Shown here: positions 1 to 64,000 of the stretch, in pieces | Layout of the letters: every line of letters starts with the position of its first letter | Position numbering within the stretch: the stretch's first letter is position 1 | Program-made: the position numbers and the translations under genes | NCBI GenBank assembly: GCA_965215605.1 | Contig: OZ244070.1 | Location: 1,344,001-1,408,000 of the forward strand | Origin: an uncultured Candidatus Binatia bacterium | GTDB lineage: Bacteria > Desulfobacterota > Binatia > UBA9968 > JAJDTQ01 | DNA length: 64,000 bases | Direction: 5' to 3' | Notes under the pieces: generated by a model | Seen by the model: only the letters and a program-made list of their open reading frames with translations | What the model was told of the DNA's origin: nothing | Databases searched by the model: none

Positions 1-601
1 CGAACTCCGGCAAGGCCTTGCCCGCACCCACCTCGACCGGATAGCTCTCCGCCGTGCTGCCCGGAAAGGCCTCGCCGTCCACCGAGCCCGCGAAGTCGAT
101 GAACACGTAGTCGCCGTCCTCCACCCGGTCACGCCCCTCCACCGGCTCCAGTTGTCCGTTCCGGTCCTGAAGTCCCTTCAGGGCGCGTTCCAGGTCCTCG
201 TCCTCCACGCCGGCGCGTACGCGCTCGACCGGCACGGCACGATAGTTCTTGAGCTCGATGTCAGGCTTCACCTCGATGACGGCGGTGAACGCGAACGGCA
301 GCCCCTCGTCCAGCTCACCGGTCTCGAGCCGCGGCTCGGACACCGGTTCGAGCCCCTGTTCCTTCATGGCGCCGGCGAGCGATTCTTCCACCAGCTCGGA
401 CAGGGCCTGTGCCTGGATGTCGGTACCGTAGAGGCCGCGCAATATGTGCTGCGGGATCTTGCCCGCGCGAAAACCGCGCACCTTCGCCTGCCGTCCGACC
501 TGCCGGTAGATGCGGGCGAACGCCTTGCCGACCCGGTCGGCCGGCACCTCCAGCCGAAGCTTTCTCTGCGTCGGCGTCAACACCTCGACTTCACACTTCA
601 T
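1..601 (-). CDS. tig: Trigger factor (5' part; runs off the window start)
   Basis: Manual translation from ATG at 601 gives MKCEVEVLTPTQRKLRLEVP...KVRGFRAGKIP (GFRxGxxP ribosome-binding signature); lies downstream of tRNA-Leu. Not in the ORF track because it is truncated. Confidence 0.95.
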   Translation of the reverse strand, partial: MKCEVEVLTPTQRKLRLEVPADRVGKAFARIYRQVGRQAKVRGFRAGKIPQHILRGLYGTDIQAQALSELVEESLAGAMKEQGLEPVSEPRLETGELDEGLPFAFTAVIEVKPDIELKNYRAVPVERVRAGVEDEDLERALKGLQDRNGQLEPVEGRDRVEDGDYVFIDFAGSVDGEAFPGSTAESYPVEVGAGKALPEF

Positions 602-715
602 TCCAGTCCTGCCCCTTGTGGCTCCATTGTGTTTCCAATCCCGCGCGCGCGAGGTTCCCGAATCCGTGTTGCCGATGGAAGGCGAGCCCGCCGTGATGCG
701 ATGGCGTTTCCTCGA

Positions 716-798
716 TGGTGCGAGAGGGGGGACTCGAACCCCCACGGTTGCCCGCTAGATCCTAAGTCTAGTGCGTCTACCAGTTCCGCCACTCTCGC
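716..798 (-). tRNA. tRNA-Leu (anticodon TAG)
   Basis: Reverse complement GCGAGAGTGGCGGAACTGGTAGACGC...CTAGA-CTTAGGA-TCTAG...GTTCGAGTC...CTCTCGCACCA; long variable arm; CCA encoded. Confidence 0.97.
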
Positions 799-932
799 CT
801 GCCGGTGGCTTGCCAAAAAGCGCCGCCCATGACCGTGCTGTAGCAACCCCGCGAACCGCAAGTCAAGATAACTCCCGGCCGCGGCGGAGACTGCTCGAGA
901 ATGTCCGTGAGCCTTGTTGAGGAGGGGGGGAG

Positions 933-1005
<73 letters not shown>

Positions 1006-1018
1006 ATACGCGCTTTAT

Positions 1019-1096
1019 TGGGGTGAGTGAAGGGACTTGAACCCTCAACCCCTGGAGCCACAGTCCAGTGCTCTAACCAATTGAGCTACACTCACC
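1019..1096 (-). tRNA. tRNA-His (anticodon GTG), includes G-1
   Basis: GGTGAGTGTAGCTCAATTGGTTAGAGC-ACTGGA-CTGTGGC-TCCAG...GTTCAAGTC...CACTCACCCCA. Confidence 0.97.
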
Positions 1097-1125
1097 AGAA
1101 CACCCGTAACCAAAGCACCTGTTGC

Positions 1126-1202
<77 letters not shown>

Positions 1203-1289
1203 GTCGAACCGTTCCTTCAAGGCCGTTCCCGGTACTCCGTCGACTCCGCGGCTTTTCACGACCCGCCTTCCATGGGTCACGCCGGGGTT

Positions 1290-1366
1290 TGGTCGGGGCG
1301 AGCCGATTTGAACGGCCGACCCCCTGCTCCCAAGGCAGGTGCGCTACCTGGCTGCGCTACGCCCCG
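1290..1366 (-). tRNA. tRNA-Pro (anticodon TGG)
   Basis: CGGGGCGTAGCGCAGCCAGGTAGCGC-ACCTGC-CTTGGGA-GCAGG...GTTCAAATC...CGCCCCGACCA. Confidence 0.97.
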
Positions 1367-2137
1367 TCACCGAGTCTGAAGTTTACCTGATGTGGCGCCG
1401 ATATCAAGACTGGCGGCCCGCCGGTCCCGCAGCACCCGTTGCTGGATCTCCAGGATCCGTTGAATGCCGGCGCGGGCGAGGCCGATCAACCGATCGAGCT
1501 GCTCCGCATCGAAGGGTTCCTTCTCGGCCGTCCCCTGGACCTCCACGAACTTGCCCGAGCCGGTCATCACGAAGTTCATGTCCACCTGGGCGTGGTTGTC
1601 CTCGCCCGCGTCGAGGTCCAGCACCGCCTGTCCGTCCACCACCCCGACGCTGACCGCGGCGACGCTGTCTCCGAGCAGTCCCCCGGGCACGGTCTTGTCC
1701 GCCGCCCACTTCTCCATGGCGCAGCACAGGGCCACGTAGGCGCCGGTGATGGAGGCGGTCCGGGTGCCGCCGTCCGCCTGGATGACGTCGCAGTCGAGCC
1801 ACACCGTCCGTTCGCCGAGACAGTCCATGTTCGCCACCGACCGGAGACTGCGTCCGATCAGCCGCTGAATCTCGTGGGTGCGGCCGCCCACCTTGCCGCG
1901 GGAGGACTCTCTGGGTATGCGGGTGGGCGACGACGACGGCAGCATGCCGTACTCCGCCGTGATCCAGCCCCTGCCGGTCTTGCGCAGGAACGGCGGCACG
2001 CGGTCTTCCAGCGTTGCGGCGCAGATGACCCGGGTGTCGCCCATCTCGATCAGGGCCGAGCCGTCGGCGTGCTTGATGAAACCGGGCGTGATGTCGAGGG
2101 GGCGCAAGTCGTGGTCCCCGCGGCCGTTTGTGCGCAT
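1367..2137 (-). CDS. rph: Ribonuclease PH
   Basis: MRTNGR...GWITAEYGMLP...GRTHEIQRLIGRSLR...CDVIQADGGTRTASITG; start set at the MRTNGR ATG. Confidence 0.96.
   Translation of the reverse strand: MRTNGRGDHDLRPLDITPGFIKHADGSALIEMGDTRVICAATLEDRVPPFLRKTGRGWITAEYGMLPSSSPTRIPRESSRGKVGGRTHEIQRLIGRSLRSVANMDCLGERTVWLDCDVIQADGGTRTASITGAYVALCCAMEKWAADKTVPGGLLGDSVAAVSVGVVDGQAVLDLDAGEDNHAQVDMNFVMTGSGKFVEVQGTAEKEPFDAEQLDRLIGLARAGIQRILEIQQRVLRDRRAASLDIGATSGKLQTR
1380..1408 (-). promoter_or_regulatory. Candidate sigma70 promoter for the tRNA cluster, inside the rph 3' end
   Basis: Minus strand reads TTGATA-16 nt-TAAACT just upstream of tRNA-Pro. Confidence 0.45.
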
Positions 2138-2170
2138 GTCTTGGTCAGCCTCCCGGTGCCGTGCGGCCAA

Positions 2171-2190
2171 GCTTGAAACCCGCCCCTACA
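2171..2190 (-). repeat. Partial REP-like element
   Basis: Minus strand TGTAGGGGCGGGTTTCAAGC; matches copies at 3656-3684 and 12682-12710. Confidence 0.55.
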
Positions 2191-3598
2191 GATGAAAGAC
2201 GACCGTCTTGAGCTCGGTCATCTCCTCGATGGCGTAGCGCGGCCCTTCCTTGCCGAAACCGGACTCCTTGAGCCCGCCGTACGGCATCACGTCGGCCCGC
2301 CACTGCGGCCCCCAGTTCACGTGGAGGCTGCCCGACTCCACCTCCCGGGCGAATCTCATGGCCCAGCCGATGTTCTCGGTGAAGATCCCGGCGGAAAGGC
2401 CGAACACCGTGTCGTTGGCGAGCTCGATGGCCTCGTCGATGGACTCGAACGGCATCACCCCCACCGCCGGACCGAACAGCTCGTCACGCGTGATCCTCAT
2501 GTCGCGGGAGACATCGGCCACCACCGTGGGCGCGTAGACCGCGCGGTCCCGGGACCCGCCGGCCAACACCCGGGCACCCTGGCCCACGGCCTCGTTGACC
2601 CACTGCTCGACACGGACGGCTTCGTTCTCCTTGATCATGGGCCCCACCTGCGTGGCGGCATCGAGCTGGCTGCCGGTCGCCAGCGCCTCCACCCTGGGAG
2701 CCAACGCGCCCAGGAAGTCCGCGTACACGCGGCGGTCGGCCAGCACGCGCTGGGTGGAGATGCAGACCTGCCCCGAGTTCGCGTAGCCGGTGGCGGCCAC
2801 CGCCGCGGCCACCTTGTCGAGGTCCGCGTCCGGCATCACGATCACCGGGCAGTTGGACCCCAGTTCCATGGTGACCTTCTTGATGCCCGCCACCCGGCAG
2901 ATGTTCTCCCCCACCTCGCGGCTGCCGGTGAAGGTGATCTTGCGCACCCGGGGGTCGGCCACCAGCGGATCGCCGATCTCGCTGCCCGAGCCGGTCAGGC
3001 ATTGCACGCCCTCCGGCGGAACCCCGGCCTCCAGCAGGATCTCGGTCAGCTTGAGGCCCGACAGCGGGGTGTCCGAAGCCGGCTTGATGATCACCGAGTT
3101 GCCCCCGGCGATGGCGGGACCGACCTTGTGACAGAGCAGGTTCAGCGGGAAGTTGAACGGGCCGATGGCCACCACCACGCCGCAGGGCACGCGCAGCGTG
3201 AAAGCCAGCTTGCCCGCTCCCGCGGGATCGGCGTCCACCGGCACGGTCTCGCCGTGGACCCGCTTGGCCTCTTCGGCCGAGGCGGTCAGGGTCTCCACCG
3301 CCCGGCGCACCTCGCCCTTCCCTTCGGCCAGGACCTTTCCCTCTTCGCTCGAGATGAGCGTGCCGAGCTCGTCCACGCGCTCCGCCATGAGGGCGGCCGC
3401 GCGGGTGAGCACGCGCCACCGCTCGTGAGCGGTCATCCGGGCCATGAGCGCGGCCCCGCGCTGGGCGAACGCGAGCGCCCGCTCCACGTCGTCGCGGCCG
3501 GCCCTCGGCACGCTGTCGATGACGGAGTCATCATACGGGTTGCCGACCTCCTGCATCCTCGGTCGATCGACCCACTCTCCGGCGAGAAACATCTTCAT
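2186..3598 (-). CDS. NAD(P)-dependent aldehyde dehydrogenase
   Basis: PFNFP, FTGS, MELGSN, GQVCIS (catalytic Cys), ELFGP and PYGGLKESG motifs; AGGAG upstream of MKMFLAG. Confidence 0.93.
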   Translation of the reverse strand: MKMFLAGEWVDRPRMQEVGNPYDDSVIDSVPRAGRDDVERALAFAQRGAALMARMTAHERWRVLTRAAALMAERVDELGTLISSEEGKVLAEGKGEVRRAVETLTASAEEAKRVHGETVPVDADPAGAGKLAFTLRVPCGVVVAIGPFNFPLNLLCHKVGPAIAGGNSVIIKPASDTPLSGLKLTEILLEAGVPPEGVQCLTGSGSEIGDPLVADPRVRKITFTGSREVGENICRVAGIKKVTMELGSNCPVIVMPDADLDKVAAAVAATGYANSGQVCISTQRVLADRRVYADFLGALAPRVEALATGSQLDAATQVGPMIKENEAVRVEQWVNEAVGQGARVLAGGSRDRAVYAPTVVADVSRDMRITRDELFGPAVGVMPFESIDEAIELANDTVFGLSAGIFTENIGWAMRFAREVESGSLHVNWGPQWRADVMPYGGLKESGFGKEGPRYAIEEMTELKTVVFHL

Positions 3599-3655
3599 TG
3601 CGATCAAACTCCTTCGGAGCTGCCGGCGCTGTCCCGGACGGCGCCGCGGGCCGGA

Positions 3656-3684
3656 CACGCGCGGGTTTGAAACCCGCCCCTGCA
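3656..3684 (-). repeat. REP-like palindrome
   Basis: GCGGGTTT-G-AAACCCGC hairpin followed by CCCTGCA on the + strand. Confidence 0.6.
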
Positions 3685-3701
3685 ACATCGTGCCGCTAAC
3701 G

Positions 3702-4772
3702 TTACACGAGATCCCTTATGGGCTCCACCACGGTCTCCGAGATTCCCTGCATCATGGCGAAGAGGCGCGGCTGCTCCAGCGCCCCGACAGCGTCCAGAGC
3801 CGCCTGCCTGCGGTCGTGCATCTCCCGCACCGCAAAGGGCAGCGACTCGAGCTGGTCGAACAGTCCCGCGACCCGCTCGACGTCCGCGGCCGACGTGGCC
3901 GCCCGGTCCTTGTCCAGCACCTCCAGCAGCCAACGGGCGTCTTCCGGAGACGCGTTTTCCAACGCGTGGACCGCCAGGATGCTGCGCTTGCCCTCGGCGA
4001 TGTCGCTGCCGCGCTGGTCACGGCCCTTGTCGCCGTAGAGATCCAGCACGTCGTCCTGAATCTGAAACAGGATGCCGAGCTGGCGCGCCGCCTCGGTGAG
4101 GCCCTCCAGCATCCCCGGCTCCCGGCCCAGCATCTCGGCGCTGCCGGCCATGCCGAGGACGAAGAGTCGGGCGGTCTTGGCTTCGACCATGTCGAAGTAC
4201 CGCGCCAGCGAGGGACGGGCGCTCGCCCGCAACGCGAACTCCTGTTCCTGCCCGTCGATGACCTTCAGGGTCTCGACGAGCATCCGCCGCGCCAGCGCCT
4301 CACGCCGCTCGACGGCCACCGGCGCCCGTTGCGCCAGCAACAGCGTCAAGTAGAACATGGCATCGCCGAGGTTGATGGCCCGGGCGACGCCGAAGCGATG
4401 CCATACCGTCTCCTGTCCCCGGCGCGCCTCGTCGCCGTCCTGCACGTCGTCGTGGACCAGCGTCGCGTTGTGCAGCATCTCGCAAGCCGCGCCCATGGGA
4501 ACCGCCCTGGCGGGATCCTCCCCCAGACAATCCGCCACCAGCAGCGGCAGCAGGGCGCGCAGCCGCTTGCCGCCCGTCCGGAAGTGGTAGCGGCACATCT
4601 CGGCCAGCCCCGACGCGCCGAGCTCCGCTTCCCGGAGCACGTCATCGAGGAGGAAGAGGACTTCGGGGAGATACCGTTTCCGGATGTTTTCGAAGTGCTC
4701 CAGGAACGCCTGCTTCGCCGCCGCCGGCAGGCCGGCGGCGTCCGGGCGTCCGGGACGATCAGCGCGCGTCAT
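3702..4772 (-). CDS. Trans-isoprenyl (polyprenyl/GGPP) diphosphate synthase
   Basis: GGKRLR, first aspartate-rich motif LVHDDVQD..RRG, second motif FQIQDDVLD, DIAEGK. Confidence 0.93.
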   Translation of the reverse strand: MTRADRPGRPDAAGLPAAAKQAFLEHFENIRKRYLPEVLFLLDDVLREAELGASGLAEMCRYHFRTGGKRLRALLPLLVADCLGEDPARAVPMGAACEMLHNATLVHDDVQDGDEARRGQETVWHRFGVARAINLGDAMFYLTLLLAQRAPVAVERREALARRMLVETLKVIDGQEQEFALRASARPSLARYFDMVEAKTARLFVLGMAGSAEMLGREPGMLEGLTEAARQLGILFQIQDDVLDLYGDKGRDQRGSDIAEGKRSILAVHALENASPEDARWLLEVLDKDRAATSAADVERVAGLFDQLESLPFAVREMHDRRQAALDAVGALEQPRLFAMMQGISETVVEPIRDLV

Positions 4773-4847
4773 GCGCGTCCTTCATCCTGTTGGCGGCGTC
4801 CGGCATGCGGGTGGCTTGCGAGGAAGGGCGGTCGAGGAAGGGGAGGC

Positions 4848-5060
4848 TCAGCGGAGCTTCATGCCGAACGCCACAGGCCCCTTGTCGCCCGCGCGGGTCT
4901 GAAACTGCACGCTGTCGCCTTCACCGAAATCCTCGAACCGGACCCGGGGGGCGCCGCTGCTCCGATGGAAGAACACGTCGTCGCCGCCGTCATCCGGCTC
5001 GATGAAGCCGAATCCCTTGTCCTTGAGAATCTTCCTGATGGTTCCCGTCACCTCGTTCAC
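4848..5060 (-). CDS. Cold-shock domain protein (start uncertain: GTG at 5060 or 5051)
   Basis: RNP1 KGFGFI, RNP2 VFFHRS, C-terminal KGPVA; about 70 aa. Confidence 0.85.
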   Translation of the reverse strand: MNEVTGTIRKILKDKGFGFIEPDDGGDDVFFHRSSGAPRVRFEDFGEGDSVQFQTRAGDKGPVAFGMKLR

Positions 5061-5214
5061 TCCGGTTCCCGGACCCTGCGGCCCGTTCGATTCGATGTCA
5101 CCCACGCGTCTGGCCCGTTTCATAGTGCGAGCAGCGGCGGGAGTCAAGAAGGGCGCGCGGCAACCATGCCTTGTCGCTTTGTTTTCATCTCGGATGTGAT
5201 ATCCGTCAAACAGG

Positions 5215-5922
5215 ATGTCCAGCCCGCTACGCGTCATCGATCTGGGCCGTCTCGACTACGAGGCGGCGCTGTCCGTTCAGGAACGGTTCCTCGAAGAGAA
5301 GACCCGCGAGCCCCGGGACGACTGCCTGATACTGGTGGAGCATCCGCACGTGATCACCACCGGCCGAAGGGAGGCCCACGGCCACATACTCGACGCCGGC
5401 GACGTCCCGGTGCGCGCCACCAGCCGCGGCGGCGACGTGACCTACCACGGCCCGGGTCAACTCGTGGCCTACCCGATCATCGATCTCAAGTCCCGGCAAC
5501 GCCGCGCCGTGCACCGCTATCTGCACGGGCTCGAACAGGCGATCATCGACGTGCTGGCCTGCTTCGACCTGGCGGGCGCGCGGCGCCCGCCCTTCACCGG
5601 GGTGTGGATCGGCGACCGGAAGATCTGCGCCATCGGCATCGCCGTCAGACGCAGCGTCACCTACCATGGCGCCGCCCTCAACGTGGCGCCCGAACTGGAT
5701 TATTTCCACAGGATCGTCCCTTGCGGGCTGGATTGGGCGCAGGTCACCTCCATCGAACGGGAGGCGGGGAGATCCATCGAGATGGAAACGGTCAAGTCCC
5801 TGCTGGTGCGGAGTTTCTGCCGGGCGTTCGGTTACGATGGGGTGGCAGGGGACAATGGGGTCACAAGGGACCAAGAGGCTGCCGAGCCCGCCGCGGGCAG
5901 GCACGGCGCCCGCTCGGACTAG
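5215..5922 (+). CDS. lipB: Octanoyltransferase LipB
   Basis: LVEHPHVIT, RGGDVTYHGPGQLVAYPI, KICAIG, IVPCG. Confidence 0.95.
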   Translation: MSSPLRVIDLGRLDYEAALSVQERFLEEKTREPRDDCLILVEHPHVITTGRREAHGHILDAGDVPVRATSRGGDVTYHGPGQLVAYPIIDLKSRQRRAVHRYLHGLEQAIIDVLACFDLAGARRPPFTGVWIGDRKICAIGIAVRRSVTYHGAALNVAPELDYFHRIVPCGLDWAQVTSIEREAGRSIEMETVKSLLVRSFCRAFGYDGVAGDNGVTRDQEAAEPAAGRHGARSD

Positions 5923-5925
5923 CGG

Positions 5926-6189
5926 CTATTTCTGAAACCAGTCGGCGTTGATCTGGGTGTATTCCTGCCACTTTTCCGGAACTGCGGCTTCCTCGAATAT
6001 CGCCTCCACGGGACATACCGGCTCGCAGGCGCCGCAGTCGATGCACTCCTCCGGATCGATGTAGAGCATATTCTCTTTCTCGAATACCTCGGGATCGTTC
6101 TTGGTCGGGTGGATGCAATCGACAGGGCAAACATCGACACACGCCGTGTCCTTGGTGTCGATACAGGGCTCTACAATCACGTAGGTCAT
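5926..6189 (-). CDS. Ferredoxin, dicluster 7Fe-type
   Basis: C-x7-C-x3-CP and [12 protein letters not shown] motifs. Confidence 0.92.
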
Positions 6190-6301
6190 TCACTTCCTCC
6201 TGGGGTGCCGGCAGGCTCTCCCGCGCTCATCCACTGCGTTGGCGGCCCGCGGCCACGGTCTCCTACCCTGTTGTTTTGGCTAACAAACAGCCCGGTTCAA
6301 G

Positions 6302-7768
6302 TCAAGCGGGCCGGCTGCCCGACGCCCCTTCGGAAGCCGCCTTGGCGCTGTTCCGGGCGCGTTTCCGGGGCGGCGTGTGAGTGGCCGTGCCGTAGAACAG
6401 CTCGGCGCATTCCATGAGGGTCTCGGAGAGCGTCGGATGCGGATGGACGGACTCGGCGAGGTCCCGCGCGGTGGCCCCCATCTCGATGGCAAGCACGCCC
6501 TCGCCGATCAACTCGCCGGCGCCGGCGCCGGTGATGCCCACGCCGAGAATGCGCTCCGTGCCGGGCTCGAGGATCAGCTTGGTCAGGCCTTCGGGGCGGT
6601 CGAGGGTGAGCGCCCTCCCGGAGGCGCCCCAGGGAAACTTCACGACCTCCACCGCCACATCCCCCGCCCTGGCTTCCCGTTCGGTCAGCCCGCACCAGGC
6701 GACCTCCGGCTCGGTGAAGACCACCGCCGGGATCACCACGCCGGCGATGGTGCTGGACTCGCCGGCGATGGCCTCCACCGCCACCCGCGCCTCCTTGGTG
6801 GCCCGGTGCGCCAGCAAGGCGCCGCCGTTGGCGTCGCCGATGGCGTAGATGGCGGGGTCGCCGGTCTGCTGCTGGTCGTTGCACTCGATGAAGCCGTTGG
6901 CGCCGACCTTGACTCCGGTGTTCTCGAGGCCGAGGTCCTGGTAGCCGGGCGTCCGGCCCACGCTGACCAGGACCCGGTCGTAGCTCTCTTCCCGGACGGC
7001 GCCGTTGACTTCCATGGCCACCTTGATCTTCCTGCCGCTGGTGGCCATGCGCAGCACCTTGGTCTTGAGACGGATCTCCTTGAAGAGCGACTCGGCCACC
7101 TTGGCCACGGGCCGCGTGAGGTCCGCGTCCACGCCGGACAGCAGGTGGTTCAGCGCCTCCACCAGGACGATCTCGCTTCCCAGGCGGGCATAGACCGTCC
7201 CCAGCTCCATGCCGATGTAACCGCCCCCCACCACCAGCAGGCGGCCCGGCACGTCCGCCAGCTCCAGCGCCTCGGTGGAGGTCATGATCCGCTGGTTCCC
7301 CAGATCGAAGGCCGCCGGCATGGCGGGCTTGGAGCCCACCGCGATGATGGCCTTGTCGTAGTTGACGAACTGTTGTCCTCCGGCCGTCTCCACCCGGAGG
7401 GTCCGGGAGTCCTCGAAGTGTCCGCGCCCGTGGAGACGCTGGACGCCCCGTCGCGAGCACAGGCCCTGCAGCCCCCCGGCCAGCTTGTCGATGACCGACT
7501 CTTTCCACCCGCGCAGCTTGTCGAGCTTGACCTTGGGCTTGCCGAACGCGACCCCGCGGGCTTCCGAAAGCGCCGCCTCGTCGATGACCTGGGTGGCATG
7601 GAGAAGAGCCTTCGAGGGAATGCAGCCGCGGTTGAGGCAGACCCCCCCGAGCCGCTCGTCCCGCTCCACCAGCAACACGCGTTTCCCCAGATCCGCGGCG
7701 TAGAAGGCCGCGGCATAGCCGCCGGGCCCGGCGCCGACCACGACGATTTCCGTTTTGATGGGTTCCAC
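6302..7768 (-). CDS. lpdA: Dihydrolipoamide dehydrogenase (E3)
   Basis: GAGPGG, GGVCLNRGCIPSK redox disulfide, GGGYIG, HPHPTLSE. Confidence 0.96.
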   Translation of the reverse strand: MEPIKTEIVVVGAGPGGYAAAFYAADLGKRVLLVERDERLGGVCLNRGCIPSKALLHATQVIDEAALSEARGVAFGKPKVKLDKLRGWKESVIDKLAGGLQGLCSRRGVQRLHGRGHFEDSRTLRVETAGGQQFVNYDKAIIAVGSKPAMPAAFDLGNQRIMTSTEALELADVPGRLLVVGGGYIGMELGTVYARLGSEIVLVEALNHLLSGVDADLTRPVAKVAESLFKEIRLKTKVLRMATSGRKIKVAMEVNGAVREESYDRVLVSVGRTPGYQDLGLENTGVKVGANGFIECNDQQQTGDPAIYAIGDANGGALLAHRATKEARVAVEAIAGESSTIAGVVIPAVVFTEPEVAWCGLTEREARAGDVAVEVVKFPWGASGRALTLDRPEGLTKLILEPGTERILGVGITGAGAGELIGEGVLAIEMGATARDLAESVHPHPTLSETLMECAELFYGTATHTPPRKRARNSAKAASEGASGSRPA

Positions 7769-7802
7769 GGGTCTCCTGACCGATCTCGTTTCTAGTGTGG
7801 CG

Positions 7803-9050
7803 TCACGATACGGGCCACTTGATGTCCGCTTCGGGAAAGTCTTCCAGACAGCGCACGATCTCGCGCAGGAAACGCGCTCCGTCGGCGCCGTCGATCACCC
7901 GGTGGTCGTAGGAGAGCGCCAGCGGCAGCACCATCCGCGGCGTCACCTTCTTGTCCCGCACCACCGGCCGGACGACGCCCCGCCCCATGCCCAGAACCGC
8001 CACCTGCGGGCTGTTCACGATGGGCGTGAAGTGGGAACCGCCGATGCTTCCGAGGTTGGAGATGGTGAACGTCGCCCCCTGCATCTCGTCCGCGTTCAGC
8101 TTGCGCTGCCGGGTCCGCTCCGCCAGCTCGTCCAGCTCCCTGGACAGGTCCAGCAGGTTTTTCTTGTCCACGTCGCGGATGACCGGCGCGATCAGGCCCG
8201 CCTCGGTGTCCACCGCCACCCCGATGTGGACGTAGTCGCGGGTGACGATCTCCAGCGCCTCGTAGTCCACGCTGGTCTTGAAGACCGGGTACTTGTCGAG
8301 GGCCGACACCGCCGCCCCGATGGCGAACGAGGTCACCGTCAACCTCGCCCCCGACTTCTCGTAGACCCTGGAGTAACGCTTCCGGAGCTCCATCAGCCCG
8401 GTGATGTCCGCGTCGTCGAACTGGGTCACGTGGGGGACGGTGGTCCAGGAATCGGTCATCCGCTGGGCGATGGTGCGCCGGAGCGGCGACATCCTCTCCC
8501 GCTTGCTCGGTCCCCACTTGGTGAGGTCCAGGGTCTTGAAGACGTTGACCGCGGGCTCCGCCGGCGGGGCGGACGGACCGAGGGCGAGCTGCTGAAGCCC
8601 CTGGACGTAGCTTCGGACATCCGCCATGACGATGCGCCCGCCGCGCTCGCTCCCCTTCACCCGGGTGAGGTCGATGCCCAGCTCCCGCGCGATCTTCCGC
8701 ACCGTGGGCGAGGCCGGCGGCGGCGCGCCGCTGGTGGAGACGGGCAGGCGGGCCGGGGGCGCCTCGGCCGGCGCTTCCGTCGCGGGCGGCGGCGCCTCCA
8801 CAACCGGCGCGGAAGCGCTCCCCTCGTCGATGGTCACCAGCACCTGGCCCACCGACACCACCTGCCCCGCCAGCACGTGTATCCGGGCCACGCTGCCGGC
8901 GGCGGGGGAAGGGATGGGGGCCACCGCCTTCTCGTTCTCCAGCTCCAGAAGGGTCTGGTCCAGTCGGACCTGGTCTCCTTCCGAGACCAGGACGTTGACG
9001 ACGGTGCCAGAGTCCGCCCCTTCGGCCAGCTTGGGAAGCGTTACATCCAT
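7803..9050 (-). CDS. aceF: Dihydrolipoamide acetyltransferase (E2), single lipoyl domain
   Basis: MDVTLPKL...ENEKA lipoyl motif, ASPTVRKIARELGIDL E3-binding domain, TISNLG, SYDHRVIDGA. Confidence 0.93.
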   Translation of the reverse strand: MDVTLPKLAEGADSGTVVNVLVSEGDQVRLDQTLLELENEKAVAPIPSPAAGSVARIHVLAGQVVSVGQVLVTIDEGSASAPVVEAPPPATEAPAEAPPARLPVSTSGAPPPASPTVRKIARELGIDLTRVKGSERGGRIVMADVRSYVQGLQQLALGPSAPPAEPAVNVFKTLDLTKWGPSKRERMSPLRRTIAQRMTDSWTTVPHVTQFDDADITGLMELRKRYSRVYEKSGARLTVTSFAIGAAVSALDKYPVFKTSVDYEALEIVTRDYVHIGVAVDTEAGLIAPVIRDVDKKNLLDLSRELDELAERTRQRKLNADEMQGATFTISNLGSIGGSHFTPIVNSPQVAVLGMGRGVVRPVVRDKKVTPRMVLPLALSYDHRVIDGADGARFLREIVRCLEDFPEADIKWPVS

Positions 9051-9064
9051 GATGCGAAGGCAGC

Positions 9065-11794
<2,730 letters not shown>

Positions 11795-11949
11795 GACGTT
11801 CCAGGGATATTATACCAAGGTCTGCGGAAGCAACACGTGCGGGGGGCAACATATTCGGCGCCGCCCACGCCTGTCAAGTCCTTTCGGACCGGGCGCGGAG
11901 CCGCTCCAGGACGGCCCGCCGCAAGCTGGCTGCCGGCCGTACCACGAAC

Positions 11950-12669
11950 ATGCAGTGCCTCGATCTGACACTACCGACCCCAGAAGCCAACCTGGCCTGC
12001 GACGAGGCGCTGCTGGACGACTGCGAGCGGACGCAGGACCGGGAGGTCCTCCGCTTCTGGGAATCCCCGGAGCCTTTCGTGGTGCTCGGCATGGCCAGCC
12101 GGCTGGAGCGCGAGGTCGACGCGCCCGCGTGCGCTGCCCGGGGCATTCCCGTCCTGCGGCGCTGCAGCGGCGGCGGCACCGTGGTCCAGGGTCCCGGCTG
12201 CCTGAGCTACACGCTCATCCTGCGCATGGCCGGCGAACGGCCGCTGGAGCGCATCGATTCCGCCAATGCCTTCATCATGCAGCGCCACCGGCGCGCGCTG
12301 GCGGAAGCCACCGGCCTGCCGGTCCGCCGCCAAGGCGCCACCGACCTCGCCGTGGGCCAGCGGAAGTTCTCGGGCAACGCGCAGCGCCGACGGCGGCGCT
12401 TCCTGCTGTTCCACGGCACCTTCCTGCTGGACTTCCCGATCCCGCTGATGGAAGAGATCCTGCCGTATCCGCCCAAAACCCCGGCCTACCGCCGGGGCCG
12501 CGGCCACCGCTTCTTTCTCACCAACCTGGGGCAACCCGCTTCACGCATCAAGGCGCTGCTGATGCGCTGCTGGGACGCCGCGCCCGGGGACGCCGAAGTC
12601 CCGCGCGCCGCCATCGCGTCGCTGGTGGAGAAGAAATACTCCGTCCCGAGTTGGAACCGGAGGTGTTAG
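11950..12669 (+). CDS. Lipoate-protein ligase A family protein
   Basis: NLACDEALL, RRCSGGGTV, KFSGNAQ, HGTFL; divergent from aceE. Confidence 0.9.
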   Translation: MQCLDLTLPTPEANLACDEALLDDCERTQDREVLRFWESPEPFVVLGMASRLEREVDAPACAARGIPVLRRCSGGGTVVQGPGCLSYTLILRMAGERPLERIDSANAFIMQRHRRALAEATGLPVRRQGATDLAVGQRKFSGNAQRRRRRFLLFHGTFLLDFPIPLMEEILPYPPKTPAYRRGRGHRFFLTNLGQPASRIKALLMRCWDAAPGDAEVPRAAIASLVEKKYSVPSWNRRC

Positions 12670-12681
12670 GAACCGCGGAGG

Positions 12682-12710
12682 TGCAGGGGCGGACTCAAAA
12701 CCCGCGCGCG
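12682..12710 (+). repeat. Degenerate REP-like palindrome
   Basis: TGCAGGGGCGGACTCAAAACCCGCGCG; same family as 3656-3684; lies between convergent genes. Confidence 0.5.
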
Positions 12711-12736
12711 CCACCAGCGGTGATCGGAACGCCGGG

Positions 12737-13654
12737 TCACACCAGCGTCAGCCAGTGCAGGTAGCCCTCGTCCCGCCCCCGGATGACGTCGAAGAAAGCC
12801 TGCTGCAGATCGAGGGTCACCGGCCCGGGCCTGCCCTCGCCGATGGCCCGGTCGTCCACCTCCCGGATGGGAGTCACCTCGGCCGCGGTGCCGGTGAGGA
12901 AGGCCTCGTCGGCGATGTAGAGGGCGTCCCGGGCGAAGCGTTCCTCGTGGACCCGGTATCCCTTGGCGCGGGCCAGCTCGATGACGCTGGCCCGGTTGAT
13001 GCCGGGGAGGATGGAAGTCACGGGCGCGGTCCTCAGCTCCCCGTCCTTCACGATGAAGAGGTTCTCGCCGCTGGCCTCCGAGACGCACCCTTCGGGGTCG
13101 AGCATGATGGCCTCGTCGTAACCCGCCTGCTTCACCTCGTGCTTGGCCAGCACCGAGTTCACGTAGTTGCCCGAGATCTTGCTGTTGGTCATCGTCACGT
13201 TGACGTGATGCCGGGTATAGGAAGACACCTTGGCGCGGATGCCCCGCTTGAGACCCTCGTCCCCCAGGTACGCCCCCCAGGCCCACGCCGCCACGATGAC
13301 CCGCACCGGGTTGTTGAGCGCGTACAGCCCCATCTCGCCGTCGCCCACGAACGCCAGCGGCCGGATGTAGCACTCCTTCAGCCGGTTGACCCGGATCACC
13401 TCCAGAATCGCCTCGGTCATCTGCTCGATGCCGTACGGCAGGGGGGTGCCCAGGATGTGTCCCGAATCCCGGAAACGTTTGACGTGCTCGGCCAGCCGGA
13501 AGACCGCCGACCGCTCGTCCTCCAGCGAATAGCAGCGAATTCCCTCGAAATAGGCGGTGCCGTAGTGGAGCGCATGGCTCATGACATGGAACCGGGCGTC
13601 ATCCCAGTCCACCAGCTCCCCGTCCATCCAAATCTTGTCACTCCTCAGAGACAT
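12737..13654 (-). CDS. ilvE: Branched-chain amino acid aminotransferase
   Basis: IWMDGELV, HALHYG..FEGIR, SKISGNY (PLP lysine), EASGENLF, ILPGI, GTAAEVTP. Confidence 0.95.
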   Translation of the reverse strand: MSLRSDKIWMDGELVDWDDARFHVMSHALHYGTAYFEGIRCYSLEDERSAVFRLAEHVKRFRDSGHILGTPLPYGIEQMTEAILEVIRVNRLKECYIRPLAFVGDGEMGLYALNNPVRVIVAAWAWGAYLGDEGLKRGIRAKVSSYTRHHVNVTMTNSKISGNYVNSVLAKHEVKQAGYDEAIMLDPEGCVSEASGENLFIVKDGELRTAPVTSILPGINRASVIELARAKGYRVHEERFARDALYIADEAFLTGTAAEVTPIREVDDRAIGEGRPGPVTLDLQQAFFDVIRGRDEGYLHWLTLV

Positions 13655-13773
13655 CGAGACTCCCCGAAATGCGTTTCCCACGCAAGCCCGTTAACGAAAA
13701 AGGGCCACCACGCCAACGCGATGGTGGCCGCCACGGGTTCATATTTCTTCAGATTCGGTGTGGAATGTCAATC

Positions 13774-14871
13774 TCATGGCGGCGCCTGGAGGCCATCCTC
13801 CCGGTCGTCGCGGGACTCCGCGGCGCACGGAAAAACGATGAGCTCAGCGGGCCGGACCGTGACCTTGACCCGGGTTCCGGCCACGAGGGCGCGGGTGGAC
13901 GGCTGGCTGCTGCGCAGGCGCGTCCCGGACCGCAGCGTGATGTGGTAGAGGTTCTCGGCGCCCCGGAACCGGCGGCGCGACACCACCCCATCGCCGTCGT
14001 CGGAGGGTTCGAACTCCACCTCGTCAGGCCGCACCACCAGGTCGACCCTGGCGCCGGCGGGCAGGCCGGCGTCGTTGGGGAACCTCCCCACTTCGGTCTC
14101 GATGGCGTCGCCCACCACCCCCGGAATGAAATCCGACTGGCCCACGAACTCCGCGACGAAGCGCGTGCACGGCCGGCGGTAGAGCACCTCCGGCTCGGAC
14201 AGCTGCTCGAGACGCCCCTGGTTCAGCACCCCGACCCGATCGGCCACCGCCAAGGCCTCCTCCTGGTCGTGGGTCACCATGATGGCGCTGGTCTCCGACG
14301 CGCGCAGGATCCGAAGCAGCTCGTCGCGCATCTCGGCTCTCATATCGACGTCGAGATTGCTGAAGGGCTCGTCGAGAAGCAGCACCAGGGGACCCGGCGC
14401 CAGCGCCCGGGCCAGGGCCACCCGCTGCTGCTGGCCGCCGGAAAGCTCGTGGGGATAGCGGTGCGCCAGCTCGGCCATCCCCACCACGCTGAGCATGTCC
14501 CGCGCGGCATCGGCCCGTGACTGCCGGGACCCGTTCCGGAGCCCGAACATGACGTTGTCCAGCAGCGTCAGGTGCGGGAACAGCGCGTAGTCCTGGAAGA
14601 CCATGCCGATGCGCCTTTGCTCGGGCTCGATCCACATGCCCTCGCCCGACACCGGAGCTCCGTTGAGCAGGATCCTGCCGCTGTCGGGCCGGTCGAAGCC
14701 CGCAATCAGGCGCAGCGTCGTGGTCTTGCCGGAGCCGCTGGGGCCCAGCAACGCGAGAATCTCGTTCCGCCCCAGGGCGAAGCTCAATCCGGAGACCGCC
14801 GCCGGACTGCCGGGCTCGTGGCTCTTCCAGACGTCCTCGAGGGTGACGAGGCTGGCGGCCGCGGCGTCCAT
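13774..14871 (-). CDS. ABC transporter ATP-binding subunit (FbpC/PotA-like, C-terminal TOBE-like region)
   Basis: GPSGSGKT, VFQDYALFPH, LSGGQQQR, LLLDEP. Confidence 0.9.
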   Translation of the reverse strand: MDAAAASLVTLEDVWKSHEPGSPAAVSGLSFALGRNEILALLGPSGSGKTTTLRLIAGFDRPDSGRILLNGAPVSGEGMWIEPEQRRIGMVFQDYALFPHLTLLDNVMFGLRNGSRQSRADAARDMLSVVGMAELAHRYPHELSGGQQQRVALARALAPGPLVLLLDEPFSNLDVDMRAEMRDELLRILRASETSAIMVTHDQEEALAVADRVGVLNQGRLEQLSEPEVLYRRPCTRFVAEFVGQSDFIPGVVGDAIETEVGRFPNDAGLPAGARVDLVVRPDEVEFEPSDDGDGVVSRRRFRGAENLYHITLRSGTRLRSSQPSTRALVAGTRVKVTVRPAELIVFPCAAESRDDREDGLQAPP

Positions 14872-14876
14872 CGGCC

Positions 14877-16199
14877 TCACGCTTCCCGCACGGCGGCGGC
14901 GCCCTCGCCGGTCTCCAGCCACCAGCGTTCCAGGTCCCGCAGGGACCGTTCGGCCATGAGTTCCTTCTTGCGCCGGCCCCGGACCCTGCCGGGCAGATTC
15001 GGAAACAGGCCGAAGTTGACGTTCATGGGCTGGAAGCCTTCCCGCCCGGTATCGGAGATGTACTGGAGCAGTGATCCCAGGGCGGTGGTGCCGGGCGGCG
15101 TCACCGGCTTCGTCCCGGCCGCCAGCCGGGCGGCGTTGACGCCCGCCAGCAGCCCCGACGCCGCCGACTCGATGTATCCCTCGACGCCGGTGATCTGGCC
15201 GGCGAAGAAGAGCCGCGGCGCCCCGCGCCACTGCAGCGTCGGCAACAGGTGCCGGGGCGCGTTGATGAAGGTGTTCCGGTGCAGGCTGCCGTAGCGCACG
15301 AACACGGCCTTGGCCAGCCCCGGTATCAGCGAGAACACCCGCTTCTGCTCGGGATACGTCATCTTGGTCTGGAAGCCCACGAGGTTGTACAGCGTGCCCT
15401 CGCGGTTTTCCTGCCGCAACTGAACCACCGCGTAGGGTCTCTGGCCGGAAGCCGGATCCACCAGCCCGGTGGGCCTCATGGGGCCGAACGCCAGCGTCTC
15501 CCGTCCGCGCCGGGCCATCTCCTCCACCGGCAGGCATCCCTCGAAGAAACGCTCGAAGCTTCGCACCGGCACCTTCTCCGCCGCCACCACCTCATCCACC
15601 AGCCGGTAGTACTCCTCCCGGGTCAACGGCAGGTTCAGGTAGTCGCCGGGCCGCTCATCGTAACGGGACGCCCGGAACGCCACCGACGAATCCACGGACT
15701 CCGCGGTGAGCACCGGGGAGATGGCGTCGTAGTAGTAGAGATGCTCCGCCCCCAGAAGCTCCCGCAGGCGCTCCGAGAGGGGATCGGCGGTGAGCGGTCC
15801 GGTGGCGATGATGGCCGGCCCCGGCGGCACGGCGTCGAGTTCCCGGCGGATCAGGCGCAGGCCGGGCAGGGAAGACATGCGTTCGGAAACGGCCTCGGCG
15901 AAGCGGATCCGGTCCACTGCCAGGGCGGACCCCGCCGGCACCCGGTGGGCCTCCCCGAGGGTAATGATCAGGGAGCCCATGCGCCGCATCTCTTCCTTCA
16001 GCAGCCCGGCCCCGGTGGTCAACGACTGCGAACGGAACGAGTTGCTGCACACCAGCTCTGCCAGATGGCCAGTGGTATGGGCCGCGGTCCCGGTGACCGG
16101 CCGCATCTCGTACAGGTCCACCGGCACCCCCCGTCTGACGAGTTGCCAAGCGGCCTCGCACCCCGCGAGGCCGCCCCCCACCACATTGACACGCTCCAT
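14877..16199 (-). CDS. trmFO: FAD-dependent tRNA m5U54 methyltransferase
   Basis: GGGLAGCEAAWQL, AELVCSNS, YYYDAISP, FFEGCLPVE, HRNTFIN, AGQITGVEGY, FQPMNVNFG. Confidence 0.96.
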   Translation of the reverse strand: MERVNVVGGGLAGCEAAWQLVRRGVPVDLYEMRPVTGTAAHTTGHLAELVCSNSFRSQSLTTGAGLLKEEMRRMGSLIITLGEAHRVPAGSALAVDRIRFAEAVSERMSSLPGLRLIRRELDAVPPGPAIIATGPLTADPLSERLRELLGAEHLYYYDAISPVLTAESVDSSVAFRASRYDERPGDYLNLPLTREEYYRLVDEVVAAEKVPVRSFERFFEGCLPVEEMARRGRETLAFGPMRPTGLVDPASGQRPYAVVQLRQENREGTLYNLVGFQTKMTYPEQKRVFSLIPGLAKAVFVRYGSLHRNTFINAPRHLLPTLQWRGAPRLFFAGQITGVEGYIESAASGLLAGVNAARLAAGTKPVTPPGTTALGSLLQYISDTGREGFQPMNVNFGLFPNLPGRVRGRRKKELMAERSLRDLERWWLETGEGAAAVREA

Positions 16200-16207
16200 G
16201 TTGTCGT

Positions 16208-17398
16208 TCATCCCGAACCCGAAACAGCGCCGCCGGCTACGGCAGAGTTTAGCGCATATCTGTTTCCTGGCAACTGCCGGAGCAGACCCTGCAGCTCCAT
16301 TTCCAAAAGTACCTCGCAGACCCGGTGCGGCGGGAGGCCCGTCCGGTGGATCACCTCGTCCATTTGCAGCGGTCCCGCCTCCAGGTCCCGCAGGATCGCT
16401 CCGGCGGCGCCGCCGAGGGGAGCCGTTCCGAGCGAAGCCCGGTCCGGACCCGCGGGCGGGGCAGGCGCGAATGCCGGCTCCGCCGCCAGTTGCGGCGCGA
16501 TCTCCTCGATGATGTCGCCGAGATCCTCTACCAGCTTGGCGCCCTCGCGGATCAGCCGGTGCGGTCCCCGGCTGCGTCCGGCCCCCGCCGGACCGGGCAC
16601 CGCGAACACCTCCCGGCCCTGCTCCAACGCCAACCGGGCGGTGATCAGCGAACCGCTCCGCTCGGTGGCCTCCACCACCACCACGCCCAGCGAGAGGCCG
16701 CTGATGATACGGTTGCGGGCGGGGAAGTGGTGCGGCAGCGGACGGGTCCCCAAGGGGTGCTCGGAGAGCACGACGCCGTTCTCCTCGATGCGGCGGCAGA
16801 GATCCCGGTGTTCGGGCGGATAGGGTACGTCCACTGCCGATCCGAGCACCGCCACGGTGCACCCGCCGCCGGACAGCGTGGTCTCGTGGGCCTCGCCGTC
16901 GATGCCCCGGGCCATGCCGCTGACCACGGCGATGCCGGCGGCCGCCAACCCCCGGCACAGGAGCCGGGTCATCTCGCGGCCGTACTCGCTCGGCGCCCGG
17001 GTCCCCACCACCCCCACGGCGGCGCGCCCGGCCGCCTCCGGCGACCCCCGGGCGTACAGTACCGGGGGCGGGTCGTGGATGGCGCGCAGGCGCTCCGGGT
17101 ACGACGCGTCGGAGTAGCGCACCAGCCGGACCCCGGCCTCCCGCACCCGGCGCATCTCGTCGGCCAGGCGGTCCCATTCGGAAAAGCCCAACAGCCCGTC
17201 CACCGCGGCGCGGGTCAGGCCGGGGACCTCCCGCAACGCTCCGCGGCCGCTGAAGAACGCGTCCGCGGGGTCCGCAAAGGACTCCGCGATGCGCCGGAAG
17301 CCGACAGACCCGAGCCCCGGCACCCGGCCGAAGGCCAGCCAGGCCAGCTCCCGCCGGCCGACGCCCGGCACCATAGTGTCCTGTCCCACGTAATTCAT
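16208..17398 (-). CDS. dprA: DNA-processing protein DprA (start uncertain)
   Basis: YPERL..IHDPPPVLY, VVGTR, VSGMARGID, FPARNRIISGLS, SGSLITA, C-terminal winged helix. Confidence 0.94.
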   Translation of the reverse strand: MNYVGQDTMVPGVGRRELAWLAFGRVPGLGSVGFRRIAESFADPADAFFSGRGALREVPGLTRAAVDGLLGFSEWDRLADEMRRVREAGVRLVRYSDASYPERLRAIHDPPPVLYARGSPEAAGRAAVGVVGTRAPSEYGREMTRLLCRGLAAAGIAVVSGMARGIDGEAHETTLSGGGCTVAVLGSAVDVPYPPEHRDLCRRIEENGVVLSEHPLGTRPLPHHFPARNRIISGLSLGVVVVEATERSGSLITARLALEQGREVFAVPGPAGAGRSRGPHRLIREGAKLVEDLGDIIEEIAPQLAAEPAFAPAPPAGPDRASLGTAPLGGAAGAILRDLEAGPLQMDEVIHRTGLPPHRVCEVLLEMELQGLLRQLPGNRYALNSAVAGGAVSGSG

Positions 17399-17533
17399 TA
17401 CCAATCTGCTTGTCTTTCTTGTCGTCGGCTGCGTTGCTCTTCCTCGCGTGGTAACGGCCACTGCTCGTCATCGCGCCTTGCCGACAACAAGAAATCCTGC
17501 GCATCTTCGTAAAGAACTACGTGGGACAGGACA

Positions 17534-18877
17534 CTAGTGTCCTGTCCGGCCCGCCCGCGGCCGCAGGGTCAGGCGCAACGGCGTGTGCTCGAGCCCCAAC
17601 TCCGCGCGCAGCGCCTTGACGAGGTAACGCCGGTAGCCGTCGCCGACGCCCTCCGGATGGTTGACGAACAGCCTGAACGTCGGCGGCCGCACGTCCGTCT
17701 GGGTGCCGTAGTAGAACTTCACCGGCCGCCCGCGGAACTGCGGCGCGGCGTGGCGCTCGGTGAGCCGGTGCAGCGCGCGGTTGAGCGCCGGGGTCTTGAT
17801 CCAACGGCGCTGGTCGCTGCCCGCCCGGATCACCGTATCCATCAGCTTCGTCATGCCCGACCCCTCCAATGCCGATATAGAAACTATCGGCACATGATCG
17901 GCAAACGGTAGCCGGCGGCGCAAAAAATCCTGGTAGGTCCGGAGGCTCAGTTGGTCCGTATCCAGCAGATCCCACTTGTTGATGCCCAGGACCGTGGCCT
18001 TGCCCCGCTGGAAGGCATAGGACATGACCTGCGCGTCCTGGTCCGTGACCCCCTCGGAACCGTCCAGCAGGTGAATGACCACGTCGCCGGCGTCCACCGA
18101 GCGCAACGCCCGGCTCACGCTGTAGCGTTCCACCGGGTCCACCACCCGGGCCTTGCGCCGGATGCCGGCCGTGTCCGTCAGACGGCAGGGGTTGCCGCGC
18201 CAGGTGAAGGAAGCCTGGAGCGCGTCCCGGGTGGTGCCGGGCTGCGAGTCCACCAGCGAGCGGTCGTAGCCCAACAGCCGGTTCACCAGCGTGGACTTGC
18301 CCACGTTGGGCCGGCCCACCACCGCCAGGGCCAGGGGCTCGGCGGCCTCGGGGGTTGCCTCGCGGTCCCCGGGCAGGGCGTCTACCACCTCCTGCATGAG
18401 GTCTGCGACCCCCAGCCCATGCTCCGCCGAAAGCGGGAACAGCCGTTCCACGCCGAGTTGGTAGAACTCGTAGAGGTCGCTCTCCCGGGGGCCGGTGTCC
18501 AGCTTGTTGACGGCGTAGAACACGGGCTTGGGCGCCCGCCGCAGGAGCTCCGCCGCGGCCGTGTCCAGCGGCGTCGGCCCGGCGCGGCCGTCCAGCAGGA
18601 ACACGATGACGTCGGCCTCGTCCACCGCCGTCAGGGTCTGGTGCAGGATACGTCCCTTGAGTCCCTCGGTTTCGTCCGGCTCCAGCCCGCCGGTGTCCAC
18701 CAGCATGAAGCGGTGGCGGCGCCACGCCGCCGGGTTGTAGTTCCGGTCGCGGGTCACCCCCGGCTGGTCGTCCACGATGGCGCGGCGGGCCCGGCTCAGG
18801 CGGTTGAACAGCGTCGACTTGCCCACGTTGGGCCGGCCCACGATGGCCACCACCGGCATGTTTTCGGGAGTGCTCAT
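17534..18877 (-). CDS. der: Ribosome biogenesis GTPase Der/EngA
   Basis: Two GRPNVGKS G1 motifs, DTGG and DTAG, NKLD and NKWD. Confidence 0.96.
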   Translation of the reverse strand: MSTPENMPVVAIVGRPNVGKSTLFNRLSRARRAIVDDQPGVTRDRNYNPAAWRRHRFMLVDTGGLEPDETEGLKGRILHQTLTAVDEADVIVFLLDGRAGPTPLDTAAAELLRRAPKPVFYAVNKLDTGPRESDLYEFYQLGVERLFPLSAEHGLGVADLMQEVVDALPGDREATPEAAEPLALAVVGRPNVGKSTLVNRLLGYDRSLVDSQPGTTRDALQASFTWRGNPCRLTDTAGIRRKARVVDPVERYSVSRALRSVDAGDVVIHLLDGSEGVTDQDAQVMSYAFQRGKATVLGINKWDLLDTDQLSLRTYQDFLRRRLPFADHVPIVSISALEGSGMTKLMDTVIRAGSDQRRWIKTPALNRALHRLTERHAAPQFRGRPVKFYYGTQTDVRPPTFRLFVNHPEGVGDGYRRYLVKALRAELGLEHTPLRLTLRPRAGRTGH

Positions 18878-18895
18878 GTTCGAGGATGCATCGCG

Positions 18896-18966
18896 CCCCT
18901 TGGCTTCGCCTCGCGCGTAATCCCGCTCGTCCCAGGGCGGGGCGTAGCCCCAGCGGAGCGAAGGGG
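18896..18966. repeat. Intergenic imperfect inverted repeat
   Basis: Arms CCCCTTGGCTTCGC and GCGGAGCGAAGGGG (12/14 complementary) with an inner GGGGC-GTA-GCCCC hairpin. Confidence 0.4.
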
Positions 18967-18973
18967 AAGGATC

Positions 18974-19912
18974 TTACAGGCCGAAAGCCTCCAGGCTCCG
19001 GGGGTCCCGGCTCCAGCCGGGGGTGGCCTTGACCGCGAGGTCCAGGTAGACGCGGCAGCCGAGCAGGCGCTCCAGGTCCTCCCGCGCCGCGCTGCCGATC
19101 TCCTTCAGCGCCGCGCCGCGTTTGCCGATGAGGATCGGCTTGTGGCTCTCCCGCTCGGTGTGGATGGTGGCGGCGATGACCACCAGGGCGCCGCCGTCCT
19201 TTTCCTCGAAGCTCCGGACCGAGACCGCGGTGCCGTAGGGTATCTCCTGGCGGGTGCGCAGGAACACCTTCTCCCGGACGATCTCGGCCGCGATGAACCG
19301 CTCCGTCTGGTCGGTCAACTCGTCCTCCGGGAAGTAGCGGGGGCCGGACGGCAGCCGCTTCAGCATCCCCTCCACCAGGAGCGCCACGTTCTCGCCCGTC
19401 CGGGCGCTGATGGGCACGATCTCCCGCTCCGGCAACAGCTCCGCCAACCGCGCCATCACCGGCAGCAGGCGTCCCTTGGACACCGCGTCGATCTTGTTGA
19501 GCGCGATCAGGGTCTCGCGCCGGCTTCCGGAAAGGATCCCGGCGATGTCCTCGTCGTCCCCACGAAGTCCGCTGGTGGCGTCCACCACCCACACCACCGC
19601 CTCCACGTCCCCGAGAGCGCGCTTGGCCACGTCCACCATCCGCCGGTTCAAAAGCGACCGGGCGCGGTGGATCCCCGGGGTGTCCAGCAACAGGATCTGC
19701 CCCTCCGGCAGGGTCTTGATGCCCATGATCCGGTTCCGGGTGGTCTGGGGCCGGGGCGAGACGATGGCGATCTTCTCCCCCAGCAACTGGTTCAGCAGCG
19801 TGGACTTGCCCACGTTGGGCCGCCCCAGGATCGAGACGAAGCCCGACCGGAAATCCGCCGGGAGGACGGCTGCCGGTTCCTGCTGCCCGTGTATGGACTC
19901 GGTTTCGGCCAT
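18974..19912 (-). CDS. era: GTPase Era
   Basis: SGFVSILGRPNVGKSTL, PQTTR, DTPG, NKID, KH domain with ILIGKRG. Confidence 0.96.
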   Translation of the reverse strand: MAETESIHGQQEPAAVLPADFRSGFVSILGRPNVGKSTLLNQLLGEKIAIVSPRPQTTRNRIMGIKTLPEGQILLLDTPGIHRARSLLNRRMVDVAKRALGDVEAVVWVVDATSGLRGDDEDIAGILSGSRRETLIALNKIDAVSKGRLLPVMARLAELLPEREIVPISARTGENVALLVEGMLKRLPSGPRYFPEDELTDQTERFIAAEIVREKVFLRTRQEIPYGTAVSVRSFEEKDGGALVVIAATIHTERESHKPILIGKRGAALKEIGSAAREDLERLLGCRVYLDLAVKATPGWSRDPRSLEAFGL

Positions 19913-20060
19913 CGATCCATTATGGCACGGCCGGAGGGCAGGTCAATCGGAGGGCTCAACGAGTGCGGGCCGGCAGGACGACGGCGTTTCCAGACGGCTT
20001 GAACTGCACCATGAGGGGCGGCAAGGGCCATGTACACTGCCGCCGCCCTGGTTCCCTGGT

Positions 20061-20771
20061 TCAGAATCTGAACGTCACGCCCAACTCGACGTTGTGGGCC
20101 AGGTAAGACGCTTCCATGCCATCGAAGTCGGGCTTGGTGGAACCCGTAAACCTGTAGCCGACCCCGAGCTCGAATGTCTCGATGGGGTACTTGACTCCAA
20201 GCATGAACTGGTAACCGAAAGTCTTGTCCGTAGTCCCATCCAGGCTGAAGCCCGGCAAGTGGGGAAATGTGATGTCGGTGACCTTGTGTCGCACCCAACC
20301 GAGGCCGGCGCCTGCATAAGGAAGCACCGGGAGCTTCAGTTCCTGGAAAACGTAGAGCGCATTGACCATCACGGACATGTTGCTCGCCTTGCCTTTCGTC
20401 TTGCTTTTCACCTTGTTCGTCAGTTCGACGGTCTGTTCGGTGCCTTCGGTGTCCGTATAAGTATAGGTGACCGGATCGACCTCGATATACTTGATGTCGA
20501 ACTCTCGGTAGCCGATTTCGAGTTCACTTCTCCATCCGTTCCCAAAGACGTATCCACCTGCCAGGGTGAAGCCGAATGCGGATTTGATGCCGGCCCTGCT
20601 GAGCCTGACGCCGAGCGTATCGTCCCTCTCGTCCGTCAACTTTGAATCCCGCGGCGCAACCAACGCGCCAGTGACAGACGCGTATGGCCCCGCCTGTTCG
20701 GCTCCGAGTGCTCCCGCGGCGGACATCACCCATACGAGCGCTGCCAGCACTGCTGCGATTTCCTTGTGCAT
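20061..20771 (-). CDS. Outer-membrane beta-barrel protein (OmpA/OmpW-like 8-strand, surface-antigen type)
   Basis: Signal peptide, alternating beta-strands, PYAGAGLG, C-terminal GVTFRF; GGAG upstream; visibly more AT-rich than neighbours. Confidence 0.8.
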   Translation of the reverse strand: MHKEIAAVLAALVWVMSAAGALGAEQAGPYASVTGALVAPRDSKLTDERDDTLGVRLSRAGIKSAFGFTLAGGYVFGNGWRSELEIGYREFDIKYIEVDPVTYTYTDTEGTEQTVELTNKVKSKTKGKASNMSVMVNALYVFQELKLPVLPYAGAGLGWVRHKVTDITFPHLPGFSLDGTTDKTFGYQFMLGVKYPIETFELGVGYRFTGSTKPDFDGMEASYLAHNVELGVTFRF

Positions 20772-21109
20772 GACTCCCTCCTGCGTTGAATGTGCCACGG
20801 CCAAGCAAACCGCCGGGCCGCTGAACGCACTTCAACAGGAGTTGAAGTGTTTCCGCCCATTCGCCAAGGCTCAGTAGCTCCTCAGTACCAGGCACAGGTT
20901 CTGGTATTCCGCGGAAGACCCGACACACGAGCGCCCGGCTGGATGCGTTTCGATAGAGGGTTAGGAAGAGTAAGCGGAGATGTCAAGGGCCACACTTCCA
21001 CAGTCCTGCCGGGCGCAGACCGGAATGGGATGGCGTTTCACCCTGGTGCGCACGGCATTGTCACCGGCGTTGACTTTGTGATGGCCCATATTTTGCTCGG
21101 AAGTGAAGG

Positions 21110-21290
21110 ATGCGATGGTACAGGTACGTCGAAGACTCCGAATGGGACGATATAAACAATAGCGGGATGCTGAAAGCCGGGCGCAATAGCTGCGGATCCG
21201 GCAAGTGGTTGGCCGGCAGCGAGGCGGCTGCCTGGCAGTGGGGGCGAGCACTCGACGACGGCCTTGCCGGGACTGCGGCGGCGAGCAGGG
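21110..21290 (+). pseudogene. Possible truncated gene remnant in the AT-richer insert
   Basis: MRWYRYVEDSEWDDINNSGMLKAGRNSCGSGKWLA... reads like real protein but runs into the 3' end of the convergent VWA gene. Confidence 0.3.
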
Positions 21291-24200
21291 TCACCCCGCC
21301 CGCCGCACCTGGATGACGGCGCGCAGGGCCAGGTCCAGGAGGAAGACGCCCAGGGCGGCGGCGGCCAGCGCCCACCAGATGCCACGGGCGGTGCCGGCGG
21401 CGTCGGGGTCGGCGGTGAAGAGGCTCTCCACGTCCTCCGCCAGGGTTTCGTCACGCAACAGCCTGCCGCCGGTCTGTTGGGCCAGCCGTTCCAGCAACAC
21501 GGTGTTGGCGTCCATCTCCCGGTACTCCTTCGAGAACGGCACGATGAAGGGGACGGTGAGGGCCACGGCAGGGGCGCCGGACGGACCCGGCGGCTGCTTC
21601 ACCGTGAGCAGGTTGATGCCCCGGCGCGGGGTGGCGAAGCGCGTCCGGTAACGGCCGGGCGCCACCTGCCGGAAGGTCTCCTCCTGCAGCGTCTCATCGG
21701 CCCGGGTCAGCAGACCCTGCAGCTTCAGGTGGTTCACCGGCCGGCCCGAGGGCGAGAAGAGGTCCACCACCGCGCTCATGACCTCGCCTTCCCGCACGAA
21801 GTCGGTCCGCAGCCGGTGGTCCGAGACGCTCCTCACCGCCAGCCGGGCCATCTGCGCGGCCCACCGGGGAAATTCCGGCCACTGCACCCAATGCCGTCCC
21901 CAGCGGCCGGAGACGTCGGAGGTGAAGGCGTACACCCGGCCCAGGCCGTAACGCCACGACACCAGCAAAGGGTCCTCGCCGGCCCGCAGGTGGGTCTCCG
22001 CTCCGGGCTTCACGTGGGTCAGGACGTAGCCCAGGACCTGCGGCAGCGGCCCCCCGGAAAACCCGCGCATGGGTCCCGCCGGCCCCGCCACGACAGGCGT
22101 CACGGTCTTCTCCACCAGCAGGTCCCGTGAGATCAGCAGCGTCTCGGTGGTGAAGATCTGCGGGATGGTGCGCGGGTCCACAGCGGCGTAGCTCCTGCCG
22201 TTGCCGCTGCCGGCAAGCTGGGTCATCAGGCGCCGGTTGGCGTCGCCGCCGATGGACACGGTGGAGACGCTGATCTTCTCCTGCGCCATGCGGGTCACCT
22301 GTTCCAGCAGGTCCTCCTTCTCGGTGAGCCCGTCGGACAGCACCAGCACGTGCTTGATGGCCGCCTCCTTGGCCGCCAGCGCCCGGCGACCCTCCACCAT
22401 GGCCTTGCGGAGGTCGGTGCCGCCGTCGGAGCTCAGGGCGGCGACGTCCTCGGCGATGCTCTCGCCGCCGCCGGCCGCGCGGAAGGGCACCACCCACTGC
22501 CAATTGGAGTCGAAGGCAAGGATCCCCACCTCGTCGGCGGGGTTCAGCAGCTCGGCCGACGCCATGGTGGCCGCCTTGGCCAGGTCCAGCTTGGTGGTGC
22601 CGAAGGGGCCGCCGCCCATGCTCCCGGACTTGTCCACCACGAAGAGCAGCGCCACGTGGGGCAACTCCATGCGCGCCGGCGGGCGCATCTCCAGCGGCAG
22701 CGTCTGCTCCAGCGGCGTCCGGTAGTAGCCGCCGGCGCCGTAGCTCCGGGTGCCGCCCAGCACGATGAGGCCGCCCCCGAGGTCGCGCACGAACCGCTCG
22801 ATGCGCTCCATCTTCACCTGCGAGAGCTGGTAGGCGGGCACGTTGTCCAGGATCAGCAAGTCGAAGCCCGAAAGCTCCGGCAGCGTCAGGTTGGCCCGCG
22901 CCGGGGTCTTCTCCGCCACCTCGTACCCCTGCACCCGCAGCGCCTCGGCCATGAACCGCCGGGCGGCATCGGCGCCGTGAAGGTAGAGGACCCGGGAGGG
23001 TCCCTTGACGCTCACGATGCCCTGCAGCAGGTTGTTCTCCGCCAGCACGTCCGCGTCCGCGTCCACCATCAACTCATAGGTATGGGTGCCGCGCCGCTCC
23101 ACGCTTTCGGTGAAGCTCAGCCAGTTGGCGCCGGGGGCCAGCTCCCGGCGCAGGGAACGGATGACGCGCCCGTCCCGCAGCAGCGTCACGCCCGCCGAGG
23201 ACGCCCGGGTGCTGGTGAGGGCGGCCTTGATCTCGAAGGTCTCGCCGCTGTCCACCACCGAGGGCACGGTGAGCTCCGACAGGTAGACCTCGTTCTTCCC
23301 CTCGGCGAGGCTCACGGAATACGGCCACACCGCCACCCCGTGGGACCGCAGCATGGGCAGCACCCGCTCCACCGAGCCCCGGTTCTCGTTGGCGTCGGAT
23401 ATGAGCAGTATCCGGCTTTCCCGTCCCTCGCTGAGCTCGCCCAGGGCGCCCTGAAGCGCCGCTCCAAGGTCCGTGGCGTCCCGCTCCGGCGGCGGCGGCA
23501 ACTCGCTCAACGGCGGCTCATGGGTGGGCAGGAACTCCCACTGCGGGCGGCGCGCGAAGGAGAACAGCCCCAGCCGCACCCGGGCGCCCACCAGCTCCCG
23601 GGCCCGCTCCAGCACTTCCGCGGCCCGGACCCGCGCTTCCTCACCGGCGCTGTGGGAAAGGTCCACGGCCATCACCACGTCGAGCTCGGGGTCCTGGGCG
23701 AGGATCCGCGGGTTCGCCAGCGCCAACAGCAGCACCGCCGCCGCCGGCACCCGCAGCCACAGGGGAAGGAGCGACCGGCGGGCGCGGCAGACCAGGATAC
23801 TCTCCGCCAGCAGCAGCGCCAGCGCCACCGCCAGCAGCACCGGCCAGAGGTCGAGACGCGCGCCCGGACCGCTCTGCTCCGCCGCCGTGGCCGAGCCCCC
23901 CGGAGCCGCATGGTACGAGGGACGGATGCGGGACTCCTCCTCGCTGAACAGGTTCACCGCGAACTCGCCCTCGCCGCGCTTTCCCCGGAACCGGTAGAAA
24001 CCCACCTCCGAGGTGCCGGCGTAGGTTCCCTTGCGCTCCCGGATCCGCACCGGGCTGCTGTCGCCGGCGGGGCTCACGAATATCAGCCGCTCCTCGTCCA
24101 CTCCCACGTCCGCCACGAACGGCAGGCCCGCCGTCACCTGGCTGGCGGGGAACTCCCGCGCCGCGGGCCGGAACCACGAAAAGGCGTTGCGCACCAGCAG

Positions 24201-25622
24201 CGGGAACGACACCCGGAAGGGCAGGTCCGACTGGGCGAGGTCGAAGGCGAACACCAGCGCCTTGAGATCCCCGGACTCCACCGCGTGGATCAACGGCCCG
24301 CGCGCGGACTCGGCCAGGGACACGCCGCCATCCGAGACCAGCTCCAGCGCGTCGCGGACGTAGAGCCCGCCGAGCCGCACGCCCCGGGTCAGCGGGTGGC
24401 CCGCGCCGGTGGACACCAGCGACGGCCGCGGCGTCCGGCCGGCGACCCTCAGAGGAAGGCCGTCGGCCACGGTGCGGATGAGGATGAAGTTGCCGCGCTC
24501 CAGCGGCGGCGCCGGCACGCGGTCGAGTATCACCACGTCGTAGGCCGCCACCTGCTCGGTGACCCGGTCCACCGGGATGCGGTCGATGCGGGCCAGGGTG
24601 ACCTGGGGGAAATAGCGCAGCAACCGCTCCAGGAACGGGTTCCCCGGCCCCACGTAGAGCACCCGGGTGGGGCGCCGGTCCGGGAACGCCAGGAAGGCGC
24701 GGTTGTCCGTGGGCAGATCGTCGTCGATGCTCAGCAGCGCGGTGGCGCGCCCCCGCAAGGGGCCCGGCACCCCGTAGATCAGCACCTCCCGGGCCAGCGG
24801 CTCCAGGGACAGCAGCGTCCGGCTCACCACCCGGTCGGCCACGGTGACGATCAAGGGCGCGTGCACCGGCCGCTCGGTGAAGTTCTGCACCACCACCATG
24901 GCCTCGTACTCGCCGGCCTCGCCGGCCACGCGGCGGAACTGGAAGCCCAGGATGCCCACGTTGTCCGTGCCCCCGGCCACCTGGACGAGCTCCAGGTAGG
25001 ACGCCGCCAGCGGCAGCTCCTCGATGCCCCTGAAGGCGCCGTCGGTGATCACCACCACCCGGTGCGGCCCCTGACGCCCGAGGAAGGTGTCGGCCAGCAG
25101 CACCGCCTCCTTCACCGGCGCCTCGGCGTCGGTGGCGGCCAACCCCTCGGCAGCCTGCCGGAGGGCGGACCGGTCCCGGGTGAAGGGCTGGACCACCTCG
25201 GGCTGCGCCGACGCGCCGACGAGCATCATGCGATCGTTGGCGCCCAGTGCGTCGATGCGCGCCAGCAACTCGGCGCGGGCGGCGTCGAAACGGGTGCCCG
25301 ACTCGCCCGCCGCCTTCATGCTGGCGCTCAGGTCCATCACCACCACCAGGTCCCGGCCGGCGCTGCCGACCCCCAGGAGGGCGGGGCCCGCCAGCGCGGC
25401 GATGACCGCGAGGGCCGCCAGAAGCTGCAGGATGAGGGGCAGGTTGCGGCGCCAGAGCCAACCGAGGCGACGGCCCATGGGCCGCTCCCGCAGCACCTTC
25501 TCCAGCAGGAAGAGGGCCGTGACCGGAACCCGCGGCCCCCTGGGCCTGAGGCTGTTGAGCAGCAGGATGAGGGGGACGGCTCCCAGCAGGAACAAGAACG
25601 CCGCGGGAAAGAGCCACAGCAC
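21291..25622 (-). CDS. Large membrane protein: BatA-like N-terminus, three VWA domains and GATase1-like regions (apparent two-gene fusion)
   Basis: N-terminal TM pair; MIDAS motifs DLSAS, DLSHS, DKSGS; GGGLIVLGG..SYGAGGY; YGLGRV; internal TM pair and C-terminal TM. Confidence 0.88.
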   Translation of the reverse strand: MLWLFPAAFLFLLGAVPLILLLNSLRPRGPRVPVTALFLLEKVLRERPMGRRLGWLWRRNLPLILQLLAALAVIAALAGPALLGVGSAGRDLVVVMDLSASMKAAGESGTRFDAARAELLARIDALGANDRMMLVGASAQPEVVQPFTRDRSALRQAAEGLAATDAEAPVKEAVLLADTFLGRQGPHRVVVITDGAFRGIEELPLAASYLELVQVAGGTDNVGILGFQFRRVAGEAGEYEAMVVVQNFTERPVHAPLIVTVADRVVSRTLLSLEPLAREVLIYGVPGPLRGRATALLSIDDDLPTDNRAFLAFPDRRPTRVLYVGPGNPFLERLLRYFPQVTLARIDRIPVDRVTEQVAAYDVVILDRVPAPPLERGNFILIRTVADGLPLRVAGRTPRPSLVSTGAGHPLTRGVRLGGLYVRDALELVSDGGVSLAESARGPLIHAVESGDLKALVFAFDLAQSDLPFRVSFPLLVRNAFSWFRPAAREFPASQVTAGLPFVADVGVDEERLIFVSPAGDSSPVRIRERKGTYAGTSEVGFYRFRGKRGEGEFAVNLFSEEESRIRPSYHAAPGGSATAAEQSGPGARLDLWPVLLAVALALLLAESILVCRARRSLLPLWLRVPAAAVLLLALANPRILAQDPELDVVMAVDLSHSAGEEARVRAAEVLERARELVGARVRLGLFSFARRPQWEFLPTHEPPLSELPPPPERDATDLGAALQGALGELSEGRESRILLISDANENRGSVERVLPMLRSHGVAVWPYSVSLAEGKNEVYLSELTVPSVVDSGETFEIKAALTSTRASSAGVTLLRDGRVIRSLRRELAPGANWLSFTESVERRGTHTYELMVDADADVLAENNLLQGIVSVKGPSRVLYLHGADAARRFMAEALRVQGYEVAEKTPARANLTLPELSGFDLLILDNVPAYQLSQVKMERIERFVRDLGGGLIVLGGTRSYGAGGYYRTPLEQTLPLEMRPPARMELPHVALLFVVDKSGSMGGGPFGTTKLDLAKAATMASAELLNPADEVGILAFDSNWQWVVPFRAAGGGESIAEDVAALSSDGGTDLRKAMVEGRRALAAKEAAIKHVLVLSDGLTEKEDLLEQVTRMAQEKISVSTVSIGGDANRRLMTQLAGSGNGRSYAAVDPRTIPQIFTTETLLISRDLLVEKTVTPVVAGPAGPMRGFSGGPLPQVLGYVLTHVKPGAETHLRAGEDPLLVSWRYGLGRVYAFTSDVSGRWGRHWVQWPEFPRWAAQMARLAVRSVSDHRLRTDFVREGEVMSAVVDLFSPSGRPVNHLKLQGLLTRADETLQEETFRQVAPGRYRTRFATPRRGINLLTVKQPPGPSGAPAVALTVPFIVPFSKEYREMDANTVLLERLAQQTGGRLLRDETLAEDVESLFTADPDAAGTARGIWWALAAAALGVFLLDLALRAVIQVRRAG

Positions 25623-25626
25623 GGCG

Positions 25627-26519
25627 TTATCCGGGGCGCCGGTCCTGGGTCAGGTAGCTCAGGACGAAGTCGTCGAAGGGCACGTTGCTGGTGGCGCGCC
25701 GGTAGTCCATCTCCCGGCTCTCGCAGAGCCGCCGGGCGCCGGCGAAGAACTCCTCCACCTCCCGCTGGAACCGGTCCGCCAGGTCCCGGTCGAGAAAGAC
25801 CCGGCGCTCCCGGGCCGTCTCCACGTCCACCAGCGACACGTCGCCGCCGGGGTCCAGCCGCGTCTCGCCGTCGCCGAGCACATGGACCAGCAAGACATCG
25901 TGGCGTTTCCGCGCCAACTCGTCCAGCGCGGCATCGCAACCGGCGGCGTCCAGGAGGTCGCTGAACAGCACCACCAGGCCCGGCCGTGGACAGAGGCGGG
26001 TGAAGGTCTTCACCGAGGTCTCCAGGTCGGTGCGGCCGGCGCAGGACAGCGACTCGAGGAAGTTGAACAGGGCCAGGATCTGACGCCGGGCGCGGGCCGG
26101 CGGCAACTGCGCGGTCACGTCCTCCCCCAGGGCCGCGGCCCCCACCCGGTCGTGGGTCTTGAGGCCGATGTAGCCCAGCGCCGCGGCCACGCTCTTGGCG
26201 AACTCCAGCTTGGACGGCGAGCCCTCCGCCATGGACCGGCTGGTGTCCAGCAGCAGGTACACGGTGATCTCCTCTTCGGCGGTGAAGACCTTCAGCAGCA
26301 GCCGTTCCAGGCGCCCGTACACGTTCCAGTCCACGTAGCGCAGGTCGTCGCCGCGGCTGTACTTGCGGTAGTCGGAAAACTCCAGGCTGTAGCCCTTGCG
26401 GACGGTGGGATGCTCGCCCCGGGCCATGCCCCAGTTGAGGCGCTTGGCCACCAGGCGCAGCTTGTCCAGCCGCGCCAGGAAATCGGGCTCCAGGAAACGG
26501 TGCGCCTCGGCCTCGGCCA

Positions 26520-26520
<1 letters not shown>
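25627..26520 (-). CDS. DUF58 (VWA-like) protein
   Basis: SLEFSDYRKY..GDDLRYVDWNVY, LLDTSRSM, LFSDLL. Confidence 0.92.
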
Positions 26521-27530
<1,010 letters not shown>

Positions 27531-27575
27531 GTTGACTCCTGTTCTGATTCGCCGACTTGCATGGCGGACACGACG

Positions 27576-28982
27576 TTATGGCGTTTGCCGGGTCACGCCC
27601 AGGGACAGAAAGTAGTTCTTGATGGTTTCCTTGAAGGCGGCGGGAATCTCCTCCGATGCCAGTTCCGCCTCCACCTGCCGCCGGTACCGCACCACCACCG
27701 GCTCTTCCGCCACCGTGCCGTCGCCCGCCCGGGCCTCGCCCCTGAAGCCGAAGCCCCGGCTCGACCCCTTCCCCAGGAGCCCCTGCAGGTGGGTGCGCAC
27801 GCGGGCCTGGAAGGCCGGATCGTGGGCCTCCTGCTGCACCTTGCCGGGCTCGTTCCCGGGCCGCCGTCCCGCCGCCGGCGGTTCTTCCGAGCGCTCGGCG
27901 GGATCGCCGGGCCGGGACGATTCGGCGACGGATTCATCGGGCGCGTCGCCGAGCAGCAGCTCGGTGAGGAACTGCCGCGTCTCCCCCAACGCGCGCCGGT
28001 CCTGCTCTTGCCGGGCCTCCCGTTCCAAACGGTCGAGGAACTCCCGCACTTCCTCCGAAGCCATGTCCGTGGAGCCTCCCGGCCGCTGGTCGAGGGAGGA
28101 CATTCCCAGGGACTCCATCAGCTCGGACCGGCTCATGCCCGCGGACGAACCGTCCTGCTTCCGCAACTCCGAACGCCGCAGATGGTCCCTCAACTGCTCC
28201 AGCGCCCGGTCGGACAGCGCCGGCCACTCCACTCCCGCCCCTTGGGGCCACGACCGGGTCATCTCCTGGAGCACGTCCGCCATGGCTCCCACCGACGCCG
28301 CGAGGCGGGACTCTTCCGGGCCGCCCTCGGCCAGTTGCCGTTCCGCCATTTCCCGCAAGGCGTCGGCCATGCGCCGGCTCTCGGCCAAGTCCTGCTCCCG
28401 CGCCCGCTCTTCCAGTTCCCGGGCGTGCTCCTGGATGGCCTGGGCCATCCTGTCCGGCGCCGACGCCGCCTGGGGGGCGCCGCCGGGGGGCAGCCACAAC
28501 CCCGCCGCCGCCAGCAGCGCCAGCGCCGGGCCGGCCAGCGCGTGCCAAGTGAGCTGCCGCCGGCAAATCGGCCGGAGCGGCGCCGCCCCGAGTTTTCCGG
28601 CGGCTTCCTCCACCACCAGAGCCTCCTCCGGGGCAACCTTTCCTTCCGGCATCTCCCGGCGCCGGAACAGGATGTCCCACGCCGTCAGCACCCGCTCGTC
28701 GAGCTCCAGCCGGTCGTCCACCTGCGTGAGCGAGCGCAGGAACGCCTGCTCGCGCCAGGGGCGCAGCAGGAACACGCCGGCCGCGGCCGCGGCAAAGACC
28801 GCCGGCGCCAGCCACAGGAGCGCGGCGTCCACCGCCAGCAGGGCCCGCGCCGCCACCAGCCCGGCCGCCGCCAACGCGGTGTAGAAAAGGCTTTCCAGCA
28901 GCAGGCGCTCGCGCCGCTTGCGCCGCTCCCAGCGGCGCAGGTCGGCCAGCTTCTCCTTCAGAACCGCTCCCGGATCGGTCAC
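27576..28982 (-). CDS. Hypothetical membrane protein with coiled-coil/low-complexity C-terminus (MoxR-operon type)
   Basis: GTG start overlaps the upstream TGA; three TM segments; DDRLELDERVLTAW; C-terminal EEIPAAFKETIKNYF. Confidence 0.75.
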   Translation of the reverse strand: MTDPGAVLKEKLADLRRWERRKRRERLLLESLFYTALAAAGLVAARALLAVDAALLWLAPAVFAAAAAGVFLLRPWREQAFLRSLTQVDDRLELDERVLTAWDILFRRREMPEGKVAPEEALVVEEAAGKLGAAPLRPICRRQLTWHALAGPALALLAAAGLWLPPGGAPQAASAPDRMAQAIQEHARELEERAREQDLAESRRMADALREMAERQLAEGGPEESRLAASVGAMADVLQEMTRSWPQGAGVEWPALSDRALEQLRDHLRRSELRKQDGSSAGMSRSELMESLGMSSLDQRPGGSTDMASEEVREFLDRLEREARQEQDRRALGETRQFLTELLLGDAPDESVAESSRPGDPAERSEEPPAAGRRPGNEPGKVQQEAHDPAFQARVRTHLQGLLGKGSSRGFGFRGEARAGDGTVAEEPVVVRYRRQVEAELASEEIPAAFKETIKNYFLSLGVTRQTP

Positions 28983-29740
28983 GAGTAGCCTTTCTCGACG
29001 CGTTTCAGGCCACGGGCCAGCAGCCCCAGGCCGACGACGAACACCAAGCCCTGGAAGGTCCAATGAACGAGGGCCGGGGGCCACGCCGGCCCCCAGGGCG
29101 CCGTCATCTCCAGGGTGCCGAGATGATAGAGCAGAAACGCCACCGGATTCAATGTTTGCGCCCATGCTCCGAACGCCCCGGAGATCAGGAAGAAGCAGAC
29201 GAAGATCCAGCGGATGAAGACCCGGCGGCTGTCCACCTTGCGCTCCCAGAAGGCCAGGCCCACGAGACCCCAGATGCCGTAAACCACGGCGTACAGGAAC
29301 AGCATGGGAAGGGTGGTGGCCATGTCCCTCAGGGGCGCGCGGGCGATGGCCCCGGACCAGCCCAGCAGCGGCGCCGCGAGCAAGAGCAGGACCAGGCCGT
29401 GGACCGCCAGGACGGCCAGCAGGCCGGACACCACCGCGGCGACGCCGAGACGCTCCTCCTCCAGCCAATGCCGCAGCGGCGAGAACCGCCAGGCCAGGAA
29501 CTCCAGTCCCGCGAACCGCAGCGCCAGGTAGACGATCAGCAGCAGCGTGGCGACGCTCGAGAACTTGAAGAGGAAGGCCGGCCCGACCCAGAAGCTCGCC
29601 TCACCGGAGGGCAGCACCAGCGCCAGCACCTGCAACGCGCCCAGAACGGAGACGTAGAACAGGTAGGTGAGGCAGGCCTGTCCCTCTTCCCAGTAGACCG
29701 CCGCCGCTTCCCGGAAAACCGGATTGGCCCAGGGTCTCAC
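28979..29740 (-). CDS. Multi-pass membrane protein (ABC-2 permease-like)
   Basis: NPVFRE start, about six hydrophobic segments, LNP motif before the last TM. Confidence 0.65.
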   Translation of the reverse strand: MRPWANPVFREAAAVYWEEGQACLTYLFYVSVLGALQVLALVLPSGEASFWVGPAFLFKFSSVATLLLIVYLALRFAGLEFLAWRFSPLRHWLEEERLGVAAVVSGLLAVLAVHGLVLLLLAAPLLGWSGAIARAPLRDMATTLPMLFLYAVVYGIWGLVGLAFWERKVDSRRVFIRWIFVCFFLISGAFGAWAQTLNPVAFLLYHLGTLEMTAPWGPAWPPALVHWTFQGLVFVVGLGLLARGLKRVEKGYS

Positions 29741-31620
29741 AGGTCCTCCTCCCCGGAGCCCAGGGGGATGGCGACACGAAACAGCTTGAAGTGGTGCGCC
29801 GTCACCCGGGGGTCCGCCACCCGAAGCTCCGGCTCCTCGTCCCGGACCCAGCCGATGACGTAAGCCGTCCGGGGGTCCCCGCGGCCGCCGTCCGGGAACA
29901 CCGAGCGGCGCAGCAGGACCTCGCGGACCTCTTCTTCGAAACGGACGCTCTGGGGCTGAAGACGCTCCTCCTCCCCGTCCCGGGCGGGGACGGCGGCCTC
30001 GGGCAGCTCGCGCCGCAGGCGGCCGCCCGGCGGCACGTCCCCGAGCCTGTAGCCCTCTTCACCGATCACGAGCCAGCATTCCGTAAGGCTCCCGGAGCCG
30101 CGGTTGACGATGCCGACGCGGTAGGTTCCGCGGGAGTGCTCCCACTCGATGGTCACCGGCCAGGGGCGCACCGCGCGAAGCCGGAACAACGCCGCGTTCC
30201 ATTCCGGAAGGGGCACCAGGATGCGGTCCCGGGGACGCGCCTGTTGCAGCACCAGCGACGCGCCGGCGGCGGCGCCCGGCGGCGGCACCAGATCGAGCTG
30301 GGTCAGGTCGCGGCCGAGGCTGAAAGAGAAGTCCTTGTGCCGGGTTGCGAAAAGACCCACGTTGGCGTGCACCGGCGCCACGTCCGACCAGGGCGTCCCG
30401 TCCACCACCGTGGAGGAGATCAGGATTCCGTCCGGCACGTGCCCGCCCCGGTCGAAGTACCAGTAACCGCCCAGCGCGCACGCCAGCATCAGCGATGCCG
30501 GGGCCAGCACCAGCCGGCGCCGCGACAGTCCGCCGCCCCTGCCGTAGCGGAACCAGAGCAGCAGCGACCCGATGTAGAGCCCCAGCGCCAGCAGCAGCGC
30601 CAACATCGGCGAACGCAGGCTGGAGAACCCGAAGTCCTGGAGCAACGTCATGAAGATTTCCCGGTTCCAGGCGGTCCACGGGTCCGAAGGTCTGGCGGGC
30701 GGCGCGCCCAGGATCTCCCCGAAGAGCGGCGGGAGGCCGGCCCAATCCGCCACCGGCGGGCGGCCCACGTCCAGCGCCAGATAGACCACCCTGCCCTCGC
30801 CGTGGCTCCGCTCCGCCAGGATGGGCGTGTCTCCCTCCGACATGAGCACCCGGCCGTCCGTGCCCGGGCCGGCGTCCTGCACCAGCGCGTCCTCCAGGAC
30901 GCCGCCGAACCGGGCGGTCAGCGCCGGCAGGGCATCCAGCCGCTTCAGGCCGCGCACCGCCACCGGCAGCAAGCCGGCGGTGGCCGGGTCCCGATAAAGG
31001 GCGAAGTGGGCGCCGCCCAGCACCACCAGCACCCCGCCGCCGGAGAGCCAGCGCTCCAGCGCGCGCCGCTGGCCCCGGGACAGGCCCCGCAGGGACTGCT
31101 CGTAGAGCATGACGCTCCAGACTCCGCCATAGGCCCGGACGTCCTCGGGGAGATCACTCAAGGGGACGGAAACAACCGGCACGGGGGTCTGGTAGTCCAG
31201 CGGGATGGCCGGGGCGACGTTGCTCCGGGTCAGCAGGAGGACCAGCGGCTGGCCGGTGAACCGGCCGCGCAGGCTCACCGAGGTTTCATGGCTTCGGCCG
31301 CCGCCGGTGAAGCGCAAAAGGAGCGGCTGCGCCACCGAATCGGGATCGACGGTGACGAAGACGACCTTGCGCGCGTGGGTGGAGAGAAAGATGTCCCGAC
31401 GCTGGATGAACGAGTAGGGCTCCATGCCCCGGGTGGGTCCGCCGCGGGCCTCCACCACCTCCAGGACGCCCCGGACGGCCACCCCGGAATTCACCAGCTC
31501 GATGCGCACCGGCAAGGGCTCGCCGAGCCGGAAGATGCCTCCGAAACCGGGTTGCGCCCGTATCGAAACGTCGGCCGCCGCCGGACCGGCAGCCAGGAGC
31601 GCCAAGCCGGCCAGAACCAC
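29737..31620 (-). CDS. Exported/membrane hypothetical protein with GATase1-like domain (start uncertain)
   Basis: Signal-peptide-like N-terminus, ALERWLSGGGVLVVLGG, GEGRVVYL, two central TM segments. Confidence 0.7.
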   Translation of the reverse strand: MVLAGLALLAAGPAAADVSIRAQPGFGGIFRLGEPLPVRIELVNSGVAVRGVLEVVEARGGPTRGMEPYSFIQRRDIFLSTHARKVVFVTVDPDSVAQPLLLRFTGGGRSHETSVSLRGRFTGQPLVLLLTRSNVAPAIPLDYQTPVPVVSVPLSDLPEDVRAYGGVWSVMLYEQSLRGLSRGQRRALERWLSGGGVLVVLGGAHFALYRDPATAGLLPVAVRGLKRLDALPALTARFGGVLEDALVQDAGPGTDGRVLMSEGDTPILAERSHGEGRVVYLALDVGRPPVADWAGLPPLFGEILGAPPARPSDPWTAWNREIFMTLLQDFGFSSLRSPMLALLLALGLYIGSLLLWFRYGRGGGLSRRRLVLAPASLMLACALGGYWYFDRGGHVPDGILISSTVVDGTPWSDVAPVHANVGLFATRHKDFSFSLGRDLTQLDLVPPPGAAAGASLVLQQARPRDRILVPLPEWNAALFRLRAVRPWPVTIEWEHSRGTYRVGIVNRGSGSLTECWLVIGEEGYRLGDVPPGGRLRRELPEAAVPARDGEEERLQPQSVRFEEEVREVLLRRSVFPDGGRGDPRTAYVIGWVRDEEPELRVADPRVTAHHFKLFRVAIPLGSGEEDL

Positions 31621-31678
31621 GGCCCACCCCGTTGGTCCCGGCCGCGGCGATGCGCCGGCTGGGCGTAGTCGAAGGAGG

Positions 31679-32167
31679 CTATTCGATGAAAGTGACGTCC
31701 AGTACCTCGAAGTTCCGTACGCCCGCGGGCGTGCGCACCTCCACCAGGTCACCCACCCGCCGGCCGATCAGCGACCGCGCCACCGGCGAGCCCAGGGATA
31801 TCCTCCCCTCCCGAGGCTCTGCCTCGTGCTCGCCGACGATCTGGTAGCTGACGCTCTCCTCGGTATCGTCGTCCACCAGCTTGACGGTGGCGCCGAATAC
31901 GATCCTGTCGCCGGAAAGCTTGGAGACGTCGATGACCTGGGCTCGAGCGATCTTGTCCTCGATCTCGCGAATCTGGACATCGAGAAACGATTGGCGATCC
32001 TTGGCCGCGTGAAACTCGGCGTTCTCCGACAGATCGCCGTGGGCCCGGGCTTCCTCGATGTCCCGGACATTCCTGGGCCGCTCAACGGATTTAAGGCGCT
32101 GAAGATCTGCCAGCAATTGTTGATGCCCCTGCGCCGTCATCGGCACGGGGCCGTCGTTGTCCGCCAT
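31679..32167 (-). CDS. greA: Transcription elongation factor GreA
   Basis: EARAHGDLSENAEFHAAK, ISLGSPVARSLIG. Confidence 0.96.
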   Translation of the reverse strand: MADNDGPVPMTAQGHQQLLADLQRLKSVERPRNVRDIEEARAHGDLSENAEFHAAKDRQSFLDVQIREIEDKIARAQVIDVSKLSGDRIVFGATVKLVDDDTEESVSYQIVGEHEAEPREGRISLGSPVARSLIGRRVGDLVEVRTPAGVRNFEVLDVTFIE

Positions 32168-32348
32168 CTAGCTGCACCTCTGAGAAATTTCCGGGCAAGC
32201 CGAGTCGCCTCCGCCTGCCCGTGGAATTCAGCCGGGGGGAGTGTAACACCGGGCCGCGGGAAATCAAAGAACGGGTTGGGGGGAAACCGGATTCCGGAGG
32301 TCAGGATTGGGAGTCAGTGGCGTGAAAACGGATAACGGGTTCGGCGGT

Positions 32349-33350
32349 TCAGGATTCCCGCGGGGGGTTGGGCCAGGCGCGTTTGCCGGCGCCGAAGACG
32401 TGGCAGGCGGTGCCGTGGCCGCCGAGGGCGAATTCCAGCTCGGGCTCCACCTCGACGCATTTCTGCTCGCGGAAGGGGCACCTGGGGTGGAAGTTGCAGC
32501 CGGACGGGGGGTTGACGGGGCTCGGCACGTCGCCCTCCAGCACCATGCGGTCCTTCTTGGGATTGGGGTCGGGCATGGGCACGGCCGACAGCAGGGCGCG
32601 GGTATAGGGGTGCCGGGCGTCGGTGTAGATGGCATTGCTGGGCGCGATCTCGACGATCTTGCCGAGATACATGATCGCCACCCGGTGGCTTACATGCTTC
32701 ACCACCCGGAGGTCGTGGGAGATGAAGAAGAACGTGAGGCTCATGCTCTCCTGCAGCTCCTGCAGCAGATTGATGATCTGGGCCTGGATGGACACGTCCA
32801 GGGACGATACCGGCTCGTCCGCGACGATGAACTTCGGCGACACGGCCAGGGCCCGGGCGATGCCGATGCGCTGGCGCTGGCCGCCGCTGAACTCGTGCGG
32901 GTAGCGGTCGTAGTGCTCATCCCGGAGGCCCACCTTCTGGAGCAGCGACATGACCCGATCCCTGCGGTCGCTGCCCGAGGCCATGCGATGGATCTTGAGG
33001 CCCTCGCCGATGATGTCGCCGACTCTCATGCGCGGATTCAGCGAGGCGTACGGATCCTGGAAAATGATCTGCATGCGCCGGCGCAGGTCCCGCATCTCGG
33101 CGCCGGACACCCTCATGATGTCCCTGTCCTCGAACAGGATCTCGCCGGCCGTGGGCTCGATCAGGCGCAGGATGGTCCGGCCCAGCGTCGACTTGCCGCA
33201 CCCGGACTCGCCCACCACGCCGAGGGTCTCCCCATCCTCCACCGTCAGGCTGACGCCGTCCACCGCCTTGACGTCGCCCTTGCGCCGGGCAAGCAGCCCT
33301 TCCTCCACGGGGAAGTATGTCTTGAGGTTCCTGACTTCCAGCAAGCTCAT
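32349..33350 (-). CDS. Peptide ABC transporter ATP-binding subunit (OppF/DppF-like)
   Basis: [27 protein letters not shown]-terminal [10 protein letters not shown]. Confidence 0.93.
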
Positions 33351-33384
33351 GGGATAGGGTGTCCTGTCGTTCGGCGCGCCGCCT

Positions 33385-34347
<963 letters not shown>

Positions 34348-34575
34348 GCGCCGCGGACACTCCCTGCGAACCGGCCCTACCGCACCCGCGCAATGTACCA
34401 AAAAACGGCGGAGGTGCAAACGAGGTTCGTATTGCCTTTTGCTCGATAACAAGCCCGCTTGGCAAGGCTCCACGGAGAGCTTCAAGCGAGGTGTCGTCCG
34501 TGACCCCGTTTCCTTGATAGACAGGCTGAATCCTGTTAGACGCCAACGAGACAGGGGCTTACGCTCCCGGCCGTC

Positions 34576-34878
34576 ATGGAAGCGCCTGACCACAGCCACA
34601 CCGGCGACACGGACGCGCTCATCGAGCAGCTCGCCTTGGCGGTGCATGCCCGCCGCATGACCGTGCCGGCGATCCTCTTCCTGGAAGCCCACAAGCCGCT
34701 GACGTCGCTGTTCCATGCCGCGGCGGTCATGAGCCTGCCGATGCTGCTGCCGCTGTTCGGCGCCCGGGCGCGGGAGTTGCCGGCGTTTCTGCAGTCCCGC
34801 GGCAACGTCGAACGATTGATCCGCCGCATCGAGGCGCTGCAGGACACGGCAGCGGCGGCGAAAGGCGGCGCCGGCTGA
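34576..34878 (+). CDS. Small conserved hypothetical protein, first gene of the GlmL-like operon
   Basis: [17 protein letters not shown]...[10 protein letters not shown]; stop overlaps the next ATG (TGATG). Confidence 0.75.
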
Positions 34879-35687
34879 TGGCGGGCTTCGAGAACGCCAC
34901 TCCCGCGGTGCTGGCGATCATGGCGCTCATGATCGGGCCGGTGCTCTGTTACATTCGCGTGGCGCGGCGCCGTCACGACCTGTACGTGCGACGCCTGACC
35001 GGGGTGGACGCCATCGACGAAGCCGCCGGCCGGTCGGCGGAGCTGGGCCGGCCCCTCTCCTTCTGTACCGGCATCACCAATGTCAGCCCGGTGCTGTACG
35101 CCTGCCTCGGGGTCCTCTACTACGTGGGACGCAAGGCCGCGCAGTACCGCTCGCGCCTGCTGCTGCCCCAGAACACTCCCGAGGTGATGGCCATCGCCGA
35201 GGACGTGCTCCGGGAAGCCTACCGCGCCGAGGGCCGTTCGGCCCAGTTCGACCCGCGCAACATCGTCTTTCTCTCCGAGGAGCAGTTCGCCTTCGCCGCC
35301 GGCTACATCGGGCTGGTGCAGCGGGAGCGCGTGGCCGGCGCCTTCCTCTTCGGCCACTTCGCCGCCGAATCGCTGATCCTGGCGGAGGCCGGACAGCAGG
35401 TGGGGGCCATGCAGGTGGGCGCCTCGGTGAGTCCCGAGCAGGTGGCGTTCTTCATCGCCGCCTGCGACTACACCCTCATCGGCGAGGAGCTGTTCGCCGC
35501 CTCCGCCTATCTCACCCGTGAGCCGGTCCAGCTCGGCAGCCTCTACGGGCAGGACCGGGCCAAGCTCTTCCTCTTCCTCATGATCGTGGCGGGCGTGGGC
35601 ATCGCCACCCTGAACTCCGTATGGCCCGATCTCGGCCTCACCAACCTGGACACGCTCATGCATCTCGGCTGGGGTTTCGGGTCATGA
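34878..35687 (+). CDS. DUF6754-like membrane-anchored protein
   Basis: N-terminal [62 protein letters not shown]-terminal TM; family recalled from memory. Confidence 0.75.
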
Positions 35688-36733
35688 GCTTGCGGGCGCG
35701 TCTCATCAAGCTCGCCACCTTCCTGGGCGGCATCTATTTCTTCCTGGAGTTCGTTCTGCCGGGCACGGTGTTCGGGGTGAAAATCGACGCCTACCACGAC
35801 CAGATCTCCAACGGCTTCATCACGGTGGCGGCCATGGCCGCGGGGCTCGGGCTCATCAACCTGCTCATGCAGCACGGCTCGAGGATCGTCTTCCGGCGCC
35901 GGGGGTGGCTCTACAGCCTGACGTTGCTTGGCGGCCTCGCCATCATGATCGCGGTGACCCTCCAGGACTGGCGCGGCACCGGCCGGGTGGCAGAAGAGGT
36001 GGCGGGCATCTCCCGGCTGGCGGATTTCGCGGAGCGCATCAAGTCGGATCACGAGGCAACGGCGCGAGGGGTCCTGCCCGCGGCCGAGCGCAACCGCAGC
36101 CTCCGGCAGGCGGCGGACAAGCTGCTGGCGCGCATCGAGGACGAGAGCCGCGCCCTCGACCTCGACCGGTTGGGGCTCGGCAGCGCCGATCACGCGCTCG
36201 CGCGGCGCTACGTGGCGGAGGCTGGGGAAGGCGCCGCGGCGGCGCGCGCCGCGGCGGCGGGGCTGACGGTGACCGACGGCGAGGCGGCGGACCTGGCCGC
36301 CAACCTGGCGGTGGCGCGCGCCCTGCGGGGCCTTGCCGAACCCTGGCGCAACCTGCGCAGCCTCGAGTACGAGCACTCCAACCCGAAGCACGTCTACCGG
36401 CTGCTGTTCGAGGGCCTGTTCGTGGCACTGGGTTCGGCCATGTTCTCGCTGTTGGGGTTCTACATCGCGGCCGCGGCCTACCGCGCCTTCCGGGTGCGTT
36501 CCGCCGAGTCGTCGCTGATGATGATCGCCGCCGTGCTGGTCATGCTCGGGCAGATCCCCTTCGGCGTATGGATCTGGTCCGGGCTGCCGGACGTGAGGCT
36601 GTGGCTCCTGGAGGTGCCCAACTCGGCGGCGTTCCGGGCCATCACCATCGGCGCCGGGGTGGCGGGGCTGGTGATGGCGTTCCGCATGTGGTTCTCCATC
36701 GAATCGGAGTCCTTCGACCGGGAGGAGCCCTGA
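35684..36733 (+). CDS. Multi-pass membrane protein with an Ala-rich helical insert
   Basis: ATGA overlap with the upstream gene; three TMs, about 150-aa soluble insert, then AMFSLLGFYIAAAAYRAFRVRS and further TMs. Confidence 0.8.
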   Translation: MSLRARLIKLATFLGGIYFFLEFVLPGTVFGVKIDAYHDQISNGFITVAAMAAGLGLINLLMQHGSRIVFRRRGWLYSLTLLGGLAIMIAVTLQDWRGTGRVAEEVAGISRLADFAERIKSDHEATARGVLPAAERNRSLRQAADKLLARIEDESRALDLDRLGLGSADHALARRYVAEAGEGAAAARAAAAGLTVTDGEAADLAANLAVARALRGLAEPWRNLRSLEYEHSNPKHVYRLLFEGLFVALGSAMFSLLGFYIAAAAYRAFRVRSAESSLMMIAAVLVMLGQIPFGVWIWSGLPDVRLWLLEVPNSAAFRAITIGAGVAGLVMAFRMWFSIESESFDREEP

Positions 36734-36734
36734 C

Positions 36735-37640
36735 GTGGACCTCGCCCGGCTCGACCGCCGCTGGATCTACCTGCTGGTTTTTCTGGCCTTGAGCGTGCCC
36801 ATCGTCACCCAATACACGGTGGAGCCGGCGCGCATGAGCGGCGCGGATCGATTCTTCGAGGTGGTGGACGGCATCGAGGCCGCGCCCGGCCGCTACGCCT
36901 TCGTGGCCATGGACTTCGGCCCCAGCACCAAGGGCGAGAACCAGCCCCAGGCGCGGGCGGTGGTGGAGCATCTGATGCGCAGGCGCATCCCGGTGATCCT
37001 GTTCTCGCTCTATTTCCTCGCCGAGCCGTTCCTCAAATCCATCCCCGAAGAAGTGGCCCGGCAACTCGAGCGCGAGCACCCCGGCGAGACCTGGGAATAC
37101 GGCCGCGACTGGATCAACCTGGGCTACCGGCCGGGGGCGGGCGTCCTCATCCAGGCGATCCCCAAGTCGGAGAACCTCGCCGAGCTGTTCGAGAAGGACA
37201 CCCGCGGCAACCGCATCTCCGAGCTGCCCGCCTTCAGCGGACTGCGCACGTTGCGCCAGATCGCCTTCCTGGCCGAGTTCACCGGCCTGGTGGGTGTCTT
37301 CGACAACTACGTCCAGTACTTCACCAGCAAGGACTACACGCCCGCGTTCGGCCACGGCTGCACCTCCATCACCATCCCGGAAGCGTTCATCTACCTCGAC
37401 TCGGGGCAGATCCAGGGACTGCTGGGGGGCCTGGCGGGGGCGGCGTGGTACTCGGAGCTGCTGCGCCAGCGCTACCCCCGGCGTCCGGTGGACGAGTCGC
37501 TGATGCTCAACACCGGCCTCGGCGTCGCCCAGCTCGTGGTCATCGCCTTCATCGTGCTGGGCAACCTGGCCGGGCTGCTGCGCCCTTCGGCGCCGCGGCG
37601 TGGACGGGAGAAGGGGCCCGGACAGGACACGGAACCATGA
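36735..37640 (+). CDS. Membrane-anchored protein with a probable extracytoplasmic alpha/beta domain
   Basis: DRRWIYLLVFLAL signal-anchor, DFGPSTKGENQP, YGRDWINLGY, SGQIQGLLGGLAGAAWY, C-terminal TM. Confidence 0.8.
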   Translation: MDLARLDRRWIYLLVFLALSVPIVTQYTVEPARMSGADRFFEVVDGIEAAPGRYAFVAMDFGPSTKGENQPQARAVVEHLMRRRIPVILFSLYFLAEPFLKSIPEEVARQLEREHPGETWEYGRDWINLGYRPGAGVLIQAIPKSENLAELFEKDTRGNRISELPAFSGLRTLRQIAFLAEFTGLVGVFDNYVQYFTSKDYTPAFGHGCTSITIPEAFIYLDSGQIQGLLGGLAGAAWYSELLRQRYPRRPVDESLMLNTGLGVAQLVVIAFIVLGNLAGLLRPSAPRRGREKGPGQDTEP

Positions 37641-38347
37641 CGGCCCTGGACACCTGGCATACGGCCACGGTCCTGGTGGGGGGCATCGGGACGCTGGCGA
37701 TCTTCAGCTTCCTGATCAAGGAGAACCCGTTCTTCCGGCTGTTCGAGCACCTGTTCATCGGCATCGCCGCCGGCTTCGGCATGGTCTTCGGCGTCAAGAA
37801 CTTCCTGTGGCCGAAGGTTCTGGTGCCGATGCTCGGCCTGGACATCGTCACCTATCCCGACGGCAGCCTCTCCCACGAGTACGACCCCCGGCTGCTGCTC
37901 TACCTCGCGCCCATGGTCTTCGGCCTCTTCTACTACTTCCTGTACTCACGGCGGTACGCGTGGCTCGCCAAGCTGGTCATCGGCTTCTCCCTGGGGATGA
38001 GCGGCGGGCTCGCCTTCAAGGGATTCTTCAACCAGATCATGCCCCAGGTGGCGAGCAGCTTCCGGCCCCTGGCGGTGTTCGAGGACGGCGCCCTGAATCT
38101 GGCCGGCAGCTTGGAGAACGCGTTCTTCATCTTCACGCTGCTGGCCGTCATGTACTACTTCTTCTTCTCGTTCCGGCACGAGAACCGGGCGGCCAACGGC
38201 CTCTCGCTCTCCGGCCGGTGGCTCCTGATGGTGTGCTTCGGGGCCTTCTTCGGCTCCACGGTCATGGCGCGCACCGCGCTGCTGGTGGAGCGGGTGCAGT
38301 TCCTGCTGATCGACTGGTACGGCGCGCTGGCGGGGCTGGTGACGTGA
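37637..38347 (+). CDS. Multi-pass membrane protein
   Basis: ATGA overlap; TLAIFSFLIKENPFFRLFEHLFIGIAAG, GRWLLMVCFGAFFGSTVMAR; about six TMs. Confidence 0.8.
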   Translation: MTALDTWHTATVLVGGIGTLAIFSFLIKENPFFRLFEHLFIGIAAGFGMVFGVKNFLWPKVLVPMLGLDIVTYPDGSLSHEYDPRLLLYLAPMVFGLFYYFLYSRRYAWLAKLVIGFSLGMSGGLAFKGFFNQIMPQVASSFRPLAVFEDGALNLAGSLENAFFIFTLLAVMYYFFFSFRHENRAANGLSLSGRWLLMVCFGAFFGSTVMARTALLVERVQFLLIDWYGALAGLVT

Positions 38348-40182
38348 AAACCGACCCGGACACGCTCCGCACCGTGCTGGTCACCGACTGCGGCTCCACC
38401 ACCACCAAGGCGCTGCTGTTCGAGAAGACCCCCGAGGGGTGGCGCCAGACCCGCCGCGGGGAGGCGCCCACCACCGTGGAGCAGCCGGTGGCCGACGTGA
38501 CCGTGGGAGCGCTGAACGCTTTCGCCGAGGTGGAAGAGATCAGCGGCCGGCAGATCCTGGCGGCGGACGCGGCGGCGGGACGCGGCGCGCCGTTCGTCGA
38601 GTCGGGCGAGGACCCCGCCCACGGCATCGACCTCTACCTCTCCACCAGCTCCGCCGGCGGCGGGTTGCAGATGACCGTGGCCGGGGTGGCGCGGCAGATG
38701 AGCGCGGAGTCGGCGGAACGCGCGGCCTTGAGCGCCGGCGCCATCGTCATGGACGCCATCTCCGCCGACGACGGGCGCGAGGACCACGAGCGCATTCAGC
38801 GGCTGCGCCACCTGAGGCCGGACATCGTGCTGCTCACCGGCGGCGTCGACGGCGGCTCCCAGGAGCACGTGGTGGAAATGGCGGAGACCCTGGTGGCGGC
38901 GGCGCCCCGGCCCCGGTTCGGCGACTCGCTGCGGCTGCCGGTGATCTACGCGGGCAACAGCCACGCCGTGGACGACGTCCGGGGCATCCTCGAGAAGACC
39001 GCCCAGGTGGCGGTGGTGGACAACGTGCGCCCGACCCTGGAGGCCGAGAACCTCGGCCCGGCCCGGGAGGCCATCCACGAGTTCTTCCTCACCCACGTCA
39101 TGAGCCACTCGCCCGGCTACGACAAGCTGCTGCGGTGGACCCCGACGCCGGTGATGCCCACGCCGGCGGCGGTGGGGGACATGGTGCGCGGCTACGCCGA
39201 GAGCACCGGCCGGGCGCTCTTGTGCGTGGATATCGGCGGCGCCACCACCGACGTCTTCAGCGTCTTCGAGAACCGGGACGGCGAGCGAGTGTTCAACCGC
39301 ACGGTGAGCGCCAACCTGGGCATGAGCTACTCCGTGGCCAACGTGCTGATCGAGGCCGGCGCCGAATCCATCGGCCGCTGGCTGCCCTACCCACTGGAGG
39401 CCGCCGAGATCCGGGACCGGCTGCGCAACAAGATGATCCGCCCCACCTCCATCCCCCAGACCCTGGAGGACCTGTGGCTGGAGCAGGCGGTGTGCCGCGA
39501 GGCCCTGCGGCTGGCGCTGGTGCATCACCGCTCGCTTGCGGTGGGGCTCAGCGGCGTGCAGCAGCAGCGCGGCATCGCCGACATCTTCTCGCAGACCGCC
39601 GGCCGCTCGGACCTGGTGGACATGATGGGCCTCGACCTGGTCATCGGCTCCGGCGGCGTGCTCAGCCACGCCCCGGACCGCATGGCGGCCGCGCTCATGA
39701 TCCTGGAGGGGTTCGAGCTCCAGGGCTTCACCCAGATCGCGGTGGACTCCATCTTCATGATGCCCCACCTGGGGGTCTTCGCCTCCGTCCATCCCGAGGC
39801 CGCCCGGGAGATCTTCCTGCACGACTGCCTGGTGAACGTGGCCCACGCCGTCGTGCCGGTCTTCTCCCGCAAGCGGAGGCCGGGGTCGGTGCTGGCCGAG
39901 GTGTCGGTGGACGGCGCCCGGCCCGGCGCCATCACCGCCGGCGGCGTCGGCCACGTCCCGCTCGATGCCGGCGCCGCGGCGCGGATCATCATCGAGCCCG
40001 CGGGCCGGGACGTCGACGTGGGCGCCGGGCCGGGGACGGCCCTGCTGCGGGAGTTCACCACCGGACTCTGCGGCCTGATCCTCGACGGCCGCAACCGCCC
40101 GCTGCGAACCCCGGCGTCCCCGGACCAGCAGGTCGCGGAACGGCAGGCCGTCATGGAGGAATTGGGGCTCACCGGATCATGA
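38344..40182 (+). CDS. GlmL/MutL (glutamate-mutase-L-like) actin-fold ASKHA ATPase
   Basis: Phosphate-1 TDCGSTTTK, STSSAGGGL, LTGGVDGG, phosphate-2 VDIGGATTDVFS, adenosine-like IGSGGVLSHAP; GTGA overlap. Confidence 0.85.
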   Translation: MKTDPDTLRTVLVTDCGSTTTKALLFEKTPEGWRQTRRGEAPTTVEQPVADVTVGALNAFAEVEEISGRQILAADAAAGRGAPFVESGEDPAHGIDLYLSTSSAGGGLQMTVAGVARQMSAESAERAALSAGAIVMDAISADDGREDHERIQRLRHLRPDIVLLTGGVDGGSQEHVVEMAETLVAAAPRPRFGDSLRLPVIYAGNSHAVDDVRGILEKTAQVAVVDNVRPTLEAENLGPAREAIHEFFLTHVMSHSPGYDKLLRWTPTPVMPTPAAVGDMVRGYAESTGRALLCVDIGGATTDVFSVFENRDGERVFNRTVSANLGMSYSVANVLIEAGAESIGRWLPYPLEAAEIRDRLRNKMIRPTSIPQTLEDLWLEQAVCREALRLALVHHRSLAVGLSGVQQQRGIADIFSQTAGRSDLVDMMGLDLVIGSGGVLSHAPDRMAAALMILEGFELQGFTQIAVDSIFMMPHLGVFASVHPEAAREIFLHDCLVNVAHAVVPVFSRKRRPGSVLAEVSVDGARPGAITAGGVGHVPLDAGAAARIIIEPAGRDVDVGAGPGTALLREFTTGLCGLILDGRNRPLRTPASPDQQVAERQAVMEELGLTGS

Positions 40183-41294
40183 CCCAGGCGCTCACACCCG
40201 GACTTCAGGTGCTGGCCGGCACGGTGGTGCGGAAGACCCGCGAGTTGCCGGTGCCAGGGGAGACCCTGTGCCGGCTTGGCGACACCGTGACGCCGTACGC
40301 CGTGGTGGCCCGGGCCGAGCTGCCCGGCGAGATCACCATCCTGCGCATACCCGAGAGCCTCGGCATCGAGCCCCTCGAGGCGCTCAATGGGCTCAAGGTG
40401 GACGAAGGCGACGCGGTCGCCGAGGGCGATCTCGTGTGCGAGCACGTGGGACTGTTCGGGCTCTTCCGGTCACGCCTCCACGCGTCCGTGGACGGCACCG
40501 TCGAGTTCGTCGCCCGGCGCACCGGCCACCTGGGGCTTCGGCTGGCGCCCCACGCCATCGAGCTGCGCGCCTACGTGCCCGGCAAGGTGGTGGGGATCGA
40601 CCCCGGCAAGTCCGTCACCATCGAGAGCCGCGGCGCGTTCATCCAGGGCATCTTCGGCGTCGGCGGCGAACGCTACGGCACCATCCGCATGCTGGACGGC
40701 GGCCCCCGGACGGTGGTGGGCAGGAAAAGGATACCCGACGACGCGGCCGGACAGGTGCTGGTGGGAGGCACCCGCCCGACCCTCGAGGCCATCCAGCGGG
40801 CCGCGGAAGTGGGCGCCGCCGGCATGGTGGTGGGATCCATCGACGACCAGACCCTCACCGCCTACCTCGGATACGAGCTCGGCATGGCGGTGACCGGCCA
40901 CGAGGACGTCCCCCTCACCGTCATCGTCACCGAAGGCTTCGGCTGGCTGCCCCTGGCCGAGCGCACCCACTCCCTGCTCCAGAGCCTCGACGGCCGCGCC
41001 GCCTCCGTCAACGGCGCCACCCAGGTGCGGGCCGGCGCGGTGCGCCCGGAAATCATCGTCGCCCGTGACGATGTCGAGCCCGGCGGCGGGGAAGAGGACG
41101 CGGAAACCGGCCTGCGAATCGGCGCCCCCATCCGCATCATCCGGGTCCCCCACTTCGGCGTCACCGCGGAGGTGGCCGCCCTGCCCCCCGAACCCCAGCC
41201 CATCGAAACCGGCGCCCGCACCCGCGTCCTGGAAGCCCGGCTGCCCGACGGCAAGGTCGTCACCGTGCCGCGGGCCAACGTGGAACTGCTCTGA
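40179..41294 (+). CDS. Conserved hypothetical protein with biotinyl/lipoyl-like hairpin repeats and an SH3/KOW-like C-terminus
   Basis: ATGA overlap; V.EGD.V-type repeats, IQGIFGVGGE, LGMAVTGHE, IVTEGFG, NGATQVRAGAVRPEI, VPRANVE. Confidence 0.75.
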   Translation: MTQALTPGLQVLAGTVVRKTRELPVPGETLCRLGDTVTPYAVVARAELPGEITILRIPESLGIEPLEALNGLKVDEGDAVAEGDLVCEHVGLFGLFRSRLHASVDGTVEFVARRTGHLGLRLAPHAIELRAYVPGKVVGIDPGKSVTIESRGAFIQGIFGVGGERYGTIRMLDGGPRTVVGRKRIPDDAAGQVLVGGTRPTLEAIQRAAEVGAAGMVVGSIDDQTLTAYLGYELGMAVTGHEDVPLTVIVTEGFGWLPLAERTHSLLQSLDGRAASVNGATQVRAGAVRPEIIVARDDVEPGGGEEDAETGLRIGAPIRIIRVPHFGVTAEVAALPPEPQPIETGARTRVLEARLPDGKVVTVPRANVELL

Positions 41295-41419
41295 CCGCGC
41301 GGTGTCCTGTTACGGTGGCGGGCTGCCGTTGTTGCAATGGGGTGCCCCGGCAATCATACTTGTTCCATGCGATGTCTCGGGCGCGGCGGTGGTTTTTGGC
41401 CTCGGCGAGGGGAGGTTCC

Positions 41420-43267
41420 ATGCGATCGAGTGGGGTAATGGCGGCGGTATTGTGGGCGTTGATTTCGGTCCTTGTGCCCGGACTCGGAGGCTCGAGCGAA
41501 GAGGTTCGACCCAGCCATGGCATCGCCATGCACGGCGACCTCAAGTACGCGCCGGACTTCAGGCACTTCGACTACGTGAACCCGCGGGCGCCCAAGGGCG
41601 GGACGGTGCGGCTCCAGGCCATCGGCACCTTCGACAGCTTCAACCCCTTCATCGTCAAGGGAAGCCCGGCGGCGGGCATCGGGCGCATCTACGAGACCTT
41701 GATGGCCGGGTCGGCGGACGAGCCCTTCAGCGAGTACGGGCTGCTGGCGGAGAGCATCACGGTGCCCAAGGACCGCTCCTGGGTGCAGTTCACGCTGCAT
41801 GCGGAGGCGCGCTGGCACGACGGCAAGCCGGTGACCGCGGATGACGTGGCCTGGACCTTCGAGACGCTGATCACCAAGGCCGTCCCGTTCTACCGCGGCT
41901 ACTACGGCGACGTGAAGAAGGTCGAGAAGCTCGACCCACGGACCGTACGGTTCACCTTCGCCGGCGGCGCCAACCGCGAACTGCCGCTGATCCTGGGACA
42001 ACTGGTGGTGCTGCCGAAGCACTACTGGGCCGGCAGGGACTTCACCAAGACGACCCTGGAGCCGCCCGTGGGGAGCGGTCCGTACAAGATCGGCGCCTTC
42101 GAACCCGGACGCCACGTGGAGTACCAGCGGGTGGAGGACTACTGGGGCAAGGACCTGCCGGTGAACGTGGGGCGCAACAACTTCGACCGCATCCGCCACG
42201 ACTACTACCGCGACGGCACCGTGTCGGTGGAGGCATTCAAGGCCGGGGAGTACGACTTCCGCTACGAGAACAGCTCCAAGAACTGGGCCACCTCCTACGA
42301 CTTCCCGGCGCTGCGGCAGGGCCTGGTCAAGAAGGAGGAGATCCCGCACGACCGCTCCACCGGCATGCAGGCGTTCGCCATCAACACCCGCCGCCCGCTG
42401 TTCCAGGACCGCAAGGTCCGGCAGGCGCTGGCCTATGCGTTCGACTTCGAGTGGTCCAACCGGACCCTTTTCTACGGGCAGTACCAGCGCAACCGCAGCT
42501 ACTTCGACAACTCGGAGCTGGCGGCCGCCGGACCGCCGGGCCCGGCGGAGCTGGCGATCCTGAAGCCCTACCGCGGCCTGTTGCCCGAGGAGGTCTTCAC
42601 CAAGGCCTACGATCCGCCCGCCACCGACGGCTCGGGACGCATCCGCGCCAACCTCCGCCAGGGGTCGAAGCTGTTGCGGGAGGCCGGCTGGGGCATCGAC
42701 AAGACCACCCGCAAGCTCACCCACCAGGCCACCGGCCGGGTCATGGAATTCGAGATCCTGCTGGTAAGCCCGCTGTTCGAGCGCATCGTCCTTCCCTTCA
42801 AGAAGAACCTCGAACGGCTCGGGATCGCCGTCAGCGTGCGCACCGTGGACAGCGCGCAGTACCGCCGCCGTCTGGACGACTTCGACTTCGACATGGTCAT
42901 CGGAAGCTGGGGACAGTCCCTTTCCCCCGGCAACGAGCAACGCGATTACTGGGGGTCGGACTTCGCCGACCGGCCCGGCAGCCGGAACCTCGCGGGCATC
43001 AAGGACCCGGCCGTGGACGCGCTCATCGAGGGCGTGATCAACGCACCCGACCGCAAGAGCCTGGTCAACCACGTGCGCGCCCTGGACCGCGTGCTCCAGT
43101 GGGGCCACTGGGTGATCCCCCAGTGGCACATCCCCTACGACCGCCTGGTCTACTGGGACCGCCTCGGCCGCCCGGAGACGACCCCCACCCAGGGGGTACA
43201 GTTCGACACCTGGTGGGTCGACGCCAGGAAGGCGGAGGAGCTGGAAGCGAAGCGGTCAGGGGGCTGA
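41420..43267 (+). CDS. yejA: Peptide ABC transporter substrate-binding protein (YejA-like)
   Basis: HGIAMHGDLKY..FRHFDYVNPRAPKGG, GTFDSFNPF, QSLSPGNEQRDYWGS; GGAGG upstream. Confidence 0.92.
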   Translation: MRSSGVMAAVLWALISVLVPGLGGSSEEVRPSHGIAMHGDLKYAPDFRHFDYVNPRAPKGGTVRLQAIGTFDSFNPFIVKGSPAAGIGRIYETLMAGSADEPFSEYGLLAESITVPKDRSWVQFTLHAEARWHDGKPVTADDVAWTFETLITKAVPFYRGYYGDVKKVEKLDPRTVRFTFAGGANRELPLILGQLVVLPKHYWAGRDFTKTTLEPPVGSGPYKIGAFEPGRHVEYQRVEDYWGKDLPVNVGRNNFDRIRHDYYRDGTVSVEAFKAGEYDFRYENSSKNWATSYDFPALRQGLVKKEEIPHDRSTGMQAFAINTRRPLFQDRKVRQALAYAFDFEWSNRTLFYGQYQRNRSYFDNSELAAAGPPGPAELAILKPYRGLLPEEVFTKAYDPPATDGSGRIRANLRQGSKLLREAGWGIDKTTRKLTHQATGRVMEFEILLVSPLFERIVLPFKKNLERLGIAVSVRTVDSAQYRRRLDDFDFDMVIGSWGQSLSPGNEQRDYWGSDFADRPGSRNLAGIKDPAVDALIEGVINAPDRKSLVNHVRALDRVLQWGHWVIPQWHIPYDRLVYWDRLGRPETTPTQGVQFDTWWVDARKAEELEAKRSGG

Positions 43268-43298
43268 GGGGCCGGGCACGAGATGACGTAGCTACTCC

Positions 43299-44414
43299 AT
43301 GTTCGCCTACATCATCCGCCGGCTGCTGCTGATCGTGCCGACGCTGTTCGGCATCATGGTGCTGAACTTCGTGATCATCCACTCGGCGCCGGGGGGGCCG
43401 GTGGAGCAGCTCCTGGCGAAGCTCCAGCAGACCGACGTGTCCGCCACCGAACGGTTCAGCGGCGGCGGCGACCAGCGGGAGGCAGGGCCGTCGGCGCAGC
43501 AGTCCAGCGACGCCGGCAGCAGCGCCGCCGGGCGGTACCGGGGCGCCCGCGGCATCGATCCCGAGTTCATCAAGGAGATCGAGCGCCAGTTCGGCTTCGA
43601 CAAGCCGGCCCACGAGCGTTTCCTGCTCATGATGGGCAACTTCCTGCGCTTCGACTTCGGCGACAGCTTCTTCCGCGACCGCTCGGTGGTGCAACTGGTG
43701 ATGGACAAGCTGCCGGTGTCCATCTCGCTGGGCCTGTGGACGACCCTGCTGGTGTACCTGGTGTCGATTCCGCTGGGGGTGGCCAAGGCGGTGCGGGACG
43801 GCTCGCGCTTCGACATCTGGAGCTCGGGGGCGGTGATCGTGGGCAACGCGGTGCCGGGCTTCCTGTTCGCCATCCTGCTGATCGTGCTGTTCGCCGGCGG
43901 CCGCTACCTCGACTGGTTCCCGCTGCGCGGCCTGGTGTCGGACAACTGGAGCGAGCTGGGCTTCTGGCAGCGCATCACCGACTACCTCTGGCACATCACC
44001 CTGCCGGTGGCGTCCATGGTCATCGGCGGCTTCGCCGGCCTCACCATGCTCACCAAGAACTCGTTCCTGGACCAGATCAACCAGCAATACGTGATGACCG
44101 CCCGGGCCAAGGGGCTGAGCGAGCGCCGGGTGCTGTACCGCCACGTGTTCCGCAACGCCATGCTCATCGTCATCGCCGGCTTTCCCGGCGCCTTCGTCGG
44201 CATACTGTTCACCGGCGCGCTGCTCACCGAGGTGATCTTCTCGCTGGACGGCGTCGGCCTGCTGGGGTTCGAGGCGGCCATCAACCGCGACTATCCGGTG
44301 ATGTTCGGCACACTGTACTTCTTCACCCTGCTGGGGCTGGCGATGAAGCTGGTGGAGGACCTGACCTACGTGGTGGTGGACCCGCGCATCGACTTCGAGA
44401 GCCGGGAGACCTGA
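43299..44414 (+). CDS. yejB: Peptide ABC transporter permease (YejB-like)
   Basis: [36 protein letters not shown]. Confidence 0.92.
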
Positions 44415-44436
44415 GCGCCCCCCTGGATTCAACCGC

Positions 44437-47148
<2,712 letters not shown>

Positions 47149-47313
47149 CGCGCCTGCCCCGGCGTTCTTGCCAAGACCCCTGCTCAGAAAAGTTTCCGGG
47201 AGGGCTAAGGAATGGCCGCCGGGAGCCGATTTATTCCTTGACAGTCGTTCCATTTACTGTTGCAGTTATCCTGAGTGGCGCGGGCCGCCCGCGAGCACCT
47301 CGCAGGTTGAAAC

Positions 47314-47865
47314 ATGGGTTTGATCGTTACCGAATTGTATGACGCGCTGATCGAGGCCGGGGCCACCGAGAGAAAGGCCCGGGCCGCGGCTGCCGCCATC
47401 CCCCTTACGGAACATCTCGCCACCAGGGAAGATCTCGTGGCCACCGGCCGGCAACTCGCGGATCGGACCGCCGGCCTAGGGGTCGATCTCGGACAGGGGA
47501 TCGCAGACCTCAGGACCGAGATCAAGGAAGACACCGCGAGCCTCAGAGCCGAAGTCGACCGGCAAATCACAGAACTCAGAGCAGAAATCAAACAAGAAAT
47601 CGCGGAACTCAGAGCCGAGATCAAGGAAGAGATCGCGGAACTCAGAGCCGAGGTCGACCGGAAAATCGCAGAACTCAGAGCAGAGATCAAGGAAGACATC
47701 GCGGAACTCAGAGCTGAGGTCGACCAGAAAATCGCAGAACTCAGAGCAGAGATCAAGGAAGACATCGCCAAGCTGGACAAGAGAATCGCAGTGCTGAACC
47801 TGGGGGTGTTCAGCTTCGGCCCGGCGATACTCGCTCTGCTGGTCAAGCTGGCCTTCTTCCCGTAG
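47314..47865 (+). CDS. DUF1640/CCDC90-like membrane-anchored coiled-coil protein
   Basis: Head LYDALIEAG, neck LATREDL, eight 11-aa repeats (IAELRAEIKED/IAELRAEVDRK), C-terminal TM. Confidence 0.8.
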   Translation: MGLIVTELYDALIEAGATERKARAAAAAIPLTEHLATREDLVATGRQLADRTAGLGVDLGQGIADLRTEIKEDTASLRAEVDRQITELRAEIKQEIAELRAEIKEEIAELRAEVDRKIAELRAEIKEDIAELRAEVDQKIAELRAEIKEDIAKLDKRIAVLNLGVFSFGPAILALLVKLAFFP

Positions 47866-47919
47866 GCCGGTTCAGCCCCTTTTCCGGGCTCCGGGCAAGC
47901 TTGACCCGGGACTCGCGGT

Positions 47920-48714
47920 TCAACCGGTCGGTGACGGGAGCGGGACCCTCACGACTCCCTCGGGCAGTTTCTGGACGAAGTGGGATTCGGGCAGGGCGAT
48001 GTTCAGTTCCGGTTGATCGTAGCGGATCTGGTAAAAGCGCTGGAGCGGCGGGGTTTCCAGGGTGATCTTCAGGGGAAAGCGTCCGAACGGGGTGTCCGAG
48101 AAATCCTCGAAGGTGGCGACGTACCGGGGTTCCCCGTCGGGGCCGACGCGCCGCCAGCCGGTCGGCGCCTTGCCCTCCGGATCGAAGGTGAGGACGTCGG
48201 CGCCGCCGTCGGCGCGGGTGCGCCGCAATGCCAGCGACTTCGCGTCCCACCCGGCGCCGGAGTCCACCGGCGGCAGGCCCATGAGCAGGGCGACCATCTC
48301 GTCCAGCTCCAGGAGAATCTGGGTGGCGCGGAACAGGTTCTCACGGGAAGTCCTGCCGCGGTAGTAGCGCGCCTGGGACGGCAGGAACCCGGTGACGTGG
48401 CCGTCGTCCACGGTGACGATGAGCGAAGCGCCGACCACGGAGAACGCCTCGAGCCGCAGCCTGTGGGGTCTGCGCACCAGCACGGCGGCGTCGAAGGAGC
48501 CTTTTTCCCGGCTCACCCGATAGTTCACCCGGGCCAGGCTCCGGAGCGATTGCAGCGCCTGACTCCGCTCGGCCAGCCTTGAAGCGAGGCGGGGGTCGGG
48601 AAGGGCCGGGGGTTGGACCTTGGAGACGGGCGCGGGCTCGTGGACCACACACCCCGCCAGCAGGCCCCCGGCGCAAAGAATCGCCGCGATCTGGCCGATT
48701 CGCATCCTTCGCAT
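47920..48714 (-). CDS. Lipoprotein of the LolB/DUF4292-like fold
   Basis: LLAGC lipobox; RPHRLRLE; directly downstream of a TPR lipoprotein. Confidence 0.65.
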   Translation of the reverse strand: MRRMRIGQIAAILCAGGLLAGCVVHEPAPVSKVQPPALPDPRLASRLAERSQALQSLRSLARVNYRVSREKGSFDAAVLVRRPHRLRLEAFSVVGASLIVTVDDGHVTGFLPSQARYYRGRTSRENLFRATQILLELDEMVALLMGLPPVDSGAGWDAKSLALRRTRADGGADVLTFDPEGKAPTGWRRVGPDGEPRYVATFEDFSDTPFGRFPLKITLETPPLQRFYQIRYDQPELNIALPESHFVQKLPEGVVRVPLPSPTG

Positions 48715-48718
48715 CCGG

Positions 48719-50455
48719 TCAAATCCCTTCGAGCTCGCGGATCTTCGAACCGATCCGCTTCACCTGCTCGGCCTCGGTGGCCGACTTGAGCGCGTCGCGA
48801 TAGCTTTGAAGCGCCTTGTCGGACTGGCCGGCCTTGACGTACGCGTCGCCCAGGTGCTCGATGATGACGGGGTCGTCCACCACCAGATGCACCGCCTTCT
48901 CGAGCTGCTCGATGGCCTTCGCGTAATCCCCCTTGCGGTAATAGACCCACCCCAGGCTGTCGATATAGAAGCCGTCGTTGGGAGCGATCTCCAGCGCCCG
49001 GATAATGAGCCGCTCGGCGCGGTCGATCTCGATGCCCAGATCGGCGTAGGTGTAACCCAGATAGTTCAGCGCGGCGGCGTTGTCCGGGTTCAACTCGATG
49101 GCCTTCTGCATGTGCTCGATGGTCCTGTCCTTGTCCTTGTTCTGGTCGTAGAGGGCGCCCAGCGCGAAGTGGAGCCGGTCGCTCTCGGGATCCAGCTCCA
49201 CCACCTTGTGCATGGTCTCGATGGCGTTGGGGAAGTCCCCGGCCTCGCGGTACAGCTCCGCGAGGAAGCGCAACAGCTCCTTGCGCCGCGGGCCGTCCCG
49301 GTCCAGGGCGGCCCGGACCGCGGCCACGGCATCCGGGAACCGTCCCTGCCGCTCGTGGATGGAGGCGAGCTGCACCCGCGAGTCGACGAAGTACTCACTC
49401 TCCGGAGGGATGCGCGAGAAATGCGCCACCGCCCTCTCGCCGTCCTCCAGCCGGCCGTAGGCCAGGCCCAGGAAGAAACGGGCGCGCTGGTCCTCCGGCC
49501 GTTCCATCAGGGCGAGGTTGAATTCCGTCACCGCCTCCTCGAGGCTGCCGAGCTCGTAGTGAACGAGCCCGACCTTCATGCGCACGGCGCCGGGCGCCGC
49601 CTCCACGGAGCGCAGGCGGTGAAACTCGGCGCGGGCTTCGGAGAGGTCCCGCCGGTCGGAACGAACCCGCCTCACGGCCCAGGCGTTCCGTGGATCGACC
49701 TTGAGAACCTTCCCGTAGGTCTCCAGCGCCGCGCTGCGCTTGCCGCGGAACTCGCGGACCAGCGCCAGCTCCGTCAGCACCGGGACGGACGAAGGGTGGA
49801 GCTTGAGCGCGGCCGCGTAGCTCTCTTCGGCGCCGCCCAGCTCCCCGGCCTCGGCCAGCACCCGGCCGAGGTAGTAGTGTCCCAGAGGCGATCCGGGATT
49901 GCGCTTGACGTATCGTTCCAGGTGCTCGCGCGCCTTGCCGGTCTCTCCCTGGCCGATCCGGATGGCGCCCAGGTAGAGGAGTGTCTGGGTGTCTTCGGGA
50001 TACAGATCGAGAAGCTTCCGGTACCACGGGACCGCCTGCGAGACCTCTCCGGCGGCGCCGTGCAACCCGGCCAGCAACCGGAGTCCGTCCCGGTTCTTGC
50101 CGTCGAGCCTCACCGCGGCCTCTGCCGCCGCCAGCGCCTTCTCCGCCTCTCCCAGGGCAAGCCAGGACCTGGCCAGTCGGGCATGCAGGAAAGCACTGGA
50201 CGGATCGTGCCGGCTGGCGGCCTCGAGATGCCGGTGCGCCGCTTGCGAATCGCCTCCGATCCGATCCAACCGGGCGCGCAGAAAGCGGTACATCGCCCCG
50301 GCCTCGGCCGGGACCGCGGCCTTTTCTTCATTCGCAAACGGGCCGGATGGCGCCTCGGGAACCGGCTCCACCGGGACGCAACCGGCCAGGAACCATGCGA
50401 AAACGATTCCCCAGCCAACGGACCGCAGGCTATTTCTTCGACGGGTAGTATGCAT
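48719..50455 (-). CDS. TPR-repeat lipoprotein
   Basis: FLAGC lipobox; many TPRs; ALNYLGYTYAD, DSLGWVYY, EHLGDAY. Confidence 0.9.
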   Translation of the reverse strand: MHTTRRRNSLRSVGWGIVFAWFLAGCVPVEPVPEAPSGPFANEEKAAVPAEAGAMYRFLRARLDRIGGDSQAAHRHLEAASRHDPSSAFLHARLARSWLALGEAEKALAAAEAAVRLDGKNRDGLRLLAGLHGAAGEVSQAVPWYRKLLDLYPEDTQTLLYLGAIRIGQGETGKAREHLERYVKRNPGSPLGHYYLGRVLAEAGELGGAEESYAAALKLHPSSVPVLTELALVREFRGKRSAALETYGKVLKVDPRNAWAVRRVRSDRRDLSEARAEFHRLRSVEAAPGAVRMKVGLVHYELGSLEEAVTEFNLALMERPEDQRARFFLGLAYGRLEDGERAVAHFSRIPPESEYFVDSRVQLASIHERQGRFPDAVAAVRAALDRDGPRRKELLRFLAELYREAGDFPNAIETMHKVVELDPESDRLHFALGALYDQNKDKDRTIEHMQKAIELNPDNAAALNYLGYTYADLGIEIDRAERLIIRALEIAPNDGFYIDSLGWVYYRKGDYAKAIEQLEKAVHLVVDDPVIIEHLGDAYVKAGQSDKALQSYRDALKSATEAEQVKRIGSKIRELEGI

Positions 50456-50657
50456 GTAACGTTGCTATTCGTATTGAGAAAACTGCTATCACAGGTGTCA
50501 TGACCGGTCAACGAGGGCGCCCGACCGATGCAGATCCATTCGGAAACCGGGCTATCGAGCAGCCCTGCCGCCCGCTGGCGGCCGCGCTTGTTGACAGGCC
50601 CGCGGGCTGACATACATCATGAATGAATTCCGGGGCGCGGGTTGAAGGAGCTCGACG

Positions 50658-52676
50658 GTGACCGATTCGCCGGAGGCGTTGAAGGCAGAGATCCGGGAGT
50701 TGACCGACAAGGTGGCGGAGCACGGCTACCGCTACCACGTCCTGGACGACCCGCGAATTACCGATTCCGAGTACGACGAGCTGTTCCGGCGTCTGTCGAA
50801 GCTGGAGCGGGAGCATCCGGAGCTGGCCCTGCCCAACTCGCCCACGGCCAAGGTGGGGGGGCCGCCGCTGGACAGGTTCACCACCGTGCGGCACACCCTG
50901 CCGATGCTGTCGCTGGACAACATCACGAACCGGGACGAGCTGGCGGAGTTCGAACAGCGGATCCAGCGTTTTCTCAAGACCGCCGACCCGCTGGAATACG
51001 TGGTGGAGCCCAAGATCGACGGCGTCGGCGTCGAGCTGGTGTACGAGGACGGCGAACTGGCGGTGGCCTCCACCCGGGGGGACGGGGTCGACGGCGAGGA
51101 CATCACCCAGAACGTCCGCACCATCCGCTCCGTGGCCCTGTCGCTGCGCCGGGACGGGGCGCCGGCGCCGCGGCTGCTGGCGGTGCGCGGCGAGGTATTC
51201 TATCCCACCGCGGGCTTCCAACGCCTCAACCGGGATCGGGAGGAAGCCGGCGAGTACGTGTTCGCCAACCCCCGCAACGCCGCCGCCGGCGCGCTCAAGC
51301 AACTGGACTCCAAGATCACCGCCAGCCGCCCGCTGGACCTCTTCTGCCACGGCATGGGCGCGGTGGAGCCGGCGTCGTTCGCCAGCCAGGCGGATTTCCT
51401 TTTCAAGCTGGAGGAATGGGGGCTCAAGCCGGTGCCCCTCACCCGGGCGTGCCGGGGCGTGGACGAGGTGGTCGCCTATCAGGAGGAGATGGAAGGCCAG
51501 CGCGACGCGTTGCCCTACGAGATCGACGGCGTGGTGCTCAAGGTCAACAGCCTGGAGCTGCAGCGGCGCCTGGGGCAGATCGCCCGCTCGCCGCGCTGGG
51601 CCATGGCTTACAAGTTCAAGCCGCGCCAGTCCACCACCCGCATCCTCGACATCCAGCCCCAGGTGGGGCGCACCGGCGCGCTCACGCCGGTGGCCAGCCT
51701 CGAGCCGGTTCAGTTGGCGGGGGTCACGGTGCGGAACGCGTCGCTGCACAACATGGACGAGATCCAGCGCAAGGACATCCGCGTCGGCGACACCATCGTC
51801 ATCGAGCGCGCCGGCGACGTGATCCCCTACGTGGTGCGGGTGCTCGCCGGCGAGCGCGGCGGCGGCGAGCGGCCCTTCGAGATGCCGGCCCAGTGCCCCA
51901 TGTGCGGCTCCCGGGTCTACCGCGAGGAGGGCGAAGCCGCCTACCGTTGCGTGGGGCTGTCGTGCCCGGCCAAGCTGAAGCAAAGCCTCGAGTTCTTCGG
52001 CTCCCGCCACGCCCTGGACATCGAGGGGCTGGGCGAGAAGCTCATCGACCAGTTGGTGGAGAAGAAGCTCGTGGCGGACAGCGCCGACCTCTTCGGGCTC
52101 GACGAGGACACGTTGTCGTCACTGGAGCGCATGGGGGCCAAGTCGGCGCAGAATCTGATGCGGGAGCTGGAACGCAGCAAGGACGCCACGCTGTCGCGGT
52201 TCGTCACCGCCCTGGGGATACGGCACGTGGGCGAAGCCACGGCCAAGGTGCTGGCGGAGCACTTCGGCACCCTGGACGGCATCATGGGCGCGGGCGAAGA
52301 GGCCCTCACGGAGGTGCGGGACATCGGCCCGGAGGTGGCCAAGAGCATCGCCGGCTTTTTCGCGGACGCGGGCAACCGAGGGGTCATCGACAAGCTGCTG
52401 GCCCACGGTTTCCAGCTCAAGGCGGAGGCCCGGGCCGAGGGGGCGCTGAGCGGGAAGAGCTTCGTGCTCACGGGGAGCCTGGAGACCATGTCCCGCAGCG
52501 AGGCGCAGAAGATGATCGCGGCCCTGGGGGGGCGGGTGTCGGGGAGCGTCAGCGGCAAGACCGATTACGTGGTGGTGGGTGCGGACCCGGGGTCGAAGGC
52601 GGCCAAGGCGGAGGAGATGGGGGTCCGGGTTCTTGACGAGGATGGGCTGCGGGCTTTGCTGGAGGGGGGGGGCTGA
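50658..52676 (+). CDS. ligA: NAD-dependent DNA ligase
   Basis: EPKIDG adenylation motif, TRGDG, FANPRNAAAG, zinc finger, BRCT domain. Confidence 0.97.
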   Translation: MTDSPEALKAEIRELTDKVAEHGYRYHVLDDPRITDSEYDELFRRLSKLEREHPELALPNSPTAKVGGPPLDRFTTVRHTLPMLSLDNITNRDELAEFEQRIQRFLKTADPLEYVVEPKIDGVGVELVYEDGELAVASTRGDGVDGEDITQNVRTIRSVALSLRRDGAPAPRLLAVRGEVFYPTAGFQRLNRDREEAGEYVFANPRNAAAGALKQLDSKITASRPLDLFCHGMGAVEPASFASQADFLFKLEEWGLKPVPLTRACRGVDEVVAYQEEMEGQRDALPYEIDGVVLKVNSLELQRRLGQIARSPRWAMAYKFKPRQSTTRILDIQPQVGRTGALTPVASLEPVQLAGVTVRNASLHNMDEIQRKDIRVGDTIVIERAGDVIPYVVRVLAGERGGGERPFEMPAQCPMCGSRVYREEGEAAYRCVGLSCPAKLKQSLEFFGSRHALDIEGLGEKLIDQLVEKKLVADSADLFGLDEDTLSSLERMGAKSAQNLMRELERSKDATLSRFVTALGIRHVGEATAKVLAEHFGTLDGIMGAGEEALTEVRDIGPEVAKSIAGFFADAGNRGVIDKLLAHGFQLKAEARAEGALSGKSFVLTGSLETMSRSEAQKMIAALGGRVSGSVSGKTDYVVVGADPGSKAAKAEEMGVRVLDEDGLRALLEGGG

Positions 52677-52679
52677 GGG

Positions 52680-52794
52680 GCGGGGTGGAGAGGATGGGGG
52701 TGTGGATGGGGGTGTGGTGTGGAGGAAGGGGGTGTGGTGTGGAGGAAGGGGCGGGGAGGACCGGGCGTGGAGGACCGGGCGTGGAGGACCGGCG
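52680..52794 (+). repeat. G-rich short tandem repeats (GGGGGTGTGGTGTGGAGGAA twice; GGAGGACCGGGCGT about 2.5 times)
   Basis: Read directly from the sequence. Confidence 0.75.
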
Positions 52795-52926
52795 CAGGGA
52801 TCGGGGCAGGGATCGGGGCAGGGATCGGGGCAGGGATCGGGGCAGGGATCGGGGCAGGGATCGGGGCAGGGATCGGGGCAGGGATCGGGGCAGGGATCGG
52901 GGCAGGGATCGGGGCAGGGATCGGGG
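52795..52926 (+). repeat. Perfect 12-bp tandem repeat (CAGGGATCGGGG) x11
   Basis: Counted directly; no spacers. Confidence 0.95.
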
Positions 52927-52987
52927 GCAAGGCCCCGTGATGATGGAGGGCGGACCCAACATCATCACGGGGCCTTGCCCCCGATCC
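52918..52987. repeat. Perfect 28-bp inverted repeat with 14-nt loop
   Basis: GGATCGGGGGCAAGGCCCCGTGATGATG and CATCATCACGGGGCCTTGCCCCCGATCC. Confidence 0.92.
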
Positions 52988-53091
52988 TTGGCAGCGGCGT
53001 CGTGCCGGGGCCTGACCCCGGGTTCGGCTCTGTCTTCACCCCGGGTTTGACCGGGGGTGACGGAGGCAGGGGGCCGGGACAGGTTCGGATT

Positions 53092-53925
53092 ATGCTTTAC
53101 GTGGTTGCGACGCCCATCGGCAATCTGGAGGATATCACGTTGCGCGCGTTGCGGGTGCTGCGGGAGGTGGATCTTATTGCGGCGGAGGATACCCGGCAGA
53201 CCCGGAAGCTGCTGGCCCGGTACGACATCGACACGGCGGTCACGAGCTACCACGAGAACAATGAGCGCGCCAAGGCGGATGCGCTGGCGCGGCGGCTGGA
53301 GGCGGGGGAGGATATTGCGCTGGTTTCGGACGCGGGCACGCCTACCATCTCGGACCCGGGGTATCATCTGATCCGGGCGGCGGCGGAGAAGGGGGTGGCG
53401 GTGACACCGGTGCCGGGGGTGTCGGCGGCGGTGGCGGCGCTGAGCGTGAGCGGGCTGGCCACGGACCGGTTCGTGTTCCAGGGGTTCCTGCCGGCGCGGC
53501 AGGGCAAGCGGCGGGAAACCCTGCGGCAACTTCAGGGCGACGACCGGACGCTGGTGTTCTACGAGGCGCCGCACCGGATCCGGGAGGCGCTGGCGGACAT
53601 GCACGAGGTGTTGGGGGACCGGGCCGCGGCGGTGGGCCGGGAGCTGACCAAGGTGCACGAGGAGTTGCTGCGGGGGACGCTGTCTCAACTGGCGGAAGCA
53701 CTGGAAGAGACTCCCGCGCGTGGGGAGTTCGTCATCGTTGTGGAGGGGCGCGGCGAGACGCCGCGGGTGGACGAGGAGGCATTGCGGGCGGAGATCGGAA
53801 AGCTCCTGGAGGCCGGCCGCTCGGCCAACGACGCGGCCAAGCTCATCGCGCAGACGTTTTCGCTGGTGAAACGGGACGTCTACAGGTTGGTGCTGGAGGT
53901 TGCCAAGCGGCGGTTGCGACCCTAG
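53092..53925 (+). CDS. rsmI: 16S rRNA C1402 2'-O-methyltransferase
   Basis: MLYVVATPIGNLEDITLRA, AAEDTR, VSDAGTPTISDPG, YEAPHR, RELTK. Confidence 0.96.
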   Translation: MLYVVATPIGNLEDITLRALRVLREVDLIAAEDTRQTRKLLARYDIDTAVTSYHENNERAKADALARRLEAGEDIALVSDAGTPTISDPGYHLIRAAAEKGVAVTPVPGVSAAVAALSVSGLATDRFVFQGFLPARQGKRRETLRQLQGDDRTLVFYEAPHRIREALADMHEVLGDRAAAVGRELTKVHEELLRGTLSQLAEALEETPARGEFVIVVEGRGETPRVDEEALRAEIGKLLEAGRSANDAAKLIAQTFSLVKRDVYRLVLEVAKRRLRP

Positions 53926-53944
53926 ACCCGGGGAGGTCCTGCCA

Positions 53945-54232
53945 TCAAGCCCGGCTGGCTCGGATCTCTCCCCGCAACTCGGAGAACTCCCGCGCCAGGT
54001 CGTGAAGCTTCTTCTGCAAACCGTCTATCCTGCCTTCCAGGCGATCGATCCTGATTTCCAGACGGTCGATCCTGACCTCCAGGTGGTCGATCCTCGCGTC
54101 GAGTCGGTCGATCCTGCCTTCCAGACGATCGATCCTCGTGTCCAGACGCGTCTCGAGCCGGACCATTACCCGCCAGTTGAAAGCGGCAAGGGCTATGCCG
54201 ACCCCGATTATTGTGATCATCTCACCCGTCAC
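53945..54232 (-). CDS. Small N-terminally anchored heptad-repeat coiled-coil protein
   Basis: MITIIGVGIALAAF TM then about six (RIDRLEG)-type heptads; GAGGA upstream. Confidence 0.7.
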   Translation of the reverse strand: MTGEMITIIGVGIALAAFNWRVMVRLETRLDTRIDRLEGRIDRLDARIDHLEVRIDRLEIRIDRLEGRIDGLQKKLHDLAREFSELRGEIRASRA

Positions 54233-54357
54233 GTGCCGTCCTCAAATGCCGTGCGTGAATATGTCCCATACTAGTTAATTCGGCATGAGCGGTCAATTCT
54301 TTAATTGTCGTTTTCAAAAAGGCGGAACTGCCGCCCAAACCCCTGGAAGCGAGGGAG

Positions 54358-55173
54358 TTACCTGCCCCAGTCGCGGGAGTAGCGGAAGTCGCGGTCTATG
54401 GTGCGGTGGGAGACCTTGGCGATGACCGGGAGGCGGCGCTTGAACTGGGAGGTCCGGATGCGGCGGGCGATGTCGTCGACGAAGCCGGGCTCGAAGCCGG
54501 CGGCGATGAGCTCGGGGCGGCCGTAGCGCTGGTCCACCATGCGGTAGAGCAGCTCGTCCACCGCGCGGTAGCTGAAGCCCAGCTCGGCCTCGTCGGTCTG
54601 CCCGGCCCACAGGTCGGCGGAGGGTTTCTTGTCGACGATGACGTCGGGGACGCCGACGGCCTCGCTCAGGGCCCATACCTGGGTCTTGTAGAGGTCCCCC
54701 AGGGGGTTGAGGGCCGACGCCATGTCGCCGTGGAGGGTGCCGTAGCCCAGCAGCAGCTCGGTCTTGTTGCTGGTGCCGGCCACCAGCGCGTCCCACCGGG
54801 CGGAGTGGTCGTAGAGGATGGTCATGCGCTCCCGGGCCATCTTGTTGCCGCGCCGCTTGGGGTCAGCATCCGGAAACGCCTCGAAATAGGCGTCGATCTG
54901 GGCGGTGATCTCCACGGCCGCGGAGCGGATGCCGCTCTTCTCCACCACCAGGCGGGCATGCTCCAGGCTCTCGGCGCTGGAAGCCCGGTAGGGCATCATG
55001 ATGCCCAGCACCTGCTCCGGCCCCAGGGCCTCGGCCGCCAGCATGGCGCTCAGGCTGGAATCCACCCCGCCGGAAAGGCCCACCACCACCCGCTCGAGGC
55101 CGACCTTGCGCACCTCGTTCCGGATGAAGGCCACCAGGATCCGGCGCAGCAGTGACACGTTGGTGGGAATCAT
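54358..55173 (-). CDS. nadE: NAD+ synthetase, synthetase subunit
   Basis: [10 protein letters not shown]-loop, [35 protein letters not shown]. Confidence 0.95.
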
Positions 55174-55188
55174 CGCCCCTCTGTTTCC

Positions 55189-56034
55189 TCAGTCGCGGCG
55201 GATGCGCTCCAATTCCCGGATGGTGAGGTCCACGTCCTCGTCGCGCAACAGCGGCGCGCGGGTGCGCTTGCGGCGCGCCACCTCGTGGGAGACCTCCCCG
55301 ACCAGGAAGGCCTCCTCGTAGTAGTCCGCCTTGCACACCGCGCGGCCGAAAGGGTCGAGGATGCCCGAGCCGCCCCAGAAGCCCACGCCGTCCTCGAAGC
55401 CCACCCGGTTGGCGTGCACCACGAACAGGCCGAAGGTCTCGGCGTAGCTCCGGGTGATGAGCTCCCAGTAGCGCGCGTTGTCGTCCTGGTCGGCGCCGTC
55501 GGTGACGCCGCGCAGCGGGCTCGACGACGGACAGAGGACCGTCAGGGCGCCGTCAAGGGCGGCCAGGTAGACGGTGGACGGATGCCACAGGTCTTCGCAG
55601 ATGAGCAGCGCCAGCCGGCCGTGGCGGGTGTCGAAGGCCCGCAGCCGGCCGCCCCGGGCGAAGTAGCGCTGCTCGTCGAACATGCCGTAGGTGGGCAGGT
55701 ACACCTTGCGGTGGACGTGCCGGACCTCGCCGTCCTCCAGGTAGACCGCGGCGTTGAAGAACCGGTGGTCCGGGCTTTCCAGCACGAGGCCGGCCACCAG
55801 CGACACCTCCCGGCTCAACGCCTTGAGCCGCTCCATCTCCGGGCTCTCCAGCCGCACCGCCACGTCCGGAACCATGTCCCGCAGGAAGTAACCCGTGAGG
55901 CTCAGCTCGGGGAACACCACCAGCTCCACGGCCGCCGCGGCCGCCTCACGGACTCCGGCCTCGTAGAGGTCCATGTTGGCGGCCACGTCCCCCAATCTGG
56001 GGTTGATCTGCGCCATGCCCACTCGGAACGACAT
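55189..56034 (-). CDS. Nitrilase-family (carbon-nitrogen hydrolase) protein, probable glutaminase subunit of NAD synthetase
   Basis: FPELSLTGY (Glu), HRKVYLPTYGMFDEQRYF (Lys), ICEDLW (Cys); immediately upstream of nadE. Confidence 0.88.
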   Translation of the reverse strand: MSFRVGMAQINPRLGDVAANMDLYEAGVREAAAAAVELVVFPELSLTGYFLRDMVPDVAVRLESPEMERLKALSREVSLVAGLVLESPDHRFFNAAVYLEDGEVRHVHRKVYLPTYGMFDEQRYFARGGRLRAFDTRHGRLALLICEDLWHPSTVYLAALDGALTVLCPSSSPLRGVTDGADQDDNARYWELITRSYAETFGLFVVHANRVGFEDGVGFWGGSGILDPFGRAVCKADYYEEAFLVGEVSHEVARRKRTRAPLLRDEDVDLTIRELERIRRD

Positions 56035-56127
56035 GAGAGGGGGGCTAACACATTTACGCCATTTCGTCACCCCGGCCCGGGAGCGCCGATGGAACCCCTC
56101 CTGGAATTCGGGAACACCATCGGCTAC

Positions 56128-57207
56128 ATGGAATCCATGGACGGGCTCACCGAAAGAGTGGCGGAGAAGGCGGCGCGGGTGTTCGGGCGGGGGGCGCGGT
56201 TGACGGGGCTGGCGGCGCTGGCGGGGGATGCTTCGTCGCGGCGCTATTTCCGGGCGGCATTGGAGGGAGCGGGGGCGCCGGGGTCGGTGATGGTGATGCA
56301 GTGGAGCGAGGTGGGGCTGCCGGTGTCGTCGGAGGAGCTGGCGGTGTTCGACGAACTGCCGGAGGAGCTGCCGTTCCTGAACGTGCACCGGTTCCTGCAA
56401 GGGGTGGGGGTGCGGGTGCCGGCGGTGTACGGGCACTGGGTGGACGAGGGGCTGCTGCTGCTGGAGGACCTGGGGGACGTGAGCCTGTGGGACCGGGTGC
56501 GGGAGGCGCCGGAGGAAGAGGCGGCGGCGTGGTACCGGAAGGCCGTCGACGAGCTGCTGGCGCTGCAGATCCTGGGCACCCGGGCGCGGGACGACGGCTG
56601 CATGGCGTTCCGGCAGGCATTCGACCGGCGGCTCTATCTCTGGGAGCTGGCCCATTTCACCGAGTATGGGCTGGAGCGGGGGGACAAGGGGAGCCTGCCG
56701 GTTTCGGAGCGGCAGGTGCTGGATGCGGCCTTCGAGGGCATGGCCGAACACCTGGCGGGGCAGCCGCGGGTATTGAACCACCGGGACTACCACAGTTGGA
56801 ATCTCATGGTGCATGACGGCGCGGTGGCGATCATCGACTTCCAGGACGCGCTGCTGGCGCCGCGCCAGTACGACCTGGCCTCGCTGCTGAACGACCGGGA
56901 GACCGACCGGGTGGTGACGCCGGCGCTGGAAGAGCGGCTGGTGGATTACTACATGGAGGCTGCCGAGGCTCTGGGCGAGCCACCGCCGGACCGCGGCGCG
57001 TTTTGGGAGACCTACCTGTTGTCGGCGCTGCAGCGGGACCTCAAGGTGGTGGGCCGCTTCCGCTACCTCGACCTGGTGAAGGGCAAGCCGGGCTACAAGC
57101 GCTACATCCCGCCGACCCTGGAGCGCATCGGCCGAAACCTCCGGCGCGCGCCCGGCCTGGAGCGCCTGCGGGCGCTTCTGGCGGAGCATTTCGAGGAAAT
57201 CCCGTGA
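56128..57207 (+). CDS. amgK: AmgK-like anomeric MurNAc/GlcNAc kinase (APH-fold phosphotransferase)
   Basis: LAGDASSRRYFR, LEDLGD, HRDYHSWNL, IDFQDA, YDLASLL; coupled to a nucleotidyltransferase. Confidence 0.85.
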   Translation: MESMDGLTERVAEKAARVFGRGARLTGLAALAGDASSRRYFRAALEGAGAPGSVMVMQWSEVGLPVSSEELAVFDELPEELPFLNVHRFLQGVGVRVPAVYGHWVDEGLLLLEDLGDVSLWDRVREAPEEEAAAWYRKAVDELLALQILGTRARDDGCMAFRQAFDRRLYLWELAHFTEYGLERGDKGSLPVSERQVLDAAFEGMAEHLAGQPRVLNHRDYHSWNLMVHDGAVAIIDFQDALLAPRQYDLASLLNDRETDRVVTPALEERLVDYYMEAAEALGEPPPDRGAFWETYLLSALQRDLKVVGRFRYLDLVKGKPGYKRYIPPTLERIGRNLRRAPGLERLRALLAEHFEEIP

Positions 57208-57941
57208 GGGCGATGCTGTTCGCGGCCGGGCTGGGCACGCGGCTCCGGCCCCTCACCGACAGCCTGCCCAAGTGCCTGGTGCCGGTGAACGGCCGGCCCA
57301 TGATCGACTACCCGCTGCTGCTGCTGCGCCACTACGGCGTCCGCGAGATCGTGGTCAACGTGCACCACTTCGCGGACCGGGTGGAGGACTACCTGGGAGA
57401 CGGCTCCCGCTTCGGCGTGGAGGTCGCGTACTCCAGGGAAGAGACCCTGCTGGACACCGGCGGCGGCCTGCTGGGGGCGCGTCGGTTCCTGGATGACGGC
57501 ACCTTCGTGGTGGTGAACAGCGACGTGCTGATCGATCTGCGGCTGGACCAGGTGCTGCTGTTTCACCGGCGGCGGCAGGCGGCCGCCACCCTGGTGCTGC
57601 GGAAGGATCCGGAAGCGGAGGCCTACGGGGCCATCTGGACGGACGGACGGGGCGTCATCGGGCGGTTGCTGGAACACGAGGCGCCCGGCCGGCCCTCGGG
57701 GAAGCTGGAACGGTACATGTTCACCGGCGTCCACGTGCTGGAGCCGGACATCTTCCGATACATGGAGGGCGCGGAGCCTTTCAGCATAACGCGGTCAACG
57801 TATCCGGCGATGCTCAGGGGAGCCGAGCGGCTGTGCGGCTTTCGGTTCGACGGTGAATGGCAGGACCTGGGGACCCGCGAGCGGCTCAGCGCCACGGAGC
57901 AGCGGCTCCGGGACGGCGCCTGGAAGCCGCACTTTCTCTAA
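57204..57941 (+). CDS. murU: MurU-like nucleotidyltransferase
   Basis: AAGLGTRLRPLT..PK, LDTGGG, WQDLGT; GTGA overlap with amgK. Confidence 0.8.
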   Translation: MRAMLFAAGLGTRLRPLTDSLPKCLVPVNGRPMIDYPLLLLRHYGVREIVVNVHHFADRVEDYLGDGSRFGVEVAYSREETLLDTGGGLLGARRFLDDGTFVVVNSDVLIDLRLDQVLLFHRRRQAAATLVLRKDPEAEAYGAIWTDGRGVIGRLLEHEAPGRPSGKLERYMFTGVHVLEPDIFRYMEGAEPFSITRSTYPAMLRGAERLCGFRFDGEWQDLGTRERLSATEQRLRDGAWKPHFL

Positions 57942-57988
57942 CCGCCCGGATTCTTGAGGGCACGGGCATTTCGTCCAGGGTGGGCGGG

Positions 57989-58372
57989 TTATTGGTTCCC
58001 CTGATGGGCCGGCACGGGAAACCTCGCCAAGATCGCATTCATGGTGCCAGCCATGTCATCGAACCTCCGGTTCATGCGACTCTCCAACTGGACAAACCGG
58101 TCATCGATCTGCTTGAACCGGTCATCAATTTGTTTGAACCTGTCATCGATACGATCAAACTGGCGTTCCAGACGCCGCTCCATGCGATCGAACCGGCCGT
58201 TGATTTCGGTGTACAGGGACTGAAAGTTGTCGATCCGCCCGTCCAGCCGGTTGACCTCGGGTGTGACCTGGGCGTTGATGGCCCACAAACCCAACGCCGC
58301 CAGCGATGCAAACACCGTCACAGCAGCGGCGATCACGCCGGCATATTCCTTCAGCCTCTCCATGGTCCTCAT
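57989..58372 (-). CDS. Small TM-anchored coiled-coil protein, copy 1
   Basis: N-terminal TM; heptads FDRIDDR/FKQIDDR; GAGG upstream. Confidence 0.75.
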   Translation of the reverse strand: MRTMERLKEYAGVIAAAVTVFASLAALGLWAINAQVTPEVNRLDGRIDNFQSLYTEINGRFDRMERRLERQFDRIDDRFKQIDDRFKQIDDRFVQLESRMNRRFDDMAGTMNAILARFPVPAHQGNQ

Positions 58373-58469
58373 TCCTCACTTTCAGTGTATGAATGAAGAA
58401 TCGGCCGGTCAAGTATTTTCTTTAGCCCGAAGGCGGGACCGTCGATGGCGAGGGCGATGTTGTTGAGGG

Positions 58470-58832
58470 TTATTGGTTCCCCTGATTGGCCGGCACGGGA
58501 AACCTCGCCAAGATCGCATTCATGGTGGCAGCCATGTCATCGAACCTCCGGTTCATGCGACTCTCCAACTGGACAAACCGGTCATCGATCTGCTTGAACC
58601 GGTCATCGATACGGTCAAACTGGCGTTCCAGACGCCGCTCTATGCGATCGAACCGGCCGTTGATTTCGGTGTACAGGGACTGAAAGTTGTCGATCCGCCC
58701 GTCCAGCCGGTTGACCTCGGGTGTGACCTGGGCGTTGATGGCCCACAAACCCAACGCCGCCAGCGATGCAAGCACCGTGACAGCAGCGGCGATCACGCCG
58801 GCATATTCCTTCAGTCTCTCCATGGTCCTCAT
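58470..58832 (-). CDS. Small TM-anchored coiled-coil protein, copy 2 (one heptad shorter)
   Basis: Near-identical to 57989-58372. Confidence 0.75.
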   Translation of the reverse strand: MRTMERLKEYAGVIAAAVTVLASLAALGLWAINAQVTPEVNRLDGRIDNFQSLYTEINGRFDRIERRLERQFDRIDDRFKQIDDRFVQLESRMNRRFDDMAATMNAILARFPVPANQGNQ

Positions 58833-59033
58833 TCCTCGCTTTCAGTGTATGAATGAAGAATCGGCCGGTCAAGTATTTTCTTTAGCCCAAAGGCGGGACC
58901 GTCGATGGCGAGGGCGATGTTGTTGAGGACGGCGTGTTGGCGGGTTGCAATCGGCCTTGCCGAGAATTAGAATTCTGGAACGCGCTTTAGAATTTGTGCT
59001 CCTTGCCGATTGATAGAGGCAAGGAGGATTGTC

Positions 59034-59579
59034 ATGACCGAATTCGAAACCGCAACCGTTGCCTACCAGAACTCTACCATAGCCTTCCAGACTGCCACGA
59101 CGGCCTTCCAGGAAGCTACGATGGCCTTCCAGGAGGCTACGATGGCCTTTCAGAATGCTACGCTGGCCCATCAGGCCACGGCATTGTCCTATCAGGCAAC
59201 CGCGTTGTCCTATCAGTATGCCGAACTGTGGATCTCCGGTAGTGTCGGAGCCGCCCAGTGCCTCCTCATCGGGTTCGGGCTTTGGTTCATGAACCGGTCG
59301 GCCAAGCGGCGAGACGTGCAGCACGCGGAAATGATGGCCGTTTATGCGAAGCGGCACGAGGAAGCCATGGCCGCCGATGCGAAGCGGCACGAGGAAGCCA
59401 TGACCGCCGATACGAAGCGGCACGAGGAAGCCATGGCCGCCGATACGAAGCGACACAACGAAGTCATGACCGCCGTTGCGAAGCGGCACGATGAGTTCAT
59501 GGCGAAACACGAAGAGGTCATGGCCGCCTTGGCACTGGGCCACAAGGAAGTCATGGCTGCGCTCTCACAACCCCAGTAG
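59034..59579 (+). CDS. Single-pass repeat protein (7-aa repeats, TM, 11-aa repeats)
   Basis: AGGAGG upstream; about eight ATxA(F/Y)Qx-type units, QCLLIGFGLWFM, then about six KRHEEAMAADx-type units. Confidence 0.78.
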   Translation: MTEFETATVAYQNSTIAFQTATTAFQEATMAFQEATMAFQNATLAHQATALSYQATALSYQYAELWISGSVGAAQCLLIGFGLWFMNRSAKRRDVQHAEMMAVYAKRHEEAMAADAKRHEEAMTADTKRHEEAMAADTKRHNEVMTAVAKRHDEFMAKHEEVMAALALGHKEVMAALSQPQ

Positions 59580-59685
59580 GCTGGCGCCCCGGGTGACGTT
59601 GTGTGGAGGCGGAGTGAGGTTATGTGGAGACCGGGGTGGGTTGTGTGGAGGCCACGGCTTGAGGTTTGCCGTTGCGGTTCCTTGG

Positions 59686-60348
59686 TCAGCGGTTCCTGTC
59701 CCTGCTGTTGTCTCTCTTGCCTTCCAGGTATTCGCTGTGCTCTTTGTCCGTCTCTGCTTCGTAGAGTTGCTGGGCGATTCGGTACAGCAGGTCCTCGCCC
59801 GCCACGATGAGCGCCGATTTCCGTGAAACGCCTTCGCGGGCCAGGGAAATGTTGCGCCGCAACGCCCTGCGGACCGCTCCCTTCACGTCCCAGAACTCCG
59901 CGGTGTACTCCCGGTAGCCATCGCGAGTCGCCCTGGCGAGCAGCGTCAGCCCGCCCTTGAAGCTCGCGAGACCGCTGTCGTCTTCGCCCTGCCGGAATTG
60001 GGTCAACCCCAACACCAGCCACCCGATCTCGTCGTTCTTGTTGACCGCCAAAGCGCGCTTGAGCACCTCCAGCGCCGCGGTGTACCGGCCCATGTGGTAG
60101 TAGGCCCGTCCGAGCTGCGTCAGGCTGTCCCGGTAGGTGGGGTCGCGGCTGACCACGTACTGGAGATCCACGATGGCCTTCCGCGGGTTGCCGCCCTGCC
60201 GGCTCTTGCTCAGCTCGTTGACCGCGTCGATGTACTTTCCGCCCACGCCGATGCCGGCCGGCCTCCAGCAGCCCGCCAGACCAGCCGCCGCCAGCGCCAA
60301 CACCATAAACTTGACCGTCAACCGGCTTATCCTCTTGCCCGAATCCAT
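59686..60348 (-). CDS. TPR-containing lipoprotein
   Basis: GLAGC lipobox; TPR helices LGRAYYHMGRY and LGLTQFRQG. Confidence 0.75.
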   Translation of the reverse strand: MDSGKRISRLTVKFMVLALAAAGLAGCWRPAGIGVGGKYIDAVNELSKSRQGGNPRKAIVDLQYVVSRDPTYRDSLTQLGRAYYHMGRYTAALEVLKRALAVNKNDEIGWLVLGLTQFRQGEDDSGLASFKGGLTLLARATRDGYREYTAEFWDVKGAVRRALRRNISLAREGVSRKSALIVAGEDLLYRIAQQLYEAETDKEHSEYLEGKRDNSRDRNR

Positions 60349-60454
60349 TCTGCGATCTCCACGAATCCCGGACGTTCCCCGAACGCCACCCGTCCAATAC
60401 CGTACTCTCTGACCATATAAGCGAAGTCCCTTTCGCGGTCAAACAATGCTCCAG

Positions 60455-60494
60455 GCAAAAAAAGGGCCGCCCGATCAGGGCGGCCCTTTTTTGC
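60455..60494. terminator. Bidirectional intrinsic terminator
   Basis: AAAAAAAGGGCCGCCC-GATCA-GGGCGGCCCTTTTTT directly after the stop of the porin gene. Confidence 0.9.
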
Positions 60495-60510
60495 TTGAGT
60501 GAGCGACAGC

Positions 60511-62088
60511 CTAGAACCGGTACTCTGCTGCCAGAGTGAAGGTGTTGAAGCTGTCGGCACCCGTCCGTGAGGCTACGGCATCGAAGTCGGCGTGACACAC
60601 CGCCATGTCGCAACTGTAGTTGTCCCAGATACCGCTGAGCTTGAGCCAGCCGCCGGGGACATAGAAGTCGACGATGAGGCTCGTGTTGGTGATCTCGCCG
60701 CCCTTCCTAAGAACGCGCGTATCAGGGGTTGTGTCGGTGGCACTGTCGTCAGTCATCTCTGGGTTATCACCTGGGGTCATTTGATGCATGACCATGGTTC
60801 CGCGCTTCTTGATGTCGACAACGGTGTATGTCGGAGCGACTGAAATTCCGCCTTCGCTCGAGCTACCGCCCAATGTGCCGGTCTTGGGACTCCACAGCCA
60901 CATACGGACCCCAAGCCCCAACTCGTTGACTTCGCGATCCTCCATATCGGGCGTCGACGCTGCAACTCCTCGCGTCGAAAGATTCGGCCCGACCAACGTG
61001 TCTTTTCCCTTGACCTCTTCGTTGGTGTAGGAGAGTTTCTCCGCTGCGTAGGTCACCGCCTTCATGCCCGCATCCGCGTCGGCGTCCCACTTGACCATAT
61101 GGGCGGTCAGATTCAGGAACTTCACGGGGCTCCAATCCAGACTGTGGCCGTAGTACTTGTGGTCGCCCATTACTGTCCCGATGTCTGCCAACTTGACCGA
61201 CTTCGTCCTGTGGACGGTCCCGAGCGTGCCGACGCCTTCATTGTACCCGTCCTTAAGGCTCTCGTACGCGAACTTGTACGTGAAGCTGCTCATGTTGATG
61301 CCGCCCATCCCGTCCTTTGCGCCGCCCATGGGCTTGATGCCGATGGAGGCCGCGAACGAACGGGAATCGTCGGTGGTGGGCGGAGAGGAGCCGTACTCGT
61401 CCAGCTCGTCGTGGCCCATGGCGAAGTTCAGGTGAGAGATCTTGGCCAGCCCCATGGCGGGAAGGCTCTTCCACGACAGCACGATGCTGCCGTCCTGCGC
61501 GCCGCCCATGGCGAGGGCGTCGGAGAAGATCGCGTCTTCAGCGCTGAACAGGCTCTTGGAAATGCCCGAGAAAGAGGGGTTGTAGCCCCATCCCAGACTG
61601 GGCATGAACGGGTTGATCTTGTTGAAGTTCAGATAGCCGTCACCGTCGAAAGCGACGGTGGTCTTGCCGTTGAACGTCCAGTTCACGGCATAGAACCCCT
61701 GCTGCGAGGTAACGTTGATGGACGGCCGGAAACGGCGCACACGCATCTGACCGTTCTGGTAGCCATCCTTGACGTTGTCGTCCGACGTGTAGAAAGTCGA
61801 ATAGACCTGCAGGCGCTGCCCGAACTTGATGCTCCAGTTGTTGTCCGCCGCGGCGATGGTGAGGCCTTTGCCGGCCTTGTAGCTGAACTTCGGTGCCTTC
61901 ATCTCGGCCGCGAGGGCGCGGTCTTCGCTGGCGACCTGGTTCTGCTTCAACTGGGCAAGCTCGCGCTCAAGGGCTTCGATCCGGGTATCGACGTCAGCCG
62001 CCTGAACGGGAGACGCCACGAGCGCCATCGCTCCCATAAAAACCAGGGCACTCGCCAATCCTAATGCCCTCTTCGCGATGTTGGTCAT
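60511..62088 (-). CDS. Outer-membrane porin-like protein (OprO/OprP-like N-terminal layout)
   Basis: AAGGAGGAGG upstream; signal peptide ending VQA; short coiled coil; GGRLQ-like FGQRLQ and VRRFRP; C-terminal AEYRF. Confidence 0.72.
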   Translation of the reverse strand: MTNIAKRALGLASALVFMGAMALVASPVQAADVDTRIEALERELAQLKQNQVASEDRALAAEMKAPKFSYKAGKGLTIAAADNNWSIKFGQRLQVYSTFYTSDDNVKDGYQNGQMRVRRFRPSINVTSQQGFYAVNWTFNGKTTVAFDGDGYLNFNKINPFMPSLGWGYNPSFSGISKSLFSAEDAIFSDALAMGGAQDGSIVLSWKSLPAMGLAKISHLNFAMGHDELDEYGSSPPTTDDSRSFAASIGIKPMGGAKDGMGGINMSSFTYKFAYESLKDGYNEGVGTLGTVHRTKSVKLADIGTVMGDHKYYGHSLDWSPVKFLNLTAHMVKWDADADAGMKAVTYAAEKLSYTNEEVKGKDTLVGPNLSTRGVAASTPDMEDREVNELGLGVRMWLWSPKTGTLGGSSSEGGISVAPTYTVVDIKKRGTMVMHQMTPGDNPEMTDDSATDTTPDTRVLRKGGEITNTSLIVDFYVPGGWLKLSGIWDNYSCDMAVCHADFDAVASRTGADSFNTFTLAAEYRF

Positions 62089-62302
62089 GTCCTCCTCCTT
62101 GTGGGTAAAAATAGACCTGCCTAAAAAATTACGCATTGGAGCGTTTTACTAATTCTACGGACGGTAAGCAATGGTCGGAAAGTACTGTTTTATATCCAGG
62201 GACGCCGAATGTCGCTCGATTGGCAGGTCAAAGGTTGCAGTTTTCGACGAAAATGGATAGGTATTCCTTGTTGGGCGTTACGCCTTGCGGGAGAAACCGT
62301 TC

Positions 62303-62965
62303 ATGGACTCGATAAAGGTTGCAATTGCCGATGATCATACCCTGTTCCGCGCCGGATTGAAACGGCTGCTGGCGCGGGAAAAGGACCTAGTGGTGACGGG
62401 CGAGGGAGAGAGGGCGGAGGAGGTCGGGTCCGCAGTGGCCAGGGGCAAGGCGGACGTGCTGCTGCTGGACCTCAGGATGCCCGGAGGGGAAGCGGTGCAG
62501 ACGCTGCTGGAGCTTGGGGAAAGGCACCCGGAGACGCGAACGGTGATCCTCACCGCGTTCGACGACGAGGACGCGGTGCTGGAGACGGCCAAGGCCGGGG
62601 CGCGGGGCTACGTGCTCAAGGGGGTGTCGCCCACAACCCTGTTCCAGGTCATCCGGACCGTTCACCAGGGCGGCATCTGGATCGACCCGGGGCTGCCCCA
62701 GGCCGCCGAGTTCACGGCCATCGCGGCGCGCCATGCCCAGGCGCGGCCGGCGAAGAAGGAGCCCGACGGCATCGACGCCCTGAGCCGGCGGGAGCTGGAG
62801 GTGCTGAAGCTCGTGGCCGAGGGCCTGTCCAACCAGGAGGTGGCGAACCGCACCTACATCAGCGAGCACACGGTGAAGAACCACCTGAACAAGATCTACG
62901 AGAAGCTCGGGGTGGAGAGCCGGATCAAGGCGGCGCTGGCGTTCATCCGGCGGCGGCAGGGGTAG
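62303..62965 (+). CDS. NarL/LuxR-family response regulator
   Basis: IADDH, LLDLRMP, ILT, GYVLK, LSRRELEVL..GLSNQE..TVKNH. Confidence 0.94.
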   Translation: MDSIKVAIADDHTLFRAGLKRLLAREKDLVVTGEGERAEEVGSAVARGKADVLLLDLRMPGGEAVQTLLELGERHPETRTVILTAFDDEDAVLETAKAGARGYVLKGVSPTTLFQVIRTVHQGGIWIDPGLPQAAEFTAIAARHAQARPAKKEPDGIDALSRRELEVLKLVAEGLSNQEVANRTYISEHTVKNHLNKIYEKLGVESRIKAALAFIRRRQG

Positions 62966-62978
62966 GGACCGGGGGCCG

Positions 62979-64000
62979 TTACGGGAGCGCCGCGCGCTCC
63001 GTCCCTCTGGCTTCGTCCACGCGGTACACCAGGGCGAGGCCGATGACGAAGAACACCACCACCACGGCCATGCCGGCGCGCTGGGAGGCGAACAGGCGGG
63101 TCAGTTCGCCCAGCAGGAAGGGGCCCATGAAGGCGGTGGCCTTGCCGGAGAAGGCGAACAGGCCGTAGAACTCGTTCCGCCTGGCGGGCGGCACGAAGCG
63201 GCCCATGAGGGAGCGGCTGGCGGCCTGATTGGGGCCGCCGCAGAGGCCGATGAGGAGCCCGGCAGCCCAGAAGAGCGCCCGGCTGCGGGTGAGGAGCGCG
63301 GTGGAGGCGGCCACGATGAGCCCAGTCAGGCTGATCTGGATGGTGCGCTTGCCGCCCAGCCAGTCGTCCACGAACCCCAGGCCGAAGGCGCCGATGCCCG
63401 CGGCCACGTTGAGCACGAGGCCGAACACCAGCAACTCCTCGAAGGTGAAGCCGAAGGCGCCGGCGGCGTAGATGCCGCCGAAGGCGAAGACGGTGTTGAG
63501 GCCGTCGGCGTAGAAGAGGCGGGCCAGCAGCAGGCGGAAGATGTCGGGGTAGCGGCGGATCGCGCGGAAGGTGGCGGCGAGCTGGCGGAGGGAGCCGGCC
63601 AGGGACGCGCCCGAGGCGCCGGCGGGCGCGCGCCTTTCCTTCACCCACAGGAACAGCGGCAGGCTGAAGACGGCAAACCACACGGCCACCAGCAGGTTGG
63701 TGGCGCGGATGTGCTGGTGGCCCTCCTTCGAGAACCCGAACCAGGGGGTCTCGGCGTCCACGAAGCCCACCAGCGCCAGCGCCAGGGCGGACAGGCCGCC
63801 GGCGTAGCCCAACGCCCAGCCGTAGCCCGACACCCGCCCGATGCGGTCCGGCGGCGCCACCTCGGGCAGGAAGGCGTTGTAGAAGACCCCGGCCATCTCG
63901 AAGGCGATGTTGCCCAGGGTGAACCAGAACAGCGCCCACGCCACCTGACCGGGGGCGGCGGTGTAGAGCATGGCCGCGCCCGCCACGGCGACGGCGGTGA
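62979..64000 (-). CDS. MFS transporter (UMF1/ATG22-like), 5' end outside the window
   Basis: FYNAFLP, GRVSGYGWALGY, QAASRSLM, EFYGLFAFSGK; multiple TMs. Confidence 0.88.
   Translation of the reverse strand, partial: TAVAVAGAAMLYTAAPGQVAWALFWFTLGNIAFEMAGVFYNAFLPEVAPPDRIGRVSGYGWALGYAGGLSALALALVGFVDAETPWFGFSKEGHQHIRATNLLVAVWFAVFSLPLFLWVKERRAPAGASGASLAGSLRQLAATFRAIRRYPDIFRLLLARLFYADGLNTVFAFGGIYAAGAFGFTFEELLVFGLVLNVAAGIGAFGLGFVDDWLGGKRTIQISLTGLIVAASTALLTRSRALFWAAGLLIGLCGGPNQAASRSLMGRFVPPARRNEFYGLFAFSGKATAFMGPFLLGELTRLFASQRAGMAVVVVFFVIGLALVYRVDEARGTERAALP

Follow-up and report, generated by a model that had tools for sequence, protein, structure and literature searches.

The window analyzed here is a stretch of 64,000 nucleotides from an uncultured Candidatus Binatia bacterium. 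Seven genes, g1–g7, all on its + strand, occupy positions 34576–41294, each overlapping or adjoining the next; the junctions are, in order, a 1-nt overlap, a 4-nt overlap, a 1-nt gap, and three further 4-nt overlaps. The gene calls reproduce, in coordinates, strand, and junctions, the seven co-oriented linked genes proposed in a first-pass annotation of this DNA. The presumed promoter region is the interval 34348–34575, intergenic between a divergent − strand ABC ATPase gene and g1, its left limit being the start of the ATPase gene as estimated from the translation; the promoter is placed here by position, since a consensus scan of this interval yielded no sigma-70-like site. Peptide-type ABC genes (SBP_bac_5, permeases, and ATPases with oligo_HPY) flank the cluster in the window, and the GC content of the cluster matches that of its flanks. 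In five Binatia loci, a low-GC insert is found within the operon.

For five of the seven proteins, no family match was obtained, and a sixth, g2, matches only DUF6754 in Pfam. Hydropathy gives two membrane segments each for g2 and g4, six for g3, and five to six for g5, in agreement with the earlier description of two doubly anchored and two polytopic proteins; g1 has one hydrophobic segment, and g6 and g7 have no membrane segments. The topologies given below are predicted from hydropathy and charge counts.

The protein g2 (34878–35687; 269 aa) matches PF20539 (DUF6754) with 274.1 bits (E 1.2e-81; gathering score 27 bits), and mean column identity in its alignment (A3) is 65%. Its AlphaFold2 model (pLDDT 81.2, pTM 0.75) comprises a membrane helix at residues 9–30, a Rossmann-like alpha/beta domain at approximately 40–213, and a second membrane helix at 216–248. 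The fold matches are generically Rossmann-like, with 144 chains at Z of at least 8 and no clear winner. E164, E170, Q173, Q179, E187, Q188, D197, E203, E204, and D226 are among its invariant acidic and Gln residues. The termini carry no Lys or Arg and an Arg-rich stretch follows helix 1; from these loop charges, the Rossmann-like domain is predicted to be cytoplasmic.

The other membrane proteins, g3, g4, and g5, fall into no recognized family and may form a channel or transporter or serve in coupling. In g4 (36735–37640; 301 aa), two terminal membrane helices enclose a domain of some 235 aa, predicted to be periplasmic because both termini are rich in Lys and Arg; D60, E68, E78, H79, and the stretch H207-G-C-T-S211 are invariant. 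None of 28 g4 orthologues has a meaningful Pfam match, and neither the PDB nor the Atlas offered a lead. In g3 (35684–36733; 349 aa, six predicted segments), the helical loop in the middle (94–239, about 146 aa) is variable, while the conserved charged residues include R267, R270, E275, R305, R318, R334, and E340; Pfam gave no match, and the PDB sequence search returned coiled-coil noise only. The protein g5 (37637–38347; 236 aa, five to six segments) shows mean column identity of 64%, has neither a Pfam nor a PDB match, and shows no relationship to g3 when the profiles are compared. Its feature neighbours in the Atlas are clusters of hypothetical proteins; the few members that carry a label belong to Chloroflexota, Fermentibacterota, and Armatimonadota. 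The small protein g1 (34576–34878; 100 aa, hydrophobic segment at residues 45–63) is weakly conserved, with 33% mean column identity, and contains the conserved motifs PAI(F/L)FLExxKPL and VExLIxxIE.

The sixth gene, g6 (38344–40182; GTG start), encodes an ASKHA ATPase of 612 aa that matches the Pfam family MutL (PF13941) over profile positions 1–449 of 450, with 406.2 bits (E 2.3e-121; gathering score 27 bits). It remains under the cut-offs of all three NCBIfam models, NF040745, NF040744, and TIGR01319; the scores are 213.8 bits against 475 for NF040745 (GlmL equivalog, methylaspartate mutase accessory) and 175 bits against 204.05 for TIGR01319 (glmL_fam, the GlmL family subfamily). The GlmL/MutL family has no PDB relative by sequence. 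Both phosphate loops had been reported as intact, and indeed DCGSTTTK and DIGGATTD are invariant in 29 orthologues; so, in the same 29 sequences, are the complete segments D15–K22, D296–D303, and G435–V439, which we take to be the phosphate-1, phosphate-2, and adenosine motifs, respectively. Mean column identity is 72% over phylum-level distances. With GlmL/MutL and with Or-4, a GlmL-related protein of ornithine degradation, g6 shares PF13941 and the motifs DxGSTxTK, SSAxGGL, MPTPxAV, DxGGATTDV, and GxGG. It differs from them by being about 150 residues longer (canonical proteins have about 460 aa), with inserts particular to its clade and about 115 additional residues at the C-terminus (497–612). 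In the tree, 45 cluster-linked ATPases fall on one side of a branch and 12 canonical ones on the other (SH-aLRT 100); by this sequence phylogeny, the linked ATPases are a clade of their own, a distinct branch of the GlmL/MutL family, whose other members assist B12-dependent mutases.

The last gene, g7 (40179–41294; 371 aa), encodes a soluble protein. Its AlphaFold2 model (pLDDT 88.4) has three domains: a barrel-sandwich hybrid (approximately 10–150), a swivelling beta/beta/alpha domain (approximately 152–299), and a KOW/SH3-like barrel (308–371). Of the biotinyl/lipoyl-like hairpin repeats seen by the first-pass annotation, the barrel-sandwich hybrid fold is borne out by the model, but as one of three domains and not as repeats. 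A role as biotinyl/lipoyl carrier was rejected: the fold is present, but no Lys occurs in the invariant or nearly invariant columns (alignment A2). The swivelling domain resembles PTS Enzyme I (Z 9.3, rmsd 3.0 over 110 residues); a PEP-utilising mobile (phosphohistidine) domain was likewise rejected, there being no invariant His in 152–299 and no match to PF00391. Residues 51–123 superpose on the N-terminal barrel-sandwich hybrids of NqrA (Z 7.9, rmsd 1.8 over 64 residues) and RnfC (Z 7.7), Z scores in a range that the fold-search tool calls common, and Pfam RnfC_N matches g7 weakly (E 0.018). However, the remainder of g7 is unlike these proteins, and no cysteine cluster of the redox-cofactor type was seen in any of the seven proteins.

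The cluster recurs in distant bacterial lineages, as the earlier mention of similar clusters had anticipated. At 48 of 80 fetched genome loci, the full set of seven complete genes is present in unchanged order, and this recurrence places the cluster far beyond chance. By tblastn, the genes are detected at these 80 loci in the same order and strand as follows: g1 at 67, g2 at 80, g3 at 79, g4 at 78, g5 at 73, g6 at 65, and g7 at 58, most of the missing genes being at contig ends. Two additional co-oriented genes, encoding membrane-anchored or secreted coiled-coil proteins, lie 5' of g1 at 30–34 of 58 non-Binatia loci. In a phylum whose records are labelled Bdellovibrionota, DUF6754 is found in 117 of 124 genomes and PF13941, in single copy, in 120; both occur in 115 genomes, DUF6754 only in two, PF13941 only in five, and neither in two. 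In all three genomes where g6 lies away from g1–g5, it is nevertheless present, with g7 immediately 3' of it.

In the window's own phylum, the cluster is seen in a single genus (22 of 24 genomes, and none of 300 elsewhere), a distribution that suggests horizontal gain; the Binatia rows of the tree are nested within rows of another lineage. The two genomes of this genus without DUF6754 (99% and 98% complete) also have no PF13941, which is present in two of two positives. Since these two of 24 species do without it, the system is dispensable in the genus.

Metagenome relatives with a long form of DUF6754 have the same partners in a different order, g1-g6-g7 / g2-g3-g4-g5, with g1 directly 5' of g6. 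At 80 such loci, g3 is found at 66, g4 at 57, g5 at 45, g7 at 34, g6 at 29, and g1 at 17; at the 11 loci with full 10-kb flanks, g3–g5 are found at all 11 and g6 at eight. The relatives of g3 here are shorter, open frames of about 220–230 aa, and the difference roughly equals the length of the loop.

We consider it somewhat probable, by a slight margin over the contrary, that the seven genes encode one conserved, two-module, ATP-driven machine across the inner membrane. The membrane module would consist of g2–g5 and the cytoplasmic module of g6 and g7, with g1 travelling with the latter. In the proposed sequence of events, g6, aided by g7, would bind the cytoplasmic domain of g2, and ATP binding and hydrolysis by g6 would remodel that domain. 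The change in g2 would be transmitted via membrane helices to the periplasmic domain of g4 and to the extracytoplasmic extensions of long-form g2; the outcome would be an ATP-driven coupling device, whose target may be the envelope or some substrate. From strict co-occurrence, co-loss, and the weak g6–g2 complex prediction, we infer that the ATPase energizes the membrane complex; the direction of energy flow and the envelope role are likewise putative, and transport, secretion, or signalling, the functions named in the first-pass annotation, are conceivable.

The g6–g2 complex prediction gave 0.59 (three runs, 0.58–0.59), with the best of three controls at 0.00, and is graded weak: 58 of 80 solved complexes in the calibration attained the mark, as did two of 110 mismatches, yet at 0.60 or under only seven of the 80 solved complexes passed, along with both mismatches, and by the tool's own caveat fewer than half of the weak passes are right, except where the guess was already a likely one. 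At least 92% of contacts agree between the runs, and partner pLDDT is at least 71. The prediction points to a possible contact.

Known systems offer partial parallels. PilM–PilN, FtsA, and MreB–RodZ are cases of ASKHA proteins docking on membrane proteins, and the logic is similar: a cytoplasmic actin-fold protein with bitopic or polytopic inner-membrane partners reaching the periplasm. They differ in that g6 belongs to another ASKHA subfamily, none of its Pfam matches to these families attains the cut-off, and MreB is separately present. FtsEX, MacB, and LolCDE are mechanotransmission ABC systems, and the principle proposed here would be alike, with ATP hydrolysis passed via membrane helices to a periplasmic domain; in some lineages, coiled-coil proteins, putative periplasmic partners, are also encoded beside the cluster. 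This likeness is conceptual only, as the cluster has neither an ABC ATPase nor an FtsX-type domain.

A bolder form of the proposal is possible but doubtful: that the cluster represents a new class of inner-membrane energizing system, in which the power for a dedicated four-protein membrane complex reaching the periplasm comes from an ASKHA ATPase of GlmL lineage instead of one of the ABC, AAA+, P-type, or secretion classes, and that this system is ancient, widespread, a core trait of at least one phylum, and serves an envelope function with no described counterpart. No functional study was found in the literature searched, in keeping with the first-pass annotation.

A peptide or amino-acid transporter, or a secretion system, energized by the ASKHA ATPase is rather unlikely, although several features suit it: two of the membrane proteins, g3 and g5, are polytopic and have conserved charges within or close to their membrane segments, a cytoplasmic ATPase strictly co-occurs with them, and peptide-type ABC genes stand on both sides in the window. 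The hint at peptide or amino-acid handling that had been drawn from these flanks is not supported, however: ABC flanks are common to Binatia loci only, no flanking family recurs across lineages, and at the 80 metagenome loci the commonest family outside the core is found seven times. Moreover, g2–g5 match no Pfam transporter family and no solved transporter by sequence, and we know of no ASKHA-driven transporter.

It is distinctly improbable that g6 forms membrane-tethered actin-like filaments and that the cluster serves the cytoskeleton or cell shape and division. The ASKHA fold, the sub-threshold match of MreB-like_C to g6 (E 0.0036, 18.3 bits; cut-off 27.8), the coiled-coil membrane proteins encoded 5' of the cluster at many loci, and the nearly universal single-copy g6 gene in one phylum are consistent with such a role. 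However, 122 of the 124 genomes of that phylum have MreB itself, many of them in multiple copies, so g6 does not replace it, and to our knowledge there is no report of polymerization in the GlmL family.

Very improbable, too, is that g6 simply reactivates, or acts as chaperone to, a B12 mutase encoded elsewhere, its adjacency to membrane genes being incidental. Membership in PF13941 is compatible with this, as are the same-phylum canonical neighbourhoods: of four inspected, one adjoins GlmE and another an ornithine/lysine aminomutase that has a B12-binding domain; also, the own genome has three matches to B12-binding domains, 1–1.8 Mb from the window. The window itself contains no B12-binding domain, so the earlier statement that operon and window have no mutase stands, as does that of an ATPase unlinked to glutamate mutase: GlmE (PF06368) has no match in the own genome (97% complete) and exceeds the cut-off in none of the 124 Bdellovibrionota-labelled genomes, in a search that had no positive among 14 control genomes, while a direct protein scan recognized GlmE beside canonical GlmL. 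In the loci examined, g6 never adjoins a B12 mutase and always accompanies DUF6754 and four others; it is gained and lost jointly with DUF6754, belongs to the separate clade with the C-terminal extension, and scores under the equivalog and glmL_fam cut-offs. The diol/glycerol dehydratase reactivase and EutA are reactivases of B12 enzymes of the ASKHA type, an actin-fold ATPase remodelling a partner protein, and the alpha subunit of diol dehydratase reactivase carries its ATPase and swivelling domains in one chain. The present system is alike in its actin-fold ATPase, which would also remodel a partner; here, in contrast, the swivelling domain is in g7, a B12 enzyme partner is lacking and the membrane-anchored Rossmann-like domain of g2 would take its place, and the 50 best fold matches of g7 include no reactivase. 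A mobile accessory cassette, e.g., for anti-phage defence, is barely credible: the patchiness in the own phylum, the nesting of Binatia in the tree, and the five loci with low-GC inserts agree with it, but the seven proteins have no match in PADLOC-DB 2.0 at E up to 0.01, the cluster does not differ from its flanks in GC content, no integrase or repeat was noticed in passing, and nearly every genome of an entire phylum has the gene in single copy, with g6 as strongly conserved as given above.

Returning to the seven genes as one machine, if the ATPase truly drives the complex, the cell would possess a form of ATP-to-envelope coupling absent from textbooks, and the GlmL/MutL family, about whose biochemistry little has been learned, would gain a second, possibly major, non-B12 role. 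The set is conserved like housekeeping machinery despite its few family matches, and offers a concrete way, open to test, into how cells work in lineages for which metagenomes are the sole source. Metagenome relatives number in the thousands; DUF6754 forms 2363 clusters at 50% identity. Among the long-form g2 proteins, one opens with a signal-peptide-like segment ahead of its extension, and two others have Ig-like domains after DUF6754 (He_PIG, and PKD below its cut-off).

Genes g1–g7 lie on the plus strand of the window at positions 34576–41294; neighbouring genes overlap by 1 nt (g1/g2) and 4 nt (g2/g3), are separated by 1 nt (g3/g4), and overlap by 4 nt at each of the three remaining junctions. 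They comprise g1 (34576–34878), an open reading frame of 100 aa with one hydrophobic stretch; g2 (34878–35687), 269 aa, with two membrane segments and the Pfam domain DUF6754 (PF20539, E 1.2e-81); g3 (35684–36733), 349 aa, with six membrane segments; g4 (36735–37640), 301 aa, with two; g5 (37637–38347), 236 aa, with five or six; g6 (38344–40182), 612 aa, matching Pfam MutL (PF13941, E 2.3e-121); and g7 (40179–41294), 371 aa, with a weak match to Pfam RnfC_N (E 0.018). The membrane segments are from hydropathy, which yields none for g6 and g7 and bears out the layout of the first-pass annotation, with two doubly anchored proteins (g2, g4) and two polytopic ones (g3, g5). Pfam families are recognised for only two of the seven proteins, g2 and g6. 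Sequence searches of the PDB give no relative for any of the seven: the g2 profile, the g6 protein, and the g5 profile have no match, the g6 profile has one at E 0.15, and g4 and g3 return only noise. Kinship of g3 and g5 is rejected (hhalign probability 0.4). For g4, Pfam, the PDB, and an Atlas named-cluster search provide no usable match and hence no recognisable family; its alignment has invariant D60, E68, E78, and H79, and an H-G-C-T-S motif. A consensus scan shows no promoter-like sites and two terminator-like sites, both on the minus strand, a count not above that of shuffled sequences.

The gene set is conserved far from the window. A large protein collection contains more than 6900 relatives of g2, the named ones all "hypothetical", with 60–75% identity across lineages with different labels. 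From 235 stretches confirmed in a scan of species genomes, the best 80 were taken further; those closest to the window come from records labelled Candidatus Binatia, and the others from records labelled Bdellovibrionota, Bdellovibrionales, Oligoflexia, Deltaproteobacteria, and Candidatus Dadabacteria. By tblastn with the window proteins, order and strand are kept throughout these best 80 of 235 loci, with g1 found in 67, g2 in 80, g3 in 79, g4 in 78, g5 in 73, g6 in 65, and g7 in 58; the misses fall mostly at contig ends, and the set is complete in 48/80, so that the cluster, for which a neighbourhood comparison had been proposed, proves conserved. At three loci with sufficient flank both g6 and g7 are missing; all three genomes encode g6 elsewhere, with g7 directly behind it. 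The set therefore consists of a membrane module (here g1–g5) and a soluble module (g6, g7).

In five Binatia relatives a low-GC insert of 580–880 bp (47–59% G+C, vs about 68% in the window) separates g5 and g6, exactly at the boundary of the two modules (L016:13441–14232, L021:13491–14371, L029:13569–14338, L030:13440–14192, and L031:13440–14023). In four of the five it codes for a protein of about 160–190 aa with one hydrophobic segment and the shared motifs AIYHHA and ADDL.YDQ.

The g2 profile, run against 1.84 billion cluster representatives, matches 2363 proteins with E no higher than 0.001, of which 946 have E no higher than 1e-30. Among the top 150, lengths of 400–1276 aa are frequent, with DUF6754 at the C-terminus or the N-terminus. 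Labels in this larger family are Candidatus Brocadiia, Planctomycetota, and Abditibacteriales, and there may be labelled relatives in Chloroflexota too. All ten long forms scanned match DUF6754; one has a He_PIG Ig-like domain and one a PKD match below the cut-off. A long form has a signal-peptide-like start followed by about 420 residues and a membrane helix. A metagenome scan with 12 long forms gave at least 593 matching stretches, 587 of them confirmed, and the best 80 of the 587 were kept, many on short contigs. Profile search of open frames at these 80 loci finds g2 in 80, g3 in 66, g4 in 57, g5 in 45, g7 in 34, g6 in 29, and g1 in 17; at the 11 loci with full flanks g3–g5 are always present and g6 in eight. 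The usual order at the latter is g1-g6-g7-g2-g3-g4-g5, so here g1 travels with the soluble module. Since no further gene family occurs in more than 7 of the best 80 metagenome loci, the seven genes constitute the core; SDR, PPDK, and an ExbB homologue recur in 4–6 of the metagenome loci, and no other conserved neighbour of an informative family came to light. In inheritance, loss, and rearrangement, the core behaves as two modules.

The ATPase g6 scores 213.8 bits against the NCBIfam GlmL equivalog (cut-off 475) and 175 bits against glmL_fam (cut-off 204), and is therefore a relative of the GlmL family, not GlmL by NCBI criteria. It is the only PF13941 gene of the genome carrying the window (4.06 Mb, 97% complete). 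Elsewhere in the phylum PF13941 is found in 24 of 300 other genomes, in frames of about 450–520 aa whose complete genes score 473–567 bits against the Pfam model, above g6. Four neighbourhoods of such canonical genes were inspected: one gene lies beside GlmE, the glutamate mutase subunit; a second has an arginase/racemase fusion on one side and, on the other, an ornithine/lysine aminomutase that includes a B12-binding domain; a third adjoins genes for an enolase-superfamily protein and a GntR regulator; and the fourth has ABC and acyl-CoA synthetase genes next to it. A tree of 57 proteins (IQ-TREE quick search, LG+G4, no bootstraps, long branches) splits 45 DUF6754-associated ATPases from 12 canonical ones with SH-aLRT 100, and a smaller tree agrees. 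In the alignment with canonical proteins the nucleotide motifs are common, and g6 has inserts specific to its clade and is extended at the C-terminus by about 115 residues; in the alignment of 29 g6 sequences mean column identity is 72% and the motif residues are invariant. This ATPase clade is dedicated to the seven-gene core.

The core has no link to B12 mutases. No mutase subunit was seen initially in the window; in the whole genome GlmE has no match, and three B12-binding-domain matches all lie more than 1 Mb from the window. In the phylum of G042, the genome with locus L076 (record labelled Bdellovibrionota), GlmE exceeds the cut-off in 0/124 genomes. A caveat is that no control genome exceeded it in that search either, although the Pfam GlmE model gives 441 bits on the GlmE adjoining canonical GlmL. 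In the same phylum DUF6754 is present in 117/124 genomes and PF13941 in 120/124 (E up to 1e-10): both families in 115 genomes, DUF6754 only in 2, PF13941 only in 5, and neither in 2, both of 1.5 Mb.

Within the phylum of the window, DUF6754 is found in 22 of 24 other genomes of the same genus, in 0/16 genomes of other genera of the order, and in 0/300 further genomes from 200 genera in the rest of the phylum. The two negative members of the genus (99% and 98% complete) also lack PF13941, and both positive genomes checked carry it. In the canonical-rooted ATPase tree, four Binatia rows are nested among rows labelled Bdellovibrionota and Dadabacteria. This nesting, together with the patchy distribution, points to a horizontal gain of the cluster by the Binatia genus.

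In the predicted model of g2 (pLDDT 81.2), a Rossmann-like domain of six strands follows one membrane helix and precedes a second long helix. Fold search gives generic matches (sirtuins, Z 10.4; phosphoglycerate kinase, 9.5; transhydrogenase domain III, 9.2; RCK/KTN, about 9), with 144 chains at Z of at least 8. A B12-binding domain is rejected for g2, as it has no invariant histidine and its top 50 fold matches include no B12 domain. The model of g7 (pLDDT 88.4) has three domains: a barrel-sandwich hybrid (NqrA, Z 7.9, rmsd 1.8 over 64 residues; also RnfC, lipoyl/biotinyl domains, and HlyD); a swivelling beta/beta/alpha domain (PTS Enzyme I, Z 9.3, rmsd 3.0 over 110 residues; rifampin phosphotransferase, 8.5; RraA, 8.3); and a KOW/SH3-like barrel (NusG, Spt5, PsaE, NdhS, and PetP, Z 7–8). 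As Z near 8 is common in such searches, the g7 matches are fold assignments, not functions. The g7 alignment has no conserved lysine or histidine where a carrier role would need one, and a divergent PEP-utiliser phosphohistidine domain was set aside because no histidine is conserved. From the charge pattern, the g2 domain is predicted to be cytoplasmic and the g4 domain periplasmic, in agreement with the extracytoplasmic-type terminal extensions of the long forms; domains are predicted on either side of the inner membrane.

The predicted complex of g6 and g2, with alignments in matched order, was graded as weak support: it scores 0.59 (three runs, 0.58–0.59; best of three controls, 0.00), in a range, 0.60 or below, where the passes in the calibration of the tool are 7 of 80 solved complexes and both mismatches (overall, 58/80 solved complexes and 2/110 mismatches meet the mark). 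At least 92% of contacts are shared between runs, and the partner pLDDT is at least 71. As a lead rather than proof, this modelled contact would fit the co-inheritance of the modules.

The supposed role of GlmL relatives is to remodel a small subunit that binds B12 and has a Rossmann-like fold. By analogy with this role, the most economical mechanism for the core would be an ATP-driven coupling device: the cytoplasmic domain of g2 would be the target of g6 and g7, and the resulting change would be relayed across the membrane. A single sentence in PMC4682846 supports the remodelling view.

The cluster could instead be a peptide or amino-acid transporter or a secretion system energised by the ASKHA ATPase, which we consider possible at rather long odds. 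Its flanks in the window are peptide-type ABC genes and greA. The ABC genes had been taken as a hint of peptide or amino-acid handling; this clue fails, because such flanks occur at the Binatia loci and nowhere else among the loci compared. It is still more doubtful that g6 forms actin-like filaments and the cluster is a cytoskeletal system: MreB is present in 122/124 genomes of the G042 phylum, so this reading loses its "replacement" argument, and g6 as an MreB substitute is rejected. Anti-phage defence is unlikely, none of the seven proteins matching PADLOC.

A literature search returned no paper on the system, DUF6754, or PF13941, in line with the first-pass annotation, which knew of no functional study. 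For GlmL with glutamate mutase it gave one paper, on mesaconase; a term search of the text of PMC12645912, on a cyanobacterial actin-like family, finds neither MutL nor GlmL. Databases label the cluster proteins hypothetical or DUF6754. Given the literature, these labels, and the lack of PDB relatives, we place the system outside known kinds; its novelty lies in the gene set and in where it occurs, as known here from sequence and models.

Some lineages have additional genes. Two co-oriented genes directly 5' of g1 occur at 30–34 of 58 non-Binatia genome loci (e.g., L035:7821–8846 and L035:8843–9727); their products, one membrane-anchored and one bearing a signal peptide, have long coiled coils and no Pfam match, and single-protein queries do not find them in the genome carrying the window. 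They may be periplasmic components of the proposed machine that are peculiar to certain lineages. At six long-form metagenome loci, including L151:1303–2076 (minus strand), g6 and g7 are separated by a gene of about 260 aa that has no Pfam match; in that subgroup the soluble module may have gained it as an extra subunit. At 14 loci of one lineage only, two genes for PilT-like (T2SSE) ATPases lie upstream of the cluster at a distance of a few kb (e.g., L035:1598–2677 and 2705–3832; L033:1711–2847), accompanied by NUDIX, hexapeptide-transferase, and porin O/P genes, likewise confined to one lineage; this may be plain synteny.

Elsewhere in the window, a single 903-aa gene (44437–47148, +) combines an ABC permease domain (BPD_transp_1) with two ABC ATPase domains and an oligo_HPY region, which is an uncommon arrangement among ABC importers of the peptide type. 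A candidate 671-aa frame adjoining greA (29737–31752, −) has hydrophobic segments at the N-terminus and mid-protein and matches nothing in Pfam at an E-value threshold of 1e-5; a plus-strand frame overlaps it in high-GC DNA. GC skew rises sharply within 52001–58000 (0.25 at 52001–54000, 0.15 at 56001–58000), and G+C falls to 0.59–0.61 at 58001–62000, with no RNA family match in the skewed or low-G+C region. Five tRNA genes (Rfam RF00005, 59.6–69.7 bits) are clustered at 719–1366 on the minus strand.
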